Shown here in pieces: positions 1 through 64,000 of a stretch of 64,000 nt of DNA. Positions within the stretch are counted from its first letter, which is position 1. The number at the start of each line of letters is the position of its first letter. The stretch comes from an uncultured Acidobacteriota bacterium (GTDB lineage: Bacteria; Acidobacteriota; Vicinamibacteria; Vicinamibacterales; SCN-69-37): positions 164,189-228,188 of the forward strand of contig CAWADF010000008.1 in NCBI GenBank assembly GCA_963780855.1. Reading direction: 5' to 3'. The position numbers were made by a program, and so were the translations under genes. Below the pieces are notes generated by a model. The model ran no database searches. It saw only the letters and a program-made list of their open reading frames with translations, and was not told where the DNA came from.

Positions 1-729
1 CAGCAGGTTCATGGCGGGCGTGCCGATGAACGTCGCGACGAACGTGTTGGCCGGCGCCGCGTACACGTCCAGCGGCGGCGCGATCTGCTCGATCCGCCCG
101 TCGCGCATCACGGCGACGCGCGAGCCGAGCGTCATCGCTTCTTCCTGGTCGTGCGTGACGTACACGGTGGTGACGCCCAGCGAGCGATGCAGCCTCCGCA
201 ACTCGGTGCGCGCCTGCGTGCGCAGGGCGGGGTCCAGGTTGGAGAGCGGCTCGTCGAAGAGGAAGGCGCGCGGCTGCCGGACGATCGCCCGGCCGAGCGC
301 CACGCGCTGACGCTGGCCGCCCGACAGTTGCACCGGGCGCCGATCGAGCAGGGCCTCGAGGCCGAGCGCGCGTGCGGCCTCGGCGACGCGTTCGGCGATG
401 CGCTGCCGGTCCAGGTGTCGAACCGTGAGACCGTAGCCGAGATTTTCGCGCACGGTCATGTGCGGGTACAGCGCGTAGCTCTGAAAGACCATCGCGAGAT
501 CGCGCGTCTGCGGCGGCCACGCGGTCACGTCATCGCCGCCGAGGTGAATCCCGCCGCTGGTGGGCGTGTCGAGCCCGGCGATGAGCCGCAGCAGCGTGCT
601 CTTGCCGCAGCCTGACGGGCCGACGAGCACGAGGAACTCGCCGTCCTCAATCGTGAGGGAGACCTCCCGAACGGCCCGGTGTCCGTTCGAGAATGTCTTG
701 GTCACGGCGTCGAGGCGAAGGCCGGCCAT
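1..729 (-). CDS. ABC transporter ATP-binding subunit, sugar-import type (MalK/UgpC-like); 3' end runs off the window
   Basis: Not in the ORF track because it is open at the window edge. Hand translation of the minus strand from ATG 729-727 gives [47 protein letters not shown]... It carries Walker [10 protein letters not shown], signature [14 protein letters not shown] and Walker [12 protein letters not shown]. The start lies 5 nt after the stop of the upstream permease gene. Confidence 0.9.
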
Positions 730-734
730 CGCGT

Positions 735-1553
735 TCAGCCTTTGCTCGCCCCGGCGCTGAGTCCAGCCACGATTCGGCGCTGGAACGCGAGGACAAGGAG
801 CGCGACTGGCACCGTGGCCACCACGGTGGCGGCGAGAATCTCGCCCCACGGCACCTGGTAGCGCCCGCGGAAGAGCATCACGGCCACCGGCACGGTATAC
901 CGATCGGGTCCGAGCGTGAACGACAGCGCGAAAAGGAACTCGTTCCAGCAGTACAGGAACGTCAGGATGGCGGCGGTGGCGACACCGGGCGCCGCCAGCG
1001 GCAGGACGACGTCGCGGAGAGCGCGGAGACGGGAGGCGCCGTCGAGCCGCGCGGCATCTTCCAGGTCCGGCGATAGCTGCTTGAAGAATCCGGTCAGGAG
1101 CCAGACGGCGAGCGGGACGGAAAACGTCACGTACGGCAGGACGAGGCCGGGATACGTGTTGAGCAGATGCAACCCACGGAGAAGGAGATAGAGCGGCGGC
1201 ACGATGGAGATCTGCGGAAACATCGAGACGGCGAGGATCAGCGCCAGCAGCGGTCCGCGCCCGCGAAAGCGAAGGCGCGCCAGCGCATAGGCGCAGAGCG
1301 CCGCCACCGGCACGGCGACGGCCGTGGTCGCGGCGGCGACGATCAGCGAGTTGCGGATGGGGATGAGGAAGTTTCGCTCGTCGAACAACGCCCGATAGTG
1401 ATCGAGGGCAGCGCTGGTCGGCACGAGCGGCGGCGTCTCGAACAGCCGCGCCTCCGGCACGAGTGACGACGCGATCATCCAGTAGACGGGAAAGAGCAGG
1501 AGCGCCAGCAGCAGAATCGCCGAGGCGCGGGCGGCGGCGGCGCCGGTCGTCAT
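735..1553 (-). CDS. ABC sugar transporter permease (MalG-type)
   Basis: Track ORF 735..1595(-). The preferred ATG at 1553 ([30 protein letters not shown]) overlaps the upstream stop as ATGA. The protein is a multi-TM profile with EAA-loop motif [27 protein letters not shown]. Confidence 0.9.
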
Positions 1554-2461
1554 CGCTCCATCCCCGCGAGCGAGCGGCCAAGCGCGCGGACCCACACCAG
1601 CGCGAAGCCGAACGTCAGCAGAAACACCGTGACGGACAACGCCGAGCCGTAGCCGAAGCGCAGGCGCTGCATCAGCGCGATGAAGGCATAGAGGGAGAGC
1701 GGCTCGGTGGCCGTGCCTGGACCGCCGCCGGTCATCACGTACGCGAGGTCGAAGAGACGCAGCGCGTCGAGCACGCGAAATGCCGCCGCCACGACGAGCG
1801 TCGGACGGAGCAACGGCAGCGTGATCGTGAAGAACCGGCGCACGGCGCCCGCGCCATCCACCCGTGCGGCCTCATCGAGCGCCGGATCGATCGTCTGGAG
1901 ACCGGCGAGCAGCAGGATCGCGACGAACGGCGTGGTCTTCCAGATGTCCGCGGCGCCAATGGGAATCCACGCCGCGAGCGGGTGGGCAAACCAGTCGAAC
2001 GACGCCGCCACCAGGCCGAGCTGGCGAAGCGGCGCCGTGACGATGCCAGCCTGCGCGTCGAACATGAAGCGCCACACCAGGGCCGCGACGACGGCGGGGA
2101 TGGCCCAGGGCAGCAGCGCGATGACACGCACGACTGCGCGGCCGCGCACGGCCGCGTGCATGATGAGCGCGAGCGCGAGGCCGAGCCCGAGTTCGATCGG
2201 CACCGAGACGATCGCGAACGTGACGGTGTGGACCAGCGCCGACAGGAAGCGCGGATCGCCGGCGGCTTCGACAAAGTTGCCGAGGCCCACGAACGGATGT
2301 CCCAGCCAGGGAAGCCGCAGGTCATGGCGGTGCAGGGCGTCCCAGCCCGTCGCGGCAATCGGGACGAACGCTCCGACGGCCAGACAGACGAGCGTTGGCG
2401 CGATGAGCCACCGCGCCAGTCGTCGCTCCTCCCGATCCATCGCGGCGCCGGGCGCGGTCAT
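1550..2461 (-). CDS. ABC sugar transporter permease (MalF-type)
   Basis: Last 304 codons of track ORF 1550..3352(-). ATG at 2461 ([29 protein letters not shown]) overlaps the binding-protein stop as ATGA. EAA motif [26 protein letters not shown] is present. The upstream part of the track ORF is R/A/G-rich read-through across the binding-protein gene in another frame. Confidence 0.9.
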
Positions 2462-3747
2462 GATGGCCGCCCCGGCGACGCGAGTCCGGCGCGCGCCAGC
2501 AGCGCGCGAATCTCGCGCGCCGCGTCGTGCAGCGCGATATCGGGCGTCTCCTGTCCGCTGAGCGCGCGATGCAGGTGGACCTGCAGAAGCTCCGAAAGCT
2601 CGCTGTACACCGGCGTGACGGGCCGAGCCACGGCGGCGTCGAGGATGGGACGGATGGCGCCCGCCGCGACGGGCAGGGCGGCGGCGAGCTCCGGGCTGTC
2701 GTAGACGGATCGGCGGGCCGGGAGCTGCGCCGCCAGCCGCGCGCGCTCGATCATCTGATCCGGCGCGGTCAGGAACCGGACCAGCGCCCACGCCAGATCG
2801 GGATGTCGGCTGGCCGCGTTGATGGCCAGATCGGCGCCGCCAAGCGCGGCCGCCGGCCGGCCGCCCTCGCCGGCCGGGAACGGCGCCACGCCAAATCGTC
2901 CGGCGACGCGCGATTGCGACGCGTCCTGCAGGAGCGTCTGCGCGTACGGCCAATTCCGCATGAACGCCGCGTCGCCATTCTGAAAGGCAAAGCGCGTCTG
3001 TTCCTCCTGCCACGTCAGCACCGAGGGCGGCACGAAGCCGTCCGGGCCGACCGCGTCGCACATGAAGGTCAACGCGCGTACCGCCGCCGGACGATCGAGA
3101 ATCACGCGGCCGCCGGCGTCGAGGATAGCCCCGCCGAACGCGGCAAGATGCTCGAGGAACACCGTGACGAGACCCTCGTACCGCGCCCCCTGCCACACGA
3201 GGCCGTACCGCACGGCGCCCGTGCGCTGCAGGCGCCGCGCGTCCGCCGCGAGATCGGCAAGCGAGACCGGCGCCGCCGGTAGCAGATCGCTGCGCCAGTA
3301 GAGGAGTCCGAGATCCACGAACCAGGGCATGGCGAACAGCCGATCGCGCCATCGGGCGGCGGAGAGCGCGGCCGGCACCAGATCATTCGTCTCAGGCGCA
3401 AACCGATCGAGCGGCAGAATCCAGCCCGCGCCCGCAAACTCGGCCGTCCAGACGACATCGAGCTGCAGCACGTCGGGATCGGCGGCCCGCGCGTTCAGCC
3501 ACTGGACGTACAGTTGATGTCGCTGATCGGCGGCGTCGGGCGTGACGCGGATCTCGACCGTGACGCCGGGGTGCTGCTGTTCGAACCGGTGCAGCTGTTG
3601 TCTCAGGACCGCGCCTTCCGGGCCGAGGGCGCTGCCGGAGAACGCCAGGTGACGGGTATCCGCCGGCGCCGCGCACGCGGCGACCGATGCGGCCAGGCCG
3701 GCGGCGGCGAGCCAGGGCCGGCGTCGGATCTGCTGCTCCATGATCAC
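2458..3747 (-). CDS. ABC transporter extracellular solute-binding protein (family 1, sugar type), lipoprotein
   Basis: Track ORF 2458..3747(-), 429 aa. Lipoprotein-like signal RRRPWLAAAGLAASVAACAAP (LAAC lipobox). It is first in an SBP-permease-permease-ATPase operon with 4-nt overlaps. Confidence 0.85.
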   Translation of the reverse strand: MIMEQQIRRRPWLAAAGLAASVAACAAPADTRHLAFSGSALGPEGAVLRQQLHRFEQQHPGVTVEIRVTPDAADQRHQLYVQWLNARAADPDVLQLDVVWTAEFAGAGWILPLDRFAPETNDLVPAALSAARWRDRLFAMPWFVDLGLLYWRSDLLPAAPVSLADLAADARRLQRTGAVRYGLVWQGARYEGLVTVFLEHLAAFGGAILDAGGRVILDRPAAVRALTFMCDAVGPDGFVPPSVLTWQEEQTRFAFQNGDAAFMRNWPYAQTLLQDASQSRVAGRFGVAPFPAGEGGRPAAALGGADLAINAASRHPDLAWALVRFLTAPDQMIERARLAAQLPARRSVYDSPELAAALPVAAGAIRPILDAAVARPVTPVYSELSELLQVHLHRALSGQETPDIALHDAAREIRALLARAGLASPGRPS

Positions 3748-3820
3748 GCCAGACGCTCATGATACGTGGAGTTGAAATCAACGGCGGTGCGTGCCCGCCG
3801 GCCGCGTGGACCGGCGCCGC

Positions 3821-5877
3821 TCACTTCACCGCGAGTCCGGCGTCGTACATCCGTCCGTACATCAGGTACTGACGTACGGCGTCCCGTGGATAGCTGATGC
3901 GCACGCTGGACGCGGCGCCGCGCGCATCGACCGAGGCCGTCAGCTCCGCGTTGATGCCCGCCCAGTAGACCGGCAGGTCGAGCTGCTTGTAGCGGGCGAC
4001 GACCTGGTCGCGCACGGCCGGATCGAAGTGCACGCCGTAGCGGTCCACCAGCGCCTTGATCGCCGCGTAGTCGCCCTCAGCTTTGATCCGCATGAGCTCC
4101 GCGAGCAGCATGCCGACGCCGGTGCGCATCTTCTCGTAGTCGGTGACGCGCACATACGTCTTGCCGTCGCGTTCGATTTGTTCGATCGCGCCGGTCTTGT
4201 CCTTGATGTAGTTCGCGATCAGCGCGCGGTCGCGCTGGTGATCCTCGTTGATCGTGTCGCCGCGCGGGATGCGGCGCAGCTGCTGCAGTGAGACGCTGGC
4301 CGCGCTGTCGTACATCGCCTTCGCGACCTCGTCCTGGTCCTTGACGAGGCCCAGCGCCGCCAGCTTCGGATCCCACACGTTCCAGAGAGCCATGAGATCG
4401 GCGCGCGCCTCCTCCAGCGTCGAGAAGTACTCCTTGAGGTACGGCTCGGCGCCGCCCTTCAGGCGGTCGCTCAGCTTGCCGGACCCGTGGCCGATGACCT
4501 CATGCATCGCGGTGAGCAGGTCCTCGGCCTGCTCGCCGTATTTCGCGGCGCGGGCTTCGATTTCCGGCGTGGCGGCAAACTCGCGGCGCGCACCGCGCCC
4601 CGCCGCGCGATCGAGCGCATGGCTGCTGCCGATGAACAGAAAATTCTTCGTGCCGTACTTCTCATGGATCTCGTTCTCGTTCGGCAGGTTGTCGCCGATC
4701 GTCGTCGCGTGGAAATCGCCGGTCTCGACGAGGACCTGCACCGCCTTGACGACCGGCGGCTGGAAGGCCGTCTTCTTGTACTTGGCGTCCCAGGGCGCCT
4801 TCTCCTCGAAGTACGCGGCGTTCTGCGCGAGCGACACCATCGCGTTCGTGACCGGGCGGTCGGTGATCGACACGAAGCTCTGGGAGCTGCCCTTGGCGCC
4901 GCGCGCGTCGCGGTACACCTCGATGAAGCCGTTGGCGAAATCCACGGTGGCGTCGTTGCGCACCCAGTCGGAGCCGAACTGCAGCCAGTCCCCTGGATTC
5001 GCCGGTCTGATAGAAGCGGATGAGTCCCGCGATGACCTTCGCCTGCGCGGGGTCGGCGAGCGCCCGCGCCTTCTCGAGGTAGCCGATGGCTTTCTGCAGA
5101 TACACGGCGTAGAGGCCAGGCGGAATCGTCTTGTCCGGCGTGCCCGCGCGGTAGACCTCTTCCCTCAGCGTGACGCCTGACTTCACGAGGCGGGAGTTGA
5201 GTGGATACCGCTCGTGGAAGCTTCGCCAGGTCGGCCAGCGAGACGCCCTGATAGAAGGTGTTCGAGCTCGCCTGCAGGATGTCCTGGCCGGGCGGCGGCG
5301 TCTTGGCGGTGATCGACGGCTCGAAGTCCGCGTCGAAGAACGCGGTCTTCAGTGCGTCCACTTCCGTGGTGACGGCCGCGGCGGTGGGGAGCGCCGGGAG
5401 ATCTCCGTACGCGGTCTTGAAGCCTCCCGCGGCTTGCACGGCCAGCGCCGCGGCGCGAAGGTCCTCGAACGTGAAGGTCGGCAGGAACTTGAGCGTCGTG
5501 TTCTCGTTGTGGTTGCCGCGGTTGGCCCAGAAGAGCAGCGCGAACGTGCGAATCTTCGCGAACGCCGCCGGCGCGACCGCGGTCGGTCGCGCCACGATCT
5601 CCTCGAGGAGCCGTTTCTCGCGCAGGCCGAAGCGCGAGAGCTGGTCGTAGATGATGGGGTCAATCGCGATCGACGCCTGCGTCAGCCAGTAGGCCAGCGC
5701 CTGCTGCTTGGCGTCGAGCTGGCCGAAGCTGTCGGCCTGCAGTTGGATGAAGCCGGTGTCACCGACGCGTTCGACCAGCGCGCTCGCGGCCGGCGCCTGG
5801 GCGGTGGCCCGTAGATCCGATCGCACCGCGACGACCGAGACGATCGCCAGGACACTCCAGATAATTCGGCGAGCCAT
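3821..5877 (-). pseudogene. Peptidase family M49 (dipeptidyl-peptidase III-like), secreted; two frame breaks
   Basis: Three minus-strand track ORFs join into one protein. They are 4471..6243 (real part from ATG 5877, RBS AAGGAGG, signal-like MARRIIWSVLAIVSVVAV), 4662..5186 and 3821..4963. The C-terminal part has HEVIGHGSG and EEARADL, matching the HExxGH and EExRA(E/D) zinc motifs of M49. Frame breaks lie at ~5215 (CC run) and 4990-4993 (CCCC on + strand). Each behaves as one extra base. Confidence 0.8.
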
Positions 5878-6149
5878 TCGTCCCTCCTTGGTCGATTCTA
5901 TCCGTCCTGCTCGGCGCGGGATGAAGACGACACCCGCGGCTGGCGCGCGTCGTGCCGAGCCACGAATCTGTACCTCCCTGACATCTTCGAGGCCGGGGTG
6001 CATCGCGGTGGCATGTGGACCGCGCAGAAAACGGCGGAATTGTCGATGCTTGCGCCATCGTTCCGATGGGCACGGTCCTTGCGCCAGGAACTCACGCGCC
6101 CAGGCAGGTTGGTCCTGTAACTGCCGGGCGGCCCAGCAGGGAGGAGCCA

Positions 6150-8090
6150 ATGCCGGCGTCGAGCCATCGTCTGACCGTTCATCACCATCTGGCCGTGTCG
6201 CGTCTCGCGGCAGCACTCGCGTTCGCGAGCCTGGTGGGCGCACCGCCCAGCCTGCAGGCGCAAGGCCGGCCCCAGTCCCTGCCCCCGCAGGCGTCCCAGG
6301 TGGCCCAGGACATCGTGCAATTCGACGGCGAGCTCGAAGTGCAGTACGAAGACTCGGCTGCCGGTCCCCGGCTGCTGCATTACCTTCGCACGCCCAACGG
6401 CAAGATGAGCTTGCAGTTCACGGATCAGCCGCTCGACTGGCTGTCTGGCACGCAGGTCCGCGTGCGGGGCCGGATGCGCGACGCCAACACGCTTCAGTTG
6501 TCGGCGTCGAGCGACGTGCAGACGCTGGCGCTGCCCACGGCCAACACGTTCGGCGCGCAGAACACGCTCGTCATCCTGATCAACTTCCAGGACAATGCGT
6601 CGCAGCCGTACTCGGTCTCGACCGCCAACGCCACGACGTTCCAGACGACCAGCGACTTCTACTTCGAGAACTCCTATCACCAGACGTGGCTCACCGGCAC
6701 CGTCGTCGGCTGGTTCCAGATCAACGCGAGCAGCTCGAGCTGTGCGACGGACACGTGGGCCAGCCTGGCCGATCAGGCCGCGCAGAACGCGGGCATCAAT
6801 CTGTCGAACTATCCGCGGCGCATCTACGGGTTTCCCGCCACCGCGTCGTGTGCGTGGTGGGGGCTGGGATCCGTGGGTGGCAATCCGTCGCGTGCGTGGA
6901 TCAACGGCGACTACGTGCTCAAGGTCGTCGGCCACGAGTTCGGCCACAACCTGGGCGAGTACCACTCGCACTCGAAGGCCTGCGGCAGCACCGGCTGTTC
7001 CACCAGTGAGTACGGCGACGACCACGACATCATGGGCAATCCCACGTCCGGCCATCTGAACGCGTTCCAGAAGGAGCGTCTGGGCTGGCTGAACTACGGC
7101 GGCTCGCCGCCGATTCAGACGATCACGCAGAGCGGCAGCTACCACATCGACCCGCTCGAGCCGACCGGCACGGCGCCCAAGGCCCTGAAGGTGCTCGCCT
7201 CGACGGATAGCGGCGGCCTGCGGACGTTCTACTACGTCGAAGCGCGCGCCAACACCGGATTCGACGCGGGCATTTCGCCGGGCGTGCTTGTCCATACCGG
7301 CTATGAGGGATCCGGCAACTCCAGCTACGAGACCGACCTGGATCCGCTCGGCAGCAGCTTCGATGTCCTGCTCGACCCTGGCCAGACGTACACGGATGCG
7401 GCGGCGGGAGTGTCGATTTCCGCCGCGTCGGTCGACAGCACTGGCGCGACCGTGTCGGTTTCGGTGAACGCGCCCGCCTGCACGGCGTCGGCGCCGACGG
7501 TCTCAATCTCGCCGTCGACCATGGTGTCGGCCGCGCCCGGCGCGTCGGTGTCCTACACGATGAGCGTGAAGAACAACGACGGCAGTACGTGCGACAACGC
7601 GACGTTCGGGATGAACTCGTTGCTCCCGGCCGGCTGGAACGCGGCGTTCGGCTTGCCGACGCTGACGCTCTCGCCGGGGGCCTCCGGGTCCACGGCCTTT
7701 ACGTTGACGTCGTCGACGTCGGCGAGCGGCCGGTACTCGTTCCAGAACGGCGCGACGCGGTCGGGTCCGAGTGCGTCGGTGACCGAGGCGATCAACATCA
7801 TCTCGTCATTCAGCGTGACGCTCTCGACCACCAGCAAGGGCTCCGGCAACCAAATCTCCGCGGCCGTCAGGGCCAACGGCGCGCCTGTCAGCGGGGCCAG
7901 TGTGACGTTCACCCTGACCAATCCTCGGGGCAGTGCCCGCACGCTGTCCGCGACGACCAATTCGAGCGGCGTGGCCACCGTCCAGTTCCGCCCCAAGCGA
8001 AACGACCCGAGCGGGACGTACGCGATCACCGCAATAGCGACGCTCGGCGGGTTGTCTGGAACAGCTTCGGGTACGCTGACGGTCCGCTAG
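6150..8090 (+). CDS. Secreted zinc metalloprotease (HExxHxxGxxH metzincin-type; gametolysin M11-like by motif) with C-terminal Ig-like/NEW3-like modules
   Basis: Track ORF 6015..8090(+). ATG 6150 is preceded by GGAGGAG. Signal peptide is MPASSHRLTVHHHLAVSRLAAALAFASLVGAPPSLQA. Zinc motif is VVGHEFGHNLGEYHSH. The C-terminal ~250 aa are Ser/Thr/Ala-rich beta-sandwich-like repeats (..SVSYTMSVKNNDGSTCDNATF.., ..VTFTLTNPRGSARTLSATTNSSGVATVQF..). Confidence 0.75.
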   Translation: MPASSHRLTVHHHLAVSRLAAALAFASLVGAPPSLQAQGRPQSLPPQASQVAQDIVQFDGELEVQYEDSAAGPRLLHYLRTPNGKMSLQFTDQPLDWLSGTQVRVRGRMRDANTLQLSASSDVQTLALPTANTFGAQNTLVILINFQDNASQPYSVSTANATTFQTTSDFYFENSYHQTWLTGTVVGWFQINASSSSCATDTWASLADQAAQNAGINLSNYPRRIYGFPATASCAWWGLGSVGGNPSRAWINGDYVLKVVGHEFGHNLGEYHSHSKACGSTGCSTSEYGDDHDIMGNPTSGHLNAFQKERLGWLNYGGSPPIQTITQSGSYHIDPLEPTGTAPKALKVLASTDSGGLRTFYYVEARANTGFDAGISPGVLVHTGYEGSGNSSYETDLDPLGSSFDVLLDPGQTYTDAAAGVSISAASVDSTGATVSVSVNAPACTASAPTVSISPSTMVSAAPGASVSYTMSVKNNDGSTCDNATFGMNSLLPAGWNAAFGLPTLTLSPGASGSTAFTLTSSTSASGRYSFQNGATRSGPSASVTEAINIISSFSVTLSTTSKGSGNQISAAVRANGAPVSGASVTFTLTNPRGSARTLSATTNSSGVATVQFRPKRNDPSGTYAITAIATLGGLSGTASGTLTVR

Positions 8091-8101
8091 ATCGCGACTG
8101 C

Positions 8102-9382
8102 TCATTCCCGCCGTCTGCCTCGGCGATCCATTGGCCTGGTCGCCGGGGCAGACGCGCTCGAGTCGACGTCCTGGGGCCCAGCGCCCGATTTCGACTGCCC
8201 GTATTCTTGCAGCTGAATCCGATCCAGCAGCGATCGACCCATCAAGAGGCGGGTGACGCCGGGAATGGCCATCGCGTACATCATCAGATTCCGCGCGAAC
8301 AAGCCCAGCGTCGTTCGCGGCGCGAACGATCCGGCAAACCGTTCGGCCGCGCGCTGCTTGTCCAGAACGAACGGACCGAGCGCCTGCTGATAACGCGCGA
8401 ACGCCTCGTCCACGCTCCTCGCACGCGACAACTCGCCGGCCAGCACGTACGCGCCGATAATCGCCAGCGCGGACCCCTGACCCGCAAGCAGCGACGGCGC
8501 CGACGCGGCGTCACCGACCAGTCCGACGGGCCCCTTGCTCCACGCGTCCATGCGAATCTGGCTGACGCGGTCGAAGTAAAGATCGCTCGCCTGCGGCAGC
8601 GAGTCGAGGATCTGGGGACATTCCCAGCCCAAACCGGCAAAGCGGCTCTGCAGGTAGGCGTGCTGGCCGGCCCGGTCGTGCGGATCGATCGCCGGGCCCC
8701 CGTCGTCGGTCGCGACGAGCAGAAACATCGTGCGGTCGCCCCGCATTGAAAAGCGCGTGACCTGCCGGCCCGGCGCGCCCAGGCCGATGTAGACGTTCTC
8801 GGTGCGAGGTCGATAGCCCGTGACGTCGAACGCGGCGACGACATAGCCCATGTAGCGCTCGATATCCGTGCGCGCGCCGAACGCGAGCGTTCGCACGTGC
8901 GAGTGCAGTCCGTCGGCGCCAATCACGACGTCGAAGCGTCGCGCCGGCGCGTGCTCGAAGCTCACGATCGCGCCGTCGCCCCACGCGTCGATTGCCGCGA
9001 TGCTGTCGCCGAAGACGGTCTGCATGCGGTCGGCAACGGCGCGATAGAGCACGGCGCTCAGATCGCCGCGCGCCAGGCTCGTGAACCGGCCTCCAGTCGC
9101 CGAGAAAAAGGCGTCGGTGCCGAAGCCGCCGACTCGACGGCCGGCCGCGTTGACGATGCGGACCTCGCGCACGTGGTAGCCGGCCTCGAGGATCGCCGGG
9201 AGCAGTCCCATGCGATCGGCGAGGTCGTAGCCCACGCCCCAGAAGTCGATCATGTAGCCGCCCGTCCGCACGCGCGGCGCGCGTTCGATGAGAGTCGGCT
9301 GGAAGCCGTGCTCGAGCAGCCAGTAGGCGAGTGCGGGGCCGGCCACGCCGATGCCGGAAATCAGCACCGACCGGCCGGCCAC
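8102..9382 (-). CDS. FAD-dependent monooxygenase (UbiH/PheA-type flavoprotein hydroxylase family)
   Basis: Track ORF 8102..9589(-). GTG at 9382, 2 nt after the FtsX-gene stop, gives VAGRSVLISGIGVAGPALAYWLLEHGFQPTLIERAP (GxGxxG FAD fold). Later motifs are FDVVIGADGLHSHVR and VGLVGDAASAPSLLAGQG. Confidence 0.8.
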   Translation of the reverse strand: MAGRSVLISGIGVAGPALAYWLLEHGFQPTLIERAPRVRTGGYMIDFWGVGYDLADRMGLLPAILEAGYHVREVRIVNAAGRRVGGFGTDAFFSATGGRFTSLARGDLSAVLYRAVADRMQTVFGDSIAAIDAWGDGAIVSFEHAPARRFDVVIGADGLHSHVRTLAFGARTDIERYMGYVVAAFDVTGYRPRTENVYIGLGAPGRQVTRFSMRGDRTMFLLVATDDGGPAIDPHDRAGQHAYLQSRFAGLGWECPQILDSLPQASDLYFDRVSQIRMDAWSKGPVGLVGDAASAPSLLAGQGSALAIIGAYVLAGELSRARSVDEAFARYQQALGPFVLDKQRAAERFAGSFAPRTTLGLFARNLMMYAMAIPGVTRLLMGRSLLDRIQLQEYGQSKSGAGPQDVDSSASAPATRPMDRRGRRRE

Positions 9383-9384
9383 GG

Positions 9385-10602
9385 TCAGTTCTCGGCCCGC
9401 AGCGCTTCGATGGGATCGAGGGCCGATGCGCGATGCGCGGGAAGGTAGCCGAACAGCAAACCGGCGCCGACCGCCGCGGCCGTGACGGCGGCGATGAGCC
9501 TGCCGGACACGACGACCGGCGCGTCGTAGTACTGGCCGAGCAGCCAACTCGCGACGATCCCCAGGCCGATGCCGGCCAGCCCGCCGCACGTGCCGATGGC
9601 GGCGGCTTCGAAGAGGAACTGCCAGCGGATGTCGCGCACGCGGGCGCCGACGGCCATGCGCGCGCCGATCTCCCGGCGCCGCTCCGTCACCGAGACCAGC
9701 ATGATGTTCATGATCCCGATGCCGCCGATGACCAGCGACACGCTGCCGATCGCCGTCAGCAGCAGGCGAAGCGTCTCCGTTGTCCGAGCGCGCATTTCAA
9801 GCCACGCGGTCGGATCCTGCAGCTCGAAGTCGTTCGGGTCTTCGCCGTACAGCTCGTGACGCTCGCGCAGCAGTTCCGCCGCCTTCTGCTCGGCGACGGG
9901 CAGCATCGTGGCCGAGGACGCCGAGCACATGATGTCGTTGATCCACGGATGGCGCTCGAGCAGCCGCCGCGCCGTGCTGATCGGGATGAACATCGCGTCA
10001 TCGCGGTCGACGCCGCCGCCGCCGACGCCTTTCGTCTGGAGCACGCCGAGGACCTGATAGACGAAGCGTCCGATGCGCACCGACCGCCCGACCGGGTTGT
10101 CGCCGTTGAAGACTTGCTCGGCCACAGTCGGGCCGAGGACGACGACGCGGGCGTTGTGCGTCTCGTCGTAGTCGTTGAACAGCGTGCCGAGCGCGGCGGT
10201 GCGCTTCCTGACCTCGAAATAGTCCGGCGACACGCCCTGATAGGTCGTATTCCAGTTCTCGTTGCCGATGATGATCTGCTCGCGGCCGTTGACCCGCGGC
10301 GAGCACTTCGTGATCTCGGGGACCTCGGCCGCCAGCGCCGCGGCGTCTTCGACGGTGAGCGTGCGCGCGCCGCCGCTGCCGGTGCGCACGCCGCCGATGT
10401 TGCGGTTGCCGGCGCGAATCCAGATGAAATTGTCGCCGAGCGCGTCGAGCTGCGCCTGGACGCGCGACGCGCCGCCGCCGCCGAGCGCGGCGGTGGCGAT
10501 CACGGCCGCGATACCGATGCCCACGCCAAGGATCGCGAGCGCAGTGCGCATCCGATTGCGCCGCAGCGCGCTGAGGGCCATGTCAATCAGTCGGAACAGC
10601 AT
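9385..10602 (-). CDS. MacB/FtsX-family ABC transporter permease (no cognate ATPase or adaptor adjacent)
   Basis: Track ORF 9385..10632(-). ATG 10602 is preceded by AGGGAGAAAG. N-terminus is MLFRLIDMALSALRRNRMRTALAILGVGIGIAAVIATAALG. A large periplasmic domain is followed by a C-terminal FtsX block ..ERRREIGARMAVGARVRDIRWQFLFEAAAIGTCGGLAGIGLG.. Confidence 0.85.
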   Translation of the reverse strand: MLFRLIDMALSALRRNRMRTALAILGVGIGIAAVIATAALGGGGASRVQAQLDALGDNFIWIRAGNRNIGGVRTGSGGARTLTVEDAAALAAEVPEITKCSPRVNGREQIIIGNENWNTTYQGVSPDYFEVRKRTAALGTLFNDYDETHNARVVVLGPTVAEQVFNGDNPVGRSVRIGRFVYQVLGVLQTKGVGGGGVDRDDAMFIPISTARRLLERHPWINDIMCSASSATMLPVAEQKAAELLRERHELYGEDPNDFELQDPTAWLEMRARTTETLRLLLTAIGSVSLVIGGIGIMNIMLVSVTERRREIGARMAVGARVRDIRWQFLFEAAAIGTCGGLAGIGLGIVASWLLGQYYDAPVVVSGRLIAAVTAAAVGAGLLFGYLPAHRASALDPIEALRAEN

Positions 10603-10657
10603 CTTTCTCCCTTTGACGTCCGGTCGAGCCATCTGGCCGCGATATGCTAGCGCCGCG

Positions 10658-11911
10658 ATGCCCGGGACACGCGCGCGTTACATCGGCATCCTGGCGCTGG
10701 CGGCCGGTGCGATTCTGCTCGTCGGGTCGCTGGCGCGTCCGGTGCGCCAGGCATCCGACGCAGCCGCCACGACCGAGGCGGAGATCGGGCGGCTCACGCA
10801 GCTTGCCCAACGACGCGCCGTGGACGACTTCGGCGCGTACTTTGCGGCCGCGGCCGATCTCGCGGCGCCGTCCATCGTGCGTGTCGAGGCCAGCGGCGCG
10901 TCCGGCGTGATCTGGCGCCCCGGGCTCGTCATCACCGCGCGCCTCGCGATGCCCCGACTGCCCGACGTCGTGGGCGTGACCGCCGGCAGCGGCCGTCACG
11001 ACGCGAGCGTGTTTGCACGCGGCCCCGCGCTTCCGCTCGTCGCGCTCGATGTTCCCGACGCGGCCGACGCGCCGGCCACCCGGCGATCGCCCGCCACGCT
11101 TGGAGCCGATGCGTGGGTGATTGCCGTGTGGCGCACGTCCGCCGGCCGGACGTTCGCGTCCGGCCAGTTCGTCGCCGTGACCGCGGCGGCGCCCGACGCG
11201 CGATCGCGAGTCGTGACCTCGATCCCGCTCACGCCGGCGATGGCCGGCGGCGGCCTCTTCGATCTGGACGGCCGGCTGATCGCGGTGATCGCGCATGACG
11301 ACGGCGCGATGGTCGCCTATTCTCCACAGAGCGTCGATGCGATCCTTGCCGACGGCACGACCGTCGAGGCGCGCATCGTCGATCGCTACGGCCTGGGCCT
11401 CGCCGATCTCACGCCCGAGCTGTCGTCGCTCCTGCAGATCGATCACGGCGTCCTGGTGCGCGAGGTGTGGGACTCGTCGCTCGGCGATCGGGTCGGGATG
11501 CGTCCGGGCGACGTGATCACGGCGCTCGGTGACGCGCCGGTCAACGCGCCCAGCGATCTGGCGGCGCTTGGCGCGCCGCAGCGGCCGGAGCCGCCGACCT
11601 TCACGATCCAGTGGCGCCGGGCGAAGCGCACGGTCACGCTCGCCGCGGACGCCGCCGCTGCGGCCGCTCCGGTGCCTGCAAACGAGTCCAGCGGGCTCGT
11701 CTGGGCTTCGGGTGCCGAGGGACAGCGGATCGAGGCGGTCGCGCCAGACAGCCGTGCCGCGCGCGCCGGCCTCGAAGCGGGCGACGTCGTGCTGGCCGTC
11801 AATCGGTCTGCGCCGGGGGCGCAGATTGCCCGTGCGCTGGCGTCGGCGGACGCGGCGCCGGTGTTTCTCGAAGTGCGGCGAGGCGCGTGCCGCCGGGGAA
11901 TCATCTTCTAG
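10658..11911 (+). CDS. Membrane-anchored HtrA-like protein with two PDZ domains; catalytic His and Ser not visible (probable pseudoprotease)
   Basis: In-frame ATG 10658 within track ORF 10262..11911(+), giving MPGTRARYIGILALAAGAILLVGSLA (TM anchor). The trypsin-like core is recognisable. The His box reads VITARLA (usual TNxHV) and the Ser box reads AMAGGGLFDLDGRLIAVI (usual GNSGGPL). Two PDZ-like blocks follow (..GVLVREVWDSSLGDRVGMRPGDVITALGD.. and ..IEAVAPDSRAARAGLEAGDVVLAVN..). Confidence 0.7.
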   Translation: MPGTRARYIGILALAAGAILLVGSLARPVRQASDAAATTEAEIGRLTQLAQRRAVDDFGAYFAAAADLAAPSIVRVEASGASGVIWRPGLVITARLAMPRLPDVVGVTAGSGRHDASVFARGPALPLVALDVPDAADAPATRRSPATLGADAWVIAVWRTSAGRTFASGQFVAVTAAAPDARSRVVTSIPLTPAMAGGGLFDLDGRLIAVIAHDDGAMVAYSPQSVDAILADGTTVEARIVDRYGLGLADLTPELSSLLQIDHGVLVREVWDSSLGDRVGMRPGDVITALGDAPVNAPSDLAALGAPQRPEPPTFTIQWRRAKRTVTLAADAAAAAAPVPANESSGLVWASGAEGQRIEAVAPDSRAARAGLEAGDVVLAVNRSAPGAQIARALASADAAPVFLEVRRGACRRGIIF

Positions 11912-11941
11912 CGTCGCGTGCGGCGCGCTCGGAGGGCGACG

Positions 11942-13177
11942 ATGGATCATCTCACCTCGCTCGGATTGATCCTGCTGCTGGCGCTGCTCGCGGGCCACCT
12001 CGCGCGCGCGCTGCGCATTCCCGAGGTCACCGGATACCTGCTCGCCGGCGTCGCGCTCGGCCCGTCGCTCCTCGGCTGGCTCAGCCGGGACAATCTGACG
12101 GCGATGAGCGTGCTCGCGGAGATCGCGCTCGGCCTCATTCTGTTTTCCATCGGCGCGGTGTTGGAGCTGTCGCTCTTTCGCCGCATCGGCCGGCAGGTGT
12201 TGATCGTCACGCTGGCTGAGTCTGGGCTCGCGCTCACGATCGTCACGATCGGCGCGTTGCTGCTCGGCCAGCGCTGGGAAGTGGCGCTGCTGCTCGGCAC
12301 CGTCGCGATTGCCACGGCGCCGGCATCGACGCTGATGGTGGTGCGGGAGTGCGACAGCGCTGGTCCGCTCACCGACCACCTGCTCGGCGTCATCGCCGCG
12401 AACAATCTGATCTGCATCTCGGCGTACAGCCTCGTCGGCGCCGGAATCGACCTGGTGGCGTCGGCGGGGCAGACCGGCCTCGGGCACTCGCTGGCGGTGT
12501 CCGTTTTCAGCCTGCTCTGGCAGCTCATCGGATCGGCGGCGCTGGGATTTCTCATCGGCCTGCTGCTCGCCGGCTGGTCCACGCAGATGATGGAGAGCGG
12601 CGAGACGCTCATCCTGCTGGCCGGGTCGATCCTGTTGTGCGTGGGCATCGGTCGCGCGCTCGATCTTTCTCCGCTCGTCGCGAGTCTTGCCGTGGGCGCC
12701 ACGGTCACGAACCTGACCGAGCGCAGCCGTCATCTCTTCAGCACGCTGGCGGGAACGGACCCGCCGTTCTACGCGATCTTTTTCGTCATCGCCGGCGCCG
12801 AGCTCGACGTCTCGCTGATCCCGGCAATGGGCGGACTCGGCCTGCTGTACCTCGTCGGCCGCGCCGGCGGAAAGTTCGTGGGCGCGCGCGTGGCATCGAG
12901 GCGGCTGCAGCTGCCCGCCCCGGTCGCGCGCTTCCTTGGACTCGCCTTGCTGGCGCAGGCCGGCCTGGCGATCGGCCTGACCTTGTCGATCAACACTCGC
13001 TTCCCCGACCACGCCGCCGTCGTCACGACGGTGATCCTGGCGGCGGTGGCCGTGTCTGAAATCATCGGACCGATCGGCACGCGCTTCGCGCTCATCCGTT
13101 CGGGCGAAGCCGGTCTGGCGCGGCCGTCATCCAGTTCGATCCTCCTCGACGCTCCGGCCGCTGACGGCCCGCGATGA
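11942..13177 (+). CDS. Cation:proton antiporter (CPA2 / Kef-type Na+/H+ exchanger family)
   Basis: Track ORF 11918..13177(+). Start is 11918 or ATG 11942 (MDHLTSLGLILLLALLAGHLARALRIPEVTGYLLAGVALGPSLLGWL). The protein is polytopic throughout (about 12 TM). Confidence 0.85.
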   Translation: MDHLTSLGLILLLALLAGHLARALRIPEVTGYLLAGVALGPSLLGWLSRDNLTAMSVLAEIALGLILFSIGAVLELSLFRRIGRQVLIVTLAESGLALTIVTIGALLLGQRWEVALLLGTVAIATAPASTLMVVRECDSAGPLTDHLLGVIAANNLICISAYSLVGAGIDLVASAGQTGLGHSLAVSVFSLLWQLIGSAALGFLIGLLLAGWSTQMMESGETLILLAGSILLCVGIGRALDLSPLVASLAVGATVTNLTERSRHLFSTLAGTDPPFYAIFFVIAGAELDVSLIPAMGGLGLLYLVGRAGGKFVGARVASRRLQLPAPVARFLGLALLAQAGLAIGLTLSINTRFPDHAAVVTTVILAAVAVSEIIGPIGTRFALIRSGEAGLARPSSSSILLDAPAADGPR

Positions 13178-13191
13178 CGCCACGCGCGCGC

Positions 13192-15435
13192 TCACGCCCA
13201 GGCGCTCGCCAGTTCGAGCGCGCAGACACCGGCGGCCGAGGCGGCGATCGTCGCGCCGGTCACCAGCCAGTGAAGGATGCGCCGGACGGCACGGTAGCCG
13301 CTGACGCAGTAGCGCGCGCCGCCGAGGACTTCGCCGACGGCCACGGTCAGGCTGGGCGGCGGCAGCGCGCGGAACAGATCGTCGTCGGTCTGGTCGTCGC
13401 CGAAGGCGACGGTCGTCCAGTGTCCGTGCGCCGACTGCTGGCGGTTGGCGACGACCGCTTTGCTGACGCCGAGCCAGCGAATCTCGATGACCTTCTTGCC
13501 CTCGAGGACCTCGAGCGGCTGGTTGATGAGCGCGTTGCCGAGGAGCATGCGCAGCTCGTGCGCCTGGTACGCGCCGAACTCCTGCTGGGCGCCGCGGAAA
13601 TGCCACGCGATCGTCGCGCGCTTGCGCTCGAGCCGCGAACCCGGCGTGCTCGCCGTGAACTGCTCGAGGATGGGCAGCAGGCGGTCGGCCCACTGCGGCT
13701 GAATCACCGCGGCCGGCCGCCATTCCGCGCCGGGCGTGACGCGATGCCAGAAACCGTGTTCGGCCCACAGGCCGATGGGCAGATCGCCGAAGCACGCTTC
13801 GAGCCAGTCGCGCGAGCGGCCGCTCACGACTTCGACGTCCAGATCGGGACGGGCGGCGAGCGCGCGCATCAGCGACATGAGCTCGGGATCCGGCGTGGCT
13901 TCTTCCGGGGTCGGGGCCAGCGGCACGAGCGTGCCGTCGTAGTCGAGCAGCAGACGCAGGCCGCCGCCGGCACGCGCCTCGGCGATGGCGGCGGTGAGCG
14001 CGGCTTCCGCGTGCTCGACGGGCTTCGGCGGGCCGGGCTGCACCTTGGTGAGCGAGCCGACGAACGCCGTGCCCCACGCGCGCGCGTCATGCTTGAACAC
14101 GCGGCTGCGCAGCGATCGCATGCGTTCACGCTGATCGGCGACGGGCATCGCCAGCGCGCGGTCGATCGCGTCGGCGACCTCGTCCACGTCGTACGGATTG
14201 ACCACCATCGCGCCGAACAGCTCGGACGCGGCGCCGGCGAACTCGCTGAGGATCAGCACGCCGTCGTCGTTGGTCCGCGAGGCGACGAACTCCTTCGCGA
14301 CGAGATTCATGCCGTCGCGAAGCGGCGTCACGAGCATGACGTCGGCCGCCAGGTAGAGCGCGGCCAACTGGCGCGCCGACACGGACCGGTGCAGGTAGTG
14401 GACGGGCATGGAGCCGAGCGAGCTGTTGGCGCCGTTGATGTGGCCGACCATCTCCTCGACCTGACGCCGGAAGCGCTGGTACGAGTCGACTTCCTGGCGC
14501 GACGGCACGGCGACCTGGATGTACTGGACGTCGTCCTGGCGGGCCCGGTGGCGCTGGAACAGCCGTTCGATGGCCTGGAGGCGGCGGGGGATGCCCTTGG
14601 TGTAGTCGAGCCGATCGACGCCGAGCACGATGCGCCGCCCGCCGGCGTTGCGCCGGATTGTCGCGGCTTCCTCGATCACGGCCGGGTCCGCGGTCAATTC
14701 TGCGAACCGCTGGGCGTCGATGCCCATCGGGAACGCGCCGACCCGCACTTCCCGGTCGCCGCTCCGTACCCGGTCCACTTCGGCTTCGACGCCGAGCACG
14801 TGCAGCAGCGACGCGAGAAAATGCCGCATGTAGGCGAAGGTGTGGAAGCCCACGAGATCGGCGCCGAGCAGGCCGTTCAGGATCTGCTGGCGCCACGGCA
14901 GGATGCGGAACACTTCCGACGAGGGGAAGGGCATGTGCAGAAAGAAGCCGATCCGGGCGTCGGGGAGCCGGCGGCGCAGCAGCATCGGCAGGAGCATGAG
15001 CTGGTAGTCGTGCACCCAGATCGCGTCGCCGTCACGGTACTCCCGCGCGACGACGTCGGCGAAGGCTTCATTGACCTGGGTGTAGGCGTCCCAGCCGGCC
15101 GCGTCCACGGGAACGCGGTCGATCAGATAGTGGAAGAGCGGCCACAGCACGCGATTGGAGAACCCGTGGTAGTACCGCTCGACGTGATCGCGCGACAGGT
15201 AGACGGGCACGATCGCGCGCTCGCGCAGGTCGTGATCGAGGCGGGCGCGTTCGGGCGCGGCGAGACGGGAGACCTCGCCGGGCCAGCCGATCCACACGCC
15301 GCGCGACTGCTCGTGCCAGGGCTGGAGGCCGGTGGCCAGGCCGCCGGCGGCCGGCACGATGCGCCATGCGTTGTCACGCACTCTCGCCGCCACCGGCAGA
15401 CGGTTCGACACGATCAGCAGCCGGCCGTCAGCCAT
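13192..15435 (-). CDS. Bifunctional trehalose-6-phosphate synthase (GT20) / trehalose-6-phosphate phosphatase fusion
   Basis: Track ORF 13192..15435(-), 747 aa. N-terminus [17 protein letters not shown]20 hallmark [24 protein letters not shown]. The C-terminal HAD phosphatase has [13 protein letters not shown] (DxDGT motif I). Confidence 0.9.
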
Positions 15436-15473
15436 TCGCCCATGCTATCATTTATTAGTTGGAGTTCAAAATA

Positions 15474-15980
15474 ATGACGACCGTCGATCCAGATCCGCGT
15501 GCACCCCACGAACTCCCCGATGTCCTGGAGTTCATGCAGGTCCTCTGGGCCGTCGTGCACGGCCTCGACACCACGTCGAAGCGCATGGCGCAGCAGATTG
15601 GCGTCACTGGTCCGCAGCGGCTGGTGCTCCGCGTGACCGGGTTGTTTCCCGGCGTGTCGGCGGGCGATCTCGCGGAGACGCTGCGCGTGCATCCGAGTAC
15701 GATCACGGGCGTGCTGCAGCGGCTCGTCGCCGACGGCCTCGTCGTGCGCGTCCACGATCGGCGCGATCGGCGCCGCGCGGTGCTGCGCCTGACCCGGAAG
15801 GGCGCGCGCGCGAATCGAGTCACCGACGGCACGGTCGAAGCCGCGGTGTCGCACGCGCTGTCCGGCGTGAGCGACGCGGATCGTCGCGCGACCCGGCGCG
15901 TGCTCGCGCGGCTGGCCCGCCATCTCGATCCGGAGCCGTCCGCCCGCCGCGCGGCCGCGCCGCGAAAGGCCGTGGGATGA
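15474..15980 (+). CDS. MarR-family transcriptional regulator
   Basis: Track ORF 15459..15980(+), whose listed start is TTG. ATG 15474 is preceded by GGAG at 15460-15463. Winged-helix core is GVTGPQRLVLRVTGLFPGVSAGDLAETLRVHPSTITGVLQRLVADGLVVRVHDRRDRRRAVLRLTRKG. The stop overlaps the MscS start (ATGA). Confidence 0.85.
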   Translation: MTTVDPDPRAPHELPDVLEFMQVLWAVVHGLDTTSKRMAQQIGVTGPQRLVLRVTGLFPGVSAGDLAETLRVHPSTITGVLQRLVADGLVVRVHDRRDRRRAVLRLTRKGARANRVTDGTVEAAVSHALSGVSDADRRATRRVLARLARHLDPEPSARRAAAPRKAVG

Positions 15981-17038
15981 ACGGCTGGTGGCCGCTGACG
16001 TCGTGGTCGCCCTGGGCGGCGCGCGCCCTGGCAACCGTCGCGACCATCGCGGCGGGCTGGACGATCGGCTGGATTGTCGCGGCCGCGACCGTGCCGCGCG
16101 CGCTCCGGCTGGTGCCGGATGGGTCGGCGCCCCACGTGCGCACGGCGCTCAAGACGCTGCGGCGGCGGCTGCCGCAGTGGGGGCTGCTCGTCTCGGTGTG
16201 GCTCGCGGCCGGCTTCTGGCCGCTCACGCCCGACGCGCACCGCCTCGTCGCGGAGGCGGTCTTCGCGCTGGGCGCGTTGTCGATCACCTTCGCCCTCGCA
16301 TCGGTCACGGGCGACGTCGTCGATCACTACGGCACCCGCCTGGCGCCGGCGCTGCCGGTGAGCAGCCTGACGCGCAACATCGGACGCGGCATCGTGCTAG
16401 GCCTCGGCGGCCTGGTCATCCTGAACGGCCTCGGCGTGTCGATCACGCCGATGCTCACCGCCCTCGGCATCGGCGGCCTCGCGGTCGCGCTCGCGCTCCA
16501 GGAGCCGCTCGGAAATTTCTTCGCGGGCCTCTTCCTGTCGATCGCCGGGCAGATCCGCGTCGGCGACTATGTCATTCTGGACTCCGGCCAGGAGGGCTAC
16601 ATCGTCGACGTCAGCTGGCGGTCGACGCGGATCCGCATGCTCGCCAATAATCTGATCGTGGTGCCGAACTCGAAGCTGTCCCAGTCGGTGGTCGTGAACT
16701 ACCACCTGCCGACGCCCGACCTGGCGGTGCTCGTGGACGTTGGCGTCGACTACGCCAGCGACCTCGGCCGCGTGGAGCAGGTCACGATCGAAGTCGGGCG
16801 AAGCGTCATGCGCGAGGTGCCCGGCGGCATCGCGGAGTTCGAGCCGTTCATTCGGTACCACACGTTCGCGGATTCGAGCATCAACTTCACAACGATTCTG
16901 CGCGCGCGCGAGTACGTGGACCAGTACCTCGTCAAGCACGAATTCATCAAGCGCTTGCATCAGCGCTTCAATCAGGAGGGCATCGTCATTCCGTTCCCGA
17001 TCCGCACCGTGGTGGGTCGCGACGTGCAGACGACCTGA
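15977..17038 (+). CDS. Mechanosensitive ion channel (MscS family)
   Basis: In-frame ATG 15977 within track ORF 15332..17038(+), giving MNGWWPLTSWSPWAARALATVATIAAGW. MscS core is LGIGGLAVALALQEPLGNFFAGLFLSIAGQIRVGDYVILDSGQEGYIVDVSWRSTRIRMLANNLIVVPNSKL. Confidence 0.9.
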   Translation: MNGWWPLTSWSPWAARALATVATIAAGWTIGWIVAAATVPRALRLVPDGSAPHVRTALKTLRRRLPQWGLLVSVWLAAGFWPLTPDAHRLVAEAVFALGALSITFALASVTGDVVDHYGTRLAPALPVSSLTRNIGRGIVLGLGGLVILNGLGVSITPMLTALGIGGLAVALALQEPLGNFFAGLFLSIAGQIRVGDYVILDSGQEGYIVDVSWRSTRIRMLANNLIVVPNSKLSQSVVVNYHLPTPDLAVLVDVGVDYASDLGRVEQVTIEVGRSVMREVPGGIAEFEPFIRYHTFADSSINFTTILRAREYVDQYLVKHEFIKRLHQRFNQEGIVIPFPIRTVVGRDVQTT

Positions 17039-17051
17039 CCGGACCGCCCGT

Positions 17052-18200
17052 ATGTCAGACTCGAGCAGCGATCAGCGTAGCCTGGCGGACGCGCTGATCA
17101 ATCGCGAGATCGTCCGCCTGACGCTTCTGGTCCTCCTGGCCATCGTCGCCTTCTTTCTGACCCGTGAAGTGGCCGCGAGCAACCGGGCGATGAGCCTGCG
17201 CGACGCCGCGGACGCCTTCGACCGCGGCCAGCAGGCGATGAGCGCCGGCCAGATCGACGCCGCGACCAGCGCCTTCCGCCGGGCGGTGGTCAGAAACCGC
17301 GGCGACAAGCGCTACGTCCTGGCGCTCGCCCGCGCGCTCGTCCGGCGCGGCGACGTCGACGAGGCCCACAGCGCGCTCGTCTCGCTGCGCGAGTCGGCGC
17401 CGGAGGACCCGGACATCAACGTCGAGCTCGCGCGGCTCGCCGTCGCGCGCGGCGACATCACCGAGGCCACGCGCTTCTATCGCAGCGCGCTCTACGCGCC
17501 CTGGCCGGCCGACCAGGCCGAGGCGCGCCGGCAGGTGCGGCTCGAGTTGATCCGCATGCTGCTCGATCAGCGCCAGACGAATACCGCCATCGCCGAGCTG
17601 ATCGCCCTCAGCGCCAACCTGCCCGACGACGGGCCGCACTATCTGGAAGCGGGCGCGCTGTTTCAGCGCGCTGGCGATCAGACGCACGCGCTCAACGAAT
17701 ACCAGCAGGCGCTGCGGCTGGACCCGGAGAACGCCGACGCCCTCATCGGCGCCGGCCTGAGCGCGTTCGGCCTCGGGAACTACGCGTTGGCGGCACGCTA
17801 CCTCAGCCGCGCACCCGAGGGCGGCGCCGAGGTCGCGCACGCGCGCGCGGTCACCGGGCTCGTGCTCGCCACCGATCCGCTGGCCGCGCGACTCGGGCCG
17901 ACCGAGCGCGGGCGGCGCATGGAGACCGGGTTCACGCACGCCCGCGACCGGCTCAATGCCTGCGTGCCGTCCGAGCCGGCGCATCCGCCGGCGGCCGACG
18001 CGCAGGGCCTTCTGACCGAAGTCCGGGCGTTCGAGCGCCAAATGGCGCGCCCGGCCTCGCTCTCCCTGGATGAGATCGAGGCGGGCGTCGATCTCGTGCA
18101 GCGGGTCGAGCAGTACCTCGTCGCACATTGCGGTCCGGCGACGCCGCTCGACGAAGCGCTGATTCTCATCGGCCGCCAGCATGGAGCCGGCGCGCCGTGA
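17052..18200 (+). CDS. Membrane-anchored tetratricopeptide-repeat (TPR) protein
   Basis: In-frame ATG 17052 within track ORF 16740..18200(+), giving MSDSSSDQRSLADALINREIVRLTLLVLLAIVAFFL (single TM). Repeated A/L/Y-rich TPR-like units follow (..EATRFYRSALY.., ..ALNEYQQALRLDPENADALIGAGLSAFGLGNYALAARYL..). Confidence 0.7.
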   Translation: MSDSSSDQRSLADALINREIVRLTLLVLLAIVAFFLTREVAASNRAMSLRDAADAFDRGQQAMSAGQIDAATSAFRRAVVRNRGDKRYVLALARALVRRGDVDEAHSALVSLRESAPEDPDINVELARLAVARGDITEATRFYRSALYAPWPADQAEARRQVRLELIRMLLDQRQTNTAIAELIALSANLPDDGPHYLEAGALFQRAGDQTHALNEYQQALRLDPENADALIGAGLSAFGLGNYALAARYLSRAPEGGAEVAHARAVTGLVLATDPLAARLGPTERGRRMETGFTHARDRLNACVPSEPAHPPAADAQGLLTEVRAFERQMARPASLSLDEIEAGVDLVQRVEQYLVAHCGPATPLDEALILIGRQHGAGAP

Positions 18201-19889
18201 ACCGACCGTTCAGCGCGCAGTCGCTGCGACTGCGCGAAAATCAACTCTTTCTCGTGCTCACGATCGTCATCGGCGTCGTCGCCGGACTGGCGGCGGTGCT
18301 GTTCACCGTCGCGATCGAGCAGACCAGCCACCGGCTGTTCGGCCTGGCGCCGTCGCGCGGCCGCCTGCTGTTCGTGCCGCCGCTCGTGAGCATCGTCACG
18401 GGGATCCTGCTGGCGAAGGTGTTTCCCGACGTGCGCGGCAGCGGCGTGCCGCAGACCGAGGCGGCCTACCACCTGTCGGGCGGCGTGATTCGCCGCGCGC
18501 GTGCCGATCGGCAAGTTCCTCACCGGCGTGCTCTGCATCGGCTCGGGCCACTCGATGGGCCGCGAGGGCCCGTCGGTGCAGATTGGCGCGGGCCTCGCGT
18601 CGGTCATCGGACGCTGGCTGCGGCTGTCGCCCGAGCGCGTCCGGGATCTGGTGCCGGTCGGCGCGGCCGGCGCGCTGGCCGCGGCGTTCAACACGCCCGT
18701 GGCGGCGGTGCTGTTCGCGCTCGAGGAAATCATCGGCGACATGAACGCGGCGCTGCTCGGCTCGACGGTCGTCGCCGTCGGTCGCGGCGGTCATCGTCGA
18801 GCGCTCGATTCTCGGCAACGAGCCGCTGTTCCACGTGCCGACGTACCGGCTCGTGCACCCGGCCGAGCTCGCTCGCCTACGCGGTGCTGGGCATCGTCGG
18901 CGGCATCGTCTCGTTGGTCTTCTGCAAGGGGCTGCTGGCGCTGCGGGGCGTGTTCCGCCGCATGCCGGCGCGCACGCGCGTCGTTCCAGCCGGCGATCGG
19001 CGGCCTGGTCATCGGCGCGCTGCTGCTCGTACTCGCCCGCGGTCATGGGCGTCGGCTACGAGTACGTCGACCAGGCGCTCAACGGCGGGCTCGCTGCTGA
19101 AGACGATGGTGCTGCTGTGCTTCCTCAAGCTCGTGGCGACGATCGTGTCGTACGCGTCGGGCAACGCCGGCGGCATCTTCGCGCCGAGCCTGTACATCGG
19201 GGCGATGGCGGGCGGCGCGGTCGGGATGCTCGTGCACACGGTCGCGCCGTTTCCCACGGGCGAGCCCGGCGCGTACGCGCTGGTCGGCATGGGCACGCTG
19301 TTCGCCGGCATCATCCGCGCGCCGATGACGTCGGTGTTCATGATCTTCGAGATCACGCAGGACTATCAGATCCTCGTGCCGCTGATGGTCGCGAACATGC
19401 TGAGCTTCATGATCTCGCGCCGCTACCAGCCGACGCCCGTCTATCACGCGCTGCTGCAGTCAGGACGGCGTGCACCTGCCGTCGGTCACGACGAAGACCG
19501 CGGTGCCGATCCGGACGGCCGCCGACGTGATGCGCACCGACGTCGCGTTCATGGCGCCGGACCTGACGGTCGAGCAGGGCTGGCAGTGGGCGGCCGCGCA
19601 TCCGGCGCCCGCGTATCTGGTGGGCGCGCCGGAGCGCATTGCCGGCGCCATCTCGCGCAAACGGATCGAGGAATTGCGCGCGGGCCACGCCGATGAGCCG
19701 CTGGCCGCGCATCTGGACGAGGGTTTCGTCCACGCCCATCCCGATCACACGATCGACGTGGTTCTCGACCGGCTGTCGCAGGCCGGCGGGCTGCTGCCCG
19801 TCGTGAGCCGCAAGGACGCCAGGCGCGTCGAAGGCGCCATCACCCCGGAAACGCTGCTCCGCAATCGCGCTTCGCTGCGGGCGAAGTGA
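18197..19889 (+). pseudogene. ClC-family chloride channel/antiporter with C-terminal CBS pair; seven frame breaks
   Basis: GTG 18197 overlaps the TPR stop (GTGA). The protein is reconstructed by alternating track ORFs 18128..19696, 18501..19100, 18835..19530 and 19470..19889. Motifs are GSGHSMGREGPSVQIGA, GNAGGIFAPSLYIGA and IIRAPMTSVFMIFEITQDY, followed by CBS-like VMRTDVAFMAP...LLPVVSRKDARRVEGAIT. The frame phase advances +1 at every break (2,0,1,2,0,1,2,0). Confidence 0.85.
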
Positions 19890-19908
19890 CGCGGGCGCTC
19901 GGAGGCGC

Positions 19909-21701
19909 ATGAATCGCATCGAGGACTACGCACTCATCGGCGACATGCAGACGGCGGCGCTCGTCGGCCGCGACGGCTCGATCGACTGGCTGTGCCTGCC
20001 GCACTTCGAGTCGCCCGCTTGCTTCGCCTCGCTCCTCGGCACGCCCGAGCAGGGCCGGTGGCAGATCGCCCCGGCGAACGCCATCCGCGCGGTGCGGCGG
20101 ACCTATCGCGGTGACAGCCTCGTGCTGCAGACCGAGTTCGAGACCGACAGCGGCACGGTGCGCGTGATCGACTGCATGCCGCCGCGTGACGCCAATCCGG
20201 ACGTCGTCCGCGTCGTCGAGGGCGTGAGCGGCGAGGTCCCGATGCACTTCGAGCTGGTGATCCGCTTCGATTACGGCTCGATCGTGCCGTGGGTGCGGCG
20301 CGTGGACGACACGCTACGCGCGATCGGCGGGCCAGACGCGCTGTCGCTCTGGACGCCAATCGAGACGCGCGGCGTCGGACTGACCACGCAGGCCGAGTTC
20401 ACGGTCAAGACGGGGCAATGCGTGCCGTTCGTGCTGACGTGGCACCCGTCGAGCGTCTCCCCGGCGTCGCCCGTCGACGCGCTTGACGCCGTACGCGACA
20501 CCGAGGCCTGGTGGGCGGAGTGGGCCGAATTGTGCACCTACGTGGGTCCATGGCGCGACGCGGTCATGCGATCGGTCATCACGCTCAAGGCGTTGACGTT
20601 CGCGCCGACCGGCGGCATCGTGGCGGCGCCGACGACGTCGCTGCCCGAGTGGCTTGGCGGCATCCGCAACTGGGACTACCGTTACTGCTGGATTCGCGAC
20701 GCGACGTTCACCCTCTACGCGCTGATTTCCTGCGGGTTCCTCGACGAGGCGGAGGCCTGGCGCAACTGGCTCCTGCGCGCCGTCGCCGGCGACCCGTCGA
20801 AGCTGCAGATCATGTACGGCGCGACCGGAACCCGCCGGCTCACCGAGATGGAGCTGCCGTGGCTGTCCGGCTTCGAGGGATCGGCGCCGGTGCGGATCGG
20901 CAACGACGCGTTCAGGCAGCGGCAGCTCGACGTCTTCGGCGAGTTGATGGACGCGCTGCACCTGGCGCGACGGACGGACTCGAGGTCGACGGCGACGTGT
21001 GGAACCTGCAGCGCGCGCTCCTCGATTTCCTCGAGCAGGCCTGGAGCGAGCCGGACGAGGGCATCTGGGAGGTGCGCGGGCCCAAGCGGCACTTCACGCA
21101 CTCGAAGGTGATGGCCTGGGTCGCGTTCGACCGCGGAATCAAGGCCATCGACACCTTCGGTCTCGACGGTCCCCGCGATCGGTGGATGCGCCAGCGCCAG
21201 CAGATCCACACGGAGGTGTGCGCGTCGGCGTTCGACGTACAGCGCAACACGTTCACGCAGTCCTACGGGTCGCACCATCTCGACGCCAGCCTGCTCATCA
21301 TTCCGCTCGTCGGCTTCCTGCCGGTCGAGGACCCGCGCGTCGTCGGCACGGTGAAGGCGATCGAGCGCGAGCTGATGCAGGATGGGTTCGTCCGGCGATA
21401 CCTGACCGACGAGGGCGGCCACGTCGATGGCGTGGGCGGCCAGGAAGGGATGTTCCTGCCGTGCACGTTCTGGCTGGCCGACACTTACGTCCTGCAGGGC
21501 CGCCACGATCGCGCTCGCGAGCTCTTCGAACGGGTGGTGGCGGTCGCGAATGACGTCGGCCTGCTGGCCGAGCAGTACGACCCGCGGGCCCGGCGGCAGC
21601 TCGGCAACTTTCCGCAGGCGTTCTCTCACGTGTCGCTGATCAACACGGCCCACAACCTGGCGCGACCGGCTGGGCCGGCCAAAGACCGCACCGGCGCATG
21701 A
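19909..21701 (+). pseudogene. Glycoside hydrolase family 15 (glucoamylase/trehalase-type); one frame break near 20965
   Basis: Track ORFs 19909..21111 and 20511..21701 join at ..FGELMDALHLAR / GLEVDGDVWNLQRALLDF.. Motifs are IEDYALIGDMQTAALVGRDGSIDWLCLPHFESPACFASLLG, WDYRYCWIRDATFTLYAL and LLAEQYDPRARRQLGNFPQAFSHVSLINTA. The break behaves as one missing base or two extra bases. Confidence 0.85.
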
Positions 21702-22978
21702 GTCCCTTCAACACCGCGGCCATCCTCCTGGCGATCGCGGCGCTGGCGGGGTACCTCAATGTCCGCTTCCTGCGCCTGCCGCACACGAGCGGGACGCTGG
21801 TCGTCGCCCTCGCCAGCTCGGTCGCCGTCGTCGTCGCCGATTTCATCTTTCCTGAGGTCCGCCTGCAGGCGGTCGTATCGAACTTCCTGACGGACATCGA
21901 CTTCAACAAGACGTTGATGGGCGGCATGCTGTGCTTCCTGCTGTTTGCGGGCGCGCTTCACGTCGACCTCACCGGGCTCATCGAGAACCGGGGCATCATC
22001 GCGGCGCTCGCGACCGTGAGTGTCGCGCTCTCGACCGCGGTGCTCGGCAGCCTCGCGTGGGCCGCCTTTCACCTCGTTGGCATCAACGTGCCGCTGATCA
22101 CCTGCTTCGTCCTCGGCGCGCTGCTGTCGCCGACGGATCCGATAGCGGTCATGGGCCTGCTGCGCGAGCTCGGCGCGCCGCGCCGTCTCGAGGCGCAGAT
22201 CGCGGGCGAGTCGCTCTTCAACGACGGGATCGGCGTGGTCGTGTTCTTTGGCATCCTGTCGGTGGCGGGTTTCGTGCCGCCGGAGGGTGGCGGGCCGATC
22301 AATACCGAGGCGACCGGGCTGGTGCGATTCTTCCTTCGCGAAGTCCTGGGTGGCGTCGGCCTGGGACTGGCGCTTGGATATGCGGGCTTTCGCGCGCTGA
22401 AGAGCATCGACGATCACGCCGTCGAGCTGCTGATTACGCTGGCGCTCGTGATGTTCACATATTCGGTGTCGTTCGCGATCGACGTCTCCGGACCGATCGC
22501 GGTGGTCGTCGCGGGCCTGCTGATCGGCAATCCCGGTCGGGCGCTCGCGATGAGCAAGCGCACGCGCGAACACGTCGACGCGTTCTGGAGCATGCTCGAC
22601 GCCGTCCTCAACTCGGTGCTCTTTCTGCTGCTCGGCCTCGAAATCTTCGCCGTGCCGACCGGCCCCCGGATCGTCCTCGCCGCGCTGTGCGTGGTGCCCA
22701 TCGCCCTGCTGGCCCGCGCGATTTCGGTGGCGCCGCCCGTCGCGTGGATGCGCTTCCGGCACCGATCGCCGCCCGGCCTGCTGCCGGTGCTGACCTGGAG
22801 CGGCCTGCGCGGCGGCATCTCCGTGGCGATGGTGCTCTCGCTGCCGCCGTTTGCCGACAAGCCGCTGCTGCTCGCCGCGACCTACGCGGTGGTGGTGTTC
22901 TCGATTGTCGTGCAGGGTCTGACGATGCGACGGCTGCTCACCTACTACGGGATTGGGCGGGAGCCCCGTCCGGCGTAG
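21698..22978 (+). CDS. Na+/H+ antiporter (CPA1 / NhaP-type)
   Basis: Track ORF 21698..22978(+), 426 aa, intact. The ATG overlaps the GH15 stop (ATGA). The protein is polytopic: MSPFNTAAILLAIAALAGYLNVRFLRLPHTSGTLVVALASS... ..LTWSGLRGGISVAMVLSLP.. Confidence 0.85.
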   Translation: MSPFNTAAILLAIAALAGYLNVRFLRLPHTSGTLVVALASSVAVVVADFIFPEVRLQAVVSNFLTDIDFNKTLMGGMLCFLLFAGALHVDLTGLIENRGIIAALATVSVALSTAVLGSLAWAAFHLVGINVPLITCFVLGALLSPTDPIAVMGLLRELGAPRRLEAQIAGESLFNDGIGVVVFFGILSVAGFVPPEGGGPINTEATGLVRFFLREVLGGVGLGLALGYAGFRALKSIDDHAVELLITLALVMFTYSVSFAIDVSGPIAVVVAGLLIGNPGRALAMSKRTREHVDAFWSMLDAVLNSVLFLLLGLEIFAVPTGPRIVLAALCVVPIALLARAISVAPPVAWMRFRHRSPPGLLPVLTWSGLRGGISVAMVLSLPPFADKPLLLAATYAVVVFSIVVQGLTMRRLLTYYGIGREPRPA

Positions 22979-24389
22979 CCGCCGGCAGCGTCAGCTCGAA
23001 TGTCGATCCCTCGCCCGGCGTGCTGGTGACGTCGGCGTGGCCGCCGTGGGCCGTGGCGATGGCGCGCACGAGGCTCAGACCGAGGCCCAGGCCCTGCTCG
23101 GACCGGCTGGCATCGCCGCGGTAGAGGCGATCCCAGATGCGCGGAAGATCCGCGGCCGGGATGCCGGCGCCCGTGTCCGTCACGCGGATCGTCACCAGCT
23201 CCGCCCCGCGCTGCCGGGCGGCGATCGTCACGCGTCCGCCCGCGCCGGTGTACTTCAGCGCGTTGTCCACCAGGTTGGCGATGGCCTGGCGCAGGCGCTG
23301 CCGATCCGCCTGGACGCGCAGGTCGTCCGGGACCTCTGACATGAGCGCGATGCCCCGATCGTCCGCGGTGTCTTCATACAGCTCGATCGTCTCGCCGGCG
23401 ATTTCCGCCACCGACACCGGTTCGAGCGCGAGCTTCATCGTGCCGGTCTGGGCTTCCGAGATGTCCATGAGCGTCGACGAGCAGGCCGATCACGCGGTCG
23501 GCCTCTTCGACGCAGTCGGCCAGGGCGGCGCGCGCGGCAACGACGTCCGCGGGGCCCGCGAGCGCCGCTTCGGCCTTGGCCCGCAGGCGCGCGATGGGCG
23601 TGCGCAGATCGTGCGCGACGTTGTCGAGCGCGCCGCTCATGCCTTCGACGAGCGTCTCGATGCGCGTGACCATCTGGTTGAACACGCCGCTCAGCTCGTC
23701 CACGAGATCGCCGTCGGGCGATCGCACGGGGACGCGCGCGCTCAGCTGACCGGTGCGCGCGATCGTGTGCACGGCGTCGCGCAGCTCGCGCAGGGGCCGC
23801 AGCGCCTGGTGGGTGATCGCGGCGCCGCCCACGAGCCCGACGGCCACGACGACGACGACGAGCAGGCCGAACAGTCGCGGACGTCGCCGAGCAGGCGATC
23901 GCGTCCGATCGTCGTGCGGCCGACCTGAATGATCGTCCCGTCGCTCAGGGCGCGCGAGACCAGCTCCAGCGTCACCGGACTCGACGCCGACGGCACCGTG
24001 CGCCAGGTCTCATCGTTGGCGGCGGGCGCGTCGTCGAAGCCGGCCGAACTGGAACGGCGGCCACGAAGACGGGGCGCTGACGAGCAGCACGTCGGCGGTG
24101 GGCGCGACGAGGCGGACGAGCACGGAATCGGGATCGCCCGACGCGCGCTCGGCGCCGACGGCCTGCGACAGCGCGCGCAACCCGCCGGACTCGTAGCGGG
24201 CGGCATACTCGGCGAGCTTCACGTGGAGCAGGTCGTGGTCGCGGCGCTCGAGCGACGCGGCCAGCAGGCCGATAGCCGACGACGCCGACGAGCACGGCCG
24301 AGATGACGAACACGGCCGCGTACCACGCCGCCACGCGGAGTCCCGAGCGCGCCGCCCATCCAGCTCGAGGTCAGCGCCGGGCCGTTCAT
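22938..24389 (-). pseudogene. Sensor histidine kinase (CusS/heavy-metal-sensor-like architecture: TM-periplasmic-TM-HAMP-HisKA-HATPase); five frame breaks
   Basis: Joined from minus-strand track ORFs 24219..24770 (tail, [14 protein letters not shown]), 23972..24334 ([23 protein letters not shown]), 24010..24744 ([25 protein letters not shown]..), 23742..24206 (..TLELVSRALSDGTIIQVGRTTIGRDRLLGDVR), 23374..23847 (HAMP + H-box NVAHDLRTPIARL) and 22938..23468 (DNALKYTGAGGRVTI..VTDTGAGIPAADLPRIWDRLYRGD..GLGLGLSLV). The 3' end overlaps the NhaP gene by 41 nt (convergent). Confidence 0.8.
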
Positions 24390-25079
24390 CACTCGGGCAC
24401 AGCCTGCGCCGACGAGGACGTAGCCCATGCCGCGGCGCGTCTGCAGGAGCTTCGGCTCGAAGTCGCGATCGATCTTCTCGCGCAGCCGGCACACGAGCAC
24501 GTCGACGACGTTCGTGCGCGGATCGAACGTGTAGTTCCAGATGCGCGACAGGATCATCGTCTTCGACACGACCTGGCCGGCGTGCCGGGCGAGGAACTCG
24601 AGCAGCGCGAACTCGCGCGGCCGGAGGTCGATGGCCTGGCCGCCGCGCGTCACCGCCGCGAGAGCAGGTCGATGCGCAGATCGCCGACGTCCAGGTGCGT
24701 CGGCTCGGCTCGATCCGGTCGTCGCGCCGGAGGACCGCCTGCACGCGCGCCAGCAGCTCGGCGAACGCAAACGGCTTGGTCAGGTAGTCGTCGCCGCCGA
24801 TCTGCAGGCCCGCGCACGCGATCGTCCACCGATCGCTTCGCGCTCAGGATGATGACCGGCATCGTCAGGCCGCGCCGACGGAGGGCCTCGATCAGCGAGA
24901 AGCCGTCGAGCTCGGGCAGCATGATGTCCACGATCGCCAGGTCCGGCCGATGCCCGACCGCCAGATCGAGACCGCGCCTGCCGTCGGCGGCGACGTCGAC
25001 GGCGTACCCGGCTTCGCGCAGCGCCGTCGGAGACGAACGCCGCCAGGGTCGGATCGTCTTCGACGACCAGAATGCGCAT
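24389..25079 (-). pseudogene. OmpR-family response regulator; five frame breaks
   Basis: ATG 25079 gives MRILVVEDDPTLAAFVS. The protein continues in other frames as [69 protein letters not shown], then [25 protein letters not shown], then [17 protein letters not shown], then [80 protein letters not shown]. The likely native stop TGATGA at 24386-24391 overlaps the kinase ATG. Confidence 0.8.
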
Positions 25080-25200
25080 GGCGGCCTCAGGCTCGATCAT
25101 GGCCACGCTCGCGGATAGGAGACGAACGACAAGAGCACCGCGAGAGGCTGACCGCCATTGTACCTGCGGTCAACCCCTCGGGTGCGGCGCGGGCAGCGCT

Positions 25201-26671
25201 CTACTTGGTGGGCAGCGCGACGTAGAACCGCTGCGCTCCGCGCACGACGGCGGCCAGGACCGGACGGTCGTGGTGGCTCGACAGGATGTCGCGCACCTGC
25301 GACGGCGAGGTCACTGCCTGACCGTTCAACTGGGTCAGCACATCGCCCGACTGGATGCCCGCGTGAGCGGCGGCGCCGGACGGATCGATGTCGGTGACCG
25401 CCACGCCGCTCGTGCCGCGCGGCAGGTTGAGCCGCGAAGAGAGCGCCGGCGTCAGGGCTTCCAGCGTCATGCCCAGGTCGCTCGATCCGGACGCCGGACT
25501 GGCCGGCCGGGCGTTCTCCTCAGGCATCTCGCCGAGGGTCGCCGTCAGCTGCCTGTTCTCGCCCTTGCGGAACACGTCGAGCGTCACGTTCGTGCCGGGC
25601 GCGAGCGCGCTCACGCGATTGCGCAGGCTGTTCGAGTTGTCGATCGCCTGGCCGTTGACCTTCAGGATGACGTCACCCTGCTCGAGGCCGGCCTTCGACG
25701 CCGGGCTGTCCGTGTTCACCTGATCGACAATCGCGCCCTGCACGGTGGAGAGCCCGAGGCTCTGCGCCATGTCGGAATTCACGGCCTGGACCGTCACGCC
25801 CAGCATGCCGCGACGCACGTGGCCCGTCGAGACGAGCTGCGTCATGACGTTCTGCGCCATGTTCGACGGGATCGCGAAGCCGATGCCGATGTTGCCGCCC
25901 GACGGCGACATGATCTGCGAGTTGATGCCGACCAGCTCGCCGTCGGTCGTCACGAGCGCGCCGCCGGAGTTGCCGCGGTTGATCGGCGCGTCCGTCTGAA
26001 TGAAGTCCTCGTAGGACGAGTTCGTCGCCGAGAGTGGTCTCACGGCCCTTGGCGCTGACGATCCCCATCGTCACGGTCTCGCCGACATTCAGCGGGTTGC
26101 CGACGGCCAGGACGACGTCACCAACGCGGAGCCGATCGGAGTTGGCCACGGGCACGGTCGGCAGACCCGTCGCGTCGATATGCACGACGGCCAGATCCGT
26201 TGGCGGATCGGTGCCGACGACCTTGGCCTGGAAGCGGCGGCCGTCAGCGAGCTGCACCGACACACGGTCGGCGCTCTCGACGACATGGTTGTTGGTGACG
26301 ATGTTGCCGTCGGTCGTCAGGATGACGCCCGACCCGAGGCCTTCCTCGCGCGGCGCCGGCATCTGTCGGCGCTGCGGCATGTTGGGACCGAAGAAGTACT
26401 GGAAGAAGCCGTCATCGGGGATCATTCCGGCGGGATTCATCTGCCCGCGCTTTTCGACTTCGATGGTCACCACCGCCGGCATGACCTTGCTCACGGCGTC
26501 GGCATAGGACGCGGTGGCGAGGGGCGCCACGGTGGAGGTTGCCGGAGCCGTCGCCTTCGAGGGTGCCGCATTCGGCGTCGCGGCGCTGTACGCCAGAGCC
26601 GACGCCGCCACCACGGCGCCGACCACCAGCGGCGCCCCGAGTCGGCGCCCGAAGAATGTTGAAAATCTCAT
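25201..26671 (-). pseudogene. htrA: HtrA/DegP-family periplasmic serine protease with two PDZ domains; one frame break near 26035
   Basis: Track ORFs 25673..26803 (real from ATG 26671, RBS GGAGG; MRFSTFFGRRLGAPLVVGAVVAASALA; ..GSGVILTTDGNIVTNNHVV..DLAVVHID..) and 25201..26043 (..[28 protein letters not shown].. plus two PDZ blocks). The junction is at ..IVSAKGRET / [11 protein letters not shown].. Confidence 0.85.
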
Positions 26672-26780
26672 AATCTGTTGCCTCCCAAGCGGGCGTCTGT
26701 CTCGCCCTGTTGGTAGTGACGACAGCCGGGGTTGCAGGGCCCTTACAGGAACATGACATCGATGAAAGGTTGGCCTGGCG

Positions 26781-27215
26781 CTAGCGGGCGCGGCGGAACG
26801 CATCCCGGACGGCCCGGCTGAGCAGGTAGGCGATCAGCGCGCCGCCAATCGGCAGGCCGATGAGCGTCCGCAGGTCTCCGCGAACGACGGCATTGGCGGT
26901 GTCGCCGATCAGGTTGGCGGCCAGCAGGGCGATGGCCGCCTGGCGTCCCCACGACGCGCGCGTCCGGATTCCGACGGCGACCGTCGCGCACGCGGCGGAT
27001 ACCGCGATCATGAGCAGAGCGCCCCATGGCGCGATCGCCAGCAGGTTCAGCTTCGCGTCGGGATTCAGGCGCCAAATCTCGTCGAGCGCCGACTGCGGAA
27101 AGAGCAGCGCCGCCGCCGCGAGTCCGGCCATGCTCGCGCCGAACACGAAGAACGCGGTCATCGCGGTGAGACCCGCGGACCGCCGCGGTGGCTCGGGCGC
27201 CATCGTGGCCGGCAT
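26781..27215 (-). CDS. Hypothetical integral membrane protein (about four TM segments)
   Basis: Track ORF 26781..27215(-), 144 aa. Hydrophobic segments are MTAFFVFGASMAGLAAAALLF, LLAIAPWGALLMIAVSAACATVAV, AAIALLAANLIGDTA and LIGLPIGGALIAYLL. No family was recognised. The start is ambiguous (27215, 27203 or 27161). Confidence 0.55.
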   Translation of the reverse strand: MPATMAPEPPRRSAGLTAMTAFFVFGASMAGLAAAALLFPQSALDEIWRLNPDAKLNLLAIAPWGALLMIAVSAACATVAVGIRTRASWGRQAAIALLAANLIGDTANAVVRGDLRTLIGLPIGGALIAYLLSRAVRDAFRRAR

Positions 27216-27238
27216 GCTACCATCCGGCGCCAGTCGTC

Positions 27239-27472
27239 ATGCCGGTGGCCTTCGACGCTTCGAGCCGTCCGCCCGATCCCGAGTGCCCGGAGTGCGGCGC
27301 GACGCTGTCGTACGTCGAGACCGAGCCGTCAGCGTCCGGCGCGTTCCGAACGCAGGCCGAATCGATGGCGAAAATGGCGATTCACTTCTACGACTGCCCG
27401 GAGTGCGGGATGTGCTGGAAGCTCGGCACGAAGCTCATGCCCGATCCGGTGCGCCAGACTCTGAAAGGCTGA
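27239..27472 (+). CDS. Small zinc-ribbon protein (two CPxCG knuckles), 77 aa
   Basis: In-frame ATG 27239 within track ORF 27188..27472(+), giving MPVAFDASSRPPDPECPECGATLSYVETEPSASGAFRTQAESMAKMAIHFYDCPECGMCWKLGTKLMPDPVRQTLKG. It is divergent from the membrane-protein gene. Confidence 0.5.
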   Translation: MPVAFDASSRPPDPECPECGATLSYVETEPSASGAFRTQAESMAKMAIHFYDCPECGMCWKLGTKLMPDPVRQTLKG

Positions 27473-27536
27473 ACGGCGGCCGCGGATCCTCGCGCCCGCC
27501 GGAATCACCCCCGATCCGATCGACACCGTGCGCCCG

Positions 27537-28607
27537 CTATCCGCCTTTGCGCTTCTGGAAATACACCGCGCGAAGCGCCTCGATGAATCGCGCGTCCACC
27601 AGGCCGGGGGGATTGCCCTGATAGTTCAAGCCCTTGTCGGTGCGGAACTTGTCCACGGCCGCGATCGCTTCGTCGTCGTACACGTTGAAGTCGGCGGGCG
27701 GCTGATCCGGGAAAGCCGCGAGCGTCGGCCGCCAGTAGCCGAGGGCGTGGAGCATGCGCTTGAGCTCGACGACGTCCGGCCCTTGGACACGGGAGAAGGA
27801 CCGATACCCGAGTCGCCGTCCCGTCGTGAGGTAGATCCGCTTCAGCTCGGCGACGGGATCCGGGTGTTCGCCGACTTCAATGGCGAGCGCGATGTGGTCG
27901 TTCCCGCGGCCCGGGTTGTTCGGGTCGGCGATCTTGATGGCGGCCGACTGCAGGTTGCCCCAGCGGCGGTCGCCGCCCTTCGCATAGCCGGCTTCGAGCG
28001 CGAGAATCATGCGCTCCGCCAGGGCCATGCCAGTGCCCGCGGTCGCGTCCATGGACGCAGACACGGCGTCGAGCACTTCCGGTCCGACCATGATGTTGGC
28101 CTGCGTCGTGTAGTTGGCGCCCTGGCGGCTGCCGGCCCAGTTGCCGTTCTGCTTGCCGGTGTGGGCGGCCGTGCGACCCTTCATGTCGATGATGCCGACC
28201 TGCCGGTTCTCGCGCATCGTGTCGTTGGCGAGCAGCTGCTCGAGCGCGTCGGCGGGCGCGACGCCTTTCTCGAGCAGGTCGAGTCCGCGCGGGCCGTATT
28301 CCACGACGGTTGACGCCTGCGTGCAGACGGCGCCGACGCCCGCGCGCACGTGCGGCACCGCGCGGCCGACGAACGGCACGCGCGTCGTCACCGCGGCGCC
28401 GGACTGGCCGGTCGCCGGGTCGATCGCGCAGATCGAAAACGTCGAATACTGCGGCAGGCCTTCGTCATTCAGCGTGACACCGTCGTAGGCGACGCGCTGT
28501 TGGGCGGTCACGGCAGCCGACGCCGCGATCAGGGCCGACGCGGCCAGCACCACTGACGTGCACCACAGAAGAGGTGGGATCCGGCGGGTCATCGAGCTAT
28601 CCTCCAC
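27537..28607 (-). CDS. DUF1028-family (Ntn-hydrolase-fold) protein fused to a C-terminal peptidoglycan-binding-like domain, secreted
   Basis: Track ORF 27537..28607(-). Signal is MTRRIPPLLWCTSVVLAASALIAASAAVTA. The DUF1028-like start is TFSICAIDPATGQSGAAVTTRVPFVGRAVPHVRAGVGAVCTQA. The C-terminus ..VVELKRMLHALGYWRPTLAAF..YDDEAIAAVDKFRTDKGLNYQG.. resembles PG_binding_1. Confidence 0.65.
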   Translation of the reverse strand: MEDSSMTRRIPPLLWCTSVVLAASALIAASAAVTAQQRVAYDGVTLNDEGLPQYSTFSICAIDPATGQSGAAVTTRVPFVGRAVPHVRAGVGAVCTQASTVVEYGPRGLDLLEKGVAPADALEQLLANDTMRENRQVGIIDMKGRTAAHTGKQNGNWAGSRQGANYTTQANIMVGPEVLDAVSASMDATAGTGMALAERMILALEAGYAKGGDRRWGNLQSAAIKIADPNNPGRGNDHIALAIEVGEHPDPVAELKRIYLTTGRRLGYRSFSRVQGPDVVELKRMLHALGYWRPTLAAFPDQPPADFNVYDDEAIAAVDKFRTDKGLNYQGNPPGLVDARFIEALRAVYFQKRKGG

Positions 28608-30126
28608 AGTAGTTGCCGGTGAAATCGCGGCAGCGTTCGAGCTTGAACGCCGGATCGACCGCGGGCGCCTGGTCCGCCTCGCCGACGCGCCGGCCCGTCG
28701 CGTACATCCAGCGCGTCATCTTCGCCAGCTTCGCGATGTCGATGCGATCCGGGTTGTCGAACGGCGTGTGATAGTCGGGATGGAGCAGCGTCGAGAAGAA
28801 GATCGCCGGCACGCCCGCGCGCGCGTAGGGCAGGTGATCGCTCCGGTAGTACCAGCCTTCACGATGATTCGGGTCGTCCCATGACGAGTCCACGGTGAAC
28901 TTCGTGACCGCGTCGTTGGCGTCGAGCGCCATCTGGACCAGCTCGGGCGAATTGCGGTGCGGCGGCAGCGCGCCCAGCAGCGCGGCGGTCGAGGGATCGT
29001 TGCGGCCAATCAGGTCGCCGTTGAGGCAGGCGACGATCGACGCGAGCGGGACAATCGGGTGCTTGACGTACCAGCGGGACCCCATCAGCCCGCGCTCTTC
29101 CGACCCGTGCCAGATGAACAGCGCCGATCGCCGCATGGGCGCCGCAGACACCGCGCGGCCGATCGCGAGCAGCGCGACGGCGGTCGAGGCGTTGTCGTCC
29201 GCGCCGTTCCAGATGTCGTCGCCGTCGACGGCATACCGTTCGCCGTCGTGATCCTGGTGCGCGCTGAACAGGACATACTGGCTCGCGAGCGCCGGGTCCC
29301 GTCCCGGGACCTTCGCGATGACGTTGACCGACGGGTATTGAAAGCTGTCGGTGAAGATCGACGCCACGAGCCGCGCGTCTGCGGCCAACGGTCCGTCGAG
29401 AGCGGACTCGCGCACGTACAGGAGCGGCACGCCCTTCGGCGCAATCCGTTGATCGGCCGTGCCGTCCGGATCGAGCGCGTACGATCCGCGCGGGAACGTA
29501 ATCGCCGTGCGATCCCACTGGTCCCTGTACTCGTCCGGCACGAGCACCACGACGGCCGCCGGGTGCAATGGCGTGGCCGTTCGCAGCACGTTGCGCGCCC
29601 AGGTGCGCAGGGCGGGCGCCGCATTTGGCGACCTCTGGCTCGGCACGGCGGCGGCCGTCGCGCCGGGCAGCGGTTCGTAGCGGACCACCAGCGTCTTGCC
29701 GCTCAGGTCCGCCGAGCCTGCGGACGCGCTGACGTCGCTTCTCGCGATTGGCGCGTCCACGTCGGCGAGCACCACGTTGTCGGGAATGACGTCGCGACCC
29801 ATGCGGAGCGCCTTCCCGCCAAGCGACACCGGCGAGCTGGCCGAGACGCGAAATCGCTCGAGCGGAAAGAACTGGAAGTAGGTGCCGTTCTCGCCGGCCG
29901 GCTGGAGTCCCGCCTCGCGCGCGCGCTCGGCGACCCAGACCGACGCCGTCATTTCGTCCAGCGTGCCGCCCTCGCGGCCTCGCATGGCGTCACCGGCGAG
30001 CGTGAAGAGGTCGGCTTTCAGGTCGGCTTCCCGAATGTGATCGATGGGATCCGGCCGTTGCGCGCCACCGGTGCTGGCCGCGGCCGCGACGATCGCGACG
30101 ATGAGCAGGGAACGGATGAGTCGCAT
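28597..30126 (-). CDS. Peptidase family M28 (aminopeptidase with protease-associated insert), secreted
   Basis: Track ORF 28597..30126(-), 509 aa. Signal is MRLIRSLLIVAIVAAAASTGGAQ. M28-like blocks are ..VLFSAHQDHDGE.., ..GADDNASTAVALLAIGRA.., ..FIWHGSEERGLMGSRWY.. and ..YYRSDHLPYARAGVPAIFF.. It overlaps the downstream DUF1028 gene by 11 nt. Confidence 0.8.
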   Translation of the reverse strand: MRLIRSLLIVAIVAAAASTGGAQRPDPIDHIREADLKADLFTLAGDAMRGREGGTLDEMTASVWVAERAREAGLQPAGENGTYFQFFPLERFRVSASSPVSLGGKALRMGRDVIPDNVVLADVDAPIARSDVSASAGSADLSGKTLVVRYEPLPGATAAAVPSQRSPNAAPALRTWARNVLRTATPLHPAAVVVLVPDEYRDQWDRTAITFPRGSYALDPDGTADQRIAPKGVPLLYVRESALDGPLAADARLVASIFTDSFQYPSVNVIAKVPGRDPALASQYVLFSAHQDHDGERYAVDGDDIWNGADDNASTAVALLAIGRAVSAAPMRRSALFIWHGSEERGLMGSRWYVKHPIVPLASIVACLNGDLIGRNDPSTAALLGALPPHRNSPELVQMALDANDAVTKFTVDSSWDDPNHREGWYYRSDHLPYARAGVPAIFFSTLLHPDYHTPFDNPDRIDIAKLAKMTRWMYATGRRVGEADQAPAVDPAFKLERCRDFTGNYCGG

Positions 30127-30195
30127 GCCGGCATGCTACCGCATCGGCGGCGGGGTGACGCGTCGCGGCCGGGCGCTCTGCTACAGTCGAAAGCC

Positions 30196-31224
30196 ATGTC
30201 TCTCACCCTGGGGATCGACACCTTTGGCGATGTGACGCTTGGACCCGGCGGGCAGCTGAAGACGCAGGCCGAGACCCTGCGCGACGTCGTGGCCGAGGCG
30301 GTGCTGGCCGAACAGGTCGGCGTGGACTGCTTCGGCGTCGGCGAGCACCACCGCCCGGACTTCGCGATCTCCGCGCCGGAAGTCGTCCTGGCCGCGATTG
30401 CCGGGCAGACCTCGCGCATCGTCCTGGGATCCGCGGTGACGGTACTGAGCACCGATGATCCCGTCCGCGTATTCCAGCGATTCTCCACACTCAACGCCGT
30501 GTCCGGCGGGCGCGCGGAGGTCATTCTGGGCCGCGGGTCGTTCACCGAGTCCTATCCGCTGTTCGGGTACGACCTGGCGAACTACGACGAGCTGTTCGAG
30601 GACAAGCTGGCGCTGTTCGCCGAACTGCTCGCCTCGGGGCCGGTGACCTGGTCGGGCACGACGCGATCGTCCCTGACGAATCAGCGGATCTATCCGCCCG
30701 TCGAGTCCGGCACGTTGCGAGCGTGGGTCGGCGTCGGCGGGAGCCCGGAGTCGGTCGTGCGCGCCGCCCGGTTCGGCCTGCCGCTCACGCTCGCGATCAT
30801 CGGCGGCAATCCGCTCCGCTTCCGGCCTTACGTGGACCTGTACCTGGAGGCGCTCGAGAAGCTCGGCAAGCCCGTTCTGCCTGTTGCCGTGCATTCGCCG
30901 GGCTACGTGGCGCCGACCGACGAGCAGGCGCGCGCCGAGCTCTGGCCGCACTACGAGAAGATGATCAACCGAATCGGCGCCGAGCGCGGCTGGCCGCCGG
31001 CGGACCGCGCGCACTTCGAGCGGGAGGCCGGGCTGACTGGCGCGCTCTGCGTCGGCTCGCCGGAGACGGTCGCGGCGAAGATCGCGGGGACGGTCAGGGC
31101 GCTGGGTCTCGCGCGCTTCGACATGAAGTACAGCAGCGGTACGCTGCCGCACGACAAGTTGAGGACGTCGATCGAGCTGTTCGGGACGAAGGTGATGCCG
31201 CGCGTTCGCGAGCTGATCGGCTAG
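30196..31224 (+). CDS. LLM-class (luciferase-like) flavin-dependent oxidoreductase
   Basis: In-frame ATG 30196 within track ORF 28957..31224(+), giving MSLTLGIDTFGDVTLGPGGQLKTQAETLRDVVAEAVLAEQVGVDCFGVGEHHRPDFAISAPEVVLAAIAGQTSRIVLGSAVTVLSTDDPVRVFQRF.. This is typical of luciferase-like monooxygenase family proteins. Confidence 0.8.
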   Translation: MSLTLGIDTFGDVTLGPGGQLKTQAETLRDVVAEAVLAEQVGVDCFGVGEHHRPDFAISAPEVVLAAIAGQTSRIVLGSAVTVLSTDDPVRVFQRFSTLNAVSGGRAEVILGRGSFTESYPLFGYDLANYDELFEDKLALFAELLASGPVTWSGTTRSSLTNQRIYPPVESGTLRAWVGVGGSPESVVRAARFGLPLTLAIIGGNPLRFRPYVDLYLEALEKLGKPVLPVAVHSPGYVAPTDEQARAELWPHYEKMINRIGAERGWPPADRAHFEREAGLTGALCVGSPETVAAKIAGTVRALGLARFDMKYSSGTLPHDKLRTSIELFGTKVMPRVRELIG

Positions 31225-31232
31225 CGTGAGCG

Positions 31233-32228
31233 CTACTTCGCCGAGGCCGCCCGGATTGCCGCCGGACTGAAGCGCATGAGCTTGCCGCCGCGCAGATCGG
31301 TCAGCCAGACCGATCCGTGGCCGACGCGCACCGAGTCGCCGCCGTCTCCGAAAAACTGCTGGACGACCTTGTTGGTGGCCGGATCGATCCGCGACAGCGG
31401 GAACTGCATCATCGTGATCCAGACGGACCCTTCACCGGCCGCAATTTCGCCGCCGCCGCCGGGCACGCCGGCCTCGATCGTCGCGTCCAGCGTCCTCGTT
31501 TTCGTGTTCACCCGGGAGATCGTGCCGTCGCCCTGGTTGAGCGTCCAGACGGCGCCCTCACCGATCGTCAGGAACCGCGGCTTCGGTCCGACGGGAATAC
31601 GATCGGTCACGGCGTTCGTCCGCGGATCCACACGCGTGAGCAGATTCCGGTCGGTGCTCGTGATCCAGACCGCGGCGTCGCCGAAGGCCACGGCGAAGGA
31701 GCCGGCTGGCACGGTGATCCTTGCCGCGATCGTGTTCGTCGCTGGATCGATGCGTGCGAGCGTGCCTTCGCGGTCGATCATGATCCAGAAACTGCCCGCG
31801 CCGACCGCCACGCCGCCCTCACTGTGGGCGATCGTCAGGGGAAACGTCGTCGTCACGTTGCCCGAGCGCAAGTCGATGCGCGAGACGCTCTTGTCGCCGC
31901 AGTTGGGCACCCACACGGTGCCGAAGCCGGCCACGAGTCCGGAGCACGGCGCCGCGCCGACGGTGATGTTCGCCACGATCCGGTTCGTCACGGGGTCGAT
32001 CCGCGTCACGGTGTTCTTGGGCGCGTTCGAAATCCAGACGTGCTCGTCGATCGCCATCCAGTCCGGCGCGCCGGGGATGTCGAAGACCGCCTCAGGCGTG
32101 ATACTGCTCATCGGCAGCTTGACGCCCGGGGTGCGGACACCCGGACGCGCTTGGCGGGCCTGTCGCGCGGCCGCCGCATGGAGGACGCCGCCGCTGCAGA
32201 GCAGCGCGAGCACGGTGATGGCTCGCAT
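31233..32228 (-). CDS. Secreted beta-propeller repeat protein (6-7 blades)
   Basis: Track ORF 31233..32228(-). Signal is MRAITVLALLCSGGVLHAAAA. A unit recurs about every 40-45 aa: VTRIDPVTNRIV, VSRIDLRSGNVT, LARIDPATNTIA, LTRVDPRTNAVT, ISRVNTKTRTLD, LSRIDPATNKVV. Confidence 0.7.
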   Translation of the reverse strand: MRAITVLALLCSGGVLHAAAARQARQARPGVRTPGVKLPMSSITPEAVFDIPGAPDWMAIDEHVWISNAPKNTVTRIDPVTNRIVANITVGAAPCSGLVAGFGTVWVPNCGDKSVSRIDLRSGNVTTTFPLTIAHSEGGVAVGAGSFWIMIDREGTLARIDPATNTIAARITVPAGSFAVAFGDAAVWITSTDRNLLTRVDPRTNAVTDRIPVGPKPRFLTIGEGAVWTLNQGDGTISRVNTKTRTLDATIEAGVPGGGGEIAAGEGSVWITMMQFPLSRIDPATNKVVQQFFGDGGDSVRVGHGSVWLTDLRGGKLMRFSPAAIRAASAK

Positions 32229-32255
32229 GGTTCGTCGGACTCCCGGCGATGCCGG

Positions 32256-32843
32256 CTACTTGCCGGCGATCTGCGTCACGGCGGCGAGGGACTTCTCGAC
32301 GTGCTGCGCGGGTGTCACTTTGTCGTCGTTGGTCGAGAACACGGCGGCGATCCTGCCGTCTGGCGCCACGACGAAGGTCGTCCGCTCGGTGAAGTCGTGA
32401 TCGATCGCCTCGCCGCGAGAATCCTTCATCCCGGGCCGCGCGGCGCTCTTCGTCAGGTTGTACGCCTGCGCAATCGCGCCGTCGGCGTCTGACGCGACGG
32501 CGATCTTGCCGGCACAGTACTGCGGGTCCGCCGAAAACGCGTTGAGGCGCGCGATGCTGTCCTGCGAGACCCCGATGATCGTCGCGTGCACGGCGTCGAA
32601 CTTCTCCCGGTTCTCCGCGAAGGTGTGGGCCTCGATGTTGCAGCCGCCGGTAAACGCCGACGGGTAGAAGTAGACGACGACCGGCCCTTTCTTCAGCGCG
32701 TCCTTCAGCGAGAACGTGAATTCCTTGCCGGCAAGCGATGCCTTGGCGGAAAAGTCGGGAGCCTTTTCGCCCTGCTTCAGGGCGGCGAGCACGGGCACCA
32801 CGAGGGCGCCAGACATCAGGGCGACGGCGAGAACACGCATCAT
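32256..32843 (-). CDS. Peroxiredoxin (AhpC/TSA-BCP-like redoxin), exported
   Basis: In-frame ATGATG at 32843 within track ORF 32256..33146(-), RBS GAGGAG. N-terminus is MMRVLAVALMSGALVVPVLAA. The peroxidatic Cys motif is VVVYFYPSAFTGGCNIEAHTF. Confidence 0.8.
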   Translation of the reverse strand: MMRVLAVALMSGALVVPVLAALKQGEKAPDFSAKASLAGKEFTFSLKDALKKGPVVVYFYPSAFTGGCNIEAHTFAENREKFDAVHATIIGVSQDSIARLNAFSADPQYCAGKIAVASDADGAIAQAYNLTKSAARPGMKDSRGEAIDHDFTERTTFVVAPDGRIAAVFSTNDDKVTPAQHVEKSLAAVTQIAGK

Positions 32844-33080
32844 GGATTGAAACTCCTCAGGAAGACAGGTCCGCTCGCATTCTCTCTGGTCATTGCCCGT
32901 CTGGCAAGCGCACGCGCCGAAGCGGGCCGCCTGCACGCTGACGGGCTGGATCCGGAGCGCCTGCCGCGTCGGCACCGCGCAGGCGAGGAGGCCGAAGGTC
33001 GTCAGCCGCGGCGACGGTCGGGCGTCGAGCCGAGCGGGGAGCCGCGCGCGTGGATCCGGCAATGGCGCTGCGGTAGTAGG

Positions 33081-33560
33081 ATGGCGGCAGCCGTGCGCGA
33101 TCACGATCCGGCGATCCTTCAGGCCATCGAGCGGCTCGTGCAGCATTCCCGCGACGGCCGCGGCGCGCCCGGCCTGTTCGTCGGGCTCGACGGCACCGGC
33201 AAGACGATGGCGGCAGACGCGCTAGCGCGCGCGTCCGGCCTCGGCGTGTTGCGCGTCGACCTGCGGGACATCGTGTCGAAGTACATCGGCGAGACGGAGA
33301 AGAATCTCGATCGATTGTTCGCCCGCGCGGAAGCGCAGGACACCGTGCTGTTCTTCGACGAAGCCGACGCGCTGTTCGGCAAGCGGACCGACGTCCGCGA
33401 CGCCCACGATCGGCACGCCAACCAGGAAGTCGCCTTCCTGCTGCGACGGATCGAGGAATCCGGCCGCCCGGCGATCCTCGCCAGCAACCAGCGGCCGCAC
33501 ATCGACGCCTCGATCCTGGAGCGGTTTCGCGTCCTGTGGCCGCCAGATTCGGCTACTTGA
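33081..33560 (+). CDS. Minimal AAA+ ATPase (CDC48-like 'ATP-binding protein' subfamily core only, 159 aa)
   Basis: In-frame ATG 33081 within track ORF 32586..33560(+). Walker A is GLFVGLDGTGKTMAADALA, followed by VSKYIGETEKNLDRLFARAE. Walker B is VLFFDEADALFGKR, followed by DRHANQEVAFLLRRIEE..ILASN. There is no N-terminal domain and no lid/C-terminal extension. Confidence 0.7.
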   Translation: MAAAVRDHDPAILQAIERLVQHSRDGRGAPGLFVGLDGTGKTMAADALARASGLGVLRVDLRDIVSKYIGETEKNLDRLFARAEAQDTVLFFDEADALFGKRTDVRDAHDRHANQEVAFLLRRIEESGRPAILASNQRPHIDASILERFRVLWPPDSAT

Positions 33561-33939
33561 TCTCCACGACGACGAGCTGGATCGTCCTGTCCGTGTCGTT
33601 GACGTCCTTGTGCATGACGCCCGGCGGCATCGGTGCTTGCCAGTACGCCTTGCCCGTCTCGTAGTGCGTCACCGTCGTCTCGCCCGACGCAGTCACGGTC
33701 TTCAAGTCGCCGCCGACGATCGCGATCACCGAGCGGTAGCGATCGTGGCGGTGGAGCGTGGACGCCGTGTGCGGCGGGATCACGCTCAGCCACGAGACCG
33801 CACGGTCGTTTTCGAACTGCGGGACGCGCTGCATCTCGGCCTGGCGCGCGGAAGCCACGCCTGACGCCGTGGCCGAGAGCGCGGCGGCCAGCGCGAGCAC
33901 GGCGAGGGACCGGGAAACCAGGCGGGGCGGCGCGGACAT
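33553..33939 (-). CDS. Secreted cupin-domain protein
   Basis: Track ORF 33553..33939(-), 128 aa. Signal is MSAPPRLVSRSLAVLALAAALSATASGVASA. The cupin-like core is ..LSVIPPHTASTLHRHDRYRSVIAIVGGDLK.. Confidence 0.65.
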   Translation of the reverse strand: MSAPPRLVSRSLAVLALAAALSATASGVASARQAEMQRVPQFENDRAVSWLSVIPPHTASTLHRHDRYRSVIAIVGGDLKTVTASGETTVTHYETGKAYWQAPMPPGVMHKDVNDTDRTIQLVVVEIK

Positions 33940-33958
33940 GAGGCCTCCGGGCTAATCC

Positions 33959-34348
33959 CTACTTGATCATCGGCGAAACGCGCTTGACCAGCTGCACGGA
34001 AATACCCCAGGGGTCGCGTAGCATCGCGACGGTGTCGCCGGTGTCGTTCGTCGCGACGTCGCCCTCGGGCGTCGCGCCCGCGTCCATCAGCCGCGTGCGC
34101 GTTGCCGCCACATCGTCGGTGCGAAACGCGATGTGGAGCACGAGCGGGTCGATGGCCCGGTAGTCCGGCACGCGCGCCTTCGGGTTGTTGTAGAACTCCA
34201 GCATGACGGCATCGCCGTCGTCGGCCAGGAAGTAACCGAACGGCGAGGCGCTCTGCGAACGCTTGACGGTCAGCCCGAGATGCGCGACGTACCACTTCGC
34301 CAGAGCTTCGGGATCGGAGACCTGGTAAGCCGTGTGCTCGATTTTCAC
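33959..34348 (-). CDS. VOC-family (glyoxalase/bleomycin-resistance fold) protein
   Basis: Track ORF 33959..34348(-), 129 aa, giving MKIEHTAYQVSDPEALAKWYVAHLGLTV...LHIAFRTDDVAATRTRLMDAGA...MLRDPWGISVQLV. Confidence 0.75.
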   Translation of the reverse strand: MKIEHTAYQVSDPEALAKWYVAHLGLTVKRSQSASPFGYFLADDGDAVMLEFYNNPKARVPDYRAIDPLVLHIAFRTDDVAATRTRLMDAGATPEGDVATNDTGDTVAMLRDPWGISVQLVKRVSPMIK

Positions 34349-34380
34349 GGCGTCATCCTATCAGCGGCGCAACGCCGCGG

Positions 34381-36074
34381 CTACTTCGGCATCGCGGGCA
34401 CGAGGCCGGGCAGGACGTAGGCGAAGAGCAGCGCCAGGATGCCCATCACCACCATCAGCAGCACGCTGTGCTTGATCGTGAAGCGGAACAGCCGGCTCTC
34501 GTCCGACGCGCGACATGCCGGTGGCGGCCACGGCCACGGCGATGCTCTGGATCGAGATCATCTTGCCCATGACGCCGGCCGCGGAGTTCACCGACGCGGT
34601 CAGGATCGGGTTGAGACCGAGCGCGTTGGCGGTCACGACCTGCAGGTTGCCGAAGAGCGCGTTGGCGGACGTGTCGCTGCCGGTCAGGAAGACGCCGAGC
34701 CAGCCGACCACGGCGCTGAAGAACGGAAAGGCGGCGCCCGTAGCCGCGAGCGCCAGCCCGAGCGTGGACGTCATGCCCGAGTAGTTCATCAGGTAGGCCA
34801 GGCCGAGCATCGACGCGATCGTCAGCATCGCCTTGGACAGCTGCTTGAACGTCGCCACGTAGACGCCCGACGAGCTGCCTGGGGCCGACGCGCAGGAACG
34901 CGGCCGCCGCAAGAGTCGCGAGAAAGCAGGCGGTGCCCGACGCGCTCAGCCAGTTCAGTGTGAAGACGGCCCCGTACGGCGCGGGCCTGGCGACGACCGG
35001 CGGCATTCGCGTGATCGCGTTGTGCAGGCCCGGAACGTTCAGCCCGTTCATGGCCGTCGGGTTCTTGGATCGACCAGGCGGGCAGCAGGCTGTTCGTCCA
35101 CCGATCGATGGCGGACTTGATCGTGGCGATGGCCCGACGACGAGCACGAACGACGACGAGCAGCAGGTAGGGCAGCCACGCCATGAACATCTCCGCCGCG
35201 GCGTGCGCCGCGCCTCGTAATCGTCGCCGGCGTGTCGCCCTCGAGCCGCATGATCGTCTTCGGCTTCCAGAACTTCAGCACGACCACCATGACGACGATG
35301 CAGGCGAGCGAGCTCATGATGTCGGTCAGCTCGGGGCCGACGAAGATTGGAGACGAGCAACTGCATCCCGGCGAACGACACGCCGCACGCGATGATGGCC
35401 GGCAGCACCTCGAACGGCGCGCTTGCGCCCGGCCATGACGACCAGCAGGTAGCCGGGGATGAGCACGGACATCATCGCGCACAGCCGGCCGACCATCGCG
35501 CTCAGCGCCAGCACCGGCAGGCCGGTGACGTTGGCCAGCGTGGTGACCGGAATGCCGATCGATCCGAATGCCACCGGCGCCGTGTTCGCGAGCAGGCAGA
35601 TGCCGGCCGCGAAGAACGGATTGAAACCGAGACCCGCGAGCATCGCGCCCGAGACGGCGACCGGCGCGCCGAAGCCCGCCGGCGCCCTCGATGAACGCGC
35701 CGAACGAAAAGGCGATGAAGATCGCCTGCAGCCGGCGGTCGTCGGTGAGGCTGCCGACCGAATCCTTGATGATCTCGAACTTGCCGGTGTCCACGGCCAG
35801 GCGGTACAGCATGATCGAGGCGAACACGATCCACGCGATGGGGAACATGCCGTACGCCGCGCCGTAGATCGTCGAGATCACCGCGAGATTCGACCGGCAT
35901 GCCGTAGACCGCGAGCGCGACGACGAGCGCCGACGCCAGGGCCGTCAGGGCCGAGATCCAGGCCGGGCGCCGCGCGACGCCGAGCATGACGAACAGCACA
36001 GCGATCGGAATCCCTGCGGCGAGGGCGCTGAGGCCAAGGCTGCCGCCAATCGGTTCGTAGTTGTGCTGCCACAT
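34381..36074 (-). pseudogene. lctP: L-lactate permease (LctP family); at least eight frame breaks
   Basis: ATG 36074 gives MWQHNYEPIGGSLGLSALAAGIPIAVLFVMLG. The protein is rebuilt by cycling through minus-strand track ORFs 35502..36215, 35048..35881, 35326..35643, 34455..35408, 34822..35190 and 34361..34912, plus a final unlisted frame ending at stop 34381-34383 (..DESRLFRFTIKHSVLLMVVMGILALLFAYVLPGLVPAMPK). The match to LctP topology is colinear (..NVPGLHNAITRMPPVV..FTLNWLSASGT..GWLGVFLTGSDTSANALFGNLQ..GKMISIQSIAVA..). The phase falls by one at every break (2,1,0,2,1,0,2,1,0). Confidence 0.8.
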
Positions 36075-36090
36075 GGGTGTGAGGTTATAC

Positions 36091-36717
36091 ATGAAATCCG
36101 TGGCCACCCGCACCCGCCCGCCCAGACCGACCTCCGCCGACCTTCGTGGCGCGGCCGGCAAAACCATCCCGGATCTGATCGCACCGGGGCTGGACGTGCT
36201 GTTCTGCGGCATCAATCCGGGGCTCTATTCAGCCGCGACGGGCTGCCATTTCGCTCGCCCGGGCAACCGGTTCTGGCCGGCGCTCTACGCGGCGGGTTTC
36301 ACGCCGCGGCGGCTGGCGCCGTGGGATCGCGACGAGCTCATCGAGTGCGGTGTCGGCATCACAAATCTGGTCCGGCGCGCGACGGTGGGGGCTGACGAGC
36401 TGACCGCCGACGAGTTGCGGACCGGAGCCCGGCGGCTGGCCCGCAAGGTCGCACGCTGGCGGCCCCGGGCGGTGGCGATCGTGGGAATCGGCGCGTACCG
36501 CACGGCGTTCGATCGGCCGCGCGCGGGTGTGGGACGCCAGCCGGAGGACATGGCGGGCGCCATGCTGTGGGTGCTGCCCAACACGAGCGGCCTCAATGCC
36601 AACCACCAGGCCGCCGATTTCGCCAGGGAGTTTCGTGCGCTTCGGAGGGCGGTCGGGCGAGCTACACGGTCAACAGGCGCTCGTACCAGGCGACGTCGTG
36701 GTACCGGCCGAACTTGA
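36091..36717 (+). CDS. mug: G/U mismatch-specific uracil-DNA glycosylase (UDG family 2, Mug-like)
   Basis: In-frame ATG 36091 within track ORF 36061..36717(+). Motifs are DVLFCGINPGLYSAATGCHFARPGNRFW and WVLPNTSGLNANH. The 3' end overlaps the convergent GNAT gene by 56 nt. Confidence 0.85.
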   Translation: MKSVATRTRPPRPTSADLRGAAGKTIPDLIAPGLDVLFCGINPGLYSAATGCHFARPGNRFWPALYAAGFTPRRLAPWDRDELIECGVGITNLVRRATVGADELTADELRTGARRLARKVARWRPRAVAIVGIGAYRTAFDRPRAGVGRQPEDMAGAMLWVLPNTSGLNANHQAADFAREFRALRRAVGRATRSTGARTRRRRGTGRT

Positions 36718-37137
36718 AGCCGACCTCGCGGAAGATTCCCACGAGCTCGAAGCCGAAGCGCTCGTGCAGCTTCACTGACGCGGCGTTCGGCAGGCACGCG
36801 CCCGCGACGATGCGATGGACGTCTTCGCCGGCGATCGACGCGAAGAGCGTCGAGTGGAGCCGCGACCCGCAACCGCGTCCGGTGGCGTCCCGGTGGAGGT
36901 ACACGCTCGACTCGACGGTCGTGCGATACGCCGGCTTCTGGCGCCATCGGCTCGTCGTCGCGTAGCCGAGCACGCGATTCGCGCGGTCCTCGGCCACGAA
37001 GAGGCGATGCGGTCCCGCCGCCGGATGCTCGTCGAACCAGCCGCGCCAATCCTCCGGCGTGAATGGCTCCAGATCGAACGTGACGGTCGTGTGGATGACG
37101 TAGTGGTTGTAGGCGAAAACCTGTCGCTCTCCCGCAC
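36662..37137 (-). CDS. GNAT-family N-acetyltransferase (phosphinothricin-acetyltransferase-like); start unresolved
   Basis: Track ORF 36662..36997(-) begins at an internal GTG. The same frame stays open upstream and reads RAGERQVFAYNHYVIHTTVTFDLEPFTPEDWRGWFDEHPAAGPHRLFVAEDRANRVLGYATTSRWRQKPAYRTTVESSVYLHRDATGRGCGSRLHSTLF.., a PAT-like N-terminus, but has no ATG/GTG/TTG. The nearest GTG (37137) is in another frame (track ORF 36772..37137). Confidence 0.65.
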
Positions 37138-37149
37138 GTGCGCGCCGCG

Positions 37150-37842
37150 TCAGAGGAAGGTTGCGATCTCTTCGAGCGGCTTCTTCCCGATGTCCGGCAC
37201 GCGCGCGTCTCTTGCCGGATAGCCGACCACCAGGATGAGAAACGGCCGCTCGTTGGCTGGACGACCGAGGATCTCGTTGAGAAAGCCCATGGGACTGGGC
37301 GTGTGCGTCAAGGACACCAGCCCGGCGTGGTGCACGGCGCTGATGAGGAATCCGGCGGCGATGCCGACTGACTCCTGCGCGTAGTAGTGCTTGACGCGGC
37401 GGCCGTCCGGCAACACGCCGAAGCTCTGCGCGAAGACGACGATCAGGTACGGCGCGGTCTCGAGGAATGGCTTGTTCGCATCAGTGCCGAGCGGCGCGAG
37501 CGCGTCGAGCCATTCCCGCGGTGCCTTGTGGTCGTAGAAGTCGCGTTCTTCGCGTTCGGCTTCGACGCGAATGCGCGCCTTGATGGCCGGCTCGCTCACG
37601 ACGACGAAGTGCCAGGGCTGCATGTTGGCGCCGCTGGGCGCGGTGCCGGCGGCCCGCACGCAGTCCTCGATCACCGCGCGCGGCACCGGCCGGCTCGAGA
37701 AGTCCCGCACCGTGCGCCGCCGGCGGATGTCGGCGTAGAACTCCGCGGCCCGGCGGATCATCTCGGATGATTCGTATTCGCGGTAGCCGGCGAGCGGCAG
37801 GAGACGAGCTGCGGTCACGCGGACCTCCGATCGGAGATTCAT
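37150..37842 (-). CDS. Nitroreductase-family flavoprotein
   Basis: Track ORF 37150..37884(-), whose listed start is TTG. ATG 37842 (MNLRSEVRV..) is preferred, with AAGG 5 nt upstream. Motifs are [14 protein letters not shown] and [17 protein letters not shown]. Confidence 0.8.
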
Positions 37843-37866
37843 TAGACCTTGGATCACCGCGCGGTA

Positions 37867-37882
37867 GCGCGAAATTTCGCGC
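37867..37882. promoter_or_regulatory. Perfect 16-bp palindrome GCGCGAAATTTCGCGC, candidate operator upstream of the nitroreductase gene
   Basis: Read directly from the sequence: gcgcgaaa|tttcgcgc at 37867-37882, 25 nt upstream of ATG 37842, in an otherwise non-coding 166-bp gap. Confidence 0.35.
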
Positions 37883-37932
37883 AAGCAGCGTCCTGGGAGG
37901 GCGTTGCGGGAAGAGCGACGTGAAGCGGAAAC

Positions 37933-37981
37933 GGCACCGGCCTGCGGGATGACGGCGTTGGATGAAATGCAGGCCGGTGCC
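37933..37981 (-). terminator. Stem-loop (13-bp perfect stem, 23-nt loop) downstream of the OMP gene
   Basis: ggcaccggcctgc (37933-37945) pairs with gcaggccggtgcc (37969-37981). It lies 28 nt after the minus-strand stop at 38009. On the minus strand only a weak U tract follows (gttt). Confidence 0.45.
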
Positions 37982-38008
37982 CCGAAACGAACGTGGAAGA
38001 CCAGCGGG

Positions 38009-38617
38009 TCAGCGCCCGAAGTTCAGCAGGACGCCGCCGTAGATTCGATGCGCGTAGCGGTTCTCGGTGCCGAAGAAAACTGGCGCGTCATCCTTCCCCT
38101 GTACCGCGATGAAGCGGTAGTCGACGCGCACGCCCCACCGGCCCGCATACCACGTGACGCCAGCGCCGACGTTGCCGGTGAGGAACGTCTCCATCGAGTT
38201 GATCCCGAGGTCGGCGGTCTCGAACACGCTCATGCCTCCGACACCGCCGGTGACGTAGGGCACCACCGAGCCCGCCGGGATCGAGACGACGACGTTGCCG
38301 CTGTAGTTGACGGTATGCGGCGTCCTGGTGTCGTCGGCGAAGCCGGCGAGCGACTGGGTCACGCCAATCAATCCGGTCACCTCGCCCTCGACGCCGACGT
38401 ACTTGTTGAAGTTGCCGAGGATGCTGCCGCCCAGGCTGTAGTTGCCAAAGCCCGGGCCACTCGAGTTCTTGCCTTCGGTCACAAAGGTCGCGCCGCCCGG
38501 AATGATGGTGACCACGGCACGGCCTTCGGTATTGCCTCGCGTGTCCTGCGCGTAGGCCTGACCAGCACCCACGAGCAATCCACTGATGATGAATAGAGCC
38601 TTCGTTACTCGCGTCAT
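38009..38617 (-). CDS. Small outer-membrane beta-barrel protein (OmpW/porin-like, about 8 strands)
   Basis: In-frame ATG 38617 within track ORF 38009..39397(-), RBS AGGAGAAAG. Signal is [24 protein letters not shown]. Alternating Gly/aromatic beta-strand pattern runs through to ..[12 protein letters not shown]. Confidence 0.75.
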
Positions 38618-38810
38618 GAGTTTCTTTCTCCTGGGCGCTGCCGAGTGCAGGAGGTGTGCCACTTGCTGTTCGGTCGCCACGCTCGCAAAAGCGCGGTGAA
38701 TTGAGGGCGCCGCCGCCGCGCGGCCGCCGATGCGTCGGCGCGTGCCGACCGGCCGGCGCCGGCACTTCGGCACGCGCGTCGCGTTTGACAGCGTTTGGCT
38801 TCGCGCGCGC

Positions 38811-38825
38811 TGGAACGGGAATTGC
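38811..38825 (+). promoter_or_regulatory. Sigma-54-type -24/-12 motif TGGAAC-N5-TTGC immediately upstream of the RND operon
   Basis: tggaacgggaattgc at 38811-38825 has GG and GC in the canonical spacing of TGGCAC-N5-TTGC, with one mismatch in the -24 box. Caveat: the GC is only 14 nt from ATG 38840. The predicted transcript would be nearly leaderless and would exclude the AGGAAGG just before the ATG. Confidence 0.35.
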
Positions 38826-38839
38826 CCTAGGAAGGCGCC

Positions 38840-39967
38840 ATGGCGAAACGAATGATTTTCATGGTGGCGGCGATGCTGGTGTTCATCTCGGCCCTCGGCG
38901 TTGTCAAGTTCAAGCAGATCCAGACGGCGATCGCGCAGGGCGCCGCGTTCCAGCCTCCACCGGAGGCGGTGACGACCGTGATCGCGAAAGCAGAGCGGTG
39001 GGCGTCGACGCTGACGGCTGTCGGCAGCGTCGCGGCCGTGCAGGGCGTGACCGTCAGTGCGGATCTGCCCGGCACGGTCGATCGCGTGGCGTTCGAATCC
39101 GGTCGAGCCGTCAAAGCGGGCGACATCCTGATCGAGCTCGACACCCGACAGGAGCGCGCGCAGCTCGCGGCCGCCGAGGCCGATCGCGATCTCGCGCGGG
39201 TCAATTTCACCCGCATGGACGACCTGCTGAAGGAGGCCGTCATCTCGACCGCGGAATTCGACAAGGCGTCCAGCGGTCGCAAGCAGACGGAAGCCAAGGT
39301 CGGCGAAATCCAGGCGATGATCGAACGCAAGACGATCCGGGCGCCCTTCAACGGCATCCTCGGGCTTCGTCAGGTGAACCTCGGTCAGTACCTGCACGCG
39401 GGCGACCCGGTCGTCGAGCTGCAGTCGCTCAATCCGATTTACGCGAACTTCGACGTGCCCCAGCAGGACGCCAATCGCATCCGCGTGGGCCGCGGCGTCC
39501 GCGTCACCGCCAAGGACGTTGGCAGCGCGCCGTTCGAAGGCCGCGTGACGGCACTCGATTCGGTCGTGGACCAGCTGACGCGCAACGCCAAGATTCAGGC
39601 GACGCTCGACAACCGGGAGGGGCTGCTCCGGCCCGGGATGTTCGTGAACGTGGACGTCGCGACGGGTGCCGATCAGTCCGTCATCGCGCTGCCGGCCTCG
39701 GCCATCAGCTACGCGCCCTTCGGCGATTCTGTGTTCATCGTGACGGACCTCAAGGGGCCTGACGGCCAGACGTATCGCGGCGTCCGCCAGCAGTTCGTCA
39801 AGTTGGGCGGGACCCGCGGGGATCAGGTGGCCGTGGTCTCCGGCGTCAAGCCGAACGACGAGGTCGTAACGTCGGGGCTCTTCAAGCTGCGCGCTGGCGT
39901 CGCGATCCTCGTCAACAACGCGGTCCAGCCGGCCAACAACCCGAAGCCGAAACCGGAGGAACGCTGA
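38840..39967 (+). CDS. RND efflux periplasmic adaptor (membrane fusion protein, HlyD/AcrA family)
   Basis: Track ORF 38840..39967(+), 375 aa. It has an N-terminal anchor MAKRMIFMVAAMLVFISALGVV and a coiled-coil hairpin ..TRQERAQLAAAEADRDLARVNFTRMDDLL.. The stop overlaps the RND pump start. Confidence 0.9.
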   Translation: MAKRMIFMVAAMLVFISALGVVKFKQIQTAIAQGAAFQPPPEAVTTVIAKAERWASTLTAVGSVAAVQGVTVSADLPGTVDRVAFESGRAVKAGDILIELDTRQERAQLAAAEADRDLARVNFTRMDDLLKEAVISTAEFDKASSGRKQTEAKVGEIQAMIERKTIRAPFNGILGLRQVNLGQYLHAGDPVVELQSLNPIYANFDVPQQDANRIRVGRGVRVTAKDVGSAPFEGRVTALDSVVDQLTRNAKIQATLDNREGLLRPGMFVNVDVATGADQSVIALPASAISYAPFGDSVFIVTDLKGPDGQTYRGVRQQFVKLGGTRGDQVAVVSGVKPNDEVVTSGLFKLRAGVAILVNNAVQPANNPKPKPEER

Positions 39968-42900
39968 TGACTTTCACGGACCTGTTCGTCAAGCGTCCGG
40001 TCCTTGCGACCGTCGTCAATCTGACCATCCTCATCGCGGGGCTGCAGTCGATCCGTGCGCTCAGCGTGCGGCAGTACCCGCGCAGCGACATCGCGGTCGT
40101 CCAGGTGTCGACCGCGTACGTGGGCGCGAACGCGGACCTCGTCCGCGGATTCATCACGACGCCGCTCGAGCGGGTGATCGCGAGTGCCGACGGGATTGAC
40201 TACATCGAGTCGTCCAGCGCGCAGGGCGTGAGCACCATCACCGTGCACCTGCAGCTCAACTACGACACGAACGCGGCGCTGACGCAGATCCAGTCCAAGG
40301 TCGCGCAGGTCCGCAACCAGCTGCCGCCAGAGGCCGAGGCGCCAGTCATCGAGCTGCAGACCGCAGACGACCGCTTTGCGGCGATGTACCTGGGCTTCTC
40401 GGCCGCTGACCTCGATCAGACGCAGATCACCGACTACCTGACGCGGGTCGTGCAGCCGCGACTGAGCGCCGTCAGCGGCGTCCAGCGCGCCGACATCCTG
40501 GGCGATCGCACGTTTGCGATGCGGATCTGGCTCAAGCCGGATCGGATGGCCGCGTACGGCATCTCGCCGTCGGCGGTGTCCGAGGCGCTGGCGAGCAACA
40601 ACTACCTGTCCGCGCTCGGGCGGACGAAGGGCTCGATGGTCTCCGTCAACCTCGTCGCCAACACCAACCTGACGACGCCGAAGGAGTTCGAGCAGCTGGT
40701 CGTCAAGGAGCAGGACGGCGTGGTCGTCCGTCTCGGCGACATCGCCGACGTGGTGCTGGGCGCGGAGAACTACGACCAGGACGTGCGATTCAACGGCGAG
40801 TCGGCGACGTTCATGGGAATCTGGGTGCTGCCGACGGCGAACTCGCTCGACGTGATCTCCCGGGTCCGCGCCGAGCTGCCCGGCATTCAGGCGCAGCTGC
40901 CGGCCGGCATGAAGGTCGGCATTCCCTACGACTCGACGGACTACATCAACGACGCGATCCACGAGGTGCTGCGCACGCTCACCGAGACGCTGCTCATCGT
41001 GATCATCGTCATCTTCCTGTTCCTCGGCTCGGTGCGGTCGGTGATCATCCCGGTCGTCGCGATTCCCGTGTCGCTGGTGGGCGCCGTCTTCCTGATGCTG
41101 ATCGCTGGTTTCACGATCAACCTGCTGACGCTGCTCGCCATCGTGCTCTCGGTGGGACTCGTGGTGGACGACGCCATCGTGATGGTGGAGAACATCGAGC
41201 GGCACCTTCACGCCGGCAAAGCTCCGGTGCGCGCGGCCTTGGACGCGGCCCGCGAGCTGATCGGTCCGATCATCGCGATGACCATCACGCTGGTGGCGGT
41301 GTACGCCCCGATCGGCATTCAGGGCGGCCTCACCGGCGCGCTCTTCCGCGAGTTTGCGTTCACGCTGGCCGGGGCCATCGTCGTCTCCGGGGTCGTGGCG
41401 CTGACGCTCTCGCCGATGCTCGGCGCGCAGCTGCTCCGCGCGAGCGACACCGAGCGGGGCTTCGGCGGGTGGATCAACCGCCGTTTCGACCGCGTGCGCG
41501 AGATCTACGCGCGCGCCCTCGCGGGCACCCTCGAGTACCGGCCGGTGATGATTGCGTTCTGGGTGATCGTCAGCGTGCTGATCGTGCCGTTCTACATGTT
41601 CTCGCAGCGGGAGCTGGCGCCGGCCGAGGACCAGGGCGTTGTCTTCTCAATCGTGCAGTCGGCACCCGACGCGACGATCGATCAGACGAAGCTCTTCGCC
41701 TCGCAGATCCACGATGTCTACCGCGCGATGCCCGAGACGGCCAGCATCTTCCAGCTGATGTCGCCGGCCGGCGGCTTCGGCGGCATGGTCACGAAGCCGT
41801 GGAGCCAGCGCACGAAGACCGCCCAGCAGCTGCTGATGGAGTCGATGGGCCCGCTCTCGAAGATCGCGGGCGTGCGCGTGATTCCGACGACGCCGCCGCC
41901 GTTGCCGGGCGGCGGCGACTTCCCGGTCGACCTGGTGATCCAGTCGGCCGGCGAGCCGCAGCAGCTCAGCGACATCGCCAACCAGCTCGTGGCCAAGGCG
42001 TTCAAGAGCGGCATGTTCATCTACGCCGACGCGGACCTGAAATTCGACCAGCCGCAGACCGAGATCGTCTTCGACCGGGACAAGCTGCGCTCGCAGGGCG
42101 TCGATCTGAGCGAGGCGGGCAAGGACCTGTCGACGCTGCTCGGCGGGGACTACGTCAACCGCTTCAGCATCCAGGGCCGAAGCTACAAGGTCATTCCGCA
42201 GGTGACGCGGGCGGACCGGCTGGCGCCGGATCAGCTCCTGCAGCTCCACGTCACGGGCGCCGACGGCCATCCCGTGCCGCTTTCGACGTTCGCCAGCCTG
42301 AGGACGACGGCCGAGCCGCGCGAGTTGAAGAAGTTCCAGCAGCTCAACGCCGTCCGCATCCAGGGCGTCATTCCGCCGCCCGTGCCGCTCGACCAGGCGC
42401 TTGGTTTTCTCGAGACCGAGGCGAGAAAGATCCTGCCGCAGGGGTTCACGATTGACTACGCGGGCGAGTCGCGCCAGCTCCGCACCGAGGGGAGCCGGTT
42501 CCTCGGCACGTTCCTGCTCTCGGGCATCCTGATCTACCTGGTGCTCGCGGCGCAGTTCGAGAGCTTCCGCGATCCGTTCATCATCCTGGCGGGTTCGGTG
42601 CCGCTGGCGCTGTCGGGCGCGCTGCTGTTCTCGTTTCTCGGCCTGACGTCGCTCAACATCTACAGCGAGGTCGGACTGATCACGCTCGTCGGCCTGGTGT
42701 CGAAGAACGGCATCCTCATCGTCCAGTTCGCCAATCACCTGCAGGAGACGGGCCGCGACAAGCTGAGCGCGGTCATCGACGCCGCCGGCACGCGCCTCCG
42801 CCCGATCCTGATGACGACGGCCGCGACCGTGGCCGGGCACTTCCCGCTGGTGATGGCGTCCGGCCCGGGCGCCGGCGCGCGCAACAGCATCGGCATCGTG

Positions 42901-43041
42901 CTGGTGAGCGGCATGCTCATCGGATCGTTCTTCACGCTGTTCGTCGTGCCGTCGATCTACATGCTCGTCGCGCGGAAGCACGCCGCCGAGCCCCTGGCCG
43001 GCGCCGACGCGCAGCCGGCCCTCAACGAGGTGGTCGCATGA
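39967..43041 (+). CDS. RND-family inner-membrane efflux pump (AcrB/MdtB-like, HAE1)
   Basis: Track ORF 39967..43041(+), 1024 aa, intact. N-terminus is MTFTDLFVKRPVLATVVNLTILIAGLQSIRALSVRQYP. Blocks ..VLSVGLVVDDAIVMVENIERH.. and ..GLITLVGLVSKNGILIVQFANHL.. are present. Confidence 0.95.
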   Translation: MTFTDLFVKRPVLATVVNLTILIAGLQSIRALSVRQYPRSDIAVVQVSTAYVGANADLVRGFITTPLERVIASADGIDYIESSSAQGVSTITVHLQLNYDTNAALTQIQSKVAQVRNQLPPEAEAPVIELQTADDRFAAMYLGFSAADLDQTQITDYLTRVVQPRLSAVSGVQRADILGDRTFAMRIWLKPDRMAAYGISPSAVSEALASNNYLSALGRTKGSMVSVNLVANTNLTTPKEFEQLVVKEQDGVVVRLGDIADVVLGAENYDQDVRFNGESATFMGIWVLPTANSLDVISRVRAELPGIQAQLPAGMKVGIPYDSTDYINDAIHEVLRTLTETLLIVIIVIFLFLGSVRSVIIPVVAIPVSLVGAVFLMLIAGFTINLLTLLAIVLSVGLVVDDAIVMVENIERHLHAGKAPVRAALDAARELIGPIIAMTITLVAVYAPIGIQGGLTGALFREFAFTLAGAIVVSGVVALTLSPMLGAQLLRASDTERGFGGWINRRFDRVREIYARALAGTLEYRPVMIAFWVIVSVLIVPFYMFSQRELAPAEDQGVVFSIVQSAPDATIDQTKLFASQIHDVYRAMPETASIFQLMSPAGGFGGMVTKPWSQRTKTAQQLLMESMGPLSKIAGVRVIPTTPPPLPGGGDFPVDLVIQSAGEPQQLSDIANQLVAKAFKSGMFIYADADLKFDQPQTEIVFDRDKLRSQGVDLSEAGKDLSTLLGGDYVNRFSIQGRSYKVIPQVTRADRLAPDQLLQLHVTGADGHPVPLSTFASLRTTAEPRELKKFQQLNAVRIQGVIPPPVPLDQALGFLETEARKILPQGFTIDYAGESRQLRTEGSRFLGTFLLSGILIYLVLAAQFESFRDPFIILAGSVPLALSGALLFSFLGLTSLNIYSEVGLITLVGLVSKNGILIVQFANHLQETGRDKLSAVIDAAGTRLRPILMTTAATVAGHFPLVMASGPGAGARNSIGIVLVSGMLIGSFFTLFVVPSIYMLVARKHAAEPLAGADAQPALNEVVA

Positions 43042-44693
43042 ATCCCGTTCGTTTCGTCCGTACGGCCGCGCCGGCCCTGGCCGGCCTGATCCTGGCCGCC
43101 GCTGCGTCCGCGCAGACGCCTCCACCGTCCGCTCCCGCGCCGCCGCCCTCTGGCGAGCTGAAGCTGACGCTCGACGACGCGGTGCGGCGGGCGGTCGATC
43201 ACAATCCGGACCTCGCGGTGGTCCGGCTCGGCACCGACGTCGAAGCCGCGCGGGTGGCCGAGTCGCAGAGCGCCTACACGCCGACCTTCGACACGCGCTT
43301 CGGCCGGTCGACGAGCGCCGCGGCCCCGTCGAGCTTCCTGCCCGGCGGCGCCGCCATCGACACGCAGGACTGGTTTTCGTCCGCGGGCCTCACGCAGCGC
43401 CTGCGCTGGGGCGGCGGCACGTGGAGCGCGTCCTGGGACGCAGCGCGGTCGTCCACCAACAGCCCGTTTACGGCATTCGATCCGTCGATCCAGTCCGGCC
43501 TGCAGGTGGCCTTCTCGCAGCCGCTGCTCAAGGATCGCGCCATCGACACCGCGCGGGTGCAGTACGTCATCGCGAAGCGTGATCTCCAGAGCTCGGAGCT
43601 TCGCTTCCGTCAGTCGGTCGTGCAGACGGTGGCGGCGGTCAAGCAGGCGTACTGGACGTTCAAGGCGCTCACCGCCAACGTGGCCGTCCAGCAGCGCTCG
43701 CTCGATCTGGCGCGCGATCTCGTGCGCCAGAATGAAGCCCGCGTGCGCGTGGGTGACGCGCCGCCGCTCGACCTCGTGCAGGCCCAGGCGGAAGTCGCCA
43801 ACCGGCGCGAGAACGTCATCCGCGCGCAGGCGGCCGCACGTGACGCCGAGGACCAGCTGCGACGGCTCATCATCGATCCGTCCGAGACGGCGTTCTGGCA
43901 GGTCCACCTGGATCCAGTTGACGAGCCGGTCGGCGACAACGCGCCTATCGACGTCGACCAGGCGATTGCCGGAGCGCTCGGCGCGCGGTACGATCTCTCA
44001 CTCGCGCACCAGGAACTGAGCAACGCCGAAACCAACATCCGGTACTACGACAACCAGAAGCTGCCCGATCTCCGCGTCCAGGCATCGTATCGAGGCGGCG
44101 GCTTCGGCGGGACGGAGCTGGTCCGCACCGGCGGGTTCCCGGGCGCCGTGACCGGGACGCTGGACACCGGCTTTGGCAACGTGCTCGGCCAGCTCTTCAG
44201 CCAGGACTTTCCGACCTGGAGCGTCGGCGTGTCGGTGAGCTACCCCCTCGGGCAGAGCTTCGAGCAGGCGAACCTCGCGCGCGCCCGCGTGGAGCGCGAG
44301 CAGACCGCGCGCAGCATCGAGAGCCTGAAGCTGCAGATCGTTCAGGACATCCGCCAGGCGGCGCGGCAGGTGCAGAGCACGGCGGAACGCATCGATGCCG
44401 CGCGGGCGAGTCAGGACCTGGCGGAGCAGCGCGTGACGGTGGAGACCAAACGCTTCGAGGCCGGTCTGTCGACGACGTTCCTCGTCACGCAGGCACAACG
44501 GGATCTCGCGCAGGCCCAGGTGGATCTCCTGAGGGCGCTCCTCGATCACCAGTCCGCGCTCGTGTTATTCGAGGCCGTGCAGCTGGCGGCCACGCCGGGC
44601 AGCGGGACCGTCGGTGTCAGCCGCGCCGACATCGTCGTGCTACCGCCCTCGACCCCGCAGGGCATCTTCAAACAGGGCGGCGGCGTGGAGTAG
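43038..44693 (+). CDS. Outer-membrane efflux protein (TolC/OMF family)
   Basis: Track ORF 43038..44693(+), 551 aa. The ATG overlaps the pump stop (ATGA). It has a signal peptide and two internally repeated OEP halves (..LTLDDAVRRAVDHNPDLAV.. and ..IDVDQAIAGALGARYDLSLA..). Confidence 0.9.
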   Translation: MNPVRFVRTAAPALAGLILAAAASAQTPPPSAPAPPPSGELKLTLDDAVRRAVDHNPDLAVVRLGTDVEAARVAESQSAYTPTFDTRFGRSTSAAAPSSFLPGGAAIDTQDWFSSAGLTQRLRWGGGTWSASWDAARSSTNSPFTAFDPSIQSGLQVAFSQPLLKDRAIDTARVQYVIAKRDLQSSELRFRQSVVQTVAAVKQAYWTFKALTANVAVQQRSLDLARDLVRQNEARVRVGDAPPLDLVQAQAEVANRRENVIRAQAAARDAEDQLRRLIIDPSETAFWQVHLDPVDEPVGDNAPIDVDQAIAGALGARYDLSLAHQELSNAETNIRYYDNQKLPDLRVQASYRGGGFGGTELVRTGGFPGAVTGTLDTGFGNVLGQLFSQDFPTWSVGVSVSYPLGQSFEQANLARARVEREQTARSIESLKLQIVQDIRQAARQVQSTAERIDAARASQDLAEQRVTVETKRFEAGLSTTFLVTQAQRDLAQAQVDLLRALLDHQSALVLFEAVQLAATPGSGTVGVSRADIVVLPPSTPQGIFKQGGGVE

Positions 44694-44710
44694 CGCGCGT
44701 GCGGGAGAGC

Positions 44711-47353
44711 CTAGACGCGCGGCCGCTCGATGCCGAGCTTGGCCATCTTCGACTGCAGCGTGGTGCGCTTCATGCCAAGCCTGGCCGCCGCGCCGGCCGA
44801 CCCGCCGACGACCCAGTTGGCCTGTTGGAGCGCACGCCGGATGTGATCGCGCTCGGCTTCCTCGAGCGTCGTCGCCGCCCGGGCGACCGGGCCGGGTGCT
44901 GGCGCCGCGGGCACGAAGCGCTCGAGCTCGGCGAGCGGGGCGTCGAGATTCGATCCCCTCGAGAGAATGACGGCGCGTTCGACGAAGTTCTCGAGCTCGC
45001 GAATGTTCCCCGGCCACGGGTAGCGCGACAAGATCGCCATCGTCTCCGTGGGAATCGTCGTGATGTTCTTGTTCATCCGGCGCGCGAACTTCTGCGTGAA
45101 GTGCTGCACCAGCTGCGGGATGTCTTCGCGCCGCTCGCGGAGCGGCGGGCTGACGATCGGGAACACGTTCAGCCGGTAGAAGAGGTCGCTGCGGAACTCC
45201 TTGCTGGCGACCATCGCCGTCAGGTCGCGGTTGGTCGCGGCGACGAGCCGGACGTCGACCTTGATGGTGCGCGTGCCGCCGAGCCGCTCGAATTCCTGCT
45301 CCTGGAGCACGCGCAGGAACTTCGACTGCAGCTCGAGCGGGATGTCGCCGACTTCGTCGAGGAACAGCGTGCCGCCCTGGGCGAGCTCGAAGCGTCCGAC
45401 CTTCTGGGCAATGGCCCCGGTGAACGCGCCTTTCTCGTGGCCGAACAGCTCGCTCTCGAGCAGGCCGGTGGGGATGGCGGCGCAGTTGAGCTTCACGAAC
45501 GTCCGATCCCGCCGTCCGCTCAGGTTGTGGATGGCCCGGGCGATCAGCTCCTTGCCGGTGCCGGTCTCGCCCTGAATGAGCACGGTCGAGTCGGTGGGCG
45601 CCACGATCTCGATCTGCTGCAGCGCCTGCCGCAGCGGCGCGCTCTCGCCGACAATCGCCTCGAAGTTGTAGGTCGTCCGGATCTCCTCCTCGAGGTACAG
45701 CTTCTCCTTGCTCAGCTTCTCCTTGAGCTCCGCGATTTGCCGGTAGGCCACGCCGTTCTCGACCGCAATCGCCACTTGCTGCGCGACCTGGCCGAGCAGC
45801 TCGACCTCGTCCGGGGTGAAGGCGGCGTCGCGGAAGCGGCCCGTGTTGAGCGAGCCGAGCATGCGATTGTGCGACTGAAGCGGGACCGAGCAAAAGGTCC
45901 GGACCCCCTTGTCGAGCAGACGGCGCGCCATTTCCGAGCACTCCGCCATCTCCCGCAGGTCGCGCTCGCGCAGCACCTGGGGCTCGTGGTGCATGAGCGT
46001 GTAGCCTGCCGGGCAGTTGGGCGGCGACTCGGCCAACCCCTCCTCGAAGAACCGGCCGCCGTCCGAGAGCAGCACGTGGATCCGGTACTGACGCGTCTCC
46101 GGGTCGTACAACAGCAGACTGCAGCCGTCGTGCTGGATCACCCGGGCCAGGCTCGCACTGATGGCGACGAACATCTCGTCCATGCCCAGGTGCGAAACGA
46201 CCGCGTTGTTGACCTCGAGCACCAGCCGCAGTCGATCGCGCTCGCGCTCCAGCTGTGTCTGCGCCGTCTTTGCGCTGCTGTCGTGGAGCACATTGTCCAC
46301 CGCGACCGCGACCTGGCTCGCCACGTGCGTCATGAAGACCAGGTCGTCCTGTCTGTAGGCCCTCGGCTGGAGGCTGCCAAACGCCATGGCGCCCAGTCGC
46401 CGCAGCGACGTCGTGATCGGCACCGCGCAGTACGACCGCACCCCCTCGGCGCGCAGGGCGGATGTGAGGCGGGGGAACCGCTGTTCGTCGTTCAGGTCGT
46501 CAATCATCAGCGCCTGCTGCGTCTGCATCACCAGGGCCGCCGGCGAGTCGTCCATCGTCGTTTCGAAGCCTGGCTTGATCGTCGTGGGTACGTCGGTGGC
46601 GAGCGCCTCGAGGCGCATCACGTCGCGCTCGGGATCGTGCAGCACGAGGTTGATGAAGTCGAAGGGCACAACCCGGGGGAGCCGCCGGCTCAGGACCTGA
46701 AAGAGCTCCGCCAGGTCCCGGTACGACGCGATCGATTCCGACACTCCCAACAGCAGGCGCAGCCGGTCGCGCTCGCACCCGAGCTGCGCGCGCGCCGCGC
46801 GGTCGCTCTCTTCGTGCAGGACGTTGTCCACCGCGACTGCGACCTGCTTCGCGACCAGGCCGAGAAAATCCATCTCCTCGTCGCCAAACCCGTACGACCG
46901 GAGGCTCCCGAACGCAATCGCGCCCAGCGGGCGAACGACGGTCGTCAGCGGGACGACGCAGAACGACGCGACGCCGATGTCGTCGATGAGCGCCCGGCTG
47001 TGCGGGTAGCGCGTGGCCTCTTCCGGCCGGGCCACCACAATCGGCCGCTGGGTGCGGAACACCTCGCCGCTGTACGACTGTTCGACGTCGAACTCCAGCC
47101 CGGCCGGCACGCGCTCGGCCTCCGCGGTGCCGAGCATGTGCAGGCGCATGACGTGCTTTCCCGGATCGTGGAGGAAGAGCGCGATCACCTCGAACGGCAC
47201 GATGGCCGGCAGCCGCCGGGCGAGGTCGCGGAACAGGTCCGTCAGATTGCCGTGAGAAGCGACGGCGTCACACACCTCGAGCAGCAGGCGCAGTTGGTCG
47301 CGCGTACGCACCGTGTCCTGACGATCCCGAGGATTGAAGGTAAGGACAGACAT
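44711..47353 (-). CDS. Sigma-54-dependent transcriptional activator with three tandem GAF domains (FhlA-like architecture: GAF-GAF-GAF-AAA+-HTH)
   Basis: In-frame ATG 47353 within track ORF 44711..47425(-), RBS AAGAGGA. Each of the three sensory repeats opens with RD(Q/R)LRLLLEV-type helices and closes with [11 protein letters not shown] / [11 protein letters not shown] / [12 protein letters not shown]. The AAA+ core has [21 protein letters not shown] and LFLDEVGD. The C-terminal Fis-type HTH is [17 protein letters not shown]. Confidence 0.9.
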
Positions 47354-47395
47354 CTCGTCCTCTTGAGTTGACCTGGGGAACCGGGCGAAACACCC

Positions 47396-47425
47396 ATGAT
47401 ACGGCGCGGTTTCTCCCGGGCGCAA
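47396..47425 (-). promoter_or_regulatory. Candidate sigma-70-type promoter of the activator gene (TTGCGC-18 nt-TATCAT)
   Basis: The minus strand reads ttgcgc (47425-47420), an 18-nt spacer, then tatcat (47401-47396). This lies about 40 nt upstream of the RBS/ATG at 47353. Confidence 0.3.
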
Positions 47426-47562
47426 GCGCGTCTCGAGGATCGGACGGATTTCCGGGCGATTCGTTCACCAAATCGGCGAATTGCCCGACGGACCCGGCGA
47501 GCGGGCCCGTGGGGCCGCGAAGGGGCAACCACCGACAGGCGGTGGCTGACGAACATGAGGCG

Positions 47563-47597
47563 GACGCGCGGACCGTCCCGCGGACGGCCCGCGCGTC
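47563..47597 (-). terminator. GC-rich hairpin 24 nt downstream of the PEP-CTERM gene (no U tract)
   Basis: gacgcgcgg-a-ccgtcc-cgc-ggacgg-c-ccgcgcgtc has 9+6 paired positions around a 3-nt loop with one symmetric mismatch. No T run follows on the minus strand, so its terminator function is uncertain. Confidence 0.35.
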
Positions 47598-47620
47598 GCT
47601 CCGGTAGAGGCCGAGATCGG

Positions 47621-48364
47621 TCAGCCGCGCGTGCGGCGAAGGCCCCTGGCGAGAACGAGCAGGCCGGATCCCATCAGGACCATGGTGGTCGGCTCGGGCA
47701 CCGCGGCGACGCCCGGCGTGACGACCTCCAACTGATTCGTATTGCCGCCGGCCGTGCCGACCGGCTCGCCCGCCAGCGGCATCGACAGGCCGGCGAACGA
47801 CAGGAACAGGCTCTGGTCGTCTCCGCCCAGCGAGTTCGGGTTGACGCCAAATGCGGCCGCGAGCACCGGGTTGAACGTGCCCGGCGCGAGCGTGCCCGTG
47901 AGGCTGCCCGTGCACTGCGCGGGCGTCGTGACGCAGTCGTCGTCGAACTGCAGGATGACGTTGGCCGTCGGATCGAACGAGCCGCTGAAGAGGACGGTGT
48001 TGTCCGGCAGCGAGAGCGAAGCGATGCCGCCGGTCACCGTGACGGATCCGCCGCCGTTGTAGGCGAAGTCGTTGGCTGTGGTCGCGAGCACCGGCCCGAG
48101 GAACGTCCCGGTCGTCAGGTTCAGGCAGCCGAACGTTCCCGCGGTACCGCACGTGCCCGTGACATTGAAGCCAAACAGCGGGACGTCGTGCGCGACCGCA
48201 TCGACGACGCCGTTGTTCAGCGACACCGTCGTGCCGATGGAGAACGAGCCGTCGGGATGAAGGCTGCTGTTGTCGAACGTGATGGTGTCCGCGGTGGCGG
48301 CCGTAACGCCGATCGTGAGCCCGAGGCCCACTGCCAGAGGTATGCGTATCAACGAGCGCATCAT
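47621..48364 (-). CDS. PEP-CTERM sorting-signal protein (secreted, exosortase substrate type)
   Basis: Track ORF 47621..48364(-), 247 aa. Signal is MMRSLIRIPLAVGLGLTIGVTAATA. The body is Gly/Thr/Asn-rich. The C-terminus VPEPTTMVLMGSGLLVLARGLRRTRG shows PEP motif + TM + basic tail. RBS is GAAGGAG. Confidence 0.9.
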   Translation of the reverse strand: MMRSLIRIPLAVGLGLTIGVTAATADTITFDNSSLHPDGSFSIGTTVSLNNGVVDAVAHDVPLFGFNVTGTCGTAGTFGCLNLTTGTFLGPVLATTANDFAYNGGGSVTVTGGIASLSLPDNTVLFSGSFDPTANVILQFDDDCVTTPAQCTGSLTGTLAPGTFNPVLAAAFGVNPNSLGGDDQSLFLSFAGLSMPLAGEPVGTAGGNTNQLEVVTPGVAAVPEPTTMVLMGSGLLVLARGLRRTRG

Positions 48365-48426
48365 GAAGCTCCTTCTCTTGATGGACGCGGCGCGGGGGAG
48401 ATCGTCCGGGGTCTGTGTTCAGCTTG

Positions 48427-48442
48427 TTGCAATGGACTTGCC
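48427..48442 (-). promoter_or_regulatory. Sigma-54 promoter (-24 TGGCAA / -12 TTGCA) of the PEP-CTERM gene
   Basis: The minus strand reads TGGCAAGTCCATTGCA. GG and GC are in the exact spacing of consensus TGGCAC-N5-TTGCW. The GC lies 64 nt upstream of ATG 48364, leaving a ~52-nt leader that contains the RBS. Confidence 0.75.
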
Positions 48443-48624
48443 ACCATGCGTGGAGTCGATCGACCTCAAGATCGTCGGGCGCGTCGTCTCGGTGTGATCG
48501 CGTCCTGCAAAGATTGAGCAGCCGGACGCCGTGAATGTGCGCTCCGCGTCGCTCGGCCCAAGGGCGGACGCGCACGGATGGCGCCGACGTGTCCGCACTA
48601 GGTCGTACGAGCGAGCGCCTGTGG

Positions 48625-48864
48625 CTACGACTCAAACTTCCTGGTCTCGATTGCCGGCGTCAGTCGTCCCGCCGTCGTCGACGGATCGCTGCCGTGACGT
48701 TGTGGGGACCGAACGCAACGACACGCGAGTTCGTCGGTGATGTCGATTTCGATCGCGTAGGAGAGCGCGCCTTCGTCGAAGATCGACGCGAGCAGCGTGA
48801 CGATGAAGGGGGCGAGGGCCGCTTCGTCCTCGTCCGAGAGGCTCGTGGTGCAGTGAATCAGCAT
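48625..48864 (-). CDS. Hypothetical small ORF (79 aa) or gene remnant
   Basis: Track ORF 48625..48864(-). The first ~45 codons (MLIHCTTSLSDEDEAALAPFIVTLLASIFDEGALSYAIEIDITDE) have G/C at almost every third position, like local genes. The remainder does not. No family was recognised and no clear RBS was seen. Confidence 0.25.
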   Translation of the reverse strand: MLIHCTTSLSDEDEAALAPFIVTLLASIFDEGALSYAIEIDITDELACRCVRSPQRHGSDPSTTAGRLTPAIETRKFES

Positions 48865-48986
48865 TCATGGAGATCTCGCAAGTTGCGTTCCAGCAGAAAC
48901 GACGATGCGTGCGGCCTAGGGCCGACGGGCGTGCGGCGATTGAGGGTGCGTTCTCTTTTCCGTGCGTCCCAGGTACACTCGCCCGC

Positions 48987-49526
48987 ATGTCGTCAACGTC
49001 AGCGCCGCCGGCGTGGGCCGTGGGCGCGTGCGCCGGCCTTCACGCGGCAGGCAGTCGTCATGTCGTCTACGTCCCGGACAACCCGTTGTCGCACGTGCTG
49101 CGCGTGCTTGGCGAACGCTACGCGGACGTGCAGACGACGATCGCCACGCGTGAGGAAGAGGCGTTCGGCATCGCGGCGGGGTTGTACCTGGGCGGTCAGC
49201 TGCCGACCGTCATGTTGCAGTCGAGCGGTCTCGGCAACTCGCTTAACGCGCTGACGTCGCTCCTCGTGCCCTACCAGATCCCGGCGCTGATCCTGGTCTC
49301 GATGCGCGGTGACGCGGGTGAGTGGAACTCGGCCCAAGTGCCCATGGGACGTGCGGTGGCGGCGATCTGCGAGGCGATCGGCGTGCCGGCGACAACCGTG
49401 ACGTCGGCGGAGGACACTGCCGAGACCGTCGCTCTCGTCGGCAGGACCGCGCGCATGACGCGGCTGCCCGGTGTGTGTCTGCTGCCCCGGCGAGTCACCG
49501 TGCCATCACCCAGGATGGCGTCGTGA
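48987..49526 (+). CDS. ThDP-dependent decarboxylase, alpha subunit (sulfopyruvate/phosphonopyruvate decarboxylase ComD-like, pyrimidine-binding half)
   Basis: In-frame ATG 48987 within track ORF 48867..49526(+), giving MSSTSAPPAWAVGACAGLHAAGSRHVVYVPDNPLSHVL..ATREEEAFGIAAGLYLGGQLPTVMLQSSGLGNSLNALTSLLVPYQIPALILVSMRG. At 179 aa it matches the size of split ComD subunits. Confidence 0.7.
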   Translation: MSSTSAPPAWAVGACAGLHAAGSRHVVYVPDNPLSHVLRVLGERYADVQTTIATREEEAFGIAAGLYLGGQLPTVMLQSSGLGNSLNALTSLLVPYQIPALILVSMRGDAGEWNSAQVPMGRAVAAICEAIGVPATTVTSAEDTAETVALVGRTARMTRLPGVCLLPRRVTVPSPRMAS

Positions 49527-50110
49527 CCCGGCTCGAGGCCACGCGTCATCTCGCACCGCTGCTCGGCAAGGCGGCGGTCGTCGCGAGTCTGGGCCATCCA
49601 GCCTACGACCTTTTTGCGACCGGCGACCGCGACACGTATTTCTACACGTGGGGCAGCATGGGGCTCGCGTCTTCGATTGGGCTCGGCCTCGCGATGGCGG
49701 AGCCCGAGCGGCGCGTGGTCGTCCTCGACGGCGACGGGTCGCTGCTGATGAATCTCGGGTCGCTCGCGACGATTGGTTGGGTTCGGCCGAAGAATCTCGT
49801 CGTCATCGTCTGGGACAACGGCGCGTACGGCACGACCGGCGGTCAGGACACGGCCACGGCGCACGGCGCGGACCTCGAAGCCGCGGCTCGCGCGCTGGGC
49901 ATTTCGGCGGCGACAACGGTGAAGACGCCGAAAGAGCTGGAGCACGCGATGACCCGCGCCGGTGTGGATGCGGGCCCGTGGGTGATCGTCGCGAAGGTCG
50001 AGGAATCGGCGCCGACGATGAAGCCGCCGCAGGATTGCGTGTTGATCAAGCAGCGATTCATGGCGGCGCTTGGCGTGCCGGAGGACGGGACTCGCGGGGG
50101 CAAGGCGTGA
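49523..50110 (+). CDS. ThDP-dependent decarboxylase, beta subunit (ComE-like, diphosphate-binding half)
   Basis: GTG 49523 overlaps the alpha-subunit stop (GTGA), in frame with track ORF 49322..50110(+). The ThDP motif is GSMGLASSIGLGLAMAEPERRVVVLDGDGSLLMNLGSLATIG...VIVWDNGAYGTTGGQ (GDG-X24-27-N). Length is 195 aa. Confidence 0.7.
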   Translation: MTRLEATRHLAPLLGKAAVVASLGHPAYDLFATGDRDTYFYTWGSMGLASSIGLGLAMAEPERRVVVLDGDGSLLMNLGSLATIGWVRPKNLVVIVWDNGAYGTTGGQDTATAHGADLEAAARALGISAATTVKTPKELEHAMTRAGVDAGPWVIVAKVEESAPTMKPPQDCVLIKQRFMAALGVPEDGTRGGKA

Positions 50111-51468
50111 GCGACGGATCGGCGCTGGCCCAGCTGGCGCGGTTCGTCGCGTCGTCCGCGCCGCCACCGGACGCGCGCACGCGCGCCGCCGCCGCGGTGC
50201 TCGACACGATCGGCGTCACGCTCGCCGGGACGATCGAGCCCGCGGCATCGATCGTCCGCACCCAGCTCGCTCCTCCCGGCGATCACGCCTGCGTCGTCTG
50301 GGGCGCCATGCGTCGTTCGACGCCCGGCGACGCGGCCCTGGCGAATGGCACGGCCGCGCACGCGCTCGACTACGACGACATGTGCTTCGTGTCGCTCGCG
50401 CATCCGAGCGCCCCGCTCGTGCCCGCGGTCGTGGCGGCCGCCGAAGTGGCTGCGGCGTCGGGTCGCGCCGCCCTCGAGGCGTACGTCGTCGGGTTCGAGG
50501 TGGAAGCCCGTCTCGGGCGCGTGATGAACCCGCGTCACTACCAGCGCGGCTGGCACTGCACGTCCACGCTGGGAACCATTGGCGCCGCGGCGGCGGCAAG
50601 CCGGCTGCTGGCCCTGGACGTCGGGGCGACCGCGCACGCGCTTGCCATCGCGGCGTCGGAAGCGTCGGGATTGAAAGAGAACTTCGGATCGATGGTCAAG
50701 CCGCTGCACGCGGGTCTGGCCGCCCGAAACGGCGTGCTCGCCGCGCTGCTCGCCCGCGCCGGCATGACCGCTTCCGCCCGGGCCATCGACGGTCCGCAGG
50801 GTCTGCTCGCCGCGATGGACAGCGCGGGTGCCGATCTCGCGCACGAGACGGCCGATCTCGGCAGGCGCTGGGAGATGCTCGACACCGGGATCACGGTGAA
50901 GTTGTATCCGTCGTGCGCCGGCACGCACCCGACGCTCGATGCCCTGCTCGATCTGAAATCACGCGATCGGTTTGCCGAGGAGGACGTCGATCGCGTCGAG
51001 GTCGACGTGGATCCGGTCGTGCCCACCATCTTGATTTACGACCGGCCGACGAACGCCCTCGAGGCCAAGTTCAGCCTGCCGTTCTGTGCGGCGGCCGCGG
51101 TCGTGTTCGGCGCCGTGGGCATCGACACCTTCGACGAGGAGCGAATCGCCGACGCGCGCGTCGCGTCCTTGATGCCAAGAGTGACCATGCGCGTGGATCC
51201 GACGGTCGGTCAGAACGCGCCGGCGCTGACGGAGGCGCGCGTGCGGGTGTTCCTGCGCGACGGTCGCGTGCTCGCGCAGCAGGCCCACGGCGCTCGTGGC
51301 TACCCGGCGCGGCCCGCCAGCGACGCGGAGCTCGACGCGAAATTCATGGCGTGCGCCACGCGCGCCCTGGCCACGGCGAGGGCCGCCGAGGTCCTCGCGA
51401 TCGTCCGCAGCGTGGACACCTTGACGGACGTCCGGGCGCTGACCGCGCGATTGAGCGCGATCGGCTGA
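50107..51468 (+). CDS. MmgE/PrpD-family protein (2-methylcitrate dehydratase superfamily)
   Basis: GTG 50107 overlaps the beta-subunit stop (GTGA), in frame with track ORF 49471..51468(+). Blocks are ..AAVLDTIGVTLAG.., ..ANGTAAHALDYDD.., ..GWHCTSTLGTIGAAAAASRLL.., ..GSMVKPLHAGLAARNGVLAALLA.. and ..VKLYPSCAGTHPTLDA.. Length is 453 aa. Confidence 0.85.
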   Translation: MSDGSALAQLARFVASSAPPPDARTRAAAAVLDTIGVTLAGTIEPAASIVRTQLAPPGDHACVVWGAMRRSTPGDAALANGTAAHALDYDDMCFVSLAHPSAPLVPAVVAAAEVAAASGRAALEAYVVGFEVEARLGRVMNPRHYQRGWHCTSTLGTIGAAAAASRLLALDVGATAHALAIAASEASGLKENFGSMVKPLHAGLAARNGVLAALLARAGMTASARAIDGPQGLLAAMDSAGADLAHETADLGRRWEMLDTGITVKLYPSCAGTHPTLDALLDLKSRDRFAEEDVDRVEVDVDPVVPTILIYDRPTNALEAKFSLPFCAAAAVVFGAVGIDTFDEERIADARVASLMPRVTMRVDPTVGQNAPALTEARVRVFLRDGRVLAQQAHGARGYPARPASDAELDAKFMACATRALATARAAEVLAIVRSVDTLTDVRALTARLSAIG

Positions 51469-51499
51469 GTGTCGCGTCGGGTCGGGTCTCGATTCGGTC

Positions 51500-52000
51500 T
51501 CAGGTCTTCGGCGACCGCCGCGCGTCCGCCGGGACGTGCCCGCGCTTCCAGATCAGGAACGTTCGACGGAATTCGATCACGACGTCGCCGTGCTGGTTGA
51601 GCCCGGTCGTCTTGACACTGACGATGCCTTGCGCCGGCCGGGACTTCGACTCCCGCGTCTCGAGGACCTCGCTCTTCGCGTAGATCGTGTCGCCCTCGAA
51701 GACCGGATGGGGCAGCGTGATGTCGGTCCAGCCAAGGTTGGCCACGCCGTTCACCGTGAGATCGATCACCGACTGTCCGGTGACGAGCGCCAGCGTGAAG
51801 CACGAGTTGACGAGCGGGCGCTTGAATTCGGTGTGGCTCGCGTATTCCGCGTCGAAGTGGATCGGATTGGTGTTCATCGTCAGGCAGGTGAACCAGATGT
51901 TGTCGGCCTGCGTGATCGTGCGTCCGAGCGGGTGCTCGTAGACGTCGCCCACCGCGAAGTCTTCGAAGACGCGCCCGGTCCAGCCAGGTTTGACGGCCAT
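51500..52000 (-). CDS. MaoC-family enoyl-CoA hydratase/dehydratase (hot-dog fold; itaconyl-/mesaconyl-CoA hydratase-like)
   Basis: Track ORF 51500..52000(-), 166 aa, giving ..GRTITQADNIWFTCLTMNTNPIHFDAEYA..LVNSCFTLALVTGQSV.. The start overlaps the CoA-transferase stop by 1 nt (TGATG). Confidence 0.8.
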   Translation of the reverse strand: MAVKPGWTGRVFEDFAVGDVYEHPLGRTITQADNIWFTCLTMNTNPIHFDAEYASHTEFKRPLVNSCFTLALVTGQSVIDLTVNGVANLGWTDITLPHPVFEGDTIYAKSEVLETRESKSRPAQGIVSVKTTGLNQHGDVVIEFRRTFLIWKRGHVPADARRSPKT

Positions 52001-53178
52001 CAGATCGTCCCCTCCGCGCGCCAGGCCGAGATGGCCTCCGCGTCAAAGCCGAGTTCGCCAAGGATCGCGTCGGTGTGCGCTCCAAGCGCGGGCACGGCGT
52101 CAAGTCGCGGCTCGACGTCGTCGATCTGGACCGGCGGCACCAGCGTCCGGATGCGGCCCGCGGGCGAGTCGATCTCGCGCCAGCGGCGCCGCGCCGTGAG
52201 CTGCGGGTGAGCGATGAACGCCGGCATCGTCTTCATCCGCGCATACGCGATCTGCGCGGTTTCGAGGCGCGCGACGAGCTCGCGTGTCGTCAGCGTGCCG
52301 ACGACGGCGGCGATCGCCTCGTCAAGTGCGGCGCGATTTGTCACGCGCAGCGAGTTGGTCGCGAAACGGGCGTCAGCAGCGACCTCGGCGTGGCGGAGCA
52401 CGTCGGTGCAGAGACGCACCCACTCACGGGCGTTCTGCACGGCCACGAAGACCGTGTCGCCTTCGCTCGTCGTGACCGGGCCGTACGGCGCGATCGACGC
52501 GTGGTTGAGGCCGCTGCGGCTCGGCGCGCGCCCGCCGTACGCCGTATACGCGGCAGGCGCGCCCATCCACTCGGCGAGGGCGTCGAAGAGCGACACGTCC
52601 ACCGTCGCCCCGCGACCGGAGGAGGCGCGGGAATAGAGCGCGGTGAGGACGCCTGAAAACGCGTACATCCCCGCCGAGATATCGGCGACCGAGATGCCGA
52701 CCTTTGCCGGCGCGTCGCTCGTGCCCGTGAGCGACAGCAGCCCGACCTCGCTCTGCACGAGCAGATCGTACGCCTTGCGATCGGCGTACGGGCCGGACGA
52801 GCCGTAGCCCGAGACCGAACAGACAATGAGCGCGGGGTAGCGGGCGCGAAGATCCCCGGGCGCGGTGCCGAGCCGATCGGCCGCCCCGGGCGCGACATTC
52901 TGCACGAAGACGTCCGCCCGCGCGAGCAGTCGATCGAGCACCGCGGCGGCGCCGGGCTTCTTGAGATCGAGCGTCAGTGATTCCTTCGACCGGTTGAGCC
53001 AGACGAAGTAGCTCGACAGGCCGTTGACCGTCGCGTCGTAGCTTCGCGCGAAGTCGCCGGTGCCGGGACGCTCGATCTTGATGACGCGCGCGCCCAGGTC
53101 CGCGAGCTGCCGGGTCGCGAACGGCGCCGCGACCGCCTGCTCGACCGCGACGACGGTGACGCCCTCGAGCGGCCTCAT
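52000..53178 (-). CDS. Family III CoA-transferase (CaiB/BaiF family)
   Basis: Track ORF 52000..53178(-), 392 aa, giving MRPLEGVTVVAVEQAVAAPFATRQLADLGARVIKIERPGTGDFAR..YFVWLNRSKESLTLDLK..ADVFVQNVAPGAADRLG.. Confidence 0.9.
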   Translation of the reverse strand: MRPLEGVTVVAVEQAVAAPFATRQLADLGARVIKIERPGTGDFARSYDATVNGLSSYFVWLNRSKESLTLDLKKPGAAAVLDRLLARADVFVQNVAPGAADRLGTAPGDLRARYPALIVCSVSGYGSSGPYADRKAYDLLVQSEVGLLSLTGTSDAPAKVGISVADISAGMYAFSGVLTALYSRASSGRGATVDVSLFDALAEWMGAPAAYTAYGGRAPSRSGLNHASIAPYGPVTTSEGDTVFVAVQNAREWVRLCTDVLRHAEVAADARFATNSLRVTNRAALDEAIAAVVGTLTTRELVARLETAQIAYARMKTMPAFIAHPQLTARRRWREIDSPAGRIRTLVPPVQIDDVEPRLDAVPALGAHTDAILGELGFDAEAISAWRAEGTI

Positions 53179-53238
53179 GCGCCGGAGCTCCCGGTGACGC
53201 CGGCCCCACCCTGAGATCGGACGCCGACCGGTTGGTCG

Positions 53239-54417
53239 TCAGTACGATCGCGGCAGGCCAAGAACGTGTTCGCCCACATAGGCCAGAATCAGGTTCGTCG
53301 AAATCGGCGCCACCTGGTACAGTTTCGTCTCCCTGAACTTCCGCTCGATGTCGTAGTCCTCCGCAAAGCCGAAGCCGCCATACGTCTGGACCGCGACGTT
53401 GGCCGCTTCCCACGACGCGTCCGCGGCGAGCAGCTTCGCCATGTTGGCCTCCGCCCCGCAGGGCTGGCCTCGGTCGAACAGGGTCGCAGCCTTGATGCGC
53501 ATCAGGTCCGCCGACTCGATGTTCACGTGCGCCCGTGCGATGGGAAACTGCACGCCCTGGTTCTGGCCGATCGGCCGGCCGAAGACGACGCGATCGTTCG
53601 CGTACTTCGTCGCACGCTCGATGAACCAGCGACCGTCGCCGATGCACTCCGCCGCAATCAGGATGCGCTCGGCGTTCAGCCCGTCGAGCAGGTACCGGAA
53701 CCCCTTGCCCTCTTCGCCCACGAGCGCCGACGCCGGCACTTCGAGATCGTCGAAGAACAGCTCCGTCGTCGCGTGATTCATCATCGTCCGGATGGGCCGG
53801 ATCGTCAGCCCGTGGCCGACGGCGGCGCGAAGATCCACGAGAAAGATTGAGAGGCCGTCGCCGCGTTTCTTGACCTGATCGATCGGCGTCGTCCGCGCGA
53901 CGAGCAGCAGCAGGTCCGAGTGTTCGGCGCGCGAGATCCAGACCTTCTGGCCGCGGACGACGTAGGTGTCGCCCTTGCGGACGGCCATCGTCTTGAGCTG
54001 CGTGGTGTCCGACCCCGTCGTCGGCTCGCTGACGCCGAACGCCTGCAGGCGCAGCGCGCCGCTCGCGATCTTTGGCAGGTACTCGCGCTTCTGCGCGTCG
54101 GAGCCGTGCCGGAGCAGCGTGCCCATCGTGTACATCTGCGCGTGGCACGCGCCGGCGTTCGCGCCGCTGCGGTTGATCTCCTCGAGGATGACCGCGGCCT
54201 CCGTGACGCCGAGCCCCGAGCCTCCGAACTCCTCGGGGATCAGCGCCGCAAGATAGCCGGCGTCGGTCAGCGCCTTGACGAACGCCTCAGGATAGGCGCG
54301 CCTGGCGTCCAGTTCCCGCCAGTACGCATCGGGGAACGAGCGGCAGAGATCGCGAACGGCCGAACGCAGCTCCTGATGGGCGTCGTCGTCGGGTGTCGAG
54401 GACACGCCGGGAATCAT
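53239..54417 (-). CDS. Acyl-CoA dehydrogenase
   Basis: Track ORF 53239..54417(-), 392 aa. Blocks are ..LQAFGVSEPTTGSDTTQLKTMAV.., ..KVWISRAEHSD.., ..GRPIGQNQGVQFPIARA.. and ..QTYGGFGFAEDYDIERKFRETKLYQVAPISTN.. Confidence 0.9.
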   Translation of the reverse strand: MIPGVSSTPDDDAHQELRSAVRDLCRSFPDAYWRELDARRAYPEAFVKALTDAGYLAALIPEEFGGSGLGVTEAAVILEEINRSGANAGACHAQMYTMGTLLRHGSDAQKREYLPKIASGALRLQAFGVSEPTTGSDTTQLKTMAVRKGDTYVVRGQKVWISRAEHSDLLLLVARTTPIDQVKKRGDGLSIFLVDLRAAVGHGLTIRPIRTMMNHATTELFFDDLEVPASALVGEEGKGFRYLLDGLNAERILIAAECIGDGRWFIERATKYANDRVVFGRPIGQNQGVQFPIARAHVNIESADLMRIKAATLFDRGQPCGAEANMAKLLAADASWEAANVAVQTYGGFGFAEDYDIERKFRETKLYQVAPISTNLILAYVGEHVLGLPRSY

Positions 54418-54509
54418 ATCGCGCGCATGTCGAGCCGATGACCCGTCGGTCGGCCAATCATGACGACCCCCTAAGTCGAAAGCTGCGTGGCCTGCGAGCT
54501 CGATCCGGT

Positions 54510-56126
54510 GTGGAGTACCATGGCCGCCTTGTGGGTGGCCTGGCGGATCAGCTGATCGGTCGGCTGCGCGGGGTCGGCACGCGCGCGCTGTTCGGCGTGC
54601 CCGGTGGCGGCGGCAATCTGCGCCTGATCGAGGCGGCCGGCCGGGCCGGGCTGCCGTTCGTGCTGACCGCGACGGAAACGGCCGGCGCCATCGCCGCCAT
54701 CGCGCAGTCCGAGGTGACTGGCAGCCCCGGCGCGTGCCTGACGACGCTCGGTCCAGGCGCGGCGTCGGTGGTGAACGGCGTCGCGTGCGCGTTTCTCGAG
54801 CGCGCGCCGATCTTCGTGTTCACCGACACGTACGCATCTGCGGACGCCGGCACGTTCGAGCACCAGGCCATCTCGCACACGGCGCTCTTTCAGCGCGTGA
54901 CGTCGCGGTCGCTGAGCCTGGCGCCCGATCACGCGTTCGCGTCGATCGACCAGGCGTTCACGGCCATGGCGACGCCGCCGCCCGGGCCCGTGCATTTCGA
55001 CTGTCCGGCCGACTTCGAATCCGGCGCCAGACCGAAGGCCTGGCTCGTCGGCCGATCGCATGGACCGGACGCCGAGGCGCCGGACCTCGTGCGGCTGGAG
55101 CGCCTGCTGGAGCGATCGGCCAAGCCACTCGTGATCGTCGGGCTGGCCGCGCGACGTCCGGAGGACGCCGCCGCGATTCGACAGCTTTGTGAGCGGCACG
55201 ACCTGCCCGCGATGGTCACGTACAAGGCGAAGGGCGTCGTCCCCGACAGCCACCGGTGCTTTGCCGGGATCTTCACCAACGGAGCGATCGAGCGCGAGAT
55301 CATCGACGAGAGCGATCTGCTGATCGGCATCGGCCTGGATCCCGTCGAGCTGCTGCCGCGGCCCTGGACGGTCGCGCCCGCCATCGTCGGCATCGCCGCC
55401 TGGGCGATGTCCACCGAGCACGTGCCGTTCAGCGTCCAGTGGGTGAGCGAGATTCCCGCCGCGCTCGGCCGGCTCGACGGCTGGCTTGGCCCCTCCGGCT
55501 GGGATCTGTCGGAGGTCGCGCATACCGTGCGCGAGCAGCGTCGGCGGATCGACATCGCGGCGCCCGGCCTCACGCCCCAGCGCGTCGTCGACGTCGCGGC
55601 CGAGGCGCTGGCGGCGACGAGTCGCGTCACCATCGACGCGGGCGCGCACATGTTTCCGGCCACGATGGGGTGGCCGGCGGCCGCGCCCAACGATCTGCTG
55701 ATCTCGAACGGGCTCTCGACGATGGGCTTCGCGCTGCCGGCGGCGATCGGCGCGGCCCTCGTCGATCGCGAGCGACCGGTGGTCGCGCTGACGGGCGACG
55801 GCGGTCTGCTGATGTGCGCGGGCGAGCTGCTGACGGCGGCCCGCGAGCAGCTGCGTGTGATCGTGGTCGTCTTCAACGACGCGGCGCTGAGCCTGATCGA
55901 GATCAAGCAGCAGGCGCGCAAGCTGCCGCCGGCCGGCGTCGCGCTGGGCGCGGTCCGGTGGGCCGCGCTTGCGGAGAGTCTGGGCGTCGCCGGATTCGAG
56001 GCGTCGACCGCCGACGAGCTGAGCGGCGCGATCGAGCGCGCATCAGCCTGCAACGGGCCGGCACTCATCGACGTCAAGGTCGATCGATCCACCTATGGCA
56101 ATGTGCTCGAGATCATTCGCGGGTAG
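54510..56126 (+). CDS. ThDP-dependent enzyme of the acetolactate synthase / glyoxylate carboligase / sulfoacetaldehyde acetyltransferase superfamily; start uncertain
   Basis: Track ORF 54393..56126(+). Candidate starts are ATG 54438, GTG 54510 and GTG 54531. The N-terminal domain is ..LADQLIGRLRGVGTRALFGVPGGGGNL..ETAGAIAAIAQSEVTGSPGACLTTLGPGAASVVNGVACA.. The C-terminal ThDP motif is LTGDGGLLMCAGELLTAAREQLRVIVVVFNDAALSLI. Confidence 0.75.
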   Translation: MEYHGRLVGGLADQLIGRLRGVGTRALFGVPGGGGNLRLIEAAGRAGLPFVLTATETAGAIAAIAQSEVTGSPGACLTTLGPGAASVVNGVACAFLERAPIFVFTDTYASADAGTFEHQAISHTALFQRVTSRSLSLAPDHAFASIDQAFTAMATPPPGPVHFDCPADFESGARPKAWLVGRSHGPDAEAPDLVRLERLLERSAKPLVIVGLAARRPEDAAAIRQLCERHDLPAMVTYKAKGVVPDSHRCFAGIFTNGAIEREIIDESDLLIGIGLDPVELLPRPWTVAPAIVGIAAWAMSTEHVPFSVQWVSEIPAALGRLDGWLGPSGWDLSEVAHTVREQRRRIDIAAPGLTPQRVVDVAAEALAATSRVTIDAGAHMFPATMGWPAAAPNDLLISNGLSTMGFALPAAIGAALVDRERPVVALTGDGGLLMCAGELLTAAREQLRVIVVVFNDAALSLIEIKQQARKLPPAGVALGAVRWAALAESLGVAGFEASTADELSGAIERASACNGPALIDVKVDRSTYGNVLEIIRG

Positions 56127-56129
56127 ACC

Positions 56130-57572
56130 ATGACCGAACACCTCATCATCAACGGTTCGCGCGTGCCGGCGTCCGACGCCGGCACGTTCGACGTCTTCGA
56201 CCCCTCGTCCGGCGACGTGCTCGCGACCGTGTCGAAGGCGACCGCGACGGACGTCGATCGCGCGGTCCAGGCCGCGCAGGCGGCATTCGACGGCAAGGCC
56301 TGGGGCGGCATCGCGCCGGCCGAGCGCGGGCGCATCATGCAGCGCATCGCGCAGGCGCTTCGGGATCGCGCCGAGGAGCTGGCCACGCTCGAGAGCCGGG
56401 ACAACGGCAAGCCGCTGCGGCAGGCGCGCACCGACGTCCAGGTGGCGGCGCGGTACTTCGAGTTCTTTGCGGGCGTCGCCGACAAGATCATGGGGAACAC
56501 CATCCCCCTCGGCCCGGGATTTCTCGACTACACGATTCGCGAGCCCATCGGGGTGTCCGCGCAAATCGTGCCCTGGAACTATCCGATCCAGATCGGCGCG
56601 CGCGGCGCGGCGCCGGCGCTGGCGGCCGGGTGCACCGTGGTGCTCAAGCCGTCGAGCGAGGCGCCGATGACGGCGCTGCGGCTCGGGGAAATCGCGCTCG
56701 CGTGCGGCTTGCCGCCGGGAGTGCTGAACGTCGTGCCGGGCACGGGATCGGAAGCGGGCGTCGCGCTGGCGAGTCATCACGACGTCAACCAGTTGACGTT
56801 CACCGGGTCGGTGGCCGTCGGCGTGCAAGTGGCGACGATGGCCGCCCAGAACGTCGTGCCGGTCGTCATGGAGCTGGGGGGCAAGTCGCCGAACATTGTC
56901 TTTGCGGACGCGGATCTCGATCTCGCCGTGCAAGGCGTCGCCACCGCGATCTTCCAGAACGCCGGCCAGACGTGCTCCGCGGGATCGCGCCTCCTGGTCG
57001 AGCGATCCGCGCACGGCGCGCTCGTCGATCGACTGGCCACCCGCGCGAAATCGATGCGCGTCGGGCCGGGCGTCAGCGACCCGGACATGGGGCCGATCAT
57101 CTCGAAGCGACAGCTCGAGACGATCGAACGCTACGTGCAGGAGGGCGCGGCCGAGGGCGCACACGTCGCCGCCGGCGGCGCGAGGCCGTCGGATCCCGCG
57201 CTGGCGCGCGGCTTCTACTTCCAGCCGACGCTGCTCGACGCGGTGTCGCCGGACATGCGCGTCGCGCGCGAGGAGATCTTCGGACCCGTGCTCGCCATCA
57301 TCGACTTCGACGACCTGGACGAGGCGGCGGCGCTGGCCAACCGCAGCGACTACGGGCTGGTCGCGGGCATCTGGACGCGCGACATCAACAAGGCGATGAC
57401 GCTGGCGGCGCGAATCAAGTCGGGGCAGGTGTACATCAACACGTACGGCGCGGGCGGCGGCGTGGAGCTGCCGTTCGGCGGGTACAAGAAGAGCGGATAC
57501 GGGCGGGAGAAGGGCCTCGAGTCGCTGGCCAGTTACACGCAGGTGAAGAATGTCTGCGTGAAGTACGCGTGA
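56130..57572 (+). CDS. NAD(P)-dependent aldehyde dehydrogenase
   Basis: Track ORF 56130..57572(+), 480 aa. Blocks are ..VPWNYPIQIG.., ..VMELGGKSPNIVFADADLD.. and ..GQTCSAGSRLLV.. (catalytic Cys and Glu boxes). It starts 3 nt after the preceding stop. Confidence 0.9.
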   Translation: MTEHLIINGSRVPASDAGTFDVFDPSSGDVLATVSKATATDVDRAVQAAQAAFDGKAWGGIAPAERGRIMQRIAQALRDRAEELATLESRDNGKPLRQARTDVQVAARYFEFFAGVADKIMGNTIPLGPGFLDYTIREPIGVSAQIVPWNYPIQIGARGAAPALAAGCTVVLKPSSEAPMTALRLGEIALACGLPPGVLNVVPGTGSEAGVALASHHDVNQLTFTGSVAVGVQVATMAAQNVVPVVMELGGKSPNIVFADADLDLAVQGVATAIFQNAGQTCSAGSRLLVERSAHGALVDRLATRAKSMRVGPGVSDPDMGPIISKRQLETIERYVQEGAAEGAHVAAGGARPSDPALARGFYFQPTLLDAVSPDMRVAREEIFGPVLAIIDFDDLDEAAALANRSDYGLVAGIWTRDINKAMTLAARIKSGQVYINTYGAGGGVELPFGGYKKSGYGREKGLESLASYTQVKNVCVKYA

Positions 57573-57626
57573 TCGCGCCGGCTGCCCATCTGACGCCCGC
57601 GCCGGTCGCTCGCGAAGGAGCCGCAC

Positions 57627-58520
57627 ATGACCATTGGATTCATCGGACTCGGCAACATGGGACGGCCCATGGCGTCGAATCTCGTGCGGAAGGGCTTTCA
57701 CCTGCGCGTGCACGATGTCGATCGCGATCGCGTCAGGGCGCTCGAGGCGCTCGGCGCGCAGGCGGCGGCGGACGCGCGCGGCGTGGCAGGGGCCTGCGAC
57801 GTCGTCTTCACCATGTTGCCCGATTCGGCGAGCGTGCTCGAAGTCATCGGCGGGCGGGGCGGCCTGATCGAGCACGGCCGCGCCGGACAGACGATTGTCG
57901 ACATGAGCACGATCGATCCGATCATCACCGATCGATTGGCCGCAGAGTCGGCAGCGTCGGGCATGGCGTTCGCCGACGCGCCAGTCGGACGACTCGCGAG
58001 CCACGCCGAGCGGGGCGAGTCGCTCTTCATGGTCGGCGCCGCCCCGGACGTCTTCGAACGCATCAAGCCCATGCTCGACGCCATGGGCACGACGATTCAT
58101 CACTGCGGCGCGGTCGGCACCGGGATGCGGACCAAGCTGGTCAACAACTACCTGGCGATCATCTCGTGCGCGTTCAACGCGGAGGCGGTGGCGCTGTCGC
58201 AGCGGTTCGGGCTGGCGCTCGAGAAGACGCTCGACGTGGTGCACGGCACGACCGCGACGAACGGACAGCTCAAGATCGCCTGGCCGTCCAAGGTCCTCCA
58301 GGGCGACGTCGCGCCTGGCTTCACGATCGACCTGGCACACAAGGATCTGACGCTCATCGTCGATGCCGCCAACGCCGTGAAGGTGCCGGTGCCGATTGCG
58401 GCGGCGGCACGGGAGTCGTACAGCGCGGCGCGCAGCCGCGGGCGGGGCGGCCAGGATTTCTCGGCGATGGCCGATGCACTCTGCGATGACGCCGGCATCA
58501 CGCGGCCGAGGCTAAAGTAG
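57627..58520 (+). CDS. Beta-hydroxyacid dehydrogenase (3-hydroxyisobutyrate / tartronate-semialdehyde / sulfolactaldehyde reductase family)
   Basis: Track ORF 57627..58520(+), 297 aa. The Rossmann start is MTIGFIGLGNMGRPMASNL. Further blocks are ..VDMSTIDP.. and ..GTGMRTKLVNNYL.. Confidence 0.85.
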   Translation: MTIGFIGLGNMGRPMASNLVRKGFHLRVHDVDRDRVRALEALGAQAAADARGVAGACDVVFTMLPDSASVLEVIGGRGGLIEHGRAGQTIVDMSTIDPIITDRLAAESAASGMAFADAPVGRLASHAERGESLFMVGAAPDVFERIKPMLDAMGTTIHHCGAVGTGMRTKLVNNYLAIISCAFNAEAVALSQRFGLALEKTLDVVHGTTATNGQLKIAWPSKVLQGDVAPGFTIDLAHKDLTLIVDAANAVKVPVPIAAAARESYSAARSRGRGGQDFSAMADALCDDAGITRPRLK

Positions 58521-58526
58521 AAGATC

Positions 58527-59963
58527 ATGAGCACCACCTATCCGAATCTGATCGATGGCCGGCGCGTCGAGTCGCGCGACCGCCAGTCGGACATCAACCC
58601 GTCGAACACCGCCGACATCGTCGGCGAATTCTCGCGCGCGACGACGACGGAACTGCACGAGGCGATTGCCGCGGCGCGCCAGGCGTTCGGGACGTGGTCC
58701 CGATCGACGCCGCAGCAACGGTTCGACGTGCTGGACAAGGCCGGCACCGAGATCCTCGCGCGCAAGGACGAGCTCGGCCGGCTGCTCGCGCGCGAGCAGG
58801 GCAAGCCGCTCGCCGACGGCGTCGGCGAAGCCGCGCGCGCCGGCATGATTTTCAAGTTCTTCGCCGGCGAGGCGGTGCGTCTGGCTGGCGAGCGGCTGGA
58901 TTCGACGCGGCCGGGCATCGACGTCGAGGTGACGCGCGAGCCGCTCGGCGTCGTCGCCGCGATCACGCCGTGGAACTTCCCGCTGGCGATTCCCGCGTGG
59001 AAGATCGCGCCGGCGATCGCGTTCGGAAACGCCGTCGTCTTCAAGCCCGCCGAGCTCGTGCCGGCGTCGCCCTGGGCGATAGCGGAGATCGTTCAGCGTG
59101 CGGGGCTGCCGCCGGGCGTGCTCAACCTCGTCATGGGGCCGGGATCGAAACTCGGGCCGGCCCTGGCGTCGTCGCCCGAGGTGGACGCCGTCAGTTTCAC
59201 GGGCTCGCAGGACGTCGGGCCGTCGGTGGCAGCGGCTGCGGTGGCGGCCGGATCGCGCGTCCAACTCGAGATGGGCGGGAAGAATCCGCTGATCGTGCTC
59301 GACGACGCCGATCTGCCGACCGCCGTGTCGATTGCCATCAACGGCGCGTACTTCCAGGCGGGGCAGCGCTGCACGGCGTCGAGCCGGCTGATCGTGACCG
59401 AGGGGATTCACGATCGCTTCGTCGCGGCGATGATCGACCGTATGAAGGCGCTGGTGATCGACGACGCGTTGAAGGCGGGCGTCGAGATCGGGCCGGTCGT
59501 GGACGGACGGCAGTTGGAGAAGGACCTCGAGTACGTGGCGATCGGCCAGCGCGAGGGCGCGCGGCTCGTGCAGGGCGGGGAGCGATTGAAGCGTCAGACC
59601 GACGGGTTCTACATGGCGCCCGCGCTCTTCACGGAGACGACGGGGCAGATGCGCATCAACCGCGAGGAGGTCTTCGGGCCGGTCGCGGCCGTCATTCGCG
59701 TGAAGGACTATGAGGAGGCGTTGGCGGTGGCCAACGAGACGCCGTTCGGGCTGTCGGCGGGCATCGTGACGACCTCGCTGAAGCACGCGCGGCATTTCAA
59801 ACGCAACTCGACGAGCGGGTTGGTGATGGTGAACCTGCCGACGGCCGGGCTCGACTACCACGTGCCGTTTGGCGGGCGAAAGAAATCGAGCTACGGCCCG
59901 CGCGAGCAAGGCACGTACGCGAAAGACTTCTACACGGTGGTGAAGACGGCGTACACGGGGTAG
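58527..59963 (+). CDS. Aldehyde dehydrogenase (2,5-dioxovalerate / alpha-ketoglutarate-semialdehyde dehydrogenase-like by C-terminal motif)
   Basis: Track ORF 58527..59963(+), 478 aa. Blocks are ..ITPWNFPLAIPAWK.., ..LEMGGKNPLIVLDDADL.., ..GQRCTASSRLIV.. and ..VNLPTAGLDYHVPFGGRKKSSYGPREQG.. The last base of stop TAG is the first base of the large inverted repeat. Confidence 0.85.
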   Translation: MSTTYPNLIDGRRVESRDRQSDINPSNTADIVGEFSRATTTELHEAIAAARQAFGTWSRSTPQQRFDVLDKAGTEILARKDELGRLLAREQGKPLADGVGEAARAGMIFKFFAGEAVRLAGERLDSTRPGIDVEVTREPLGVVAAITPWNFPLAIPAWKIAPAIAFGNAVVFKPAELVPASPWAIAEIVQRAGLPPGVLNLVMGPGSKLGPALASSPEVDAVSFTGSQDVGPSVAAAAVAAGSRVQLEMGGKNPLIVLDDADLPTAVSIAINGAYFQAGQRCTASSRLIVTEGIHDRFVAAMIDRMKALVIDDALKAGVEIGPVVDGRQLEKDLEYVAIGQREGARLVQGGERLKRQTDGFYMAPALFTETTGQMRINREEVFGPVAAVIRVKDYEEALAVANETPFGLSAGIVTTSLKHARHFKRNSTSGLVMVNLPTAGLDYHVPFGGRKKSSYGPREQGTYAKDFYTVVKTAYTG

Positions 59964-60072
59964 GGACGGGGCTTTTTTCCACAGATTTGGCCGTTGCAGG
60001 GACGGAGGTCGGCCGCTACGGGTCCGACCCCCGTCCCTTTTTGGCCAAATCTGTGGAAAAAAGCCCCGTCCC
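59963..60072. repeat. 110-bp nested inverted repeat: perfect 30-bp outer arms enclosing a 15-bp inner hairpin
   Basis: The outer left arm gggacggggcttttttccacagatttggcc (59963-59992) is the exact reverse complement of ggccaaatctgtggaaaaaagccccgtccc (60043-60072). The inner stem agggacggaggtcgg (59998-60012) pairs with ccgacccccgtccct (60024-60038), 14/15 paired, with an 11-nt loop. I saw only one copy in this window. Confidence 0.9.
59998..60042 (+). terminator. Rho-independent terminator for the + strand ALS-like/ALDH operon (inner hairpin + T5)
   Basis: A 15-bp GC-rich stem with an 11-nt loop is followed directly by ttttt (60038-60042). It lies 35 nt after stop 59963. Confidence 0.7.
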
Positions 60073-60963
60073 CACCACCCGACGCGCACGCGCGATCACC
60101 GGGGCGTCGACCATGCGGTCGTCGAGGCGGTAGGCGCCCTCGCCGCGCGCGCGGGCGGCGGCGTCGGCGTCGAGCAGACGACGCGCCGCCGCGATTTCTT
60201 CCGCAGACGGCGTGAACACCTCGTTGATCACGGCCACCTGATCCGGGTGAATCGCCATCTTGCCGCGGAAGCCCAGCGATCGTGCACGCACCGCGTCCTC
60301 GCGCAGCCGATCCGCCGACGTCAGATCCACGAACACGGCGTCGATCGGATCAGCGCCGATCGTCGCGGCCGCTAGCACGACCTGGGACCGCGCCAGCTGA
60401 ATCTCGTTACCTCCAAGCGTGCGCGGGATCCCGAGCTCGGCGGTGAGATCCTCCGCGCCGAAGAAGATCGCCGGGATTCGAGCGTTGGCCGACACGATCG
60501 CGGCGGCGCCAAGAATCCCGCGCGCCGTCTCGAGCAGCGGGATCACGGCCCGCGCCGGCGCGACAGCGGCCACCCGATCGACATCGCGGGCCGACTCCGC
60601 CTTCGGCAGCACGACGCCATCGACGCGCGCGGCGACGCCCGCCAGCCACGTCAGATCATCGTCGATCCACGGCGACGCGGCGCCGTTGACGCGAACCAGC
60701 CGCGCCGGGGCCGCGGCGCCCGCCGCACCCTGGCCGAGAAAGTCGCCGACGAGCCGCCGCGCTTCGTCCTTGCGCGTCGCGTCGACAGCGTCCTCGAGAT
60801 CGAGCACCACGGCGTCCGCGCCGGCAGCCATGGCCTTGGCGAAACGGTCAGCTCGAGTCCCGGGCACGAAGAGCACGGAGCGCAGGAGCGACGCCACGCC
60901 GCCATTGTCATCGATCCACGGCACCGCCAGACAGCAATCGCTGGCGCCGGCCGCAGCCGGCAT
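60016..60963 (-). CDS. HpcH/HpaI aldolase - citrate lyase beta (CitE)-like acyl-CoA lyase (citramalyl-/malyl-/beta-methylmalyl-CoA lyase type)
   Basis: Track ORF 60016..60963(-). The start is ambiguous (ATG 60963, GTG 60924 or GTG 60897, the last giving VASLLRSVLFVPGTRADRF). Blocks are ..LRSVLFVPGTRADRFAKAMAAGADAVVLDLEDAV.., ..VVLPKAES.., ..IFFGAEDLTAELG.. and ..GFRGKMAIHPDQV.. The stop codon 60016-60018 sits in the loop of the inner hairpin. The last 19 codons lie in the right half of the inverted repeat. Confidence 0.85.
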   Translation of the reverse strand: MPAAAGASDCCLAVPWIDDNGGVASLLRSVLFVPGTRADRFAKAMAAGADAVVLDLEDAVDATRKDEARRLVGDFLGQGAAGAAAPARLVRVNGAASPWIDDDLTWLAGVAARVDGVVLPKAESARDVDRVAAVAPARAVIPLLETARGILGAAAIVSANARIPAIFFGAEDLTAELGIPRTLGGNEIQLARSQVVLAAATIGADPIDAVFVDLTSADRLREDAVRARSLGFRGKMAIHPDQVAVINEVFTPSAEEIAAARRLLDADAAARARGEGAYRLDDRMVDAPVIARARRVVGTGLFSTDLAKKGRGSDP

Positions 60964-60976
60964 AATGGACGACGCC

Positions 60977-61885
60977 GTGCCGGAGCTGCCGGACGTCGAG
61001 CTTTATCTCCACGCGATGCGGCTTCGGATCGCCGGCCGCACGCTGCGGCGCGTCCGGATTGCCAGTCCGTTCCTGCTCCGCAGCGTCGAACCGCCTATCG
61101 CCGCGGTCGAAGGCCAAGTCGTGCGCGCCCTCTCGCGGCTCGGAAAGCGGATCGTCTGGCACTTCGATTCCGAGCTGGCGCTGGTCGTCCATCCGATGAT
61201 CGCGGGGAGGTTTCGCTGGCGTCCACCGGGCACCGCACCGCCGGCCCGCATCGGCCTCGCCACCTTCGAATTCGACGCCGGCACGGTCGTGCTCACCGAG
61301 GCCGGCGCCAGGCGACGCGCATCGCTGCAGCTGGTCCGCGGCGACGCGGCTCTCGCCGCGCTCGATCCAGGCGGCCTCGAGGTCCTCTCCGCGACGCCCG
61401 ACGCGTTTGCCACGGCGCTGCAACGGGAAAACCACACGCTGAAGCGCGCGCTGACCGATCCGCGCCTCGTGAGCGGCATCGGCAACGCCTACTCGGACGA
61501 GATCCTTCACGCCGCCAGGCTGTCTCCGATGCAGCAGACCATGCGGCTCGACGCGGACGAGCTGGCACGGCTGCACGCGGCGACGATCGGGGTGCTCTCG
61601 ACCTGGCGCGATCGGCTGATCGCGGAGACTGGCGATGCATTTCCCGAGAAGGTCACAGCGTTTCGACAAGGCATGGCCGCGCACGGCCGGTTCGGCAAGC
61701 CGTGTCCGGTCTGCGGCACGCCCATTCAACGCATCCGCTACGCGTCGAACGAGGCAAACTACTGTCCGACCTGCCAGACCGGCGGACGGCTGCTCGCCGA
61801 TCGCAGTCTGTCGAGACTGCTGAAGGAGGACTGGCCGCGATCGCTCGAGGAGCTCGAGCAGTACAAGGCCGACCGGCGCCGCTGA
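60977..61885 (+). CDS. Fpg/Nei-family DNA glycosylase/AP lyase
   Basis: GTG 60977 in frame with track ORF 60419..61885(+) yields (M)PELPDVELYL, placing the catalytic Pro at position 2. The H2TH motif is RLVSGIGNAYSDEILHAARLSP. The C-terminal zinc finger is CPVCGTPIQRIRYASNEANYCPTCQ. Confidence 0.85.
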   Translation: MPELPDVELYLHAMRLRIAGRTLRRVRIASPFLLRSVEPPIAAVEGQVVRALSRLGKRIVWHFDSELALVVHPMIAGRFRWRPPGTAPPARIGLATFEFDAGTVVLTEAGARRRASLQLVRGDAALAALDPGGLEVLSATPDAFATALQRENHTLKRALTDPRLVSGIGNAYSDEILHAARLSPMQQTMRLDADELARLHAATIGVLSTWRDRLIAETGDAFPEKVTAFRQGMAAHGRFGKPCPVCGTPIQRIRYASNEANYCPTCQTGGRLLADRSLSRLLKEDWPRSLEELEQYKADRRR

Positions 61886-61894
61886 TCCCGGACG

Positions 61895-62827
61895 TCATGT
61901 CTCGGCCGGCCGGACGAAGACGTACGCGATGCGCTTGTCGGCGGCTTTGAGCGTTCTGGTGATGGCGCGAATGTCGTCCTTCAACTCGGACGCCCGCGCA
62001 CCCTCGTCGAATCGCAAGGTGATCGCCACGAGCACGACGCGCGGACCCAGGTGGAGCGTGGACAACTCGGCGACGCCCGCCGCGTGCCCGGCCTCGGTCA
62101 GCGCGCGCATCAGCTCGTCGCGAATGAGCGGCGCAACGGACTCGCCGGCGATGAGCGATCGCGTCTCGTTCGCGAGCACGATCGCGACGCCCGTCAGCAG
62201 CATTCCGATCGCAATCGAGGCGACGCCGTCAGCCCACTCGAGATCCAGGAACGCGGAACCCATGACGCCGGCGGCCGCCAAACCAATCCCCGCCAAGGCC
62301 GCTCCGTCCTCGAGAATGGTCGCGAAGAGGCTCGGGTCCTTGGATGCGGTGATGAATCGCCAGAGCCGGACCTGGCGCCGGCCGATGGCCCGGCGGTACG
62401 CCTTGAAGCCGACCAGAAACGACAGGCCCTCGAACACCCCCGCGACGGCGAGCACGGTCAGGCTGACCGACACGGAGGCCATGCCGACGGGCTCTTGTAG
62501 TCGCGCCACGCCCTCATGGATGGAGGCGAGTCCGCCCGCACCGAACACCATCATCGCGACGACGAACGACCAGAAGTACATTTCCATCCCGTAGCCCAGT
62601 GGATGCGTTGGATCGCGTCGCTTCCGCGCGCGACGCTCGCCGATGAGCAACAGGATTTGGTCGGCGGTGTCGACCAGCGAGTGAATGGCCTCTGTCAGAA
62701 TCGCGCTCGAGCCCGACAGCACGTAAGCGACGAACTTGGCGATGGCAATCGCGGCGTTGCCGGCCAGGGCGGCATAGACGACGCGCGTGGATCCACCGGA
62801 CACGCGCCTTTCTTCTTCAAAGCGCAT
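61895..62827 (-). CDS. Cation diffusion facilitator (CDF) family metal efflux transporter
   Basis: Track ORF 61895..62827(-), 310 aa. Blocks are ..AALAGNAAIAIAKFVAYVLSGSSAILTEAIHSLVDTADQILLLIG.. and ..DPTHPLGYGMEMYFWSF.. Six TM segments are followed by a cytoplasmic domain. Confidence 0.85.
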   Translation of the reverse strand: MRFEEERRVSGGSTRVVYAALAGNAAIAIAKFVAYVLSGSSAILTEAIHSLVDTADQILLLIGERRARKRRDPTHPLGYGMEMYFWSFVVAMMVFGAGGLASIHEGVARLQEPVGMASVSVSLTVLAVAGVFEGLSFLVGFKAYRRAIGRRQVRLWRFITASKDPSLFATILEDGAALAGIGLAAAGVMGSAFLDLEWADGVASIAIGMLLTGVAIVLANETRSLIAGESVAPLIRDELMRALTEAGHAAGVAELSTLHLGPRVVLVAITLRFDEGARASELKDDIRAITRTLKAADKRIAYVFVRPAET

Positions 62828-63010
62828 ACCCTCGAGGGCTCGCGGCGTCGCCCCCTCGACTCGTGCCCGTCTGTCAGCCGGGCTGCCCGGATCCGGTAAC
62901 GCCGTGCCGAACTAGGCCATCGGCTTGCCATCCGCCTTGATGGATGTCGCGATCTCGCAGGGACCTGGCGGCGCAATCTCGCGCCGACCGTCAGTGGTAC
63001 CGTATGCGCC

Positions 63011-64000
63011 ATGTCCACACGTCCCGCGCTCGCCGTCGTCGCCGTTCTACTCGCCGTGTCGAGCGCGCCGCTCGCCAGTCATGTCTCCGCGGGTGCCAGC
63101 GCTCCGTTCGCAAGACGTGTCGCGGCGCGCGAGGGCGCCCCGTCCAACGTGCACGGCGTGCTGACGATTCACATGATCCTTCATGCGATTGGCGAAGAGC
63201 AGTACGACCTGACGACCAATCCGGACGGCACGAAGACGCTGACGACCACGTTCGACTATTCCGACCGCGGTCGCCAGACGACGACCACGGCGACGCTGAC
63301 CGTGAGCCGGGACGACCGGCCGGTGACGCTCCAGGTCACGGGCACGGCACCCGCGACGGCGTCGTTCAACGGCGCGACCGCCAGCGTCGAGATCAAGGGT
63401 GTCGCGAAGACGATGCCGATGCCGCGCGGGTCCGCGGGCGTCATCAGCCAGACGCCGTTCGCGCTGCAGTGGATGATGATGCGCACCTGGATCGCGCGTG
63501 GCGAGCCGAAGCAGCTGGCGCTCGTGAGTCTGGACCCGCACGCCGAACCGATCGAAATCGCGCGCGTTGGACGCGACGTCATCAGCGTCGGCGGCCGTTC
63601 GATCGCGCTCGAACGCTACACGGTCAATCACCTGATGTTCGGTCGAGAGATTCTCTGGCTGACGCCGGATGGCGATCTGGCGGCGGCCATGACGTTTGCC
63701 GGCGGCCTTCCGCTCGAAGCCGTCCGGTCGGAGTTCGAGCCGCAGCTGCCGGTGCTCTATCGTGCGGGCGTCGCGCAGGAGATGGCCAACCTTGCGGCCA
63801 TCGGGCGCGACGTGCCGCCGCAGAGGACCGGAACGTTCGCCATCGTCGGCGCGACGCTGATCGACGCGACCAACCAGCCGCCCGTGCCCGATGCCGTCGT
63901 CGTCGTCCGCGACGGCCGGATTGCGGCGGTGGGCCCGCGCGCGTCCACGCCGGTTCCGGCGGGCACGGCGGTGATCGACGTCAAGGGCCAGACAGTGCTG
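63011..64000 (+). CDS. Secreted amidohydrolase-family protein with ~230-aa N-terminal extra domain; 3' end off window
   Basis: Not in the ORF track because it is open at the window end. Hand translation from ATG 63011 gives MSTRPALAVVAVLLAVSSAPLASHVSAG... ending ..TFAIVGATLIDATNQPPVPDAVVVVRDGRIAAVGPRASTPVPAGTAVIDVKGQTVL. This is the usual beginning of metal-dependent amidohydrolase domains. Confidence 0.65.
   Translation, partial: MSTRPALAVVAVLLAVSSAPLASHVSAGASAPFARRVAAREGAPSNVHGVLTIHMILHAIGEEQYDLTTNPDGTKTLTTTFDYSDRGRQTTTTATLTVSRDDRPVTLQVTGTAPATASFNGATASVEIKGVAKTMPMPRGSAGVISQTPFALQWMMMRTWIARGEPKQLALVSLDPHAEPIEIARVGRDVISVGGRSIALERYTVNHLMFGREILWLTPDGDLAAAMTFAGGLPLEAVRSEFEPQLPVLYRAGVAQEMANLAAIGRDVPPQRTGTFAIVGATLIDATNQPPVPDAVVVVRDGRIAAVGPRASTPVPAGTAVIDVKGQTVL

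Follow-up and report, generated by a model that had tools for sequence, protein, structure and literature searches.

A described counterpart of the locus analyzed here is the Pseudomonas-type gene set now known as the itaconate/methylsuccinate cluster (PMC12290011, PMC9875883). An earlier note, made from the sequence alone, had recognized the components of this set (hydratase, family III CoA-transferase, CitE lyase, acyl-CoA dehydrogenase [ACAD], and PrpD-family protein) in a 64,000-nucleotide stretch of DNA, hereafter the window, from an uncultured Acidobacteriota soil bacterium, next to six genes that it placed outside the pathway. We find that the recognition of the set holds, whereas the exclusion of the neighboring genes needs revision. 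In our view, the block may be an extended branched C5-dicarboxylate catabolic locus of the methylsuccinate/itaconate type, with a known core and an added feeding branch, a reading to which we assign a probability of roughly one half.

All 11 genes are present and, by ORF and Pfam analysis of the window sequence, fall into four abutting units. Unit 1 (48987-51468, plus strand) encodes ComD, ComE, and PrpD, with the ComD/ComE and ComE/PrpD junctions each sharing 4 bp (GTGA). Unit 2 (51500-54417, minus strand) holds the MaoC hydratase, the CoA-transferase, and the ACAD, the first two overlapping by 1 bp. Unit 3 (54438-59963, plus strand) comprises an ALS-like ThDP enzyme, a first aldehyde dehydrogenase (ALDH1), a beta-hydroxyacid dehydrogenase, and a second aldehyde dehydrogenase (ALDH2), with intergenic gaps of 3, 54, and 6 bp, and unit 4 (60016-60897, minus strand) consists of the CitE/HpcH lyase. 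The called frames have a GC3 of 0.79 to 0.92 in a genome of 69% GC. Pfam matches, given below with each gene, bear out the family assignments of the earlier note, and none of the 11 proteins reaches a curated equivalog cut-off in NCBIfam (figures x/y below are bit score/curated equivalog cut-off). Likewise, the note is right that the block in the window is free of transporter and regulator genes, but the clusters of relatives do contain such genes (SDF symporter, MFS, GntR, and LysR). The window carries no aminotransferase or oxidase gene.

In the CoA module, the ACAD (53239..54417; Acyl-CoA_dh_N/M/1) is the best-conserved gene of the block (84 to 92% across loci) and, judging by sequence, probably the orthologue of (RS)-methylsuccinyl-C4-CoA dehydrogenase (Mcd, PA0879). 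Its identity to this characterized P. aeruginosa enzyme is ~64% over 357 in-frame residues, an approximate figure because the reference sequence is OCR-damaged, versus ~35% to generic ACADs, with ~218 bits at best to any solved generic ACAD. Identities to the ACADs of proteobacterial and Deinococcus clusters are 67 to 74%, and those of PA0879 to the ACADs of related clusters are 71 to 74%. The enzyme resembles the C4-ester Mcd rather than the C1-ester enzyme from the ethylmalonyl-CoA pathway (6es9, 162 bits); therefore, the expected products are acetyl-CoA and pyruvate, not glyoxylate. The short MaoC (R)-hydratase (51500..52000; MC_hydratase and MaoC) is itaconyl/mesaconyl-CoA hydratase-like (RipB_Ich, 212/340), with beta-methylmalyl-CoA dehydratase/mesaconyl-CoA hydratases as closest solved relatives (121 and 106 bits). 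It is 73 to 91% conserved in syntenic loci, is 66% identical to the Deinococcus copy, and belongs to the short RipB type, unlike the two-domain hydratase of Pseudomonas. The Ict-like family III CoA-transferase (52000..53178; CoA_transf_3, 360 bits) shares 47 to 56% identity with the CoA-transferases adjoining Mcd/Msi in proteobacterial clusters. The Ccl-like CitE/HpcH beta-hydroxyacyl-CoA lyase (60016..60897; HpcH_HpaI) scores 188/375 against RipC_Ccl, and its solved relatives are D. radiodurans CitE (180 bits), an "acyl-CoA lyase beta chain" (140 bits), and RipC (136 bits). The GTG at 60897 is more likely its start than the ATG at 60963; homologues have nothing corresponding to the 22 residues that the ATG would add.

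The MmgE/PrpD-family protein (50107..51468; MmgE_PrpD_N+C) is predicted to be a two-base epimerase of a 2-substituted succinate. Its closest solved relative is IDS epimerase (231 bits), and it keeps all seven catalytic or binding residues listed for IDS epimerase and methylsuccinate isomerase (Msi) (PMC12290011), namely, H85, D88, H99, Y145, H150, K198, and K266, including the second base, Tyr145. Its identity to Msi-type proteins is just ~34%, and it falls in a clade apart from theirs; hence, it may act on a substrate other than methylsuccinate.

The added genes begin with a split ThDP-dependent 2-oxoacid decarboxylase. Its ComD-like alpha subunit (PYR domain, 48987..49526; TPP_enzyme_N) scores 128.4/147.95 against the sulfopyruvate decarboxylase alpha model and is 65 to 85% identical to the copies in syntenic Acidobacteriota loci. 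The ComE-like beta subunit (PP domain with the GDG...N ThDP motif, 49523..50110; TPP_enzyme_C) scores 173/240 against PRK06163 and 171.6/221.5 against the ComE model, and among solved structures it is closest to 9iz3, a putative phosphonopyruvate decarboxylase beta subunit (88 bits). In a neighbor-joining tree, it groups with Vicinamibacterales and Gemmatimonadota copies in a subclade of its own, B (72% bootstrap), while the grouping of clade B with the proteobacterial clade A against true ComE and AepY, for which there were two references only, received 9%. ComDE-family substrates known so far are dianionic 3-substituted pyruvates.

A second 2-oxoacid decarboxylase is proposed in the ALS-like three-domain ThDP enzyme (54438..56126; TPP_N/M/C), the weakest link in our scheme. 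It scores 286/509 against PRK08322 and 256/510 against AlsS, and its solved relatives are catabolic ALS (200 bits), HACL (115 bits), and glyoxylate carboligase (Gcl, 77 bits); the start is uncertain, at 54438 (public gene call P0001) or at a GTG at 54510 or 54531. ALDH1 (56130..57572; Aldedh, 580 bits), which adjoins it, is 76 to 90% conserved and has BADH as its top NCBIfam match (522/668), thus no equivalog; the aldehyde dehydrogenases adjoining ComDE in Proteobacteria and Deinococcus are closer to ALDH1 (41 to 44%) than to ALDH2. The YihU-like beta-hydroxyacid dehydrogenase (57627..58520; NAD_binding_2+11), of a type interconverting semialdehydes and hydroxy acids, scores 296/348 against sulfolactaldehyde reductase and 221/341 against tartronate semialdehyde reductase (TSR, TIGR01505), with YihU (6sm7, 244 bits), 2-(hydroxymethyl)glutarate dehydrogenase (190 bits), and TSR (163 bits) as solved relatives. 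ALDH2 (58527..59963; Aldedh) is KGSADH-like (2,5-dioxovalerate dehydrogenase, 501/750).

Conservation was assessed in 80 genome loci anchored on the central ALS-like ThDP enzyme, with linkage counted in 22 close loci with full flanks from Acidobacteriota and Gemmatimonadota. Among these, the ACAD and the MaoC hydratase are each present in 20, ALDH1 in 19, the CoA-transferase and ComD in 18, PrpD in 17, and ALDH2 in 13 (it is lacking from distant loci), while the beta-hydroxyacid dehydrogenase (15 of 22) is confined to Vicinamibacterales-type loci. The CitE gene lies within 10 kb in just 6 of the 22, and in L043, L051, L069, Deinococcus, and Bosea it is part of the operon. The gene order of the window is kept in Vicinamibacterales-like Acidobacteriota; nine block genes occur in shuffled order in Terriglobia, and in the Gemmatimonadota MAG L043 those genes form a single operon behind a Na+:dicarboxylate symporter gene. 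A seven-gene subset (ComD, ComE, ALDH, ACAD, CoA-transferase, hydratase, and CitE lyase) is found in Ralstonia, Variovorax, Bosea, Mesorhizobium, Sinorhizobium, Sphingobium, and Deinococcus, arranged in Bosea as ComD-ComE-ALDH-ACAD-CoAT-hydratase-lyase and in Deinococcus as PrpD-ComD-ComE-PxpA-ACAD-CoAT-lyase-MaoC-ALDH. Proteobacteria have ComD-ComE-ALDH as an operon of its own, under LysR control and adjoining genes for making 2-oxoacids (PLP aminotransferase, alpha-hydroxy-acid oxidase, and FAD oxidoreductases). The combination of C5 breakdown enzymes with ThDP decarboxylases and aldehyde dehydrogenases is shared by at least four bacterial phyla. Contrary to the earlier note, then, ComD, ComE, and ALDH1 do not stand outside the pathway genes but travel with the CoA module in Acidobacteriota, Gemmatimonadota, Deinococcota, and Alpha- and Betaproteobacteria, and the ALS-like enzyme is linked to it throughout Acidobacteriota and Gemmatimonadota.

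We propose the following route, its core drawn from homology to characterized enzymes. The CoA-transferase would activate a 2-substituted succinate to its C4-CoA ester, which the Mcd-like ACAD would oxidize to a mesaconyl-type enoyl-CoA; the hydratase would yield a citramalyl-type 3-hydroxyacyl-CoA, and the lyase would cleave this to acetyl-CoA and a 2-oxoacid, pyruvate if the substituent is methyl. The PrpD-family protein would epimerize the free diacid at C2, such that both stereoisomers can enter. With pyruvate as the end product, there is no obvious downstream job for two ThDP enzymes, which does not by itself prove that they act upstream. We infer the extension: the ComDE-like enzyme, and probably also the ALS-like one, might act on dianionic 2-oxo-diacids of the type of a substituted 2-oxoglutarate and decarboxylate them to semialdehydes, and ALDH1 might oxidize these to the diacid feeding the core. 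Vicinamibacterales might have a second entry, for omega-hydroxy acids via the same kind of semialdehyde, by means of the YihU-like dehydrogenase and ALDH2. The branch is placed upstream because the proteobacterial operon lies beside 2-oxoacid-making genes, because of the substrate type of ComDE, and because the YihU-like and KGSADH-like enzymes likewise act on semialdehydes.

Conceivably, the decarboxylases act downstream instead. If the succinate broken down by the CoA module bears at C2, instead of methyl, a larger or otherwise different group (ethyl, hydroxymethyl, benzyl, etc.), the lyase would free a non-central 2-oxoacid, to be decarboxylated by ComDE and/or the ALS-like enzyme and oxidized by an aldehyde dehydrogenase. 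This would account for two decarboxylases and two aldehyde dehydrogenases in one block, and ComDE-family substrates, 3-substituted pyruvates, are of the form X-CH2-CO-COOH, as would be the 2-oxoacid set free by such a lyase. The PrpD and ComE clades of the window, both distinct from the Msi-associated types and inherited together, fit a changed substituent, and the Msi pocket could accept larger substrates (PMC12290011). However, ComDE and ALDH also occur in the true Msi/Mcd clusters of Variovorax and L051 (Msi orthologues 57 to 68% identical to PaMsi/CnMsi), where the product is pyruvate, and the aminotransferase and oxidase genes by the proteobacterial ComDE-ALDH operons would supply 2-oxoacids independently of the lyase. 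We consider downstream disposal unlikely, though not far-fetched. A glutarate route is improbable. Here, decarboxylation of 2-oxoadipate would yield glutarate semialdehyde, its oxidation glutarate, and activation glutaryl-CoA, which would be oxidized without decarboxylation to glutaconyl-CoA, and hydration and CitE-type cleavage would give acetyl-CoA and malonate semialdehyde, the latter handled by the YihU-like enzyme and ALDH2. Methylsuccinyl-CoA and glutaryl-CoA are isomers, succinate-glutarate CoA-transferase is the top NCBIfam match of the CoA-transferase, SUGCT is among the closest solved relatives, and non-decarboxylating glutaryl-CoA dehydrogenase is the second-best match of the ACAD, but both matches fall far below cut-off (236/750 and 218/470). 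Moreover, the ACAD and the hydratase resemble Mcd and mesaconyl-CoA hydratase, and achiral glutarate needs no epimerase, yet the cluster conserves PrpD or Msi.

The earlier note had itself offered cleavage to glyoxylate and propionyl-CoA, in which case the ALS-like enzyme would serve as glyoxylate carboligase and TSR activity would come from the beta-hydroxyacid dehydrogenase. The ThDP enzyme does fall within the ALS/Gcl superfamily and the dehydrogenase does match TSR, but Gcl is a poor match in solved structures and is not among the best 25 NCBIfam matches, YihU outscores TSR, every distant version of the cluster lacks the dehydrogenase, and the C4-ester type of the ACAD speaks for pyruvate; glyoxylate salvage is thus very improbable. 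Slighter still are the chances of the note's C3-sulfonate branch (sulfopyruvate decarboxylase, an Xsc-like enzyme, and sulfolactaldehyde reductase and dehydrogenase). The models nearest to ComD, ComE, and the beta-hydroxyacid dehydrogenase point that way, and in L053, a related locus, ThDP-ALDH is followed by a gene weakly assigned to the TauE/SafE family. Against this, every score lies under its curated cut-off, NCBIfam and solved structures give no Xsc-level match for the ThDP enzyme, and across 84 loci neither a sulfonate transporter nor Pta nor an exporter or oxidase for sulfite is conserved. A genuine ComDE locus (Leisingera) has quite different content (TRAP genes, HpsN-like HisD, SDR, ADH, and alpha-hydroxy-acid oxidase), and a sulfonate branch would leave the cross-phylum linkage to the CoA module unexplained. 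Least probable of all is that four unrelated operons merely abut. The units lie on alternating strands, and the window shows no shared regulator, but the synteny data contradict this idea: the juxtaposition is not chance, since dozens of genomes share it and it persists through shuffling of gene order, up to the single-operon fusions in L043, Deinococcus, and Bosea.

In conclusion, the suggestion of the earlier note that the block encodes an undescribed route applies to the extension, for which our literature search found no paper explaining the added genes, and not to the core, which by our reading is the known branched C5-dicarboxylate route. What is known is the core route, ending in acetyl-CoA plus pyruvate; what is new is the added ThDP decarboxylase/aldehyde dehydrogenase branch, which may feed it.

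The eleven genes of the block, located between positions 48987 and 60963, are grouped in four units that abut one another and alternate in strand. The ComD-like, ComE-like, and PrpD-family genes (48987-51468, plus strand) overlap by 4 bp at both junctions and are followed by the genes for a MaoC hydratase, a CoA-transferase, and an acyl-CoA dehydrogenase (ACAD) (51500-54417, minus strand). The third unit (54438-59963, plus strand) encodes an ALS-like ThDP enzyme, an aldehyde dehydrogenase (ALDH1; 56130-57572), a beta-hydroxyacid dehydrogenase, and a KGSADH-like aldehyde dehydrogenase (ALDH2; 58527-59963), and the CitE lyase gene (60016-60897, minus strand) stands alone. The GC content of the window is 66-72%, with a GC3 of 0.79-0.92 in the called frames of the block. 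Pfam confirmed all eleven families named in the earlier note. None of the eleven proteins reached an NCBIfam equivalog cutoff, so each is placed at the level of family and not of specificity. For CitE, 60897 is the more likely start; that of the ThDP gene is uncertain (54438, 54510, or 54531). The annotated starts of the divergent ACAD and ThDP genes (54417/54438) are 20 bp apart in the window and 8-10 bp apart in the related loci L001 and L003. This leaves two options: promoters located within the adjoining coding sequences, or a ThDP start further downstream, at GTG 54510 or 54531.

The 64-kb window contains no gene for an ETF, a dicarboxylate transporter, or a dedicated regulator. The block is preceded by an RND efflux operon (HlyD-AcrB-TolC; 38831-44693), a sigma-54 activator with three GAF domains (44711-47356, minus strand), and a gene for a secreted PEP-CTERM protein of 247 aa with the C-terminal sorting signal VPEP...LARGLRRTRG (47621-48364, minus strand); a Fpg/Nei glycosylase and a CDF transporter are encoded downstream. 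The triple-GAF activator probably serves its neighbors rather than the block, since our scan found no sigma-54 promoter upstream of the four units, the two nearby matches both being on the minus strand, and since the -24/-12-like element TGGCAAGTCCATTGC (48429-48443, minus strand) belongs to the PEP-CTERM gene, 65 bp upstream of its start. A second such element, TGGAACGGGAATTGC (38811-38825, plus strand), directly precedes the efflux operon, which may be a member of the regulon of the adjoining activator. The remainder of the window holds unrelated housekeeping genes. The window also has a fused trehalose-6-phosphate synthase/phosphatase gene and a GH15 trehalase-like gene (13192-15444, minus strand; 19807-21111, plus strand) with a Na+/H+ exchanger gene on either side, a neighborhood that looks like osmoprotection and is unrelated to the block.

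Five of the enzyme families are those of the itaconate/methylsuccinate cluster of Pseudomonas (PA0878-PA0883) and Cupriavidus necator (E6A55_22580-22600), which encodes Ich, Mcd, Msi, Ict, and Ccl and was established by de Witt et al. in 2023 (PMC9875883) and Gonner et al. in 2025 (PMC12290011). In that cluster, the ACAD is an (RS)-methylsuccinyl-C4-CoA dehydrogenase (Mcd) and the PrpD-family protein an (S)-(R)-methylsuccinate isomerase (Msi), which together with Ict, Ich, and Ccl lead to acetyl-CoA and pyruvate (PMC12290011, PMC9875883). Our Msi and Mcd references were the synthetic gene sequences in the supplement of the paper, from which letters had been dropped, so that identities to them are approximate; gapped tblastn against these damaged texts was misleading, and only colinear ungapped pieces were compared. 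Measured in this way, identity between the window ACAD and PA0879 is about 64% across 357 residues, and the ACADs of Ralstonia, Variovorax, Deinococcus, and the Solibacteraceae locus L069 are 71-74% identical to PA0879. The window protein shares 67-74% identity with the ACADs of Msi-containing clusters, as against a score of only 218 bits to the best solved generic ACAD. Judged by its sequence, it is an orthologue of (RS)-methylsuccinyl-C4-CoA dehydrogenase. It is also by far the most conserved protein of the block, being 84-92% identical in loci where the adjoining ThDP enzyme is only 52-76% identical. The published Mcd enzymes act on methylsuccinyl-CoA with poor efficiency (kcat/KM, 1-4 per s per mM), and for this reason the best substrate of the family may be another compound, still to be found.

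Next to the ACAD gene lies that of a predicted family III CoA-transferase, as is Ict (CoA_transf_3, 360 bits), which is 47-56% identical to the CoA-transferases neighboring Mcd and Msi genes in their clusters. The hydratase (MC_hydratase/MaoC) scores 212 against the RipB_Ich cutoff of 340 and has mesaconyl-CoA hydratases as its nearest solved relatives. For CitE, RipC_Ccl is the best NCBIfam match (188; cutoff, 375), and identity to the lyases of related clusters is 36-44%. The similarity of the ACAD to PA0879, the position of the hydratase near mesaconyl-CoA hydratases, and the RipC_Ccl match indicate that the core belongs to a known kind of CoA module, one for branched C5-dicarboxylates. It departs from the Pseudomonas/Cupriavidus cluster in that its hydratase is of the short RipB type, its genes are spread over three units, and its host belongs to the Acidobacteriota, a phylum with only two of the Msi genes in the published survey, which placed 96% in Pseudomonadota. 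Moreover, the window adds a ComDE-like split decarboxylase, the ALS-like ThDP enzyme, two ALDHs, and a YihU-like dehydrogenase.

The PrpD-family protein has the His/Tyr two-base catalytic set of the known cluster but belongs to a separate clade. Its best solved relative is IDS epimerase (PDB 2hp0/2hp3; 231 bits, about 35% identity), and it keeps all of the residues listed as common to IDS epimerase and Msi, namely, H85, D88, H99, Y145, H150, K198, and K266 (PMC12290011). We thus predict a two-base epimerase of a 2-substituted succinate. In contrast to IDS epimerase, no C-N lyase is encoded in its context, and the substrate is presumably a carbon-substituted succinate. A neighbor-joining tree resolved three cluster-associated clades: the Msi type (Variovorax, Mesorhizobium, and loci L051, L052, and L057), a second type (Deinococcus, Terriglobia, and Bryobacteraceae), and the window type (Vicinamibacterales and Gemmatimonadota). 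Compared directly with PaMsi and CnMsi, the Variovorax and L051 proteins are 57-68% and 51-68% identical, respectively (approximate values). We considered the window PrpD as an Msi orthologue and rejected this on the basis of its separate clade and its identity of only about 34% to Msi-type proteins, a value that is again approximate.

Co-occurrence of the genes across genomes, proposed as a check in the earlier note, was borne out. A search for ThDP enzyme homologues gave an alignment of 25, with which 80 genome loci and their 10-kb flanks were retrieved; all eleven proteins were then mapped onto these loci by tblastn. The 22 close loci (ThDP enzyme at least 52% identical, full flanks) all come from Acidobacteriota, mostly Vicinamibacterales MAGs. 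ACAD and MaoC were each found in 20 of these 22, ALDH1 in 19, the CoA-transferase and ComD in 18 each, PrpD in 17, ComE in 16, the beta-hydroxyacid dehydrogenase in 15, ALDH2 in 13, and CitE in 6, and linkage was kept also where the gene order had changed. In a Gemmatimonadota locus (L043), a single operon comprises an SDF symporter, ThDP, ACAD, CoA-transferase, MaoC, ALDH1, ComD, ComE, CitE, and PrpD genes. Two Terriglobales loci (L051 and L052) have the order ThDP-(ALDH)-ComD-ComE-ACAD-CoA-transferase-PrpD-(CitE)-ALDH, with CitE detected in L051 only. A Bryobacteraceae locus (L061) reads ThDP-PrpD-ACAD-CoA-transferase-MaoC, and the Solibacteraceae locus L069 has the same order plus CitE between CoA-transferase and MaoC. 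The beta-hydroxyacid dehydrogenase and ALDH2 are limited to Vicinamibacterales-type loci. The CoA module is common in soil Acidobacteriota and Gemmatimonadota. No generally conserved neighbors (transporters, regulators, or sulfite exporters) emerged among 84 loci, the lineage-specific extras being confined to SDF, MFS, and GntR genes.

The association extends to other phyla. A tblastn search with the ACAD against annotated plasmids and chromids returned copies that are 67-74% identical, and their neighborhoods were then read. Bosea (ComD-ComE-ALDH-ACAD-CoA-transferase-hydratase-lyase) and Deinococcus sp. QL22 (PrpD-ComD-ComE-PxpA-ACAD-CoA-transferase-lyase-MaoC-ALDH) have single operons. Ralstonia solanacearum has a LysR gene and ComD-ComE-ALDH, then CoA-transferase-lyase, then hydratase-ACAD; Variovorax paradoxus has hydratase-ACAD-CoA-transferase-PrpD, ETF, lyase, and ALDH-ComD-ComE; and Sphingobium has an alpha-hydroxy-acid oxidase, ComD-ComE-ALDH, and hydratase-CoA-transferase-ACAD. 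In Mesorhizobium (PrpD-lyase-hydratase-CoA-transferase-oxidoreductase-ACAD) and Sinorhizobium (the same without PrpD in the stretch read), the module is divergent from LysR and ComD-ComE-ALDH. In tblastn comparisons with these loci, the window proteins show identities of 67-74% (ACAD), 47-56% (CoA-transferase), 36-44% (CitE), 41-46% (ComE), 35-46% (ComD), and 41-44% (ALDH1, a better match than ALDH2). In at least four phyla, with both Alpha- and Betaproteobacteria represented, genes for a ThDP decarboxylase and an aldehyde dehydrogenase are linked to those of the CoA module. The earlier note had set the six other genes outside the itaconate pathway; for ComD, ComE, and one ALDH this is contradicted, as the shared neighborhoods indicate that they belong with the CoA module.

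Several annotations in these loci need care. The "aldehyde dehydrogenase" labels in Ralstonia (L085, 1432-2028), Variovorax (L088, 19470-20075), and Sphingobium (L092, 8929-9519) are wrong, the products being ComE-like ThDP beta subunits, and the "acyl-CoA dehydrogenases" beside the ACADs of Ralstonia (L085, 8114-8962) and Sphingobium (L092, 11407-12195) are, by length and position, probably two-domain MaoC hydratases. PxpA-like genes (LamB/YcsF, 5-oxoprolinase subunit A) occur in Deinococcus (L086, 8204-8992), Sinorhizobium (L094, 14568-15329), and Mesorhizobium (L090, 17986 onward), accompanied by SDR and FAD-dependent oxidoreductase genes. Their recurrence hints at a lactam or amino-acid precursor.

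The split alpha/beta architecture and ThDP motif of the ComDE-like enzyme are those of ComDE and phosphonopyruvate decarboxylase, its nearest named models. Unlike these, it scores under the cutoffs, lacks a sulfonate or phosphonate gene context, and forms its own subclade. It is roughly equidistant (38-46% identity) from true ComE, AepY, and the proteobacterial cluster copies. As a sulfopyruvate decarboxylase it was rejected, both subunits falling under the equivalog cutoff (alpha, 128.4 versus 147.95; beta, 171.6 versus 221.5). In a neighbor-joining tree of ComE with 500 bootstraps, clade A (Proteobacteria/Deinococcus/Terriglobales) and clade B (Vicinamibacterales/Gemmatimonadota) received 80% and 72%, respectively, and their union received only 9%, which does not justify claiming that the ComDE association arose only once. 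Clade B accompanies the window-type PrpD, and clade A occurs with a PrpD of either the Msi or the second type. Decarboxylase and epimerase therefore vary together against a constant ACAD, a pattern suggesting that both enzymes recognize the part of the substrate that varies.

The reaction of the ALS-like enzyme is the least certain element. Among solved relatives, it scores 200 bits to catabolic ALS, about 100-115 to HACL/Oxc, and 77 to Gcl, and it stays below the AlsS/IlvB equivalogs (score/cutoff: NF006378, 256/510; TIGR02418, 228/551; TIGR00118, 195/538; PRK08322, 286/509). It persists in clusters without ComDE (L002, L003, L061, and L069) and may therefore be a functional alternative to it. 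In Terriglobia and some Alphaproteobacteria, ThDP homologues are immediately preceded by RraA-like genes of the HMG/CHA-aldolase family (L046, 9342-9983; L048, L054, L055, L058, L075, and L083). On a Burkholderia cenocepacia plasmid (L093, 254-2269), three RraA-family genes and an aminotransferase gene precede ComD-ComE-ALDH. The alphaproteobacterial ThDP homologues (38-44% identical) have heterogeneous surroundings from which the block context is absent. A nearby 549-aa ThDP protein in Bosea was rejected as an orthologue, being only 22% identical to the window enzyme. In the cyanobacterial bypass, a ThDP 2-oxoglutarate decarboxylase works with a succinic semialdehyde dehydrogenase. The window resembles it in having an ALS-superfamily ThDP gene beside an ALDH gene and in the proposed logic from 2-oxo-diacid via semialdehyde to diacid. 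It differs in that the best solved relatives are catabolic ALS enzymes, with no specific sequence tie shown to the cyanobacterial decarboxylase (described in PMC10418658), and in that the pair is tied to CoA-dependent diacid degradation and not to the TCA cycle.

These placements bear on what the added enzymes do. Glyoxylate salvage after C5-dicarboxylate cleavage, one reading in the earlier note, would call for a Gcl-like carboligase; Gcl is absent from the 25 best NCBIfam matches of the ThDP enzyme and scores 77 bits against the 200 of catabolic ALS, and the ACAD is of the C4-ester type, so the proposal fails on both counts. A C3-sulfonate branch, also suggested there, draws its entire support from a single weak TauE-family neighbor and the YihU-like score of the beta-hydroxyacid dehydrogenase, which is under the cutoff for sulfolactaldehyde 3-reductase (295.8 versus 348), with YihU as the nearest solved structure (244 bits). 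The neighbor, a weak TauE/SafE (TSUP) membrane protein (L053, 13211-14176, minus strand; 50 bits) encoded just after ThDP-ALDH, is the only sulfite-exporter-like one in 84 loci. The sulfonate reading fails on the curated cutoffs, on the absence of sulfite-handling genes from the 84 loci, and on the dissimilarity to a genuine comDE locus (Leisingera). Xsc is found neither among the 25 best NCBIfam matches of the ThDP enzyme (all at least 128 bits) nor among its PDB matches, and no sulfonate context (sulfolactate/DHPS dehydrogenases, sulfite export, or Xsc/Pta) is conserved among the 84 loci.

We tentatively place the decarboxylase(s) and ALDH1 upstream of the CoA module, where they would convert a dianionic 2-oxo-diacid via a semialdehyde to the diacid that the module degrades. 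One reason is that the proteobacterial ComD-ComE-ALDH genes form a separate LysR-controlled operon beside genes that make 2-oxoacids: aminotransferase, alpha-hydroxy-acid oxidase, and FAD oxidoreductase genes are found nearby, as are those for PxpA-like lactam hydrolase subunits and amino-acid or dicarboxylate transporters. Another is that the YihU-like and KGSADH-like enzymes of the window are, by family, also semialdehyde acting. A substituted succinic semialdehyde would thus be the natural hub. Possibly, the decarboxylase acts downstream instead, the lyase freeing an unusual 2-oxoacid that is then decarboxylated, but the Mcd route is known to end in pyruvate, for which no dedicated disposal step is required. 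For the upstream placing, our specific proposal, to which we give a probability of roughly one in five, is that the ComDE-like enzyme and ALDH, with the ALS-like enzyme in Acidobacteriota, constitute an undescribed nonoxidative entry from branched 2-oxoglutarate analogues to methylsuccinate, itaconate, or citramalate for Ict/Mcd/Ich/Ccl. Candidate analogues within this tentative proposal are 4-methyl-, 4-methylene-, and 3-methyl-2-oxoglutarate, derived, for example, from plant 4-substituted glutamates or their lactams.

The five-gene cluster was deciphered only in 2023-2025, and its authors regard the environmental origin of methylsuccinate as unclear. The published Msi survey does not mention ThDP or ALDH genes, and our literature searches, which covered itaconate/methylsuccinate clusters with ComDE-like, ThDP, or ALDH genes as well as bacterial genes of 4-substituted-glutamate catabolism, found nothing relevant. 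The block joins a known CoA core to a conserved, unexplained ThDP/ALDH extension, a divergent epimerase, and lineage-specific additions. The ThDP/ALDH link suggests an uncharacterized branch, either feeder or disposal, as well as a specificity new to the ComDE family. Clusters in which this can be tested occur in culturable Variovorax, Ralstonia, Bosea, Sinorhizobium, and Deinococcus. If the proposed entry route is real, it would explain where methylsuccinate comes from in nature and add a new substrate class to the ComDE family, and semialdehydes of racemic or mixed stereochemistry would explain why an epimerase accompanies the set.

Follow-up and report, generated by a model that had tools for sequence, protein, structure and literature searches.

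[quoted passage not shown] They are best read as a conserved add-on to the itaconate/methylsuccinate breakdown pathway, not as a free-standing three-protein machine. With a probability of about 0.55, they form the translationally coupled head of a Vicinamibacterales cluster that degrades a branched or substituted succinate-type acid by a variant of this pathway, the decarboxylase acting as a feeder and the PrpD-like protein as an epimerase. Vicinamibacterales abound in soil, and most of them are uncultured. Only in 2025 was the itaconate/methylsuccinate pathway completed, in work that called the environmental source of methylsuccinate unclear (PMC12290011). The conserved front end of decarboxylase and aldehyde dehydrogenase described below points to an unrecognised precursor pool.

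The triad and its neighbours in the window

The genes of the cluster and of its periphery are as follows.

alpha, 48987..49526, plus strand: predicted PYR-domain subunit of a split ThDP-dependent 2-oxo-acid decarboxylase, 179 aa
beta, 49523..50110, plus strand: predicted PP-domain subunit with the GDG...N ThDP motif, 195 aa, GTG start inside GTGA
PrpD-like, 50107..51468, plus strand: MmgE/PrpD family, IDS-epimerase-like type, 453 aa, GTG start inside GTGA
ich-like, 51500..52000, minus strand: MaoC-type hydratase (itaconyl/mesaconyl-CoA hydratase family), PF19315/PF01575
ict-like, 52000..53178, minus strand: family III CoA-transferase, PF02515
acad, 53239..54417, minus strand: acyl-CoA dehydrogenase in an Mcd-like cluster position, PF00441/02771/02770
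tppL, 54393..56126, plus strand: full-length AlsS-like ThDP enzyme, PF02776/00205/02775
ALDH1, 56130..57572, plus strand: aldehyde dehydrogenase, PF00171
HIBADH, 57627..58520, plus strand: HIBADH-family dehydrogenase, peripheral, PF03446/PF14833
ALDH2, 58527..59963, plus strand: 2,5-dioxovalerate-DH-like, peripheral, PF00171
ccl-like, 60016..60963, minus strand: HpcH/CitE-type acyl-CoA lyase, PF03328

The three genes of the triad are real, and both GTGA overlaps are confirmed by the window sequence. Alpha begins with ATG at 48987 and ends with TGA at 49524–49526; beta runs from GTG at 49523 to TGA at 50108–50110, and the PrpD-like gene from GTG at 50107 to TGA at 51466–51468. The tetramers are located at 49523–49526 (alpha/beta) and 50107–50110 (beta/PrpD). 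GC content by codon position is gene-like in all three genes, with GC3 of 0.84–0.88. In profile matches, residue 3 of beta falls on position 1 of TIGR03846, and residue 8 of the PrpD-like protein on position 4 of PF03972. Purine-rich SD-like motifs (AGGA, GGGGG) are found 6–7 nt upstream of the starts. By a nearest-start heuristic, the 4-nt overlap recurs in 57 of 75 related loci for alpha/beta and in 28 of 50 for beta/PrpD. Thus the three coupled genes described by the sequence-only reading are borne out by sequence and domains, and the GTG starts it assigned are backed by the profile N-termini, the SD-like motifs and the overlaps in relatives. Short overlaps are frequent in the window (4 nt in AcrB/OEP and 1 nt each in HlyD/AcrB and Ict/Ich, according to ORF coordinates), and therefore we take those of the triad as a sign of operon membership and nothing more special.

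The cluster known from Pseudomonas aeruginosa (PA0878–PA0883) and Cupriavidus necator encodes Ict, Ich, Ccl, Mcd and a methylsuccinate isomerase (PMC12290011; PMC9875883; PMC13491972). All five families (Ict, Ich, Ccl, Mcd and PrpD) are present within 48987–60963 and are syntenic in relatives. The main explanation of the PrpD-family gene, missed by the sequence-only reading, is that it belongs to a cluster of this type, which is known to include an enzyme of its family (PMC12290011). That reading also knew of no described pathway pairing such a decarboxylase with a PrpD-family protein, and in our literature search no paper linked sulfopyruvate decarboxylase to PrpD.

The Ich-like protein scores 212 bits against NF038241 RipB_Ich (cut-off 340), and the Ccl-like protein, 188 bits against NF038242 RipC_Ccl (cut-off 375). 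The top NCBIfam matches of the Ict-like protein are succinate-glutarate, oxalate and mesaconate CoA-transferases, all under cut-off. The nearest solved relatives of tppL are catabolic acetolactate synthases, and ALDH1 matches generic aldehyde dehydrogenases in the PDB; these matches gave no narrower substrate for either enzyme. The true start of tppL is probably located 3' of 54393, judging by a domain match that begins at residue 50. ALDH2 reaches 501 bits against NF052305 (cut-off 750).

Conservation and gene order in relatives

A gene-neighbourhood survey, the check named by the sequence-only reading, finds the triad to be widespread. Dozens of soil contigs and Vicinamibacterales genomes share the order alpha-beta-PrpD; of the 72 species-level loci whose sequence extends far enough past beta, 40 have PrpD as the next gene, 5 have it after an inserted ccl, and 6 have it farther off. 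The genes acad, ict and ich adjoin PrpD in every orthologous locus examined, the synteny of the ich-like and ict-like genes with PrpD is kept in relatives, and acad orthologues are 74–97% identical between loci. Species-level genomes and soil contigs present one arrangement with alpha-beta-PrpD facing ich-ict-acad, and another with a single operon tppL-acad-ict-ich-aldh1-alpha-beta-ccl-prpD. On the beta tree the context types track clades. The association extends to the outgroup G122 (alpha-beta-acad-prpD), in which acad is directly adjacent to PrpD, whereas in the window it is two genes away in the convergent operon. The tppL gene is conserved in type A and B clusters. An ALDH1 orthologue (70–93% identical in cluster types A, B and C) accompanies alpha/beta and is located directly 5' of alpha in type B operons; ALDH1 is likely the partner of the decarboxylase(s). 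This fits the earlier idea of a 2-oxo acid decarboxylated to an aldehyde for an aldehyde dehydrogenase.

The position of ccl bears on an alternative that places alpha/beta downstream of the lyase. Here the Ccl-like enzyme would cleave a substituted citramalyl-CoA-like ester and free a 2-oxo acid that is not a central metabolite, which alpha/beta together with ALDH1 would turn into an acid the cell can use. A ccl gene separates beta from PrpD in cluster types B and C, and the order alpha-beta-ccl-prpD of the basal types, with overlaps or small gaps, fits this equally well, as does the co-occurrence of ALDH1 with alpha/beta. CitE-type cleavage would release C3-substituted pyruvates, and pyruvate derivatives substituted at C3 are the substrates of ComDE/Ppd-type enzymes. 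However, in type A, the largest clade and the one that includes the window, ccl is 8.5 kb away on the opposite strand and is a different paralogue, approximately 40% identical to the type B/C ccl. Moreover, genomes without alpha/beta retain PrpD-ccl, and therefore the lyase product there needs no decarboxylase. We consider this alternative unlikely.

Alpha/beta and PrpD are separable both ways. One whole alpha/beta clade is without any PrpD orthologue (none in the 5 genomes of this stand-alone clade), and two closed Vicinamibacterales genomes have a PrpD orthologue and no alpha/beta. The sequence-only reading took the tight coupling as a mark of stoichiometric partners, and two successive 4-nt overlaps kept in many relatives would agree with a stoichiometric complex in which the three proteins channel an unstable intermediate. 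An obligate complex is unlikely, since relatives have alpha/beta without PrpD and PrpD without alpha/beta; furthermore, the basal arrangements place ccl or acad between the beta and PrpD genes, and short overlaps are common in the window. Such a complex appears highly improbable to us, and the partnership of beta and PrpD in this strict sense is not supported.

An SDR gene overlaps the start of alpha in 12 species, and a Na+:dicarboxylate symporter gene is located 5' of the operon in one locus. In some loci genes are inserted between PrpD and ich (a MacB-type permease, PD40/amidohydrolase), and the neighbours of the stand-alone alpha/beta clade are AAA ATPase, ABC transporter and amidohydrolase genes; neither these inserts nor these neighbours gave a consistent functional hint. 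No conserved aminotransferase or oxidase to supply the 2-oxo acid was found in the neighbourhood. Genome G049 has a 37%-identical paralogue, from which no conclusion was drawn. The search of sequencing runs listed no RNA run with the sequence; the runs listed are soil DNA runs from one study, with a small share.

Assignment of the decarboxylase subunits and of the PrpD-like protein

Alpha contains the PF02776 domain (TPP_enzyme_N) and beta, PF02775 (TPP_enzyme_C); G70-D71-G72 and N99 of beta are invariant in alignment A1. Judging by domains and motifs, alpha supplies the PYR half and beta the PP half of a ThDP enzyme whose cofactor motifs are intact. Among named profiles, the ComD/ComE models rank first or close to first, with every score under cut-off: alpha scores 128.4 bits against TIGR03845 (sulfopyruvate decarboxylase equivalog, cut-off 147.95), and beta scores 171.6 bits against TIGR03846 (cut-off 221.5) and 173 bits against NF004813 (cut-off 240). 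Scores against TIGR03297 (phosphonopyruvate decarboxylase) are 84.7 bits for alpha and 138.3 bits for beta, both far below the cut-off of 312.5. The nearest solved relatives, RhiE (9IZ3_A) for alpha and RhiF (9IZ3_B) for beta, are weak partial matches (88 and 55 bits). As judged by these profile scores, alpha/beta is an uncharacterised subfamily related to, but outside, the ComDE and Ppd/RhiEF decarboxylases. The ComD/ComE-type assignment of the sequence-only reading thus holds for the split PYR/PP architecture, but the equivalog cut-offs are not reached. To our knowledge, the ComDE/Ppd family is known only for sulfopyruvate and phosphonopyruvate, and alpha/beta points to a third specificity in it. 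The literature search found no link of sulfopyruvate/phosphonopyruvate-type decarboxylases to oxaloacetate or malonate semialdehyde.

The ComD/ComE matches could also mean that alpha/beta is a genuine sulfopyruvate decarboxylase of an organosulfonate route (DHPS/sulfolactate type), merely located beside dicarboxylate genes; the nearby HIBADH-family gene, with sulfolactaldehyde 3-reductase as its top NCBIfam match (296 bits, cut-off 348), agrees with this. However, all the supporting scores are under cut-off, and few of the loci carry the HIBADH gene. No Xsc above cut-off is found in the genome, the top match (192 bits versus a cut-off of 676) being located away from the cluster, and tppL reaches only 55 bits against Xsc. 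In addition, alpha/beta co-varies with PrpD, acad, ict and ich across a deep tree. We regard the sulfonate route as very unlikely. As for phosphonates, a search of the 5.13-Mb, 9-contig assembly for PEP mutase (TIGR02320) gave no match at E ≤ 0.001, but the stated marker completeness of 59.6% means that absence is not proven.

The PrpD-like protein is the product of the sole PrpD-family gene in the genome. It matches PF03972 (MmgE_PrpD_N, 193 bits) and PF19305 (MmgE_PrpD_C, 139 bits) and, along with the N- and C-terminal domains, has the carboxylate-binding His/acid/His/Lys/Lys set of the MmgE/PrpD superfamily. Residues H85, D88, H99, Y145, H150, K198 and K265 are invariant in 120 orthologues. 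The nearest solved relative is IDS epimerase (2HP0/2HP3, 232 bits over residues 24–417). By similarity it is not a 2-methylcitrate dehydratase: it scores 35 bits against the PrpD equivalog NF042438 (cut-off 950), and its PDB matches include no true PrpD chains even at E ≤ 10.

In the known itaconate/methylsuccinate cluster, the PrpD-family enzyme is the (S)-(R)-methylsuccinate isomerase Msi, and a Tyr/His pair is the mark of epimerase-type MmgE/PrpD members (PMC12290011). The comparison with Msi was based on residue numbers from that paper and on Acidobacteria homologues. The spacing of H99 and Y145 (+46) is the same as that of the catalytic His102 and Tyr148 of Msi (P. aeruginosa numbering). 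On the other hand, Msi Glu91 is replaced by Asp88, and His150 follows Tyr145 by five residues, whereas His152 of Msi follows Tyr148 by four. Other Acidobacteria PrpD-like proteins encoded beside acad-ict-ich have the canonical Glu and the four-residue spacing, and so Acidobacteriota have two PrpD-family subtypes at one and the same place in the cluster. Annotation can profit from this, as the genes are now labelled "2-methylcitrate dehydratase" and "acetolactate synthase-like". We predict from these residues that the PrpD-like protein is a two-base epimerase/isomerase of a 2-substituted succinate; its substrate may be other than methylsuccinate, because the residue pattern departs from that of the canonical methylsuccinate isomerase.

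Another explanation, which develops an idea of the sequence-only reading, is that the PrpD-like enzyme itself makes or uses a 2-oxo acid. It would dehydrate or decarboxylate a tricarboxylic or hydroxy acid, and alpha/beta would decarboxylate the product. The family does include dehydratases and a decarboxylase (PMC12290011), and the beta/PrpD overlap noted above would suit this. Against it, Tyr145, invariant and typical of epimerases, has a Tyr as its counterpart in IDS epimerase and a Met in cis-aconitate decarboxylase; similarity to true PrpD is lacking as described, and PrpD orthologues are present in genomes without alpha/beta. This makes the explanation quite unlikely.

Proposed pathway and comparison with known systems

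In the preferred reading, that of a feeder and an epimerase at the head of the cluster, an alpha2beta2 enzyme would decarboxylate a dicarboxylic 2-oxo acid to a semialdehyde, candidate substrates being an analogue of oxaloacetate or a 2-oxoglutarate substituted at position 3 or 4. The semialdehyde would be oxidised by ALDH1 to a 2-substituted succinate, and the PrpD-like protein would interconvert its stereoisomers to the one accepted by the CoA-transferase. The acyl-CoA dehydrogenase, hydratase and lyase would then yield acetyl-CoA and pyruvate. The GTGA overlaps would serve co-expression within one pathway, with no obligate three-protein complex. A more specific version, which we advance only tentatively, is that the specificity of alpha/beta has shifted from pyruvates with a sulfonate or phosphonate group to a carboxylated 2-oxo acid, such as an oxaloacetate analogue or a branched 2-oxoglutarate. 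With ALDH1, alpha/beta would then be a natural route by which the cell makes methylsuccinate/itaconate-type acids, and the IDS-epimerase-like PrpD protein would act as the methylsuccinate isomerase. If true, this would mean a new substrate class for the decarboxylase family, and also a biological origin of soil methylsuccinate-type acids, an origin called unclear in PMC12290011.

Alpha/beta shares with ComDE (TIGR03845/TIGR03846) the two-subunit PYR and PP architecture, the 4-nt-coupled genes and the ThDP motifs. Unlike ComDE, it scores below both equivalog cut-offs, is embedded in a dicarboxylate/CoA cluster, and has no coenzyme M or sulfonate context (by the Xsc marker). RhiEF (PDB 9IZ3/9IZ4), a heteromeric (heterotetrameric) split ThDP phosphonopyruvate decarboxylase (PMC12141560), is the nearest solved structure for both subunits, but the match is weak and partial, TIGR03297 is far under cut-off, and PEP mutase has no match in the genome. 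The predicted logic, in which a ThDP decarboxylase forms a semialdehyde and an aldehyde dehydrogenase turns it into a dicarboxylate, resembles the cyanobacterial OgdA-SsaD pair of 2-oxo-acid decarboxylase and aldehyde dehydrogenase, which converts 2-oxoglutarate to succinate, as outlined in PMC5160925. On that outline, OgdA is single-chain and AHAS-like, whereas alpha/beta is split and ComDE-like, and the product here is predicted to enter a CoA-dependent branched-acid pathway. The PrpD-like protein and IDS epimerase of Agrobacterium tumefaciens have identical HA(L/I)D...HPS...HY(x)3GWH...KP(L/M)H motifs. The context, however, is CoA-dependent dicarboxylate catabolism in which no C-N lyase is seen, and iminodisuccinate is therefore probably not the substrate.

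The Pseudomonas/Cupriavidus cluster is hosted by Pseudomonadota, and the window, by a member of Acidobacteriota, a phylum with only 2 representatives in the Msi survey, both Terriglobia (PMC12290011). The two clusters are alike in the family III CoA-transferase, the MaoC hydratase, the CitE-type lyase, the acyl-CoA dehydrogenase and a PrpD-family protein with the His/Tyr set. They differ in that the PrpD-like protein of the window belongs to the IDS-epimerase-like subtype, in which Asp replaces Glu and the Tyr-His spacing is longer by one residue, and in that the window adds the split ThDP decarboxylase, the AlsS-like ThDP enzyme and the aldehyde dehydrogenase(s).

Genes of the triad and the surrounding cluster

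In the sequence-only reading, three genes were described as chained by two GTGA overlaps, and this organization was confirmed. The genes concerned are as follows (alpha and beta, two subunits of a ThDP-dependent decarboxylase; ALDH, aldehyde dehydrogenase).

Genes of the triad and of the cluster around it
alpha: ATG 48987 to TGA 49526; Pfam TPP_enzyme_N
beta: GTG 49523 to TGA 50110; Pfam TPP_enzyme_C
PrpD-like gene (prpD): GTG 50107 to TGA 51468; Pfam MmgE_PrpD_N+C
MaoC hydratase (ich): downstream of the triad and convergent with it; best NCBIfam match RipB/Ich
family III CoA-transferase (ict): downstream of the triad and convergent with it
acyl-CoA dehydrogenase (acad): downstream of the triad and convergent with it
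full-length AlsS-like ThDP enzyme (tppL): divergent from ich, ict and acad
ALDH1, HIBADH-family dehydrogenase, ALDH2: divergent from ich, ict and acad, with tppL
CitE-type lyase (ccl): beyond ALDH2 on the opposite strand, convergent with ALDH2; best match RipC/Ccl

The GTGA tetramers occupy positions 49523–49526 (alpha/beta) and 50107–50110 (beta/prpD). The codon-position GC of the three genes follows the pattern of real genes (the window is 69% GC), the predicted N-termini coincide with the beginnings of the profile matches, and SD-like purine runs are located 6–7 nt upstream of both GTG codons. If the next in-frame start of prpD were used, 30 conserved residues would be lost, as read from the sequence. 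ORF coordinates yield other short overlaps in the window, 4 nt for AcrB/OEP and 1 nt for Ict/Ich. Given that short overlaps are common there, those of the triad were considered a sign of operon membership and nothing more. The longest ORF of tppL would overlap the divergent acad start by 25 nt (54393–54417). The true tppL start is probably further downstream, leaving a short divergent promoter region, since the Pfam match begins only at residue 50.

Conservation and separability

The names on close homologues indicate that the organism is an acidobacterium of the order Vicinamibacterales. Four of the genomes sampled from this order contain PrpD-like orthologues with 57–64% identity, all of them adjoining acad-ict-ich. 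The gene order is alpha-beta-ccl-prpD opposing acad-ict-ich in G009, with ALDH1 adjacent, and alpha-beta-acad-prpD in G122. Genomes G110 and G258 carry acad-ict-ich, an amidohydrolase-family gene (L033:8164-9567 and L034:11250-12698, respectively) and then prpD-ccl, without alpha/beta. Amidohydrolase genes were also observed near loci L127, L156 and L184.

A metagenome scan with beta as the query produced 80 loci. Of these, 55 have sufficient upstream sequence, and alpha precedes beta in every one; PrpD directly follows beta in 32 of the 44 with room downstream. By the nearest-start heuristic, 4-nt overlaps are present at 57 of 75 alpha/beta and 28 of 50 beta/PrpD junctions. A second scan, limited to a single genome for each species, found the beta subfamily in 119 species. 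The neighborhood survey of the best 80 of them, with 72 loci having room downstream of beta, found the triad in other genomes: PrpD directly follows beta in 40 loci, comes after an inserted ccl in 5, is further off in 6 and is absent in 21.

Four arrangements were distinguished: that of the window (type A), a single operon tppL-acad-ict-ich-aldh1-alpha-beta-ccl-prpD (type B), that of G009 (type C), and alpha/beta alone (type D). They track clades on the beta tree, where type D forms a single derived clade and the association with PrpD extends to the outgroup G122. Clustering of all neighboring ORFs revealed no further widely conserved family with the exception of an SDR and a second CoA-transferase (12 species each). 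The SDR and this additional family III CoA-transferase, which shares about 40% identity with Ict, occur together in a sub-clade of 12 species-level loci, among them L181:7557-9489; the SDR stop overlaps the alpha start, so that the coupled operon is extended upstream. In one locus, the gene just before the nine-gene type B operon and co-directional with it (L150:2307-3530) encodes a sodium:dicarboxylate symporter of the SDF family; this hints at a dicarboxylate or an acidic amino acid as the substrate. Seven loci with the same cluster (L129, L135, L149, L150, L154, L156, L157; beta 67–72% identical) are labelled as Betaproteobacteria, Thermoflexaceae, Actinomycetes or Gemmatimonadetes/Gemmatimonadaceae MAGs; horizontal transfer could account for these labels, as could acidobacterial contigs that were binned wrongly.

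The tight coupling had been taken as a mark of stoichiometric partners, and a physical complex of the three proteins is the corresponding rival explanation. However, no PrpD-like orthologue was found in five type D genomes, and alpha/beta were not found anywhere in the closed genomes G110 and G258 (E≤1e-15), though the PrpD orthologue is present. In types B and C, moreover, other genes separate beta from PrpD. Taken together, these findings make an obligate complex unlikely, and the claim of partnership is not supported. The tie is a shared pathway, not shared subunits.

Identity of the proteins and the proposed route

The ThDP motifs of alpha/beta are intact. The ComD/ComE-type label stands for the architecture only: ComD and ComE are the best named models (for beta, also the unnamed PRK06163), but all scores are below the cut-offs, which also speaks against the rival explanation of a true sulfopyruvate decarboxylase. 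The Ppd score is far below its cut-off, and the nearest solved relative, the split phosphonopyruvate decarboxylase RhiEF, gives weak and partial matches. The window's own genome assembly gave no match to PEP mutase and none to Xsc that exceeded the cut-off; its listed marker completeness of 59.6%, odd for 5.13 Mb in 9 contigs, limits such claims of absence. The same assembly has a second split pair outside the window (G000:C8:1736143-1737430; L207:8143-9431), with 44% identity between its beta and that of the window, a 4-nt overlap, a putative cyclase (PF04199) next and no dicarboxylate genes nearby.

The PrpD-like protein is encoded by the sole PrpD-family gene of the assembly. Its solved relatives are, in rank order, iminodisuccinate (IDS) epimerase (232 bits), B. 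subtilis 'IRG1' and cis-aconitate decarboxylase; true PrpD is not among them. Residues H85, D88, H99, Y145, H150, K198 and K265 show no variation across 120 orthologues. In the alignment, Y145 corresponds to Tyr in IDS epimerase and to Met in cis-aconitate decarboxylase, and a Tyr at this position is linked to a two-base epimerase mechanism (PMC12290011). The rival assignment is a dehydratase or decarboxylase tied directly to the 2-oxo acid.

Alongside the gene content, motifs, co-occurrence and separability shown here, we propose an epimerase route. An alpha2beta2 enzyme would remove CO2 from a dicarboxylic 2-oxo acid, and ALDH1 would oxidize the aldehyde so formed, giving a 2-substituted succinate. 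The stereoisomer that the CoA-transferase accepts would come from the PrpD-like epimerase; the acyl-CoA dehydrogenase, hydratase and lyase would then complete the breakdown to acetyl-CoA and pyruvate. A rival order places alpha/beta downstream of the lyase. Stated generally, the epimerase route is slightly favored (probability about 0.55); a specific substrate, e.g. 4-methyl-2-oxoglutarate, is much less certain.

Comparison with known clusters

The window cluster corresponds in its enzyme set to the itaconate/methylsuccinate cluster known from P. aeruginosa and C. necator. In 2025, the PrpD-family protein of that cluster was demonstrated to be (S)-(R)-methylsuccinate isomerase (Msi), and its acyl-CoA dehydrogenase to be methylsuccinyl-CoA dehydrogenase (PMC12290011). 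A PrpD-family gene within such a cluster is already known. In the literature searched, we found no paper in which such a cluster also includes a ComDE-like split decarboxylase, an AlsS-like enzyme and an ALDH, or in which the IDS-epimerase-like PrpD subtype takes that position. The PrpD-like protein departs from the published Msi residues (H88, E91, H102, Y148, H152) in two respects, with Asp instead of Glu and one residue more between the Tyr and the next His. In other Acidobacteriota (L035–L037 in G082, G130 and G069), a PrpD-family gene adjoining acad-ict-ich has the exact Msi pattern (H..E, HYxxxH); therefore the canonical pathway also exists in this phylum. Since these genes match Msi and the window-type protein differs, two PrpD-family subtypes fill one cluster position, and alpha/beta accompanies the IDS-epimerase-like one.

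Follow-up and report, generated by a model that had tools for sequence, protein, structure and literature searches.

The window analysed here is a 64-kb stretch of DNA in which an aldehyde dehydrogenase (ALDH) gene and a CoA-ester lyase ORF of the CitE/HpcH_HpaI family meet tail to tail at a nested palindrome of 110 bp. The palindrome, described in an earlier note on this DNA, is recovered from the sequence and by a repeat finder alike, and the features of the locus are as follows.

58527 to 59963, plus strand: ALDH gene; its stop codon TAG (59961-59963) consists of the flanking TA and the first G of the element
59963 to 59992, no strand assigned: left outer arm, 30 nt, GGGACGGGGCTTTTTTCCACAGATTTGGCC (from sequence, repeat finder and arm search)
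59963 to 59971, no strand assigned: terminal G-rich motif GGGACGGGG, a variant of the family terminus GGGG(A/T)C(A/G)G
59973 to 59978, no strand assigned: T6 tract, with its counterpart A6 at 60057-60062 in the other arm
59975 to 59983, plus strand: TTTTCCACA, a perfect match to the DnaA-box consensus TT[AT]TNCACA, with its mirror TGTGGAAAA at 60052-60060
59998 to 60038, no strand assigned: inner hairpin with loop at 60013-60023 (from repeat finder and folding)
60016 to 60963, minus strand: CitE/HpcH_HpaI-family CoA-ester lyase ORF, convergent with the ALDH gene
60016 to 60072, minus strand: C-terminal tail GTGLFSTDLAKKGRGSDP of the CitE/HpcH-like ORF with its stop codon at 60016-60018, both encoded by the element
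60039 to 60043, plus strand: T5 tract that follows the inner hairpin and resembles a terminator on the ALDH strand alone
60043 to 60072, no strand assigned: right outer arm, reverse complement of the left arm without mismatch

According to the repeat finder, the outer arms (59963-59992 and 60043-60072) are perfect reverse complements over 30 nt, and the pairing extends to 34 nt at 97% identity with one mismatch (59959-59992 and 60043-60076). Nested within them is a hairpin with 15-nt arms (59998-60012 and 60024-60038), one mismatch and 11 nt between the arms, followed by the T5 tract; its arm sequence AGGGACGGAGGTCGG repeats the outer terminus in direct orientation and in diverged form. The outer palindrome is the longest inverted repeat of the whole 64 kb, and the arm sequence occurs in the window at its two sites only, with 0 expected from 100 shuffles. 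Sensitive blastn detected no further copy in the window, giving one copy in 64 kb. The predicted folding energy was -104.2 kcal/mol for the RNA form (z = -13.5) and -58.8 kcal/mol for the DNA form (z = -12.8), in both cases with no shuffle as good, and the DNA-form hairpin is very stable.

The element begins, as the earlier note had it, at the last base of the ALDH stop codon, but the placement between convergent genes applies only in part: the junction is tail to tail, yet not purely intergenic. The minus-strand CitE/HpcH-like ORF, the true start of which is probably near residue 23, enters the element and crosses the right arm and half of the inner hairpin, so that its last 18 residues are element-encoded and are included in the deposited protein P0001. 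A similar element-encoded tail is found in the orthologues P0002, P0005 and P0006, and one in another frame in P0003. On the other side of the junction, orthologues of the ALDH gene (called Aldedh) all end in ...AYTG before the stop where the element is present, and in ...AYTLPS, ...AYSAP or ...AYTQA where it is absent. Gene stops fall exactly at the element ends because the flanking TA together with the terminal G makes a stop codon; stop codons are often formed in this way at the ends of related copies, which overlap coding ends in both orientations. A half-element also lies in frame within a gene for a TPP enzyme in the loci L035 and L036.

The copy in the window belongs to a dispersed family, apparently undescribed so far, of small DNA hairpins. 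We searched with exact 18-mers in one genome per species and then with a two-arm pattern in metagenomes, counting among the matches listed. The 18-mer scan alone gave the nested architecture at nine loci in eight Acidobacteriota MAGs, two of the loci being on separate contigs of a single MAG, and in all at least about 46 distinct copies with the same architecture were found at unrelated loci in high-GC Acidobacteriota MAGs and soil metagenomes. The left arm of the window copy is identical over 30 nt to arms of two copies (L014 and L027) from a MAG labelled Solibacteraceae. Element-bearing MAGs include those with the records CAVVWN01, CAVVUL01, CAYHEX01, SYFT01, CAVRWQ01 and CAYQRM01. A covariance model built from 11 copies found no more copies in 422 kb of retrieved DNA, and the density of the family is therefore low; blastn of the element against 72,556 plasmids gave no relevant match. 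Several kinds of matches were set aside: two-arm matches in viral contigs, which lie in low-GC DNA full of repeated TTTTCCACAG boxes and are not the element; one-arm matches in viral contigs, attributed to chance; and single-arm genome matches (L005/L013, L011/L022, L012 and others), which resemble isolated DnaA-box-like sites. Separately, three loci from Kerstersia, Sphingobium and Brucella (L004, L006 and L020) share one common sequence that has G-rich direct repeats and may be a plasmid replication origin.

Family members are about 105-130 bp long and consist of nested palindromes. Each half-element reads GGGG(A/T)C(A/G)G, some six variable bases, a T-run, CCACAG, a variable stem and a diverged second terminal motif, and the other half is its mirror image, so that an element holds four copies of an approximately 12-nt motif (two direct, two inverted) and two inverted DnaA-box-like sites. 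The half-element is a direct repeat and not a small palindrome with a GTAG head. When single-stranded, the element forms a long hairpin tipped by a smaller one. All 43 aligned copies have a T-run of at least four, the positions on either side of it being variable; conservation of TTTTCCACAG across the family is partly imposed by the search patterns used.

This dispersal bears on one alternative, in which a bidirectional terminator or mRNA-stabilising hairpin, specific to this locus, arose at the site itself between the two convergent genes. The inner hairpin with its T5 tract is predicted to be an intrinsic terminator on the plus strand, the element is kept at the CitE/ALDH junction in distant relatives, genes overlap or abut in relatives that lack it, and an amidase locus without the element (L288) has a GC hairpin of its own in the same place. 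However, copies of this sequence with 30-nt identical arms are found elsewhere, at unrelated loci and within a second acidobacterial lineage (the MAG labelled Solibacteraceae), and a terminator does not need 30-bp arms or conserved motifs. A T-rich tail follows the inner hairpin in only 7/48 copies among the matches listed and is lacking on the minus strand of this copy, and there is no preference for G·U pairs. We consider such an origin very improbable. The earlier note had proposed that the palindrome is more than a simple terminator needs, and the same nested palindrome at unrelated loci bears this out. It had also held that a single copy, conserved at this locus in distant relatives, would argue for a locus-specific terminator: conservation at the locus is found, but the family is dispersed, and the reading as a locus-specific terminator only therefore fails. 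We reject termination both as the sole explanation, given the dispersed family, and as a family-wide function, given the 7/48 share of T-rich tails; for this copy it may be a secondary use.

Pairing across the family is maintained by compensatory change. In 43 aligned copies 93.2% of the cells were paired, against 38-52% in slid controls, and double-sided changes were seen at 30 of 48 pairs (312 cells), which none of 500 shuffles matched. In our own tally from the 43-copy pairing table, G·U combinations made up about 33 of about 140 non-Watson-Crick cells, about the share expected by chance; G·U is not enriched, and the symmetry is therefore of DNA level and not of RNA type. Outer and inner arms also co-vary within copies, with a mean identity of 3.36/6 compared to 2.75 ± 0.13 when permuted (0/5000 permutations reached the observed value). 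A very stable predicted RNA fold and pairs that co-vary across copies speak for a structured RNA gene or a cis-regulatory RNA, but both strands fold equally well with no excess of G·U, a promoter-like site is lacking, copies run into coding ends in either orientation, and Rfam at a permissive E-value returned only microRNA-type long-hairpin models, the best being MIR918 with 51.5 bits against a threshold of 268. We regard an RNA as extremely unlikely.

The empty-site comparison suggested earlier could be made at two orthologous junctions that exist with and without the element. Between the CitE-like and ALDH genes, the element is present in the window, L031-L033 and L034 and, judged from protein tails, also in the genomes encoding P0002 and P0006. 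L035, L036/L037 and L038/L039 lack it, and there the two genes are separated by 18 bp or overlap, by 26 or 4 bp. At the amidase junction L202 has the element, and L287 and L288 do not. Between lineages with a filled CitE/ALDH junction, four-fold degenerate sites are 54-56% identical; nevertheless the 22-nt terminus, the T-run and CCACAG are identical in both arms between the window and L031, and L034 differs by single-base indels in G-runs, one of which makes its two arms unequal by one base. In the adjoining stem a compensated change runs from ATTTGGCC/GGCCAAAT to ATTCGGCC/GGCCGAAT to GTCCCGCC/GGCGGGAT. This distribution indicates that the copy was present at the CitE/ALDH junction before several Vicinamibacterales-like lineages diverged. 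A recent origin of this copy, one of two explanations offered earlier for the perfect arms, is consequently not supported at this level of four-fold-site identity, and of the two it is strong constraint, or else concerted evolution, that stands.

The ends of the element point to a known group of genes. Inverted repeats flanking TIRYT genes, which encode RAYT-like HUH/Y1 proteins, carry the motif GGGG[AT][CG]A[CG], and an acidobacterial TIRYT group has been reported (PMC3733652, PMC6006769). The element termini, GGGGTCAGAG / GGGGACGGATCTGTTTTCC..., fit this motif. On plasmids and viral contigs, Y1 genes of Skermanella, Pseudoalteromonas and Iodobacter are flanked by GGGGTCAGAG..., and other Y1-flanking repeats include GGGGTCAGACCCC (R. 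rubrum), GGGGACAGATCTATTTTCCCTAC (P. aeruginosa) and GGGGACAGGT..., to be compared with family arms such as GGGGTCAGAGCCCTTTTCCACAG, GGGGACGGATCTGTTTTCCACAG and GGGGTCAGATCTCTTTTCCACAG. GGGGTCAGAG is identical to repeats beside Y1 genes in L289-L291, L295 and L306, a similarity that is cross-phylum only. By direct comparison of sequences, up to 17 of the first 19 arm bases in the family are identical to the P. aeruginosa plasmid repeat, and an arm profile hits precisely the three P. aeruginosa repeats, at no more than 10.3 bits; the scores on plasmid repeats are low because only about 20 nt are common. Neither the window nor about 0.75 Mb of high-GC loci, element-bearing ones included, gave a Y1/TIRYT gene in searches with phmmer and tblastn. 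One acidobacterial short RAYT-like locus of a different subclass (L283) was considered and dismissed, as it lacks such arms and has a small unrelated upstream hairpin that scores 6 bits against the model.

The same ends have to be weighed against a classical MITE that arose by deletion from a DDE insertion sequence (IS630/Tc1-mariner-like, or of the IS427 or ISL2 groups of the IS5 family). The four approximately 12-nt motifs would then serve the transposase as outer and inner binding sites, in the manner of IR/DR elements, and the element would insert at a TA and duplicate it. Terminal inverted repeats, small size and a lack of coding capacity are all present. Among the matches listed, TA lies directly outside the terminal G-run in 15/48 left and 13/48 right flanks, where about 2.5% would be expected at 68% GC; it is found on both sides in L007, L186, L202, L204, L248/L262, L255 and L269, the next outward base not being conserved. 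The best-preserved copies are thus TA-flanked on both sides, as a TA-duplicating DDE transposase would leave them, and TA plus the terminal G accounts for the stops of flanking genes exactly at the ends. In the empty orthologue L038, moreover, both stop codons overlap as CTAG, an ideal TA target. A low-GC palindrome family of similar structure from the same scan has a clean 3-bp duplication (TGA, TGA, TAA, TAA and TTA) in 5/7 listed copies, which is typical of DDE elements. Against this, the retrieved loci, plasmids and viral contigs contained no parent IS or DDE transposase with these ends, the termini match HUH Y1-flanking repeats and not known IS630 or IS5 ends, and insertion of an HUH element 3' of a TA, the element itself ending in TA, would produce the same flanks. 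If the element and one TA are taken out of L202, both genes lose their stop codons, and neither polymorphic locus rebuilds as a simple TA insertion, at a divergence too high to decide. On balance we think a DDE origin rather unlikely.

A further reading takes the element primarily as a protein-binding site: DnaA, or a regulator resembling DnaA domain IV, would be recruited or titrated by the pair of inverted DnaA boxes, and the palindrome would extrude as a cruciform. The consensus TT[AT]TNCACA is taken from PMC4674748 and may not be the Acidobacteria box. TTTTCCACA matches it exactly in both arms, with only these two matches in 64 kb, and the box is kept in L031 and L034, orthologous copies that were located by synteny and not by pattern. 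Elsewhere the same 10-mer pair pattern retrieves clusters of candidate DnaA boxes that resemble origins by their sequence pattern. Furthermore, the TnpA_Y1 subclass 2.1 has a C-terminal HTH with weak similarity to Bac_DnaA_C (PMC6006769); in our Pfam searches this domain appeared only in a longer Legionella protein, below threshold (E = 3e-4), and was not detected in short TIRYTs. On the other side, conservation of the 10-mer is imposed in most copies by the search patterns, and two boxes are few compared to known DnaA-titrating loci; the window has no cluster of oriC, datA or DARS type, both of its boxes lying in the element. As the primary nature of the element this is quite improbable, and a site for a host or transposase factor within a mobile repeat is compatible with the explanation that we prefer, rather than an alternative to it. 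In the family a perfect DnaA box follows the TIRYT end motif at a distance of a few bases. The literature gives no known DNA target for the DnaA-domain-IV-like HTH of subclass 2.1 (PMC6006769), and it is conceivable from the motifs, though rather unlikely, that the family elements are the first visible cognate sites of this C-terminal domain; the HUH core would then work at the G-rich foot, and the DnaA-like domain or else host DnaA would dock on TTTTCCACA.

We conclude that the element is probably a REPIN-like, non-autonomous doublet of TIRYT terminal repeats. Its termini appear homologous to the terminal inverted repeats flanking TIRYT genes (RAYT-like HUH/Y1, TnpA_Y1 subclass 2.1), and it is therefore read as a gene-less doublet of such repeats, comparable to a REPIN. 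What the data show is the family membership, the architecture, the DNA-level covariation, the presence and absence at two loci and the likeness of the termini to TIRYT repeats. The earlier suggestion of terminal inverted repeats of a miniature mobile or REP/ERIC-like element agrees with the at least about 46 unrelated loci, the two junctions with and without the element and the RAYT-like-gene termini, and the copy search proposed with it located the family in Acidobacteriota genomes and soil metagenomes. Under this explanation a genomic TIRYT would recognise the DNA hairpin and copy it in trans at a low rate, with a single-strand hairpin as the likely intermediate. At this junction the copy provides the G of the ALDH stop codon as well as the 18-residue tail and stop of the CitE-like gene, and it probably also acts as a hairpin or terminator between genes that overlap or abut in element-free relatives. 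One possibility is that elements are kept by selection, with TA-flanked ends that read TAG...CTA forming double stop-and-hairpin modules between convergent genes.

The small repeats of Acidobacteria, bacteria that rank among the most abundant in soil, have hardly been charted. The family ties a REPIN-like element, via its ends, to a poorly understood branch of HUH enzymes, the TIRYTs, and combines a very long stay at one chromosomal junction with strictly DNA-type compensatory change. It also affects annotation and proteins, through stops at element ends, the CitE-like tail in a deposited protein and the translated half-elements in a TPP enzyme. The combination of the TIRYT motif and a DnaA box offers a concrete target for testing the unexplained DnaA-like domain.

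Among known systems, TIRtrons and TIRYT repeats (Di Nocera et al. 2013, PMC3733652; Quentin et al. 2018, PMC6006769) have the same terminal motif with the G-run outermost. TIRYT-associated repeats occur as singles, dimers and clusters, and TIRYT genes are abundant in Acidobacteria (PMC3733652, PMC6006769). The present family departs from TIRtrons in its fixed form, a nested doublet containing an additional inner motif pair, and in having no TIRYT gene beside any copy examined; its arms carry a consensus DnaA box, whereas the published TIRYT consensus has none according to the 2018 authors (PMC6006769). REPINs, which are mobilised by RAYTs (Bertels & Rainey 2011, cited in PMC6006769), are alike in being inverted doublets of about 100 nt that form one long hairpin, in extragenic positions at gene 3' ends, in pairing kept by compensatory change and in long persistence at orthologous positions. 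The classical REP is a small imperfect palindrome with a 5' GTAG head, unlike the direct-repeat half-unit found here. Only 9/17 TA-flanked copies among the matches listed have a G before TAG, and the half-unit fits the TIR type over the GTAG-REP type.

The MITEs Correia/NEMIS, RUP and Nezha show TA duplication and are of IS630 parentage. The family resembles these MITEs, which are listed in PMC3733652, in a size of 100-160 bp, long terminal inverted repeats, lack of coding capacity and TA flanks, as well as in copies that lie at gene ends and are co-transcribed as hairpins; it differs in that its ends are not IS630-like, no DDE parent was found in the material searched, and orthologous copies are intact over saturated synonymous divergence. 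As in the Rickettsia palindromic elements (RPE, PMC3733652), which lie in frame in genes, pieces of the family are translated, namely in the CitE-like tail and the half-element of the TPP enzyme. The sequence family and the host phylum are, however, unrelated to RPE, and most copies are at gene ends and not within genes. The outside end of IS50/Tn5 also carries a DnaA box, IS50 being a DDE element with one box per outside end. The present family likewise has a consensus DnaA box inside the terminal repeat of a mobile element, where it could recruit a host factor.

The palindrome at the junction of the ALDH and CitE/HpcH-like genes is the longest inverted repeat of the whole 64 kb, and sequence and repeat finder alike bear out its earlier description as a nested structure with perfect 30-nt arms, an inner hairpin with T5, and pairing that extends outwards past one mismatch. 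The features concerned are:

58527-59963, plus strand: ALDH gene
59959-60076: extended outer pairing, 34 nt, one mismatch
59963-59992 and 60043-60072: outer arms, perfect reverse complements
59975-59983 and 60052-60060: perfect matches to the DnaA-box consensus TT[AT]TNCACA, TTTTCCACA, one per arm
59998-60012 and 60024-60038: inner hairpin, 15 bp with one mismatch, arms separated by 11 nt; then T5
60016-60963, minus strand: CitE/HpcH-like ORF

Predicted folding energies are -104 kcal/mol (z = -13.5) for the RNA and -59 kcal/mol (z = -12.8) for the DNA. As claimed earlier, the element starts at the last base of the ALDH stop codon, its first G completing TAG. The picture of an element wedged between convergent genes thus holds on the ALDH side only; the CitE/HpcH-like ORF has no stop ahead of the element and continues through the right arm, so that its final 18 residues and stop (60016-60018) are element-encoded. 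The deposited protein (P0001) includes this tail. Translated repeat-element C-termini (GTGLFSTD...) are found in the public CitE-like records P0001, P0002, P0003, P0005 and P0006, the P0003 tail representing another frame of repeat-element DNA (GDGAFFHRS...). Such repeat-derived residues reflect either an artefact of annotation or a tail that the enzyme tolerates.

An arm count found no further arm copy in the 64-kb window (0 expected), in agreement with sensitive blastn. The earlier reading as a small repeat element is nevertheless correct, as the same nested architecture is present at many Acidobacteriota loci. We scanned genomes (one per species) for an exact 18-mer from the arm, and metagenomes for a two-arm pattern, with matches then filtered for flanking complementarity. 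The genome scan returned Acidobacteriota MAGs carrying the nested architecture with both arms exact (L007, L015, L017, L023, L030) or a single arm exact (L009, L014, L025, L027); two of these loci, L014 and L027, are contigs of one Solibacteraceae MAG and have arms identical to the window's. The remaining 18-mer matches were TTTTCCACA sites, isolated or clustered. After the complementarity filter, the two scans gave at least about 46 distinct high-GC copies. A covariance model detected no additional copies in 422 kb of fetched DNA, and element density is therefore low. The window probably derives from one of the Vicinamibacterales, to which the nearest named relatives of both its CitE-like protein and the amidase adjacent to the copy at locus L202 are assigned.

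Alignments of 11 and 43 copies resolved the following anatomy of the half-element, together with several variants:

Part 1, outermost: G-run terminus GGGG(A/T)C(A/G)G plus about 6 variable bases
Part 2: T-run plus CCACAG
Part 3: variable stem, 8-12 nt
Part 4: short spacer
Part 5, innermost: diverged second terminus copy, pairing with its own mirror copy as the inner hairpin
Variant, L164:953-1019 and L208:7545-7667: 64-67-nt elements without inner hairpin, L208 additionally with a partial tandem duplication
Variant, L166:660-788: one short element nested within another

Solitary half-elements also occur. Outer and inner motifs within copies share a mean identity of 3.36/6, compared with 2.75 ± 0.13 for permuted pairs, and the observed covariation was reached in 0 of 5000 permutations. 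Across 43 copies, 93.2% of pairing cells are paired (slid controls, 38-52%) and changes on both sides affect 30 of 48 pairs (312 cells), values reached by no shuffle. Our tally has about 33 G·U among about 140 non-Watson-Crick cells, roughly the chance share, which disfavours an RNA helix as the object of selection; G·U changes on one side of a pair are rare. The symmetry rather favours arms kept identical as DNA, or a hairpin formed in DNA.

Di Nocera et al. described RAYT-like genes flanked by inverted repeats (TIRYTs), many of the repeats sharing GGGGWSAS, occurring as dimers or clusters and including a sharply defined acidobacterial group (PMC3733652). According to Quentin et al., most TIRYTs belong to TnpA_Y1 subclass 2.1, in which the C-terminal helix-turn-helix is similar to Bac_DnaA_C, HTH_23 or HTH_28 (PMC6006769). 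We searched plasmids and viral contigs by tblastn with TIRYT sequences from the PMC3733652 supplement and read the flanks, where these repeats border Y1 genes:

Skermanella, Pseudoalteromonas, Iodobacter and one viral contig: GGGGTCAGAG...
R. rubrum: GGGGTCAGACCCC
P. aeruginosa plasmid: GGGGACAGATCTATTTTCCCTAC
Another viral contig: GGGGACAGGT...

The G-run is outermost in all of them, as in the element. Family arms read GGGGTCAGAGCCCTTTTCCACAG, GGGGACGGATCTGTTTTCCACAG (L259, L036) or GGGGTCAGATCTCTTTTCCACAG (L035). On direct comparison, a family arm and the P. aeruginosa repeat agree at 17 of their first 19 bases, and an arm profile picked out precisely the three copies of that repeat (best score 10.3 bits, with E = 0.012 in 22 kb). 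Given these matching termini, we rank first the reading in which the element would be a gene-less, REPIN-like doublet of TIRYT repeats. No Y1 gene was found in the window or any element-bearing locus, and the one acidobacterial RAYT-like locus examined (L283, another subclass) has no family arms. Overall, a TIRYT-linked mechanism is moderately supported. Plasmid TIRYT genes are preceded by the GGGG(T/A)CAG repeat, two or three times in tandem (L289:1083-1150, L295:713-745, L293:648-760). Almost all subclass 2.1-type TIRYTs in the supplement end in AT-hook-like RGRP(K/R); the shorter TIRYTs end in KRGRPxK, a weak AT-hook-like match, and such an end could, we infer, suit the invariant T-run.

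The DnaA box is an intriguing loose end. Its consensus occurs in the 64-kb window only at the two sites inside the element; used as a search pattern, the motif pair otherwise brings up DnaA-box clusters of origin-like appearance. Conservation of the box in most copies is imposed by the search patterns, and it is intact in orthologous copies found via synteny (L031, L034). A putative link to the DnaA-like C-terminal domain of subclass 2.1 is attractive; this domain was detected weakly, in a Legionella protein, and the GGGG[AT][CG]A[CG] consensus is not DnaA-box-like (Quentin et al., PMC6006769). Separately, more than 100 low-GC viral contigs (L041-L160, IMG/VR) carry dense TTTTCCACAG clusters in both orientations that resemble DnaA-box arrays or phage replication origins. 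A near-identical stretch, TTTTCCACAGATTTGGCC followed by GGGGGGG(G)CGATCTAACG-type direct repeats, is common to Kerstersia (L004:2237-2254), Sphingobium (L006:3885-3902) and Brucella (L020:847-864); it is possibly the replication origin of a broad-host-range plasmid, with DnaA box and iterons.

Several metagenome contigs preserve the convergent CitE/ALDH pair in synteny, and comparison of orthologous junctions, as earlier proposed, yielded relatives with and without the element, at a divergence that leaves no clean target duplication recoverable. The junction is filled in L031-L033 and L034, with ALDH ending ...AYTG* and the CitE-like ORF entering the arm in all, and, judged from protein tails, in P0002 and P0006. 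It is empty in L035 (18-bp gap), L036/L037 (26-bp overlap) and L038/L039 (4-bp overlap, CTAG). ALDH four-fold degenerate sites are 54-64% identical across filled and empty lineages, so near saturation that the branching is not readable from a tree. A recent origin, earlier suggested by the perfect arms, is thus unsupported, the same junction being filled in such distant lineages. Repeated hits of the same site would also fill it independently, but the shared junction favours an ancient copy that is constrained (or homogenised). The window and L031 have one and the same 22-nt terminus, T-run and CCACAG in each of their arms; single-base indels in the G-runs set L034 apart, and one of these makes its arms unequal by one base. 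Loops and spacers have drifted, and the adjacent stem has changed with compensation. At the amidase locus, both convergent genes of filled L202 end in TAG formed at the element ends. Two orthologous junctions are empty: L287, where the gene calls leave an 8-nt spacer, and L288, whose 48-nt spacer holds a hairpin of its own. With this hairpin, GC-rich CGGGCGGCCGGCCTTCGACCGGCCGCCC at L288:4280-4327, related genomes have different hairpins at one tail-to-tail position.

Among 48 scored occurrences, the stop codon of a neighbouring gene very often reaches just one base into the element (TA + G), and 12 lie between convergent genes. Both genes stop exactly at the two element ends in L202, L255 and L269; in L206 one does, and the other's own TAA directly abuts the element. 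TA lies immediately outside the G-run on 15 left and 13 right flanks of 48 (about 2.5% expected), and on both in eight occurrences, which represent seven distinct loci; further outward, the next base is unconserved. This fits a TA duplication or, equally, an element inserting next to TA and ending in TA. In L202, stop codons do not reappear when the element is deleted together with one TA, in a comparison of highly diverged loci. The inner hairpin with T5 is terminator-like on the plus strand; on the minus strand the window copy lacks a T-tract, and such a tract follows the inner hairpin in only 7 of 48 copies. Since relatives without the element have overlapping genes, a terminator or insulator role is plausible for the window copy, as a secondary use and not the reason for the family's existence.

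The two-arm metagenome scan also caught an unrelated-looking low-GC palindrome family, GGTCCGGTTTTTCCACAGCAAATTAATCTCCCGTTAATTTAAT..., on metagenome contigs of 36-47% GC (L178, L193, L228, L233, L249, L252). It also carries TTTTCCACAG, and its ends show clean 3-bp direct repeats (TGA, TGA, TAA, TAA, TTA) that look like the TNA target duplication of a DDE-type MITE.

A structured RNA is very unlikely, and an Rfam search gave no credible match. Literature on Acidobacteria and 'miniature inverted-repeat' yielded nothing relevant, and papers containing the arm 10-mer concerned only DnaA boxes or unrelated eukaryotic sequences; from these searches, the high-GC Acidobacteriota family is apparently undescribed. 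It belongs with the REP, REPIN and TIR-repeat elements. Additionally, orthologous genes for a TPP-dependent enzyme contain a solitary half-element (L035:16819-16851, L036:17940-17973, L034:19910-19942) comprising terminus, TTTTCCACAG and an inner terminus-like repeat. Gene calling divides the L034 gene into two ORFs at the half-element; in L035 and L036 the half-element is in frame, encoding RSVPETxGSVExRSxP, which recalls the palindromic elements that Rickettsia genes carry in frame.
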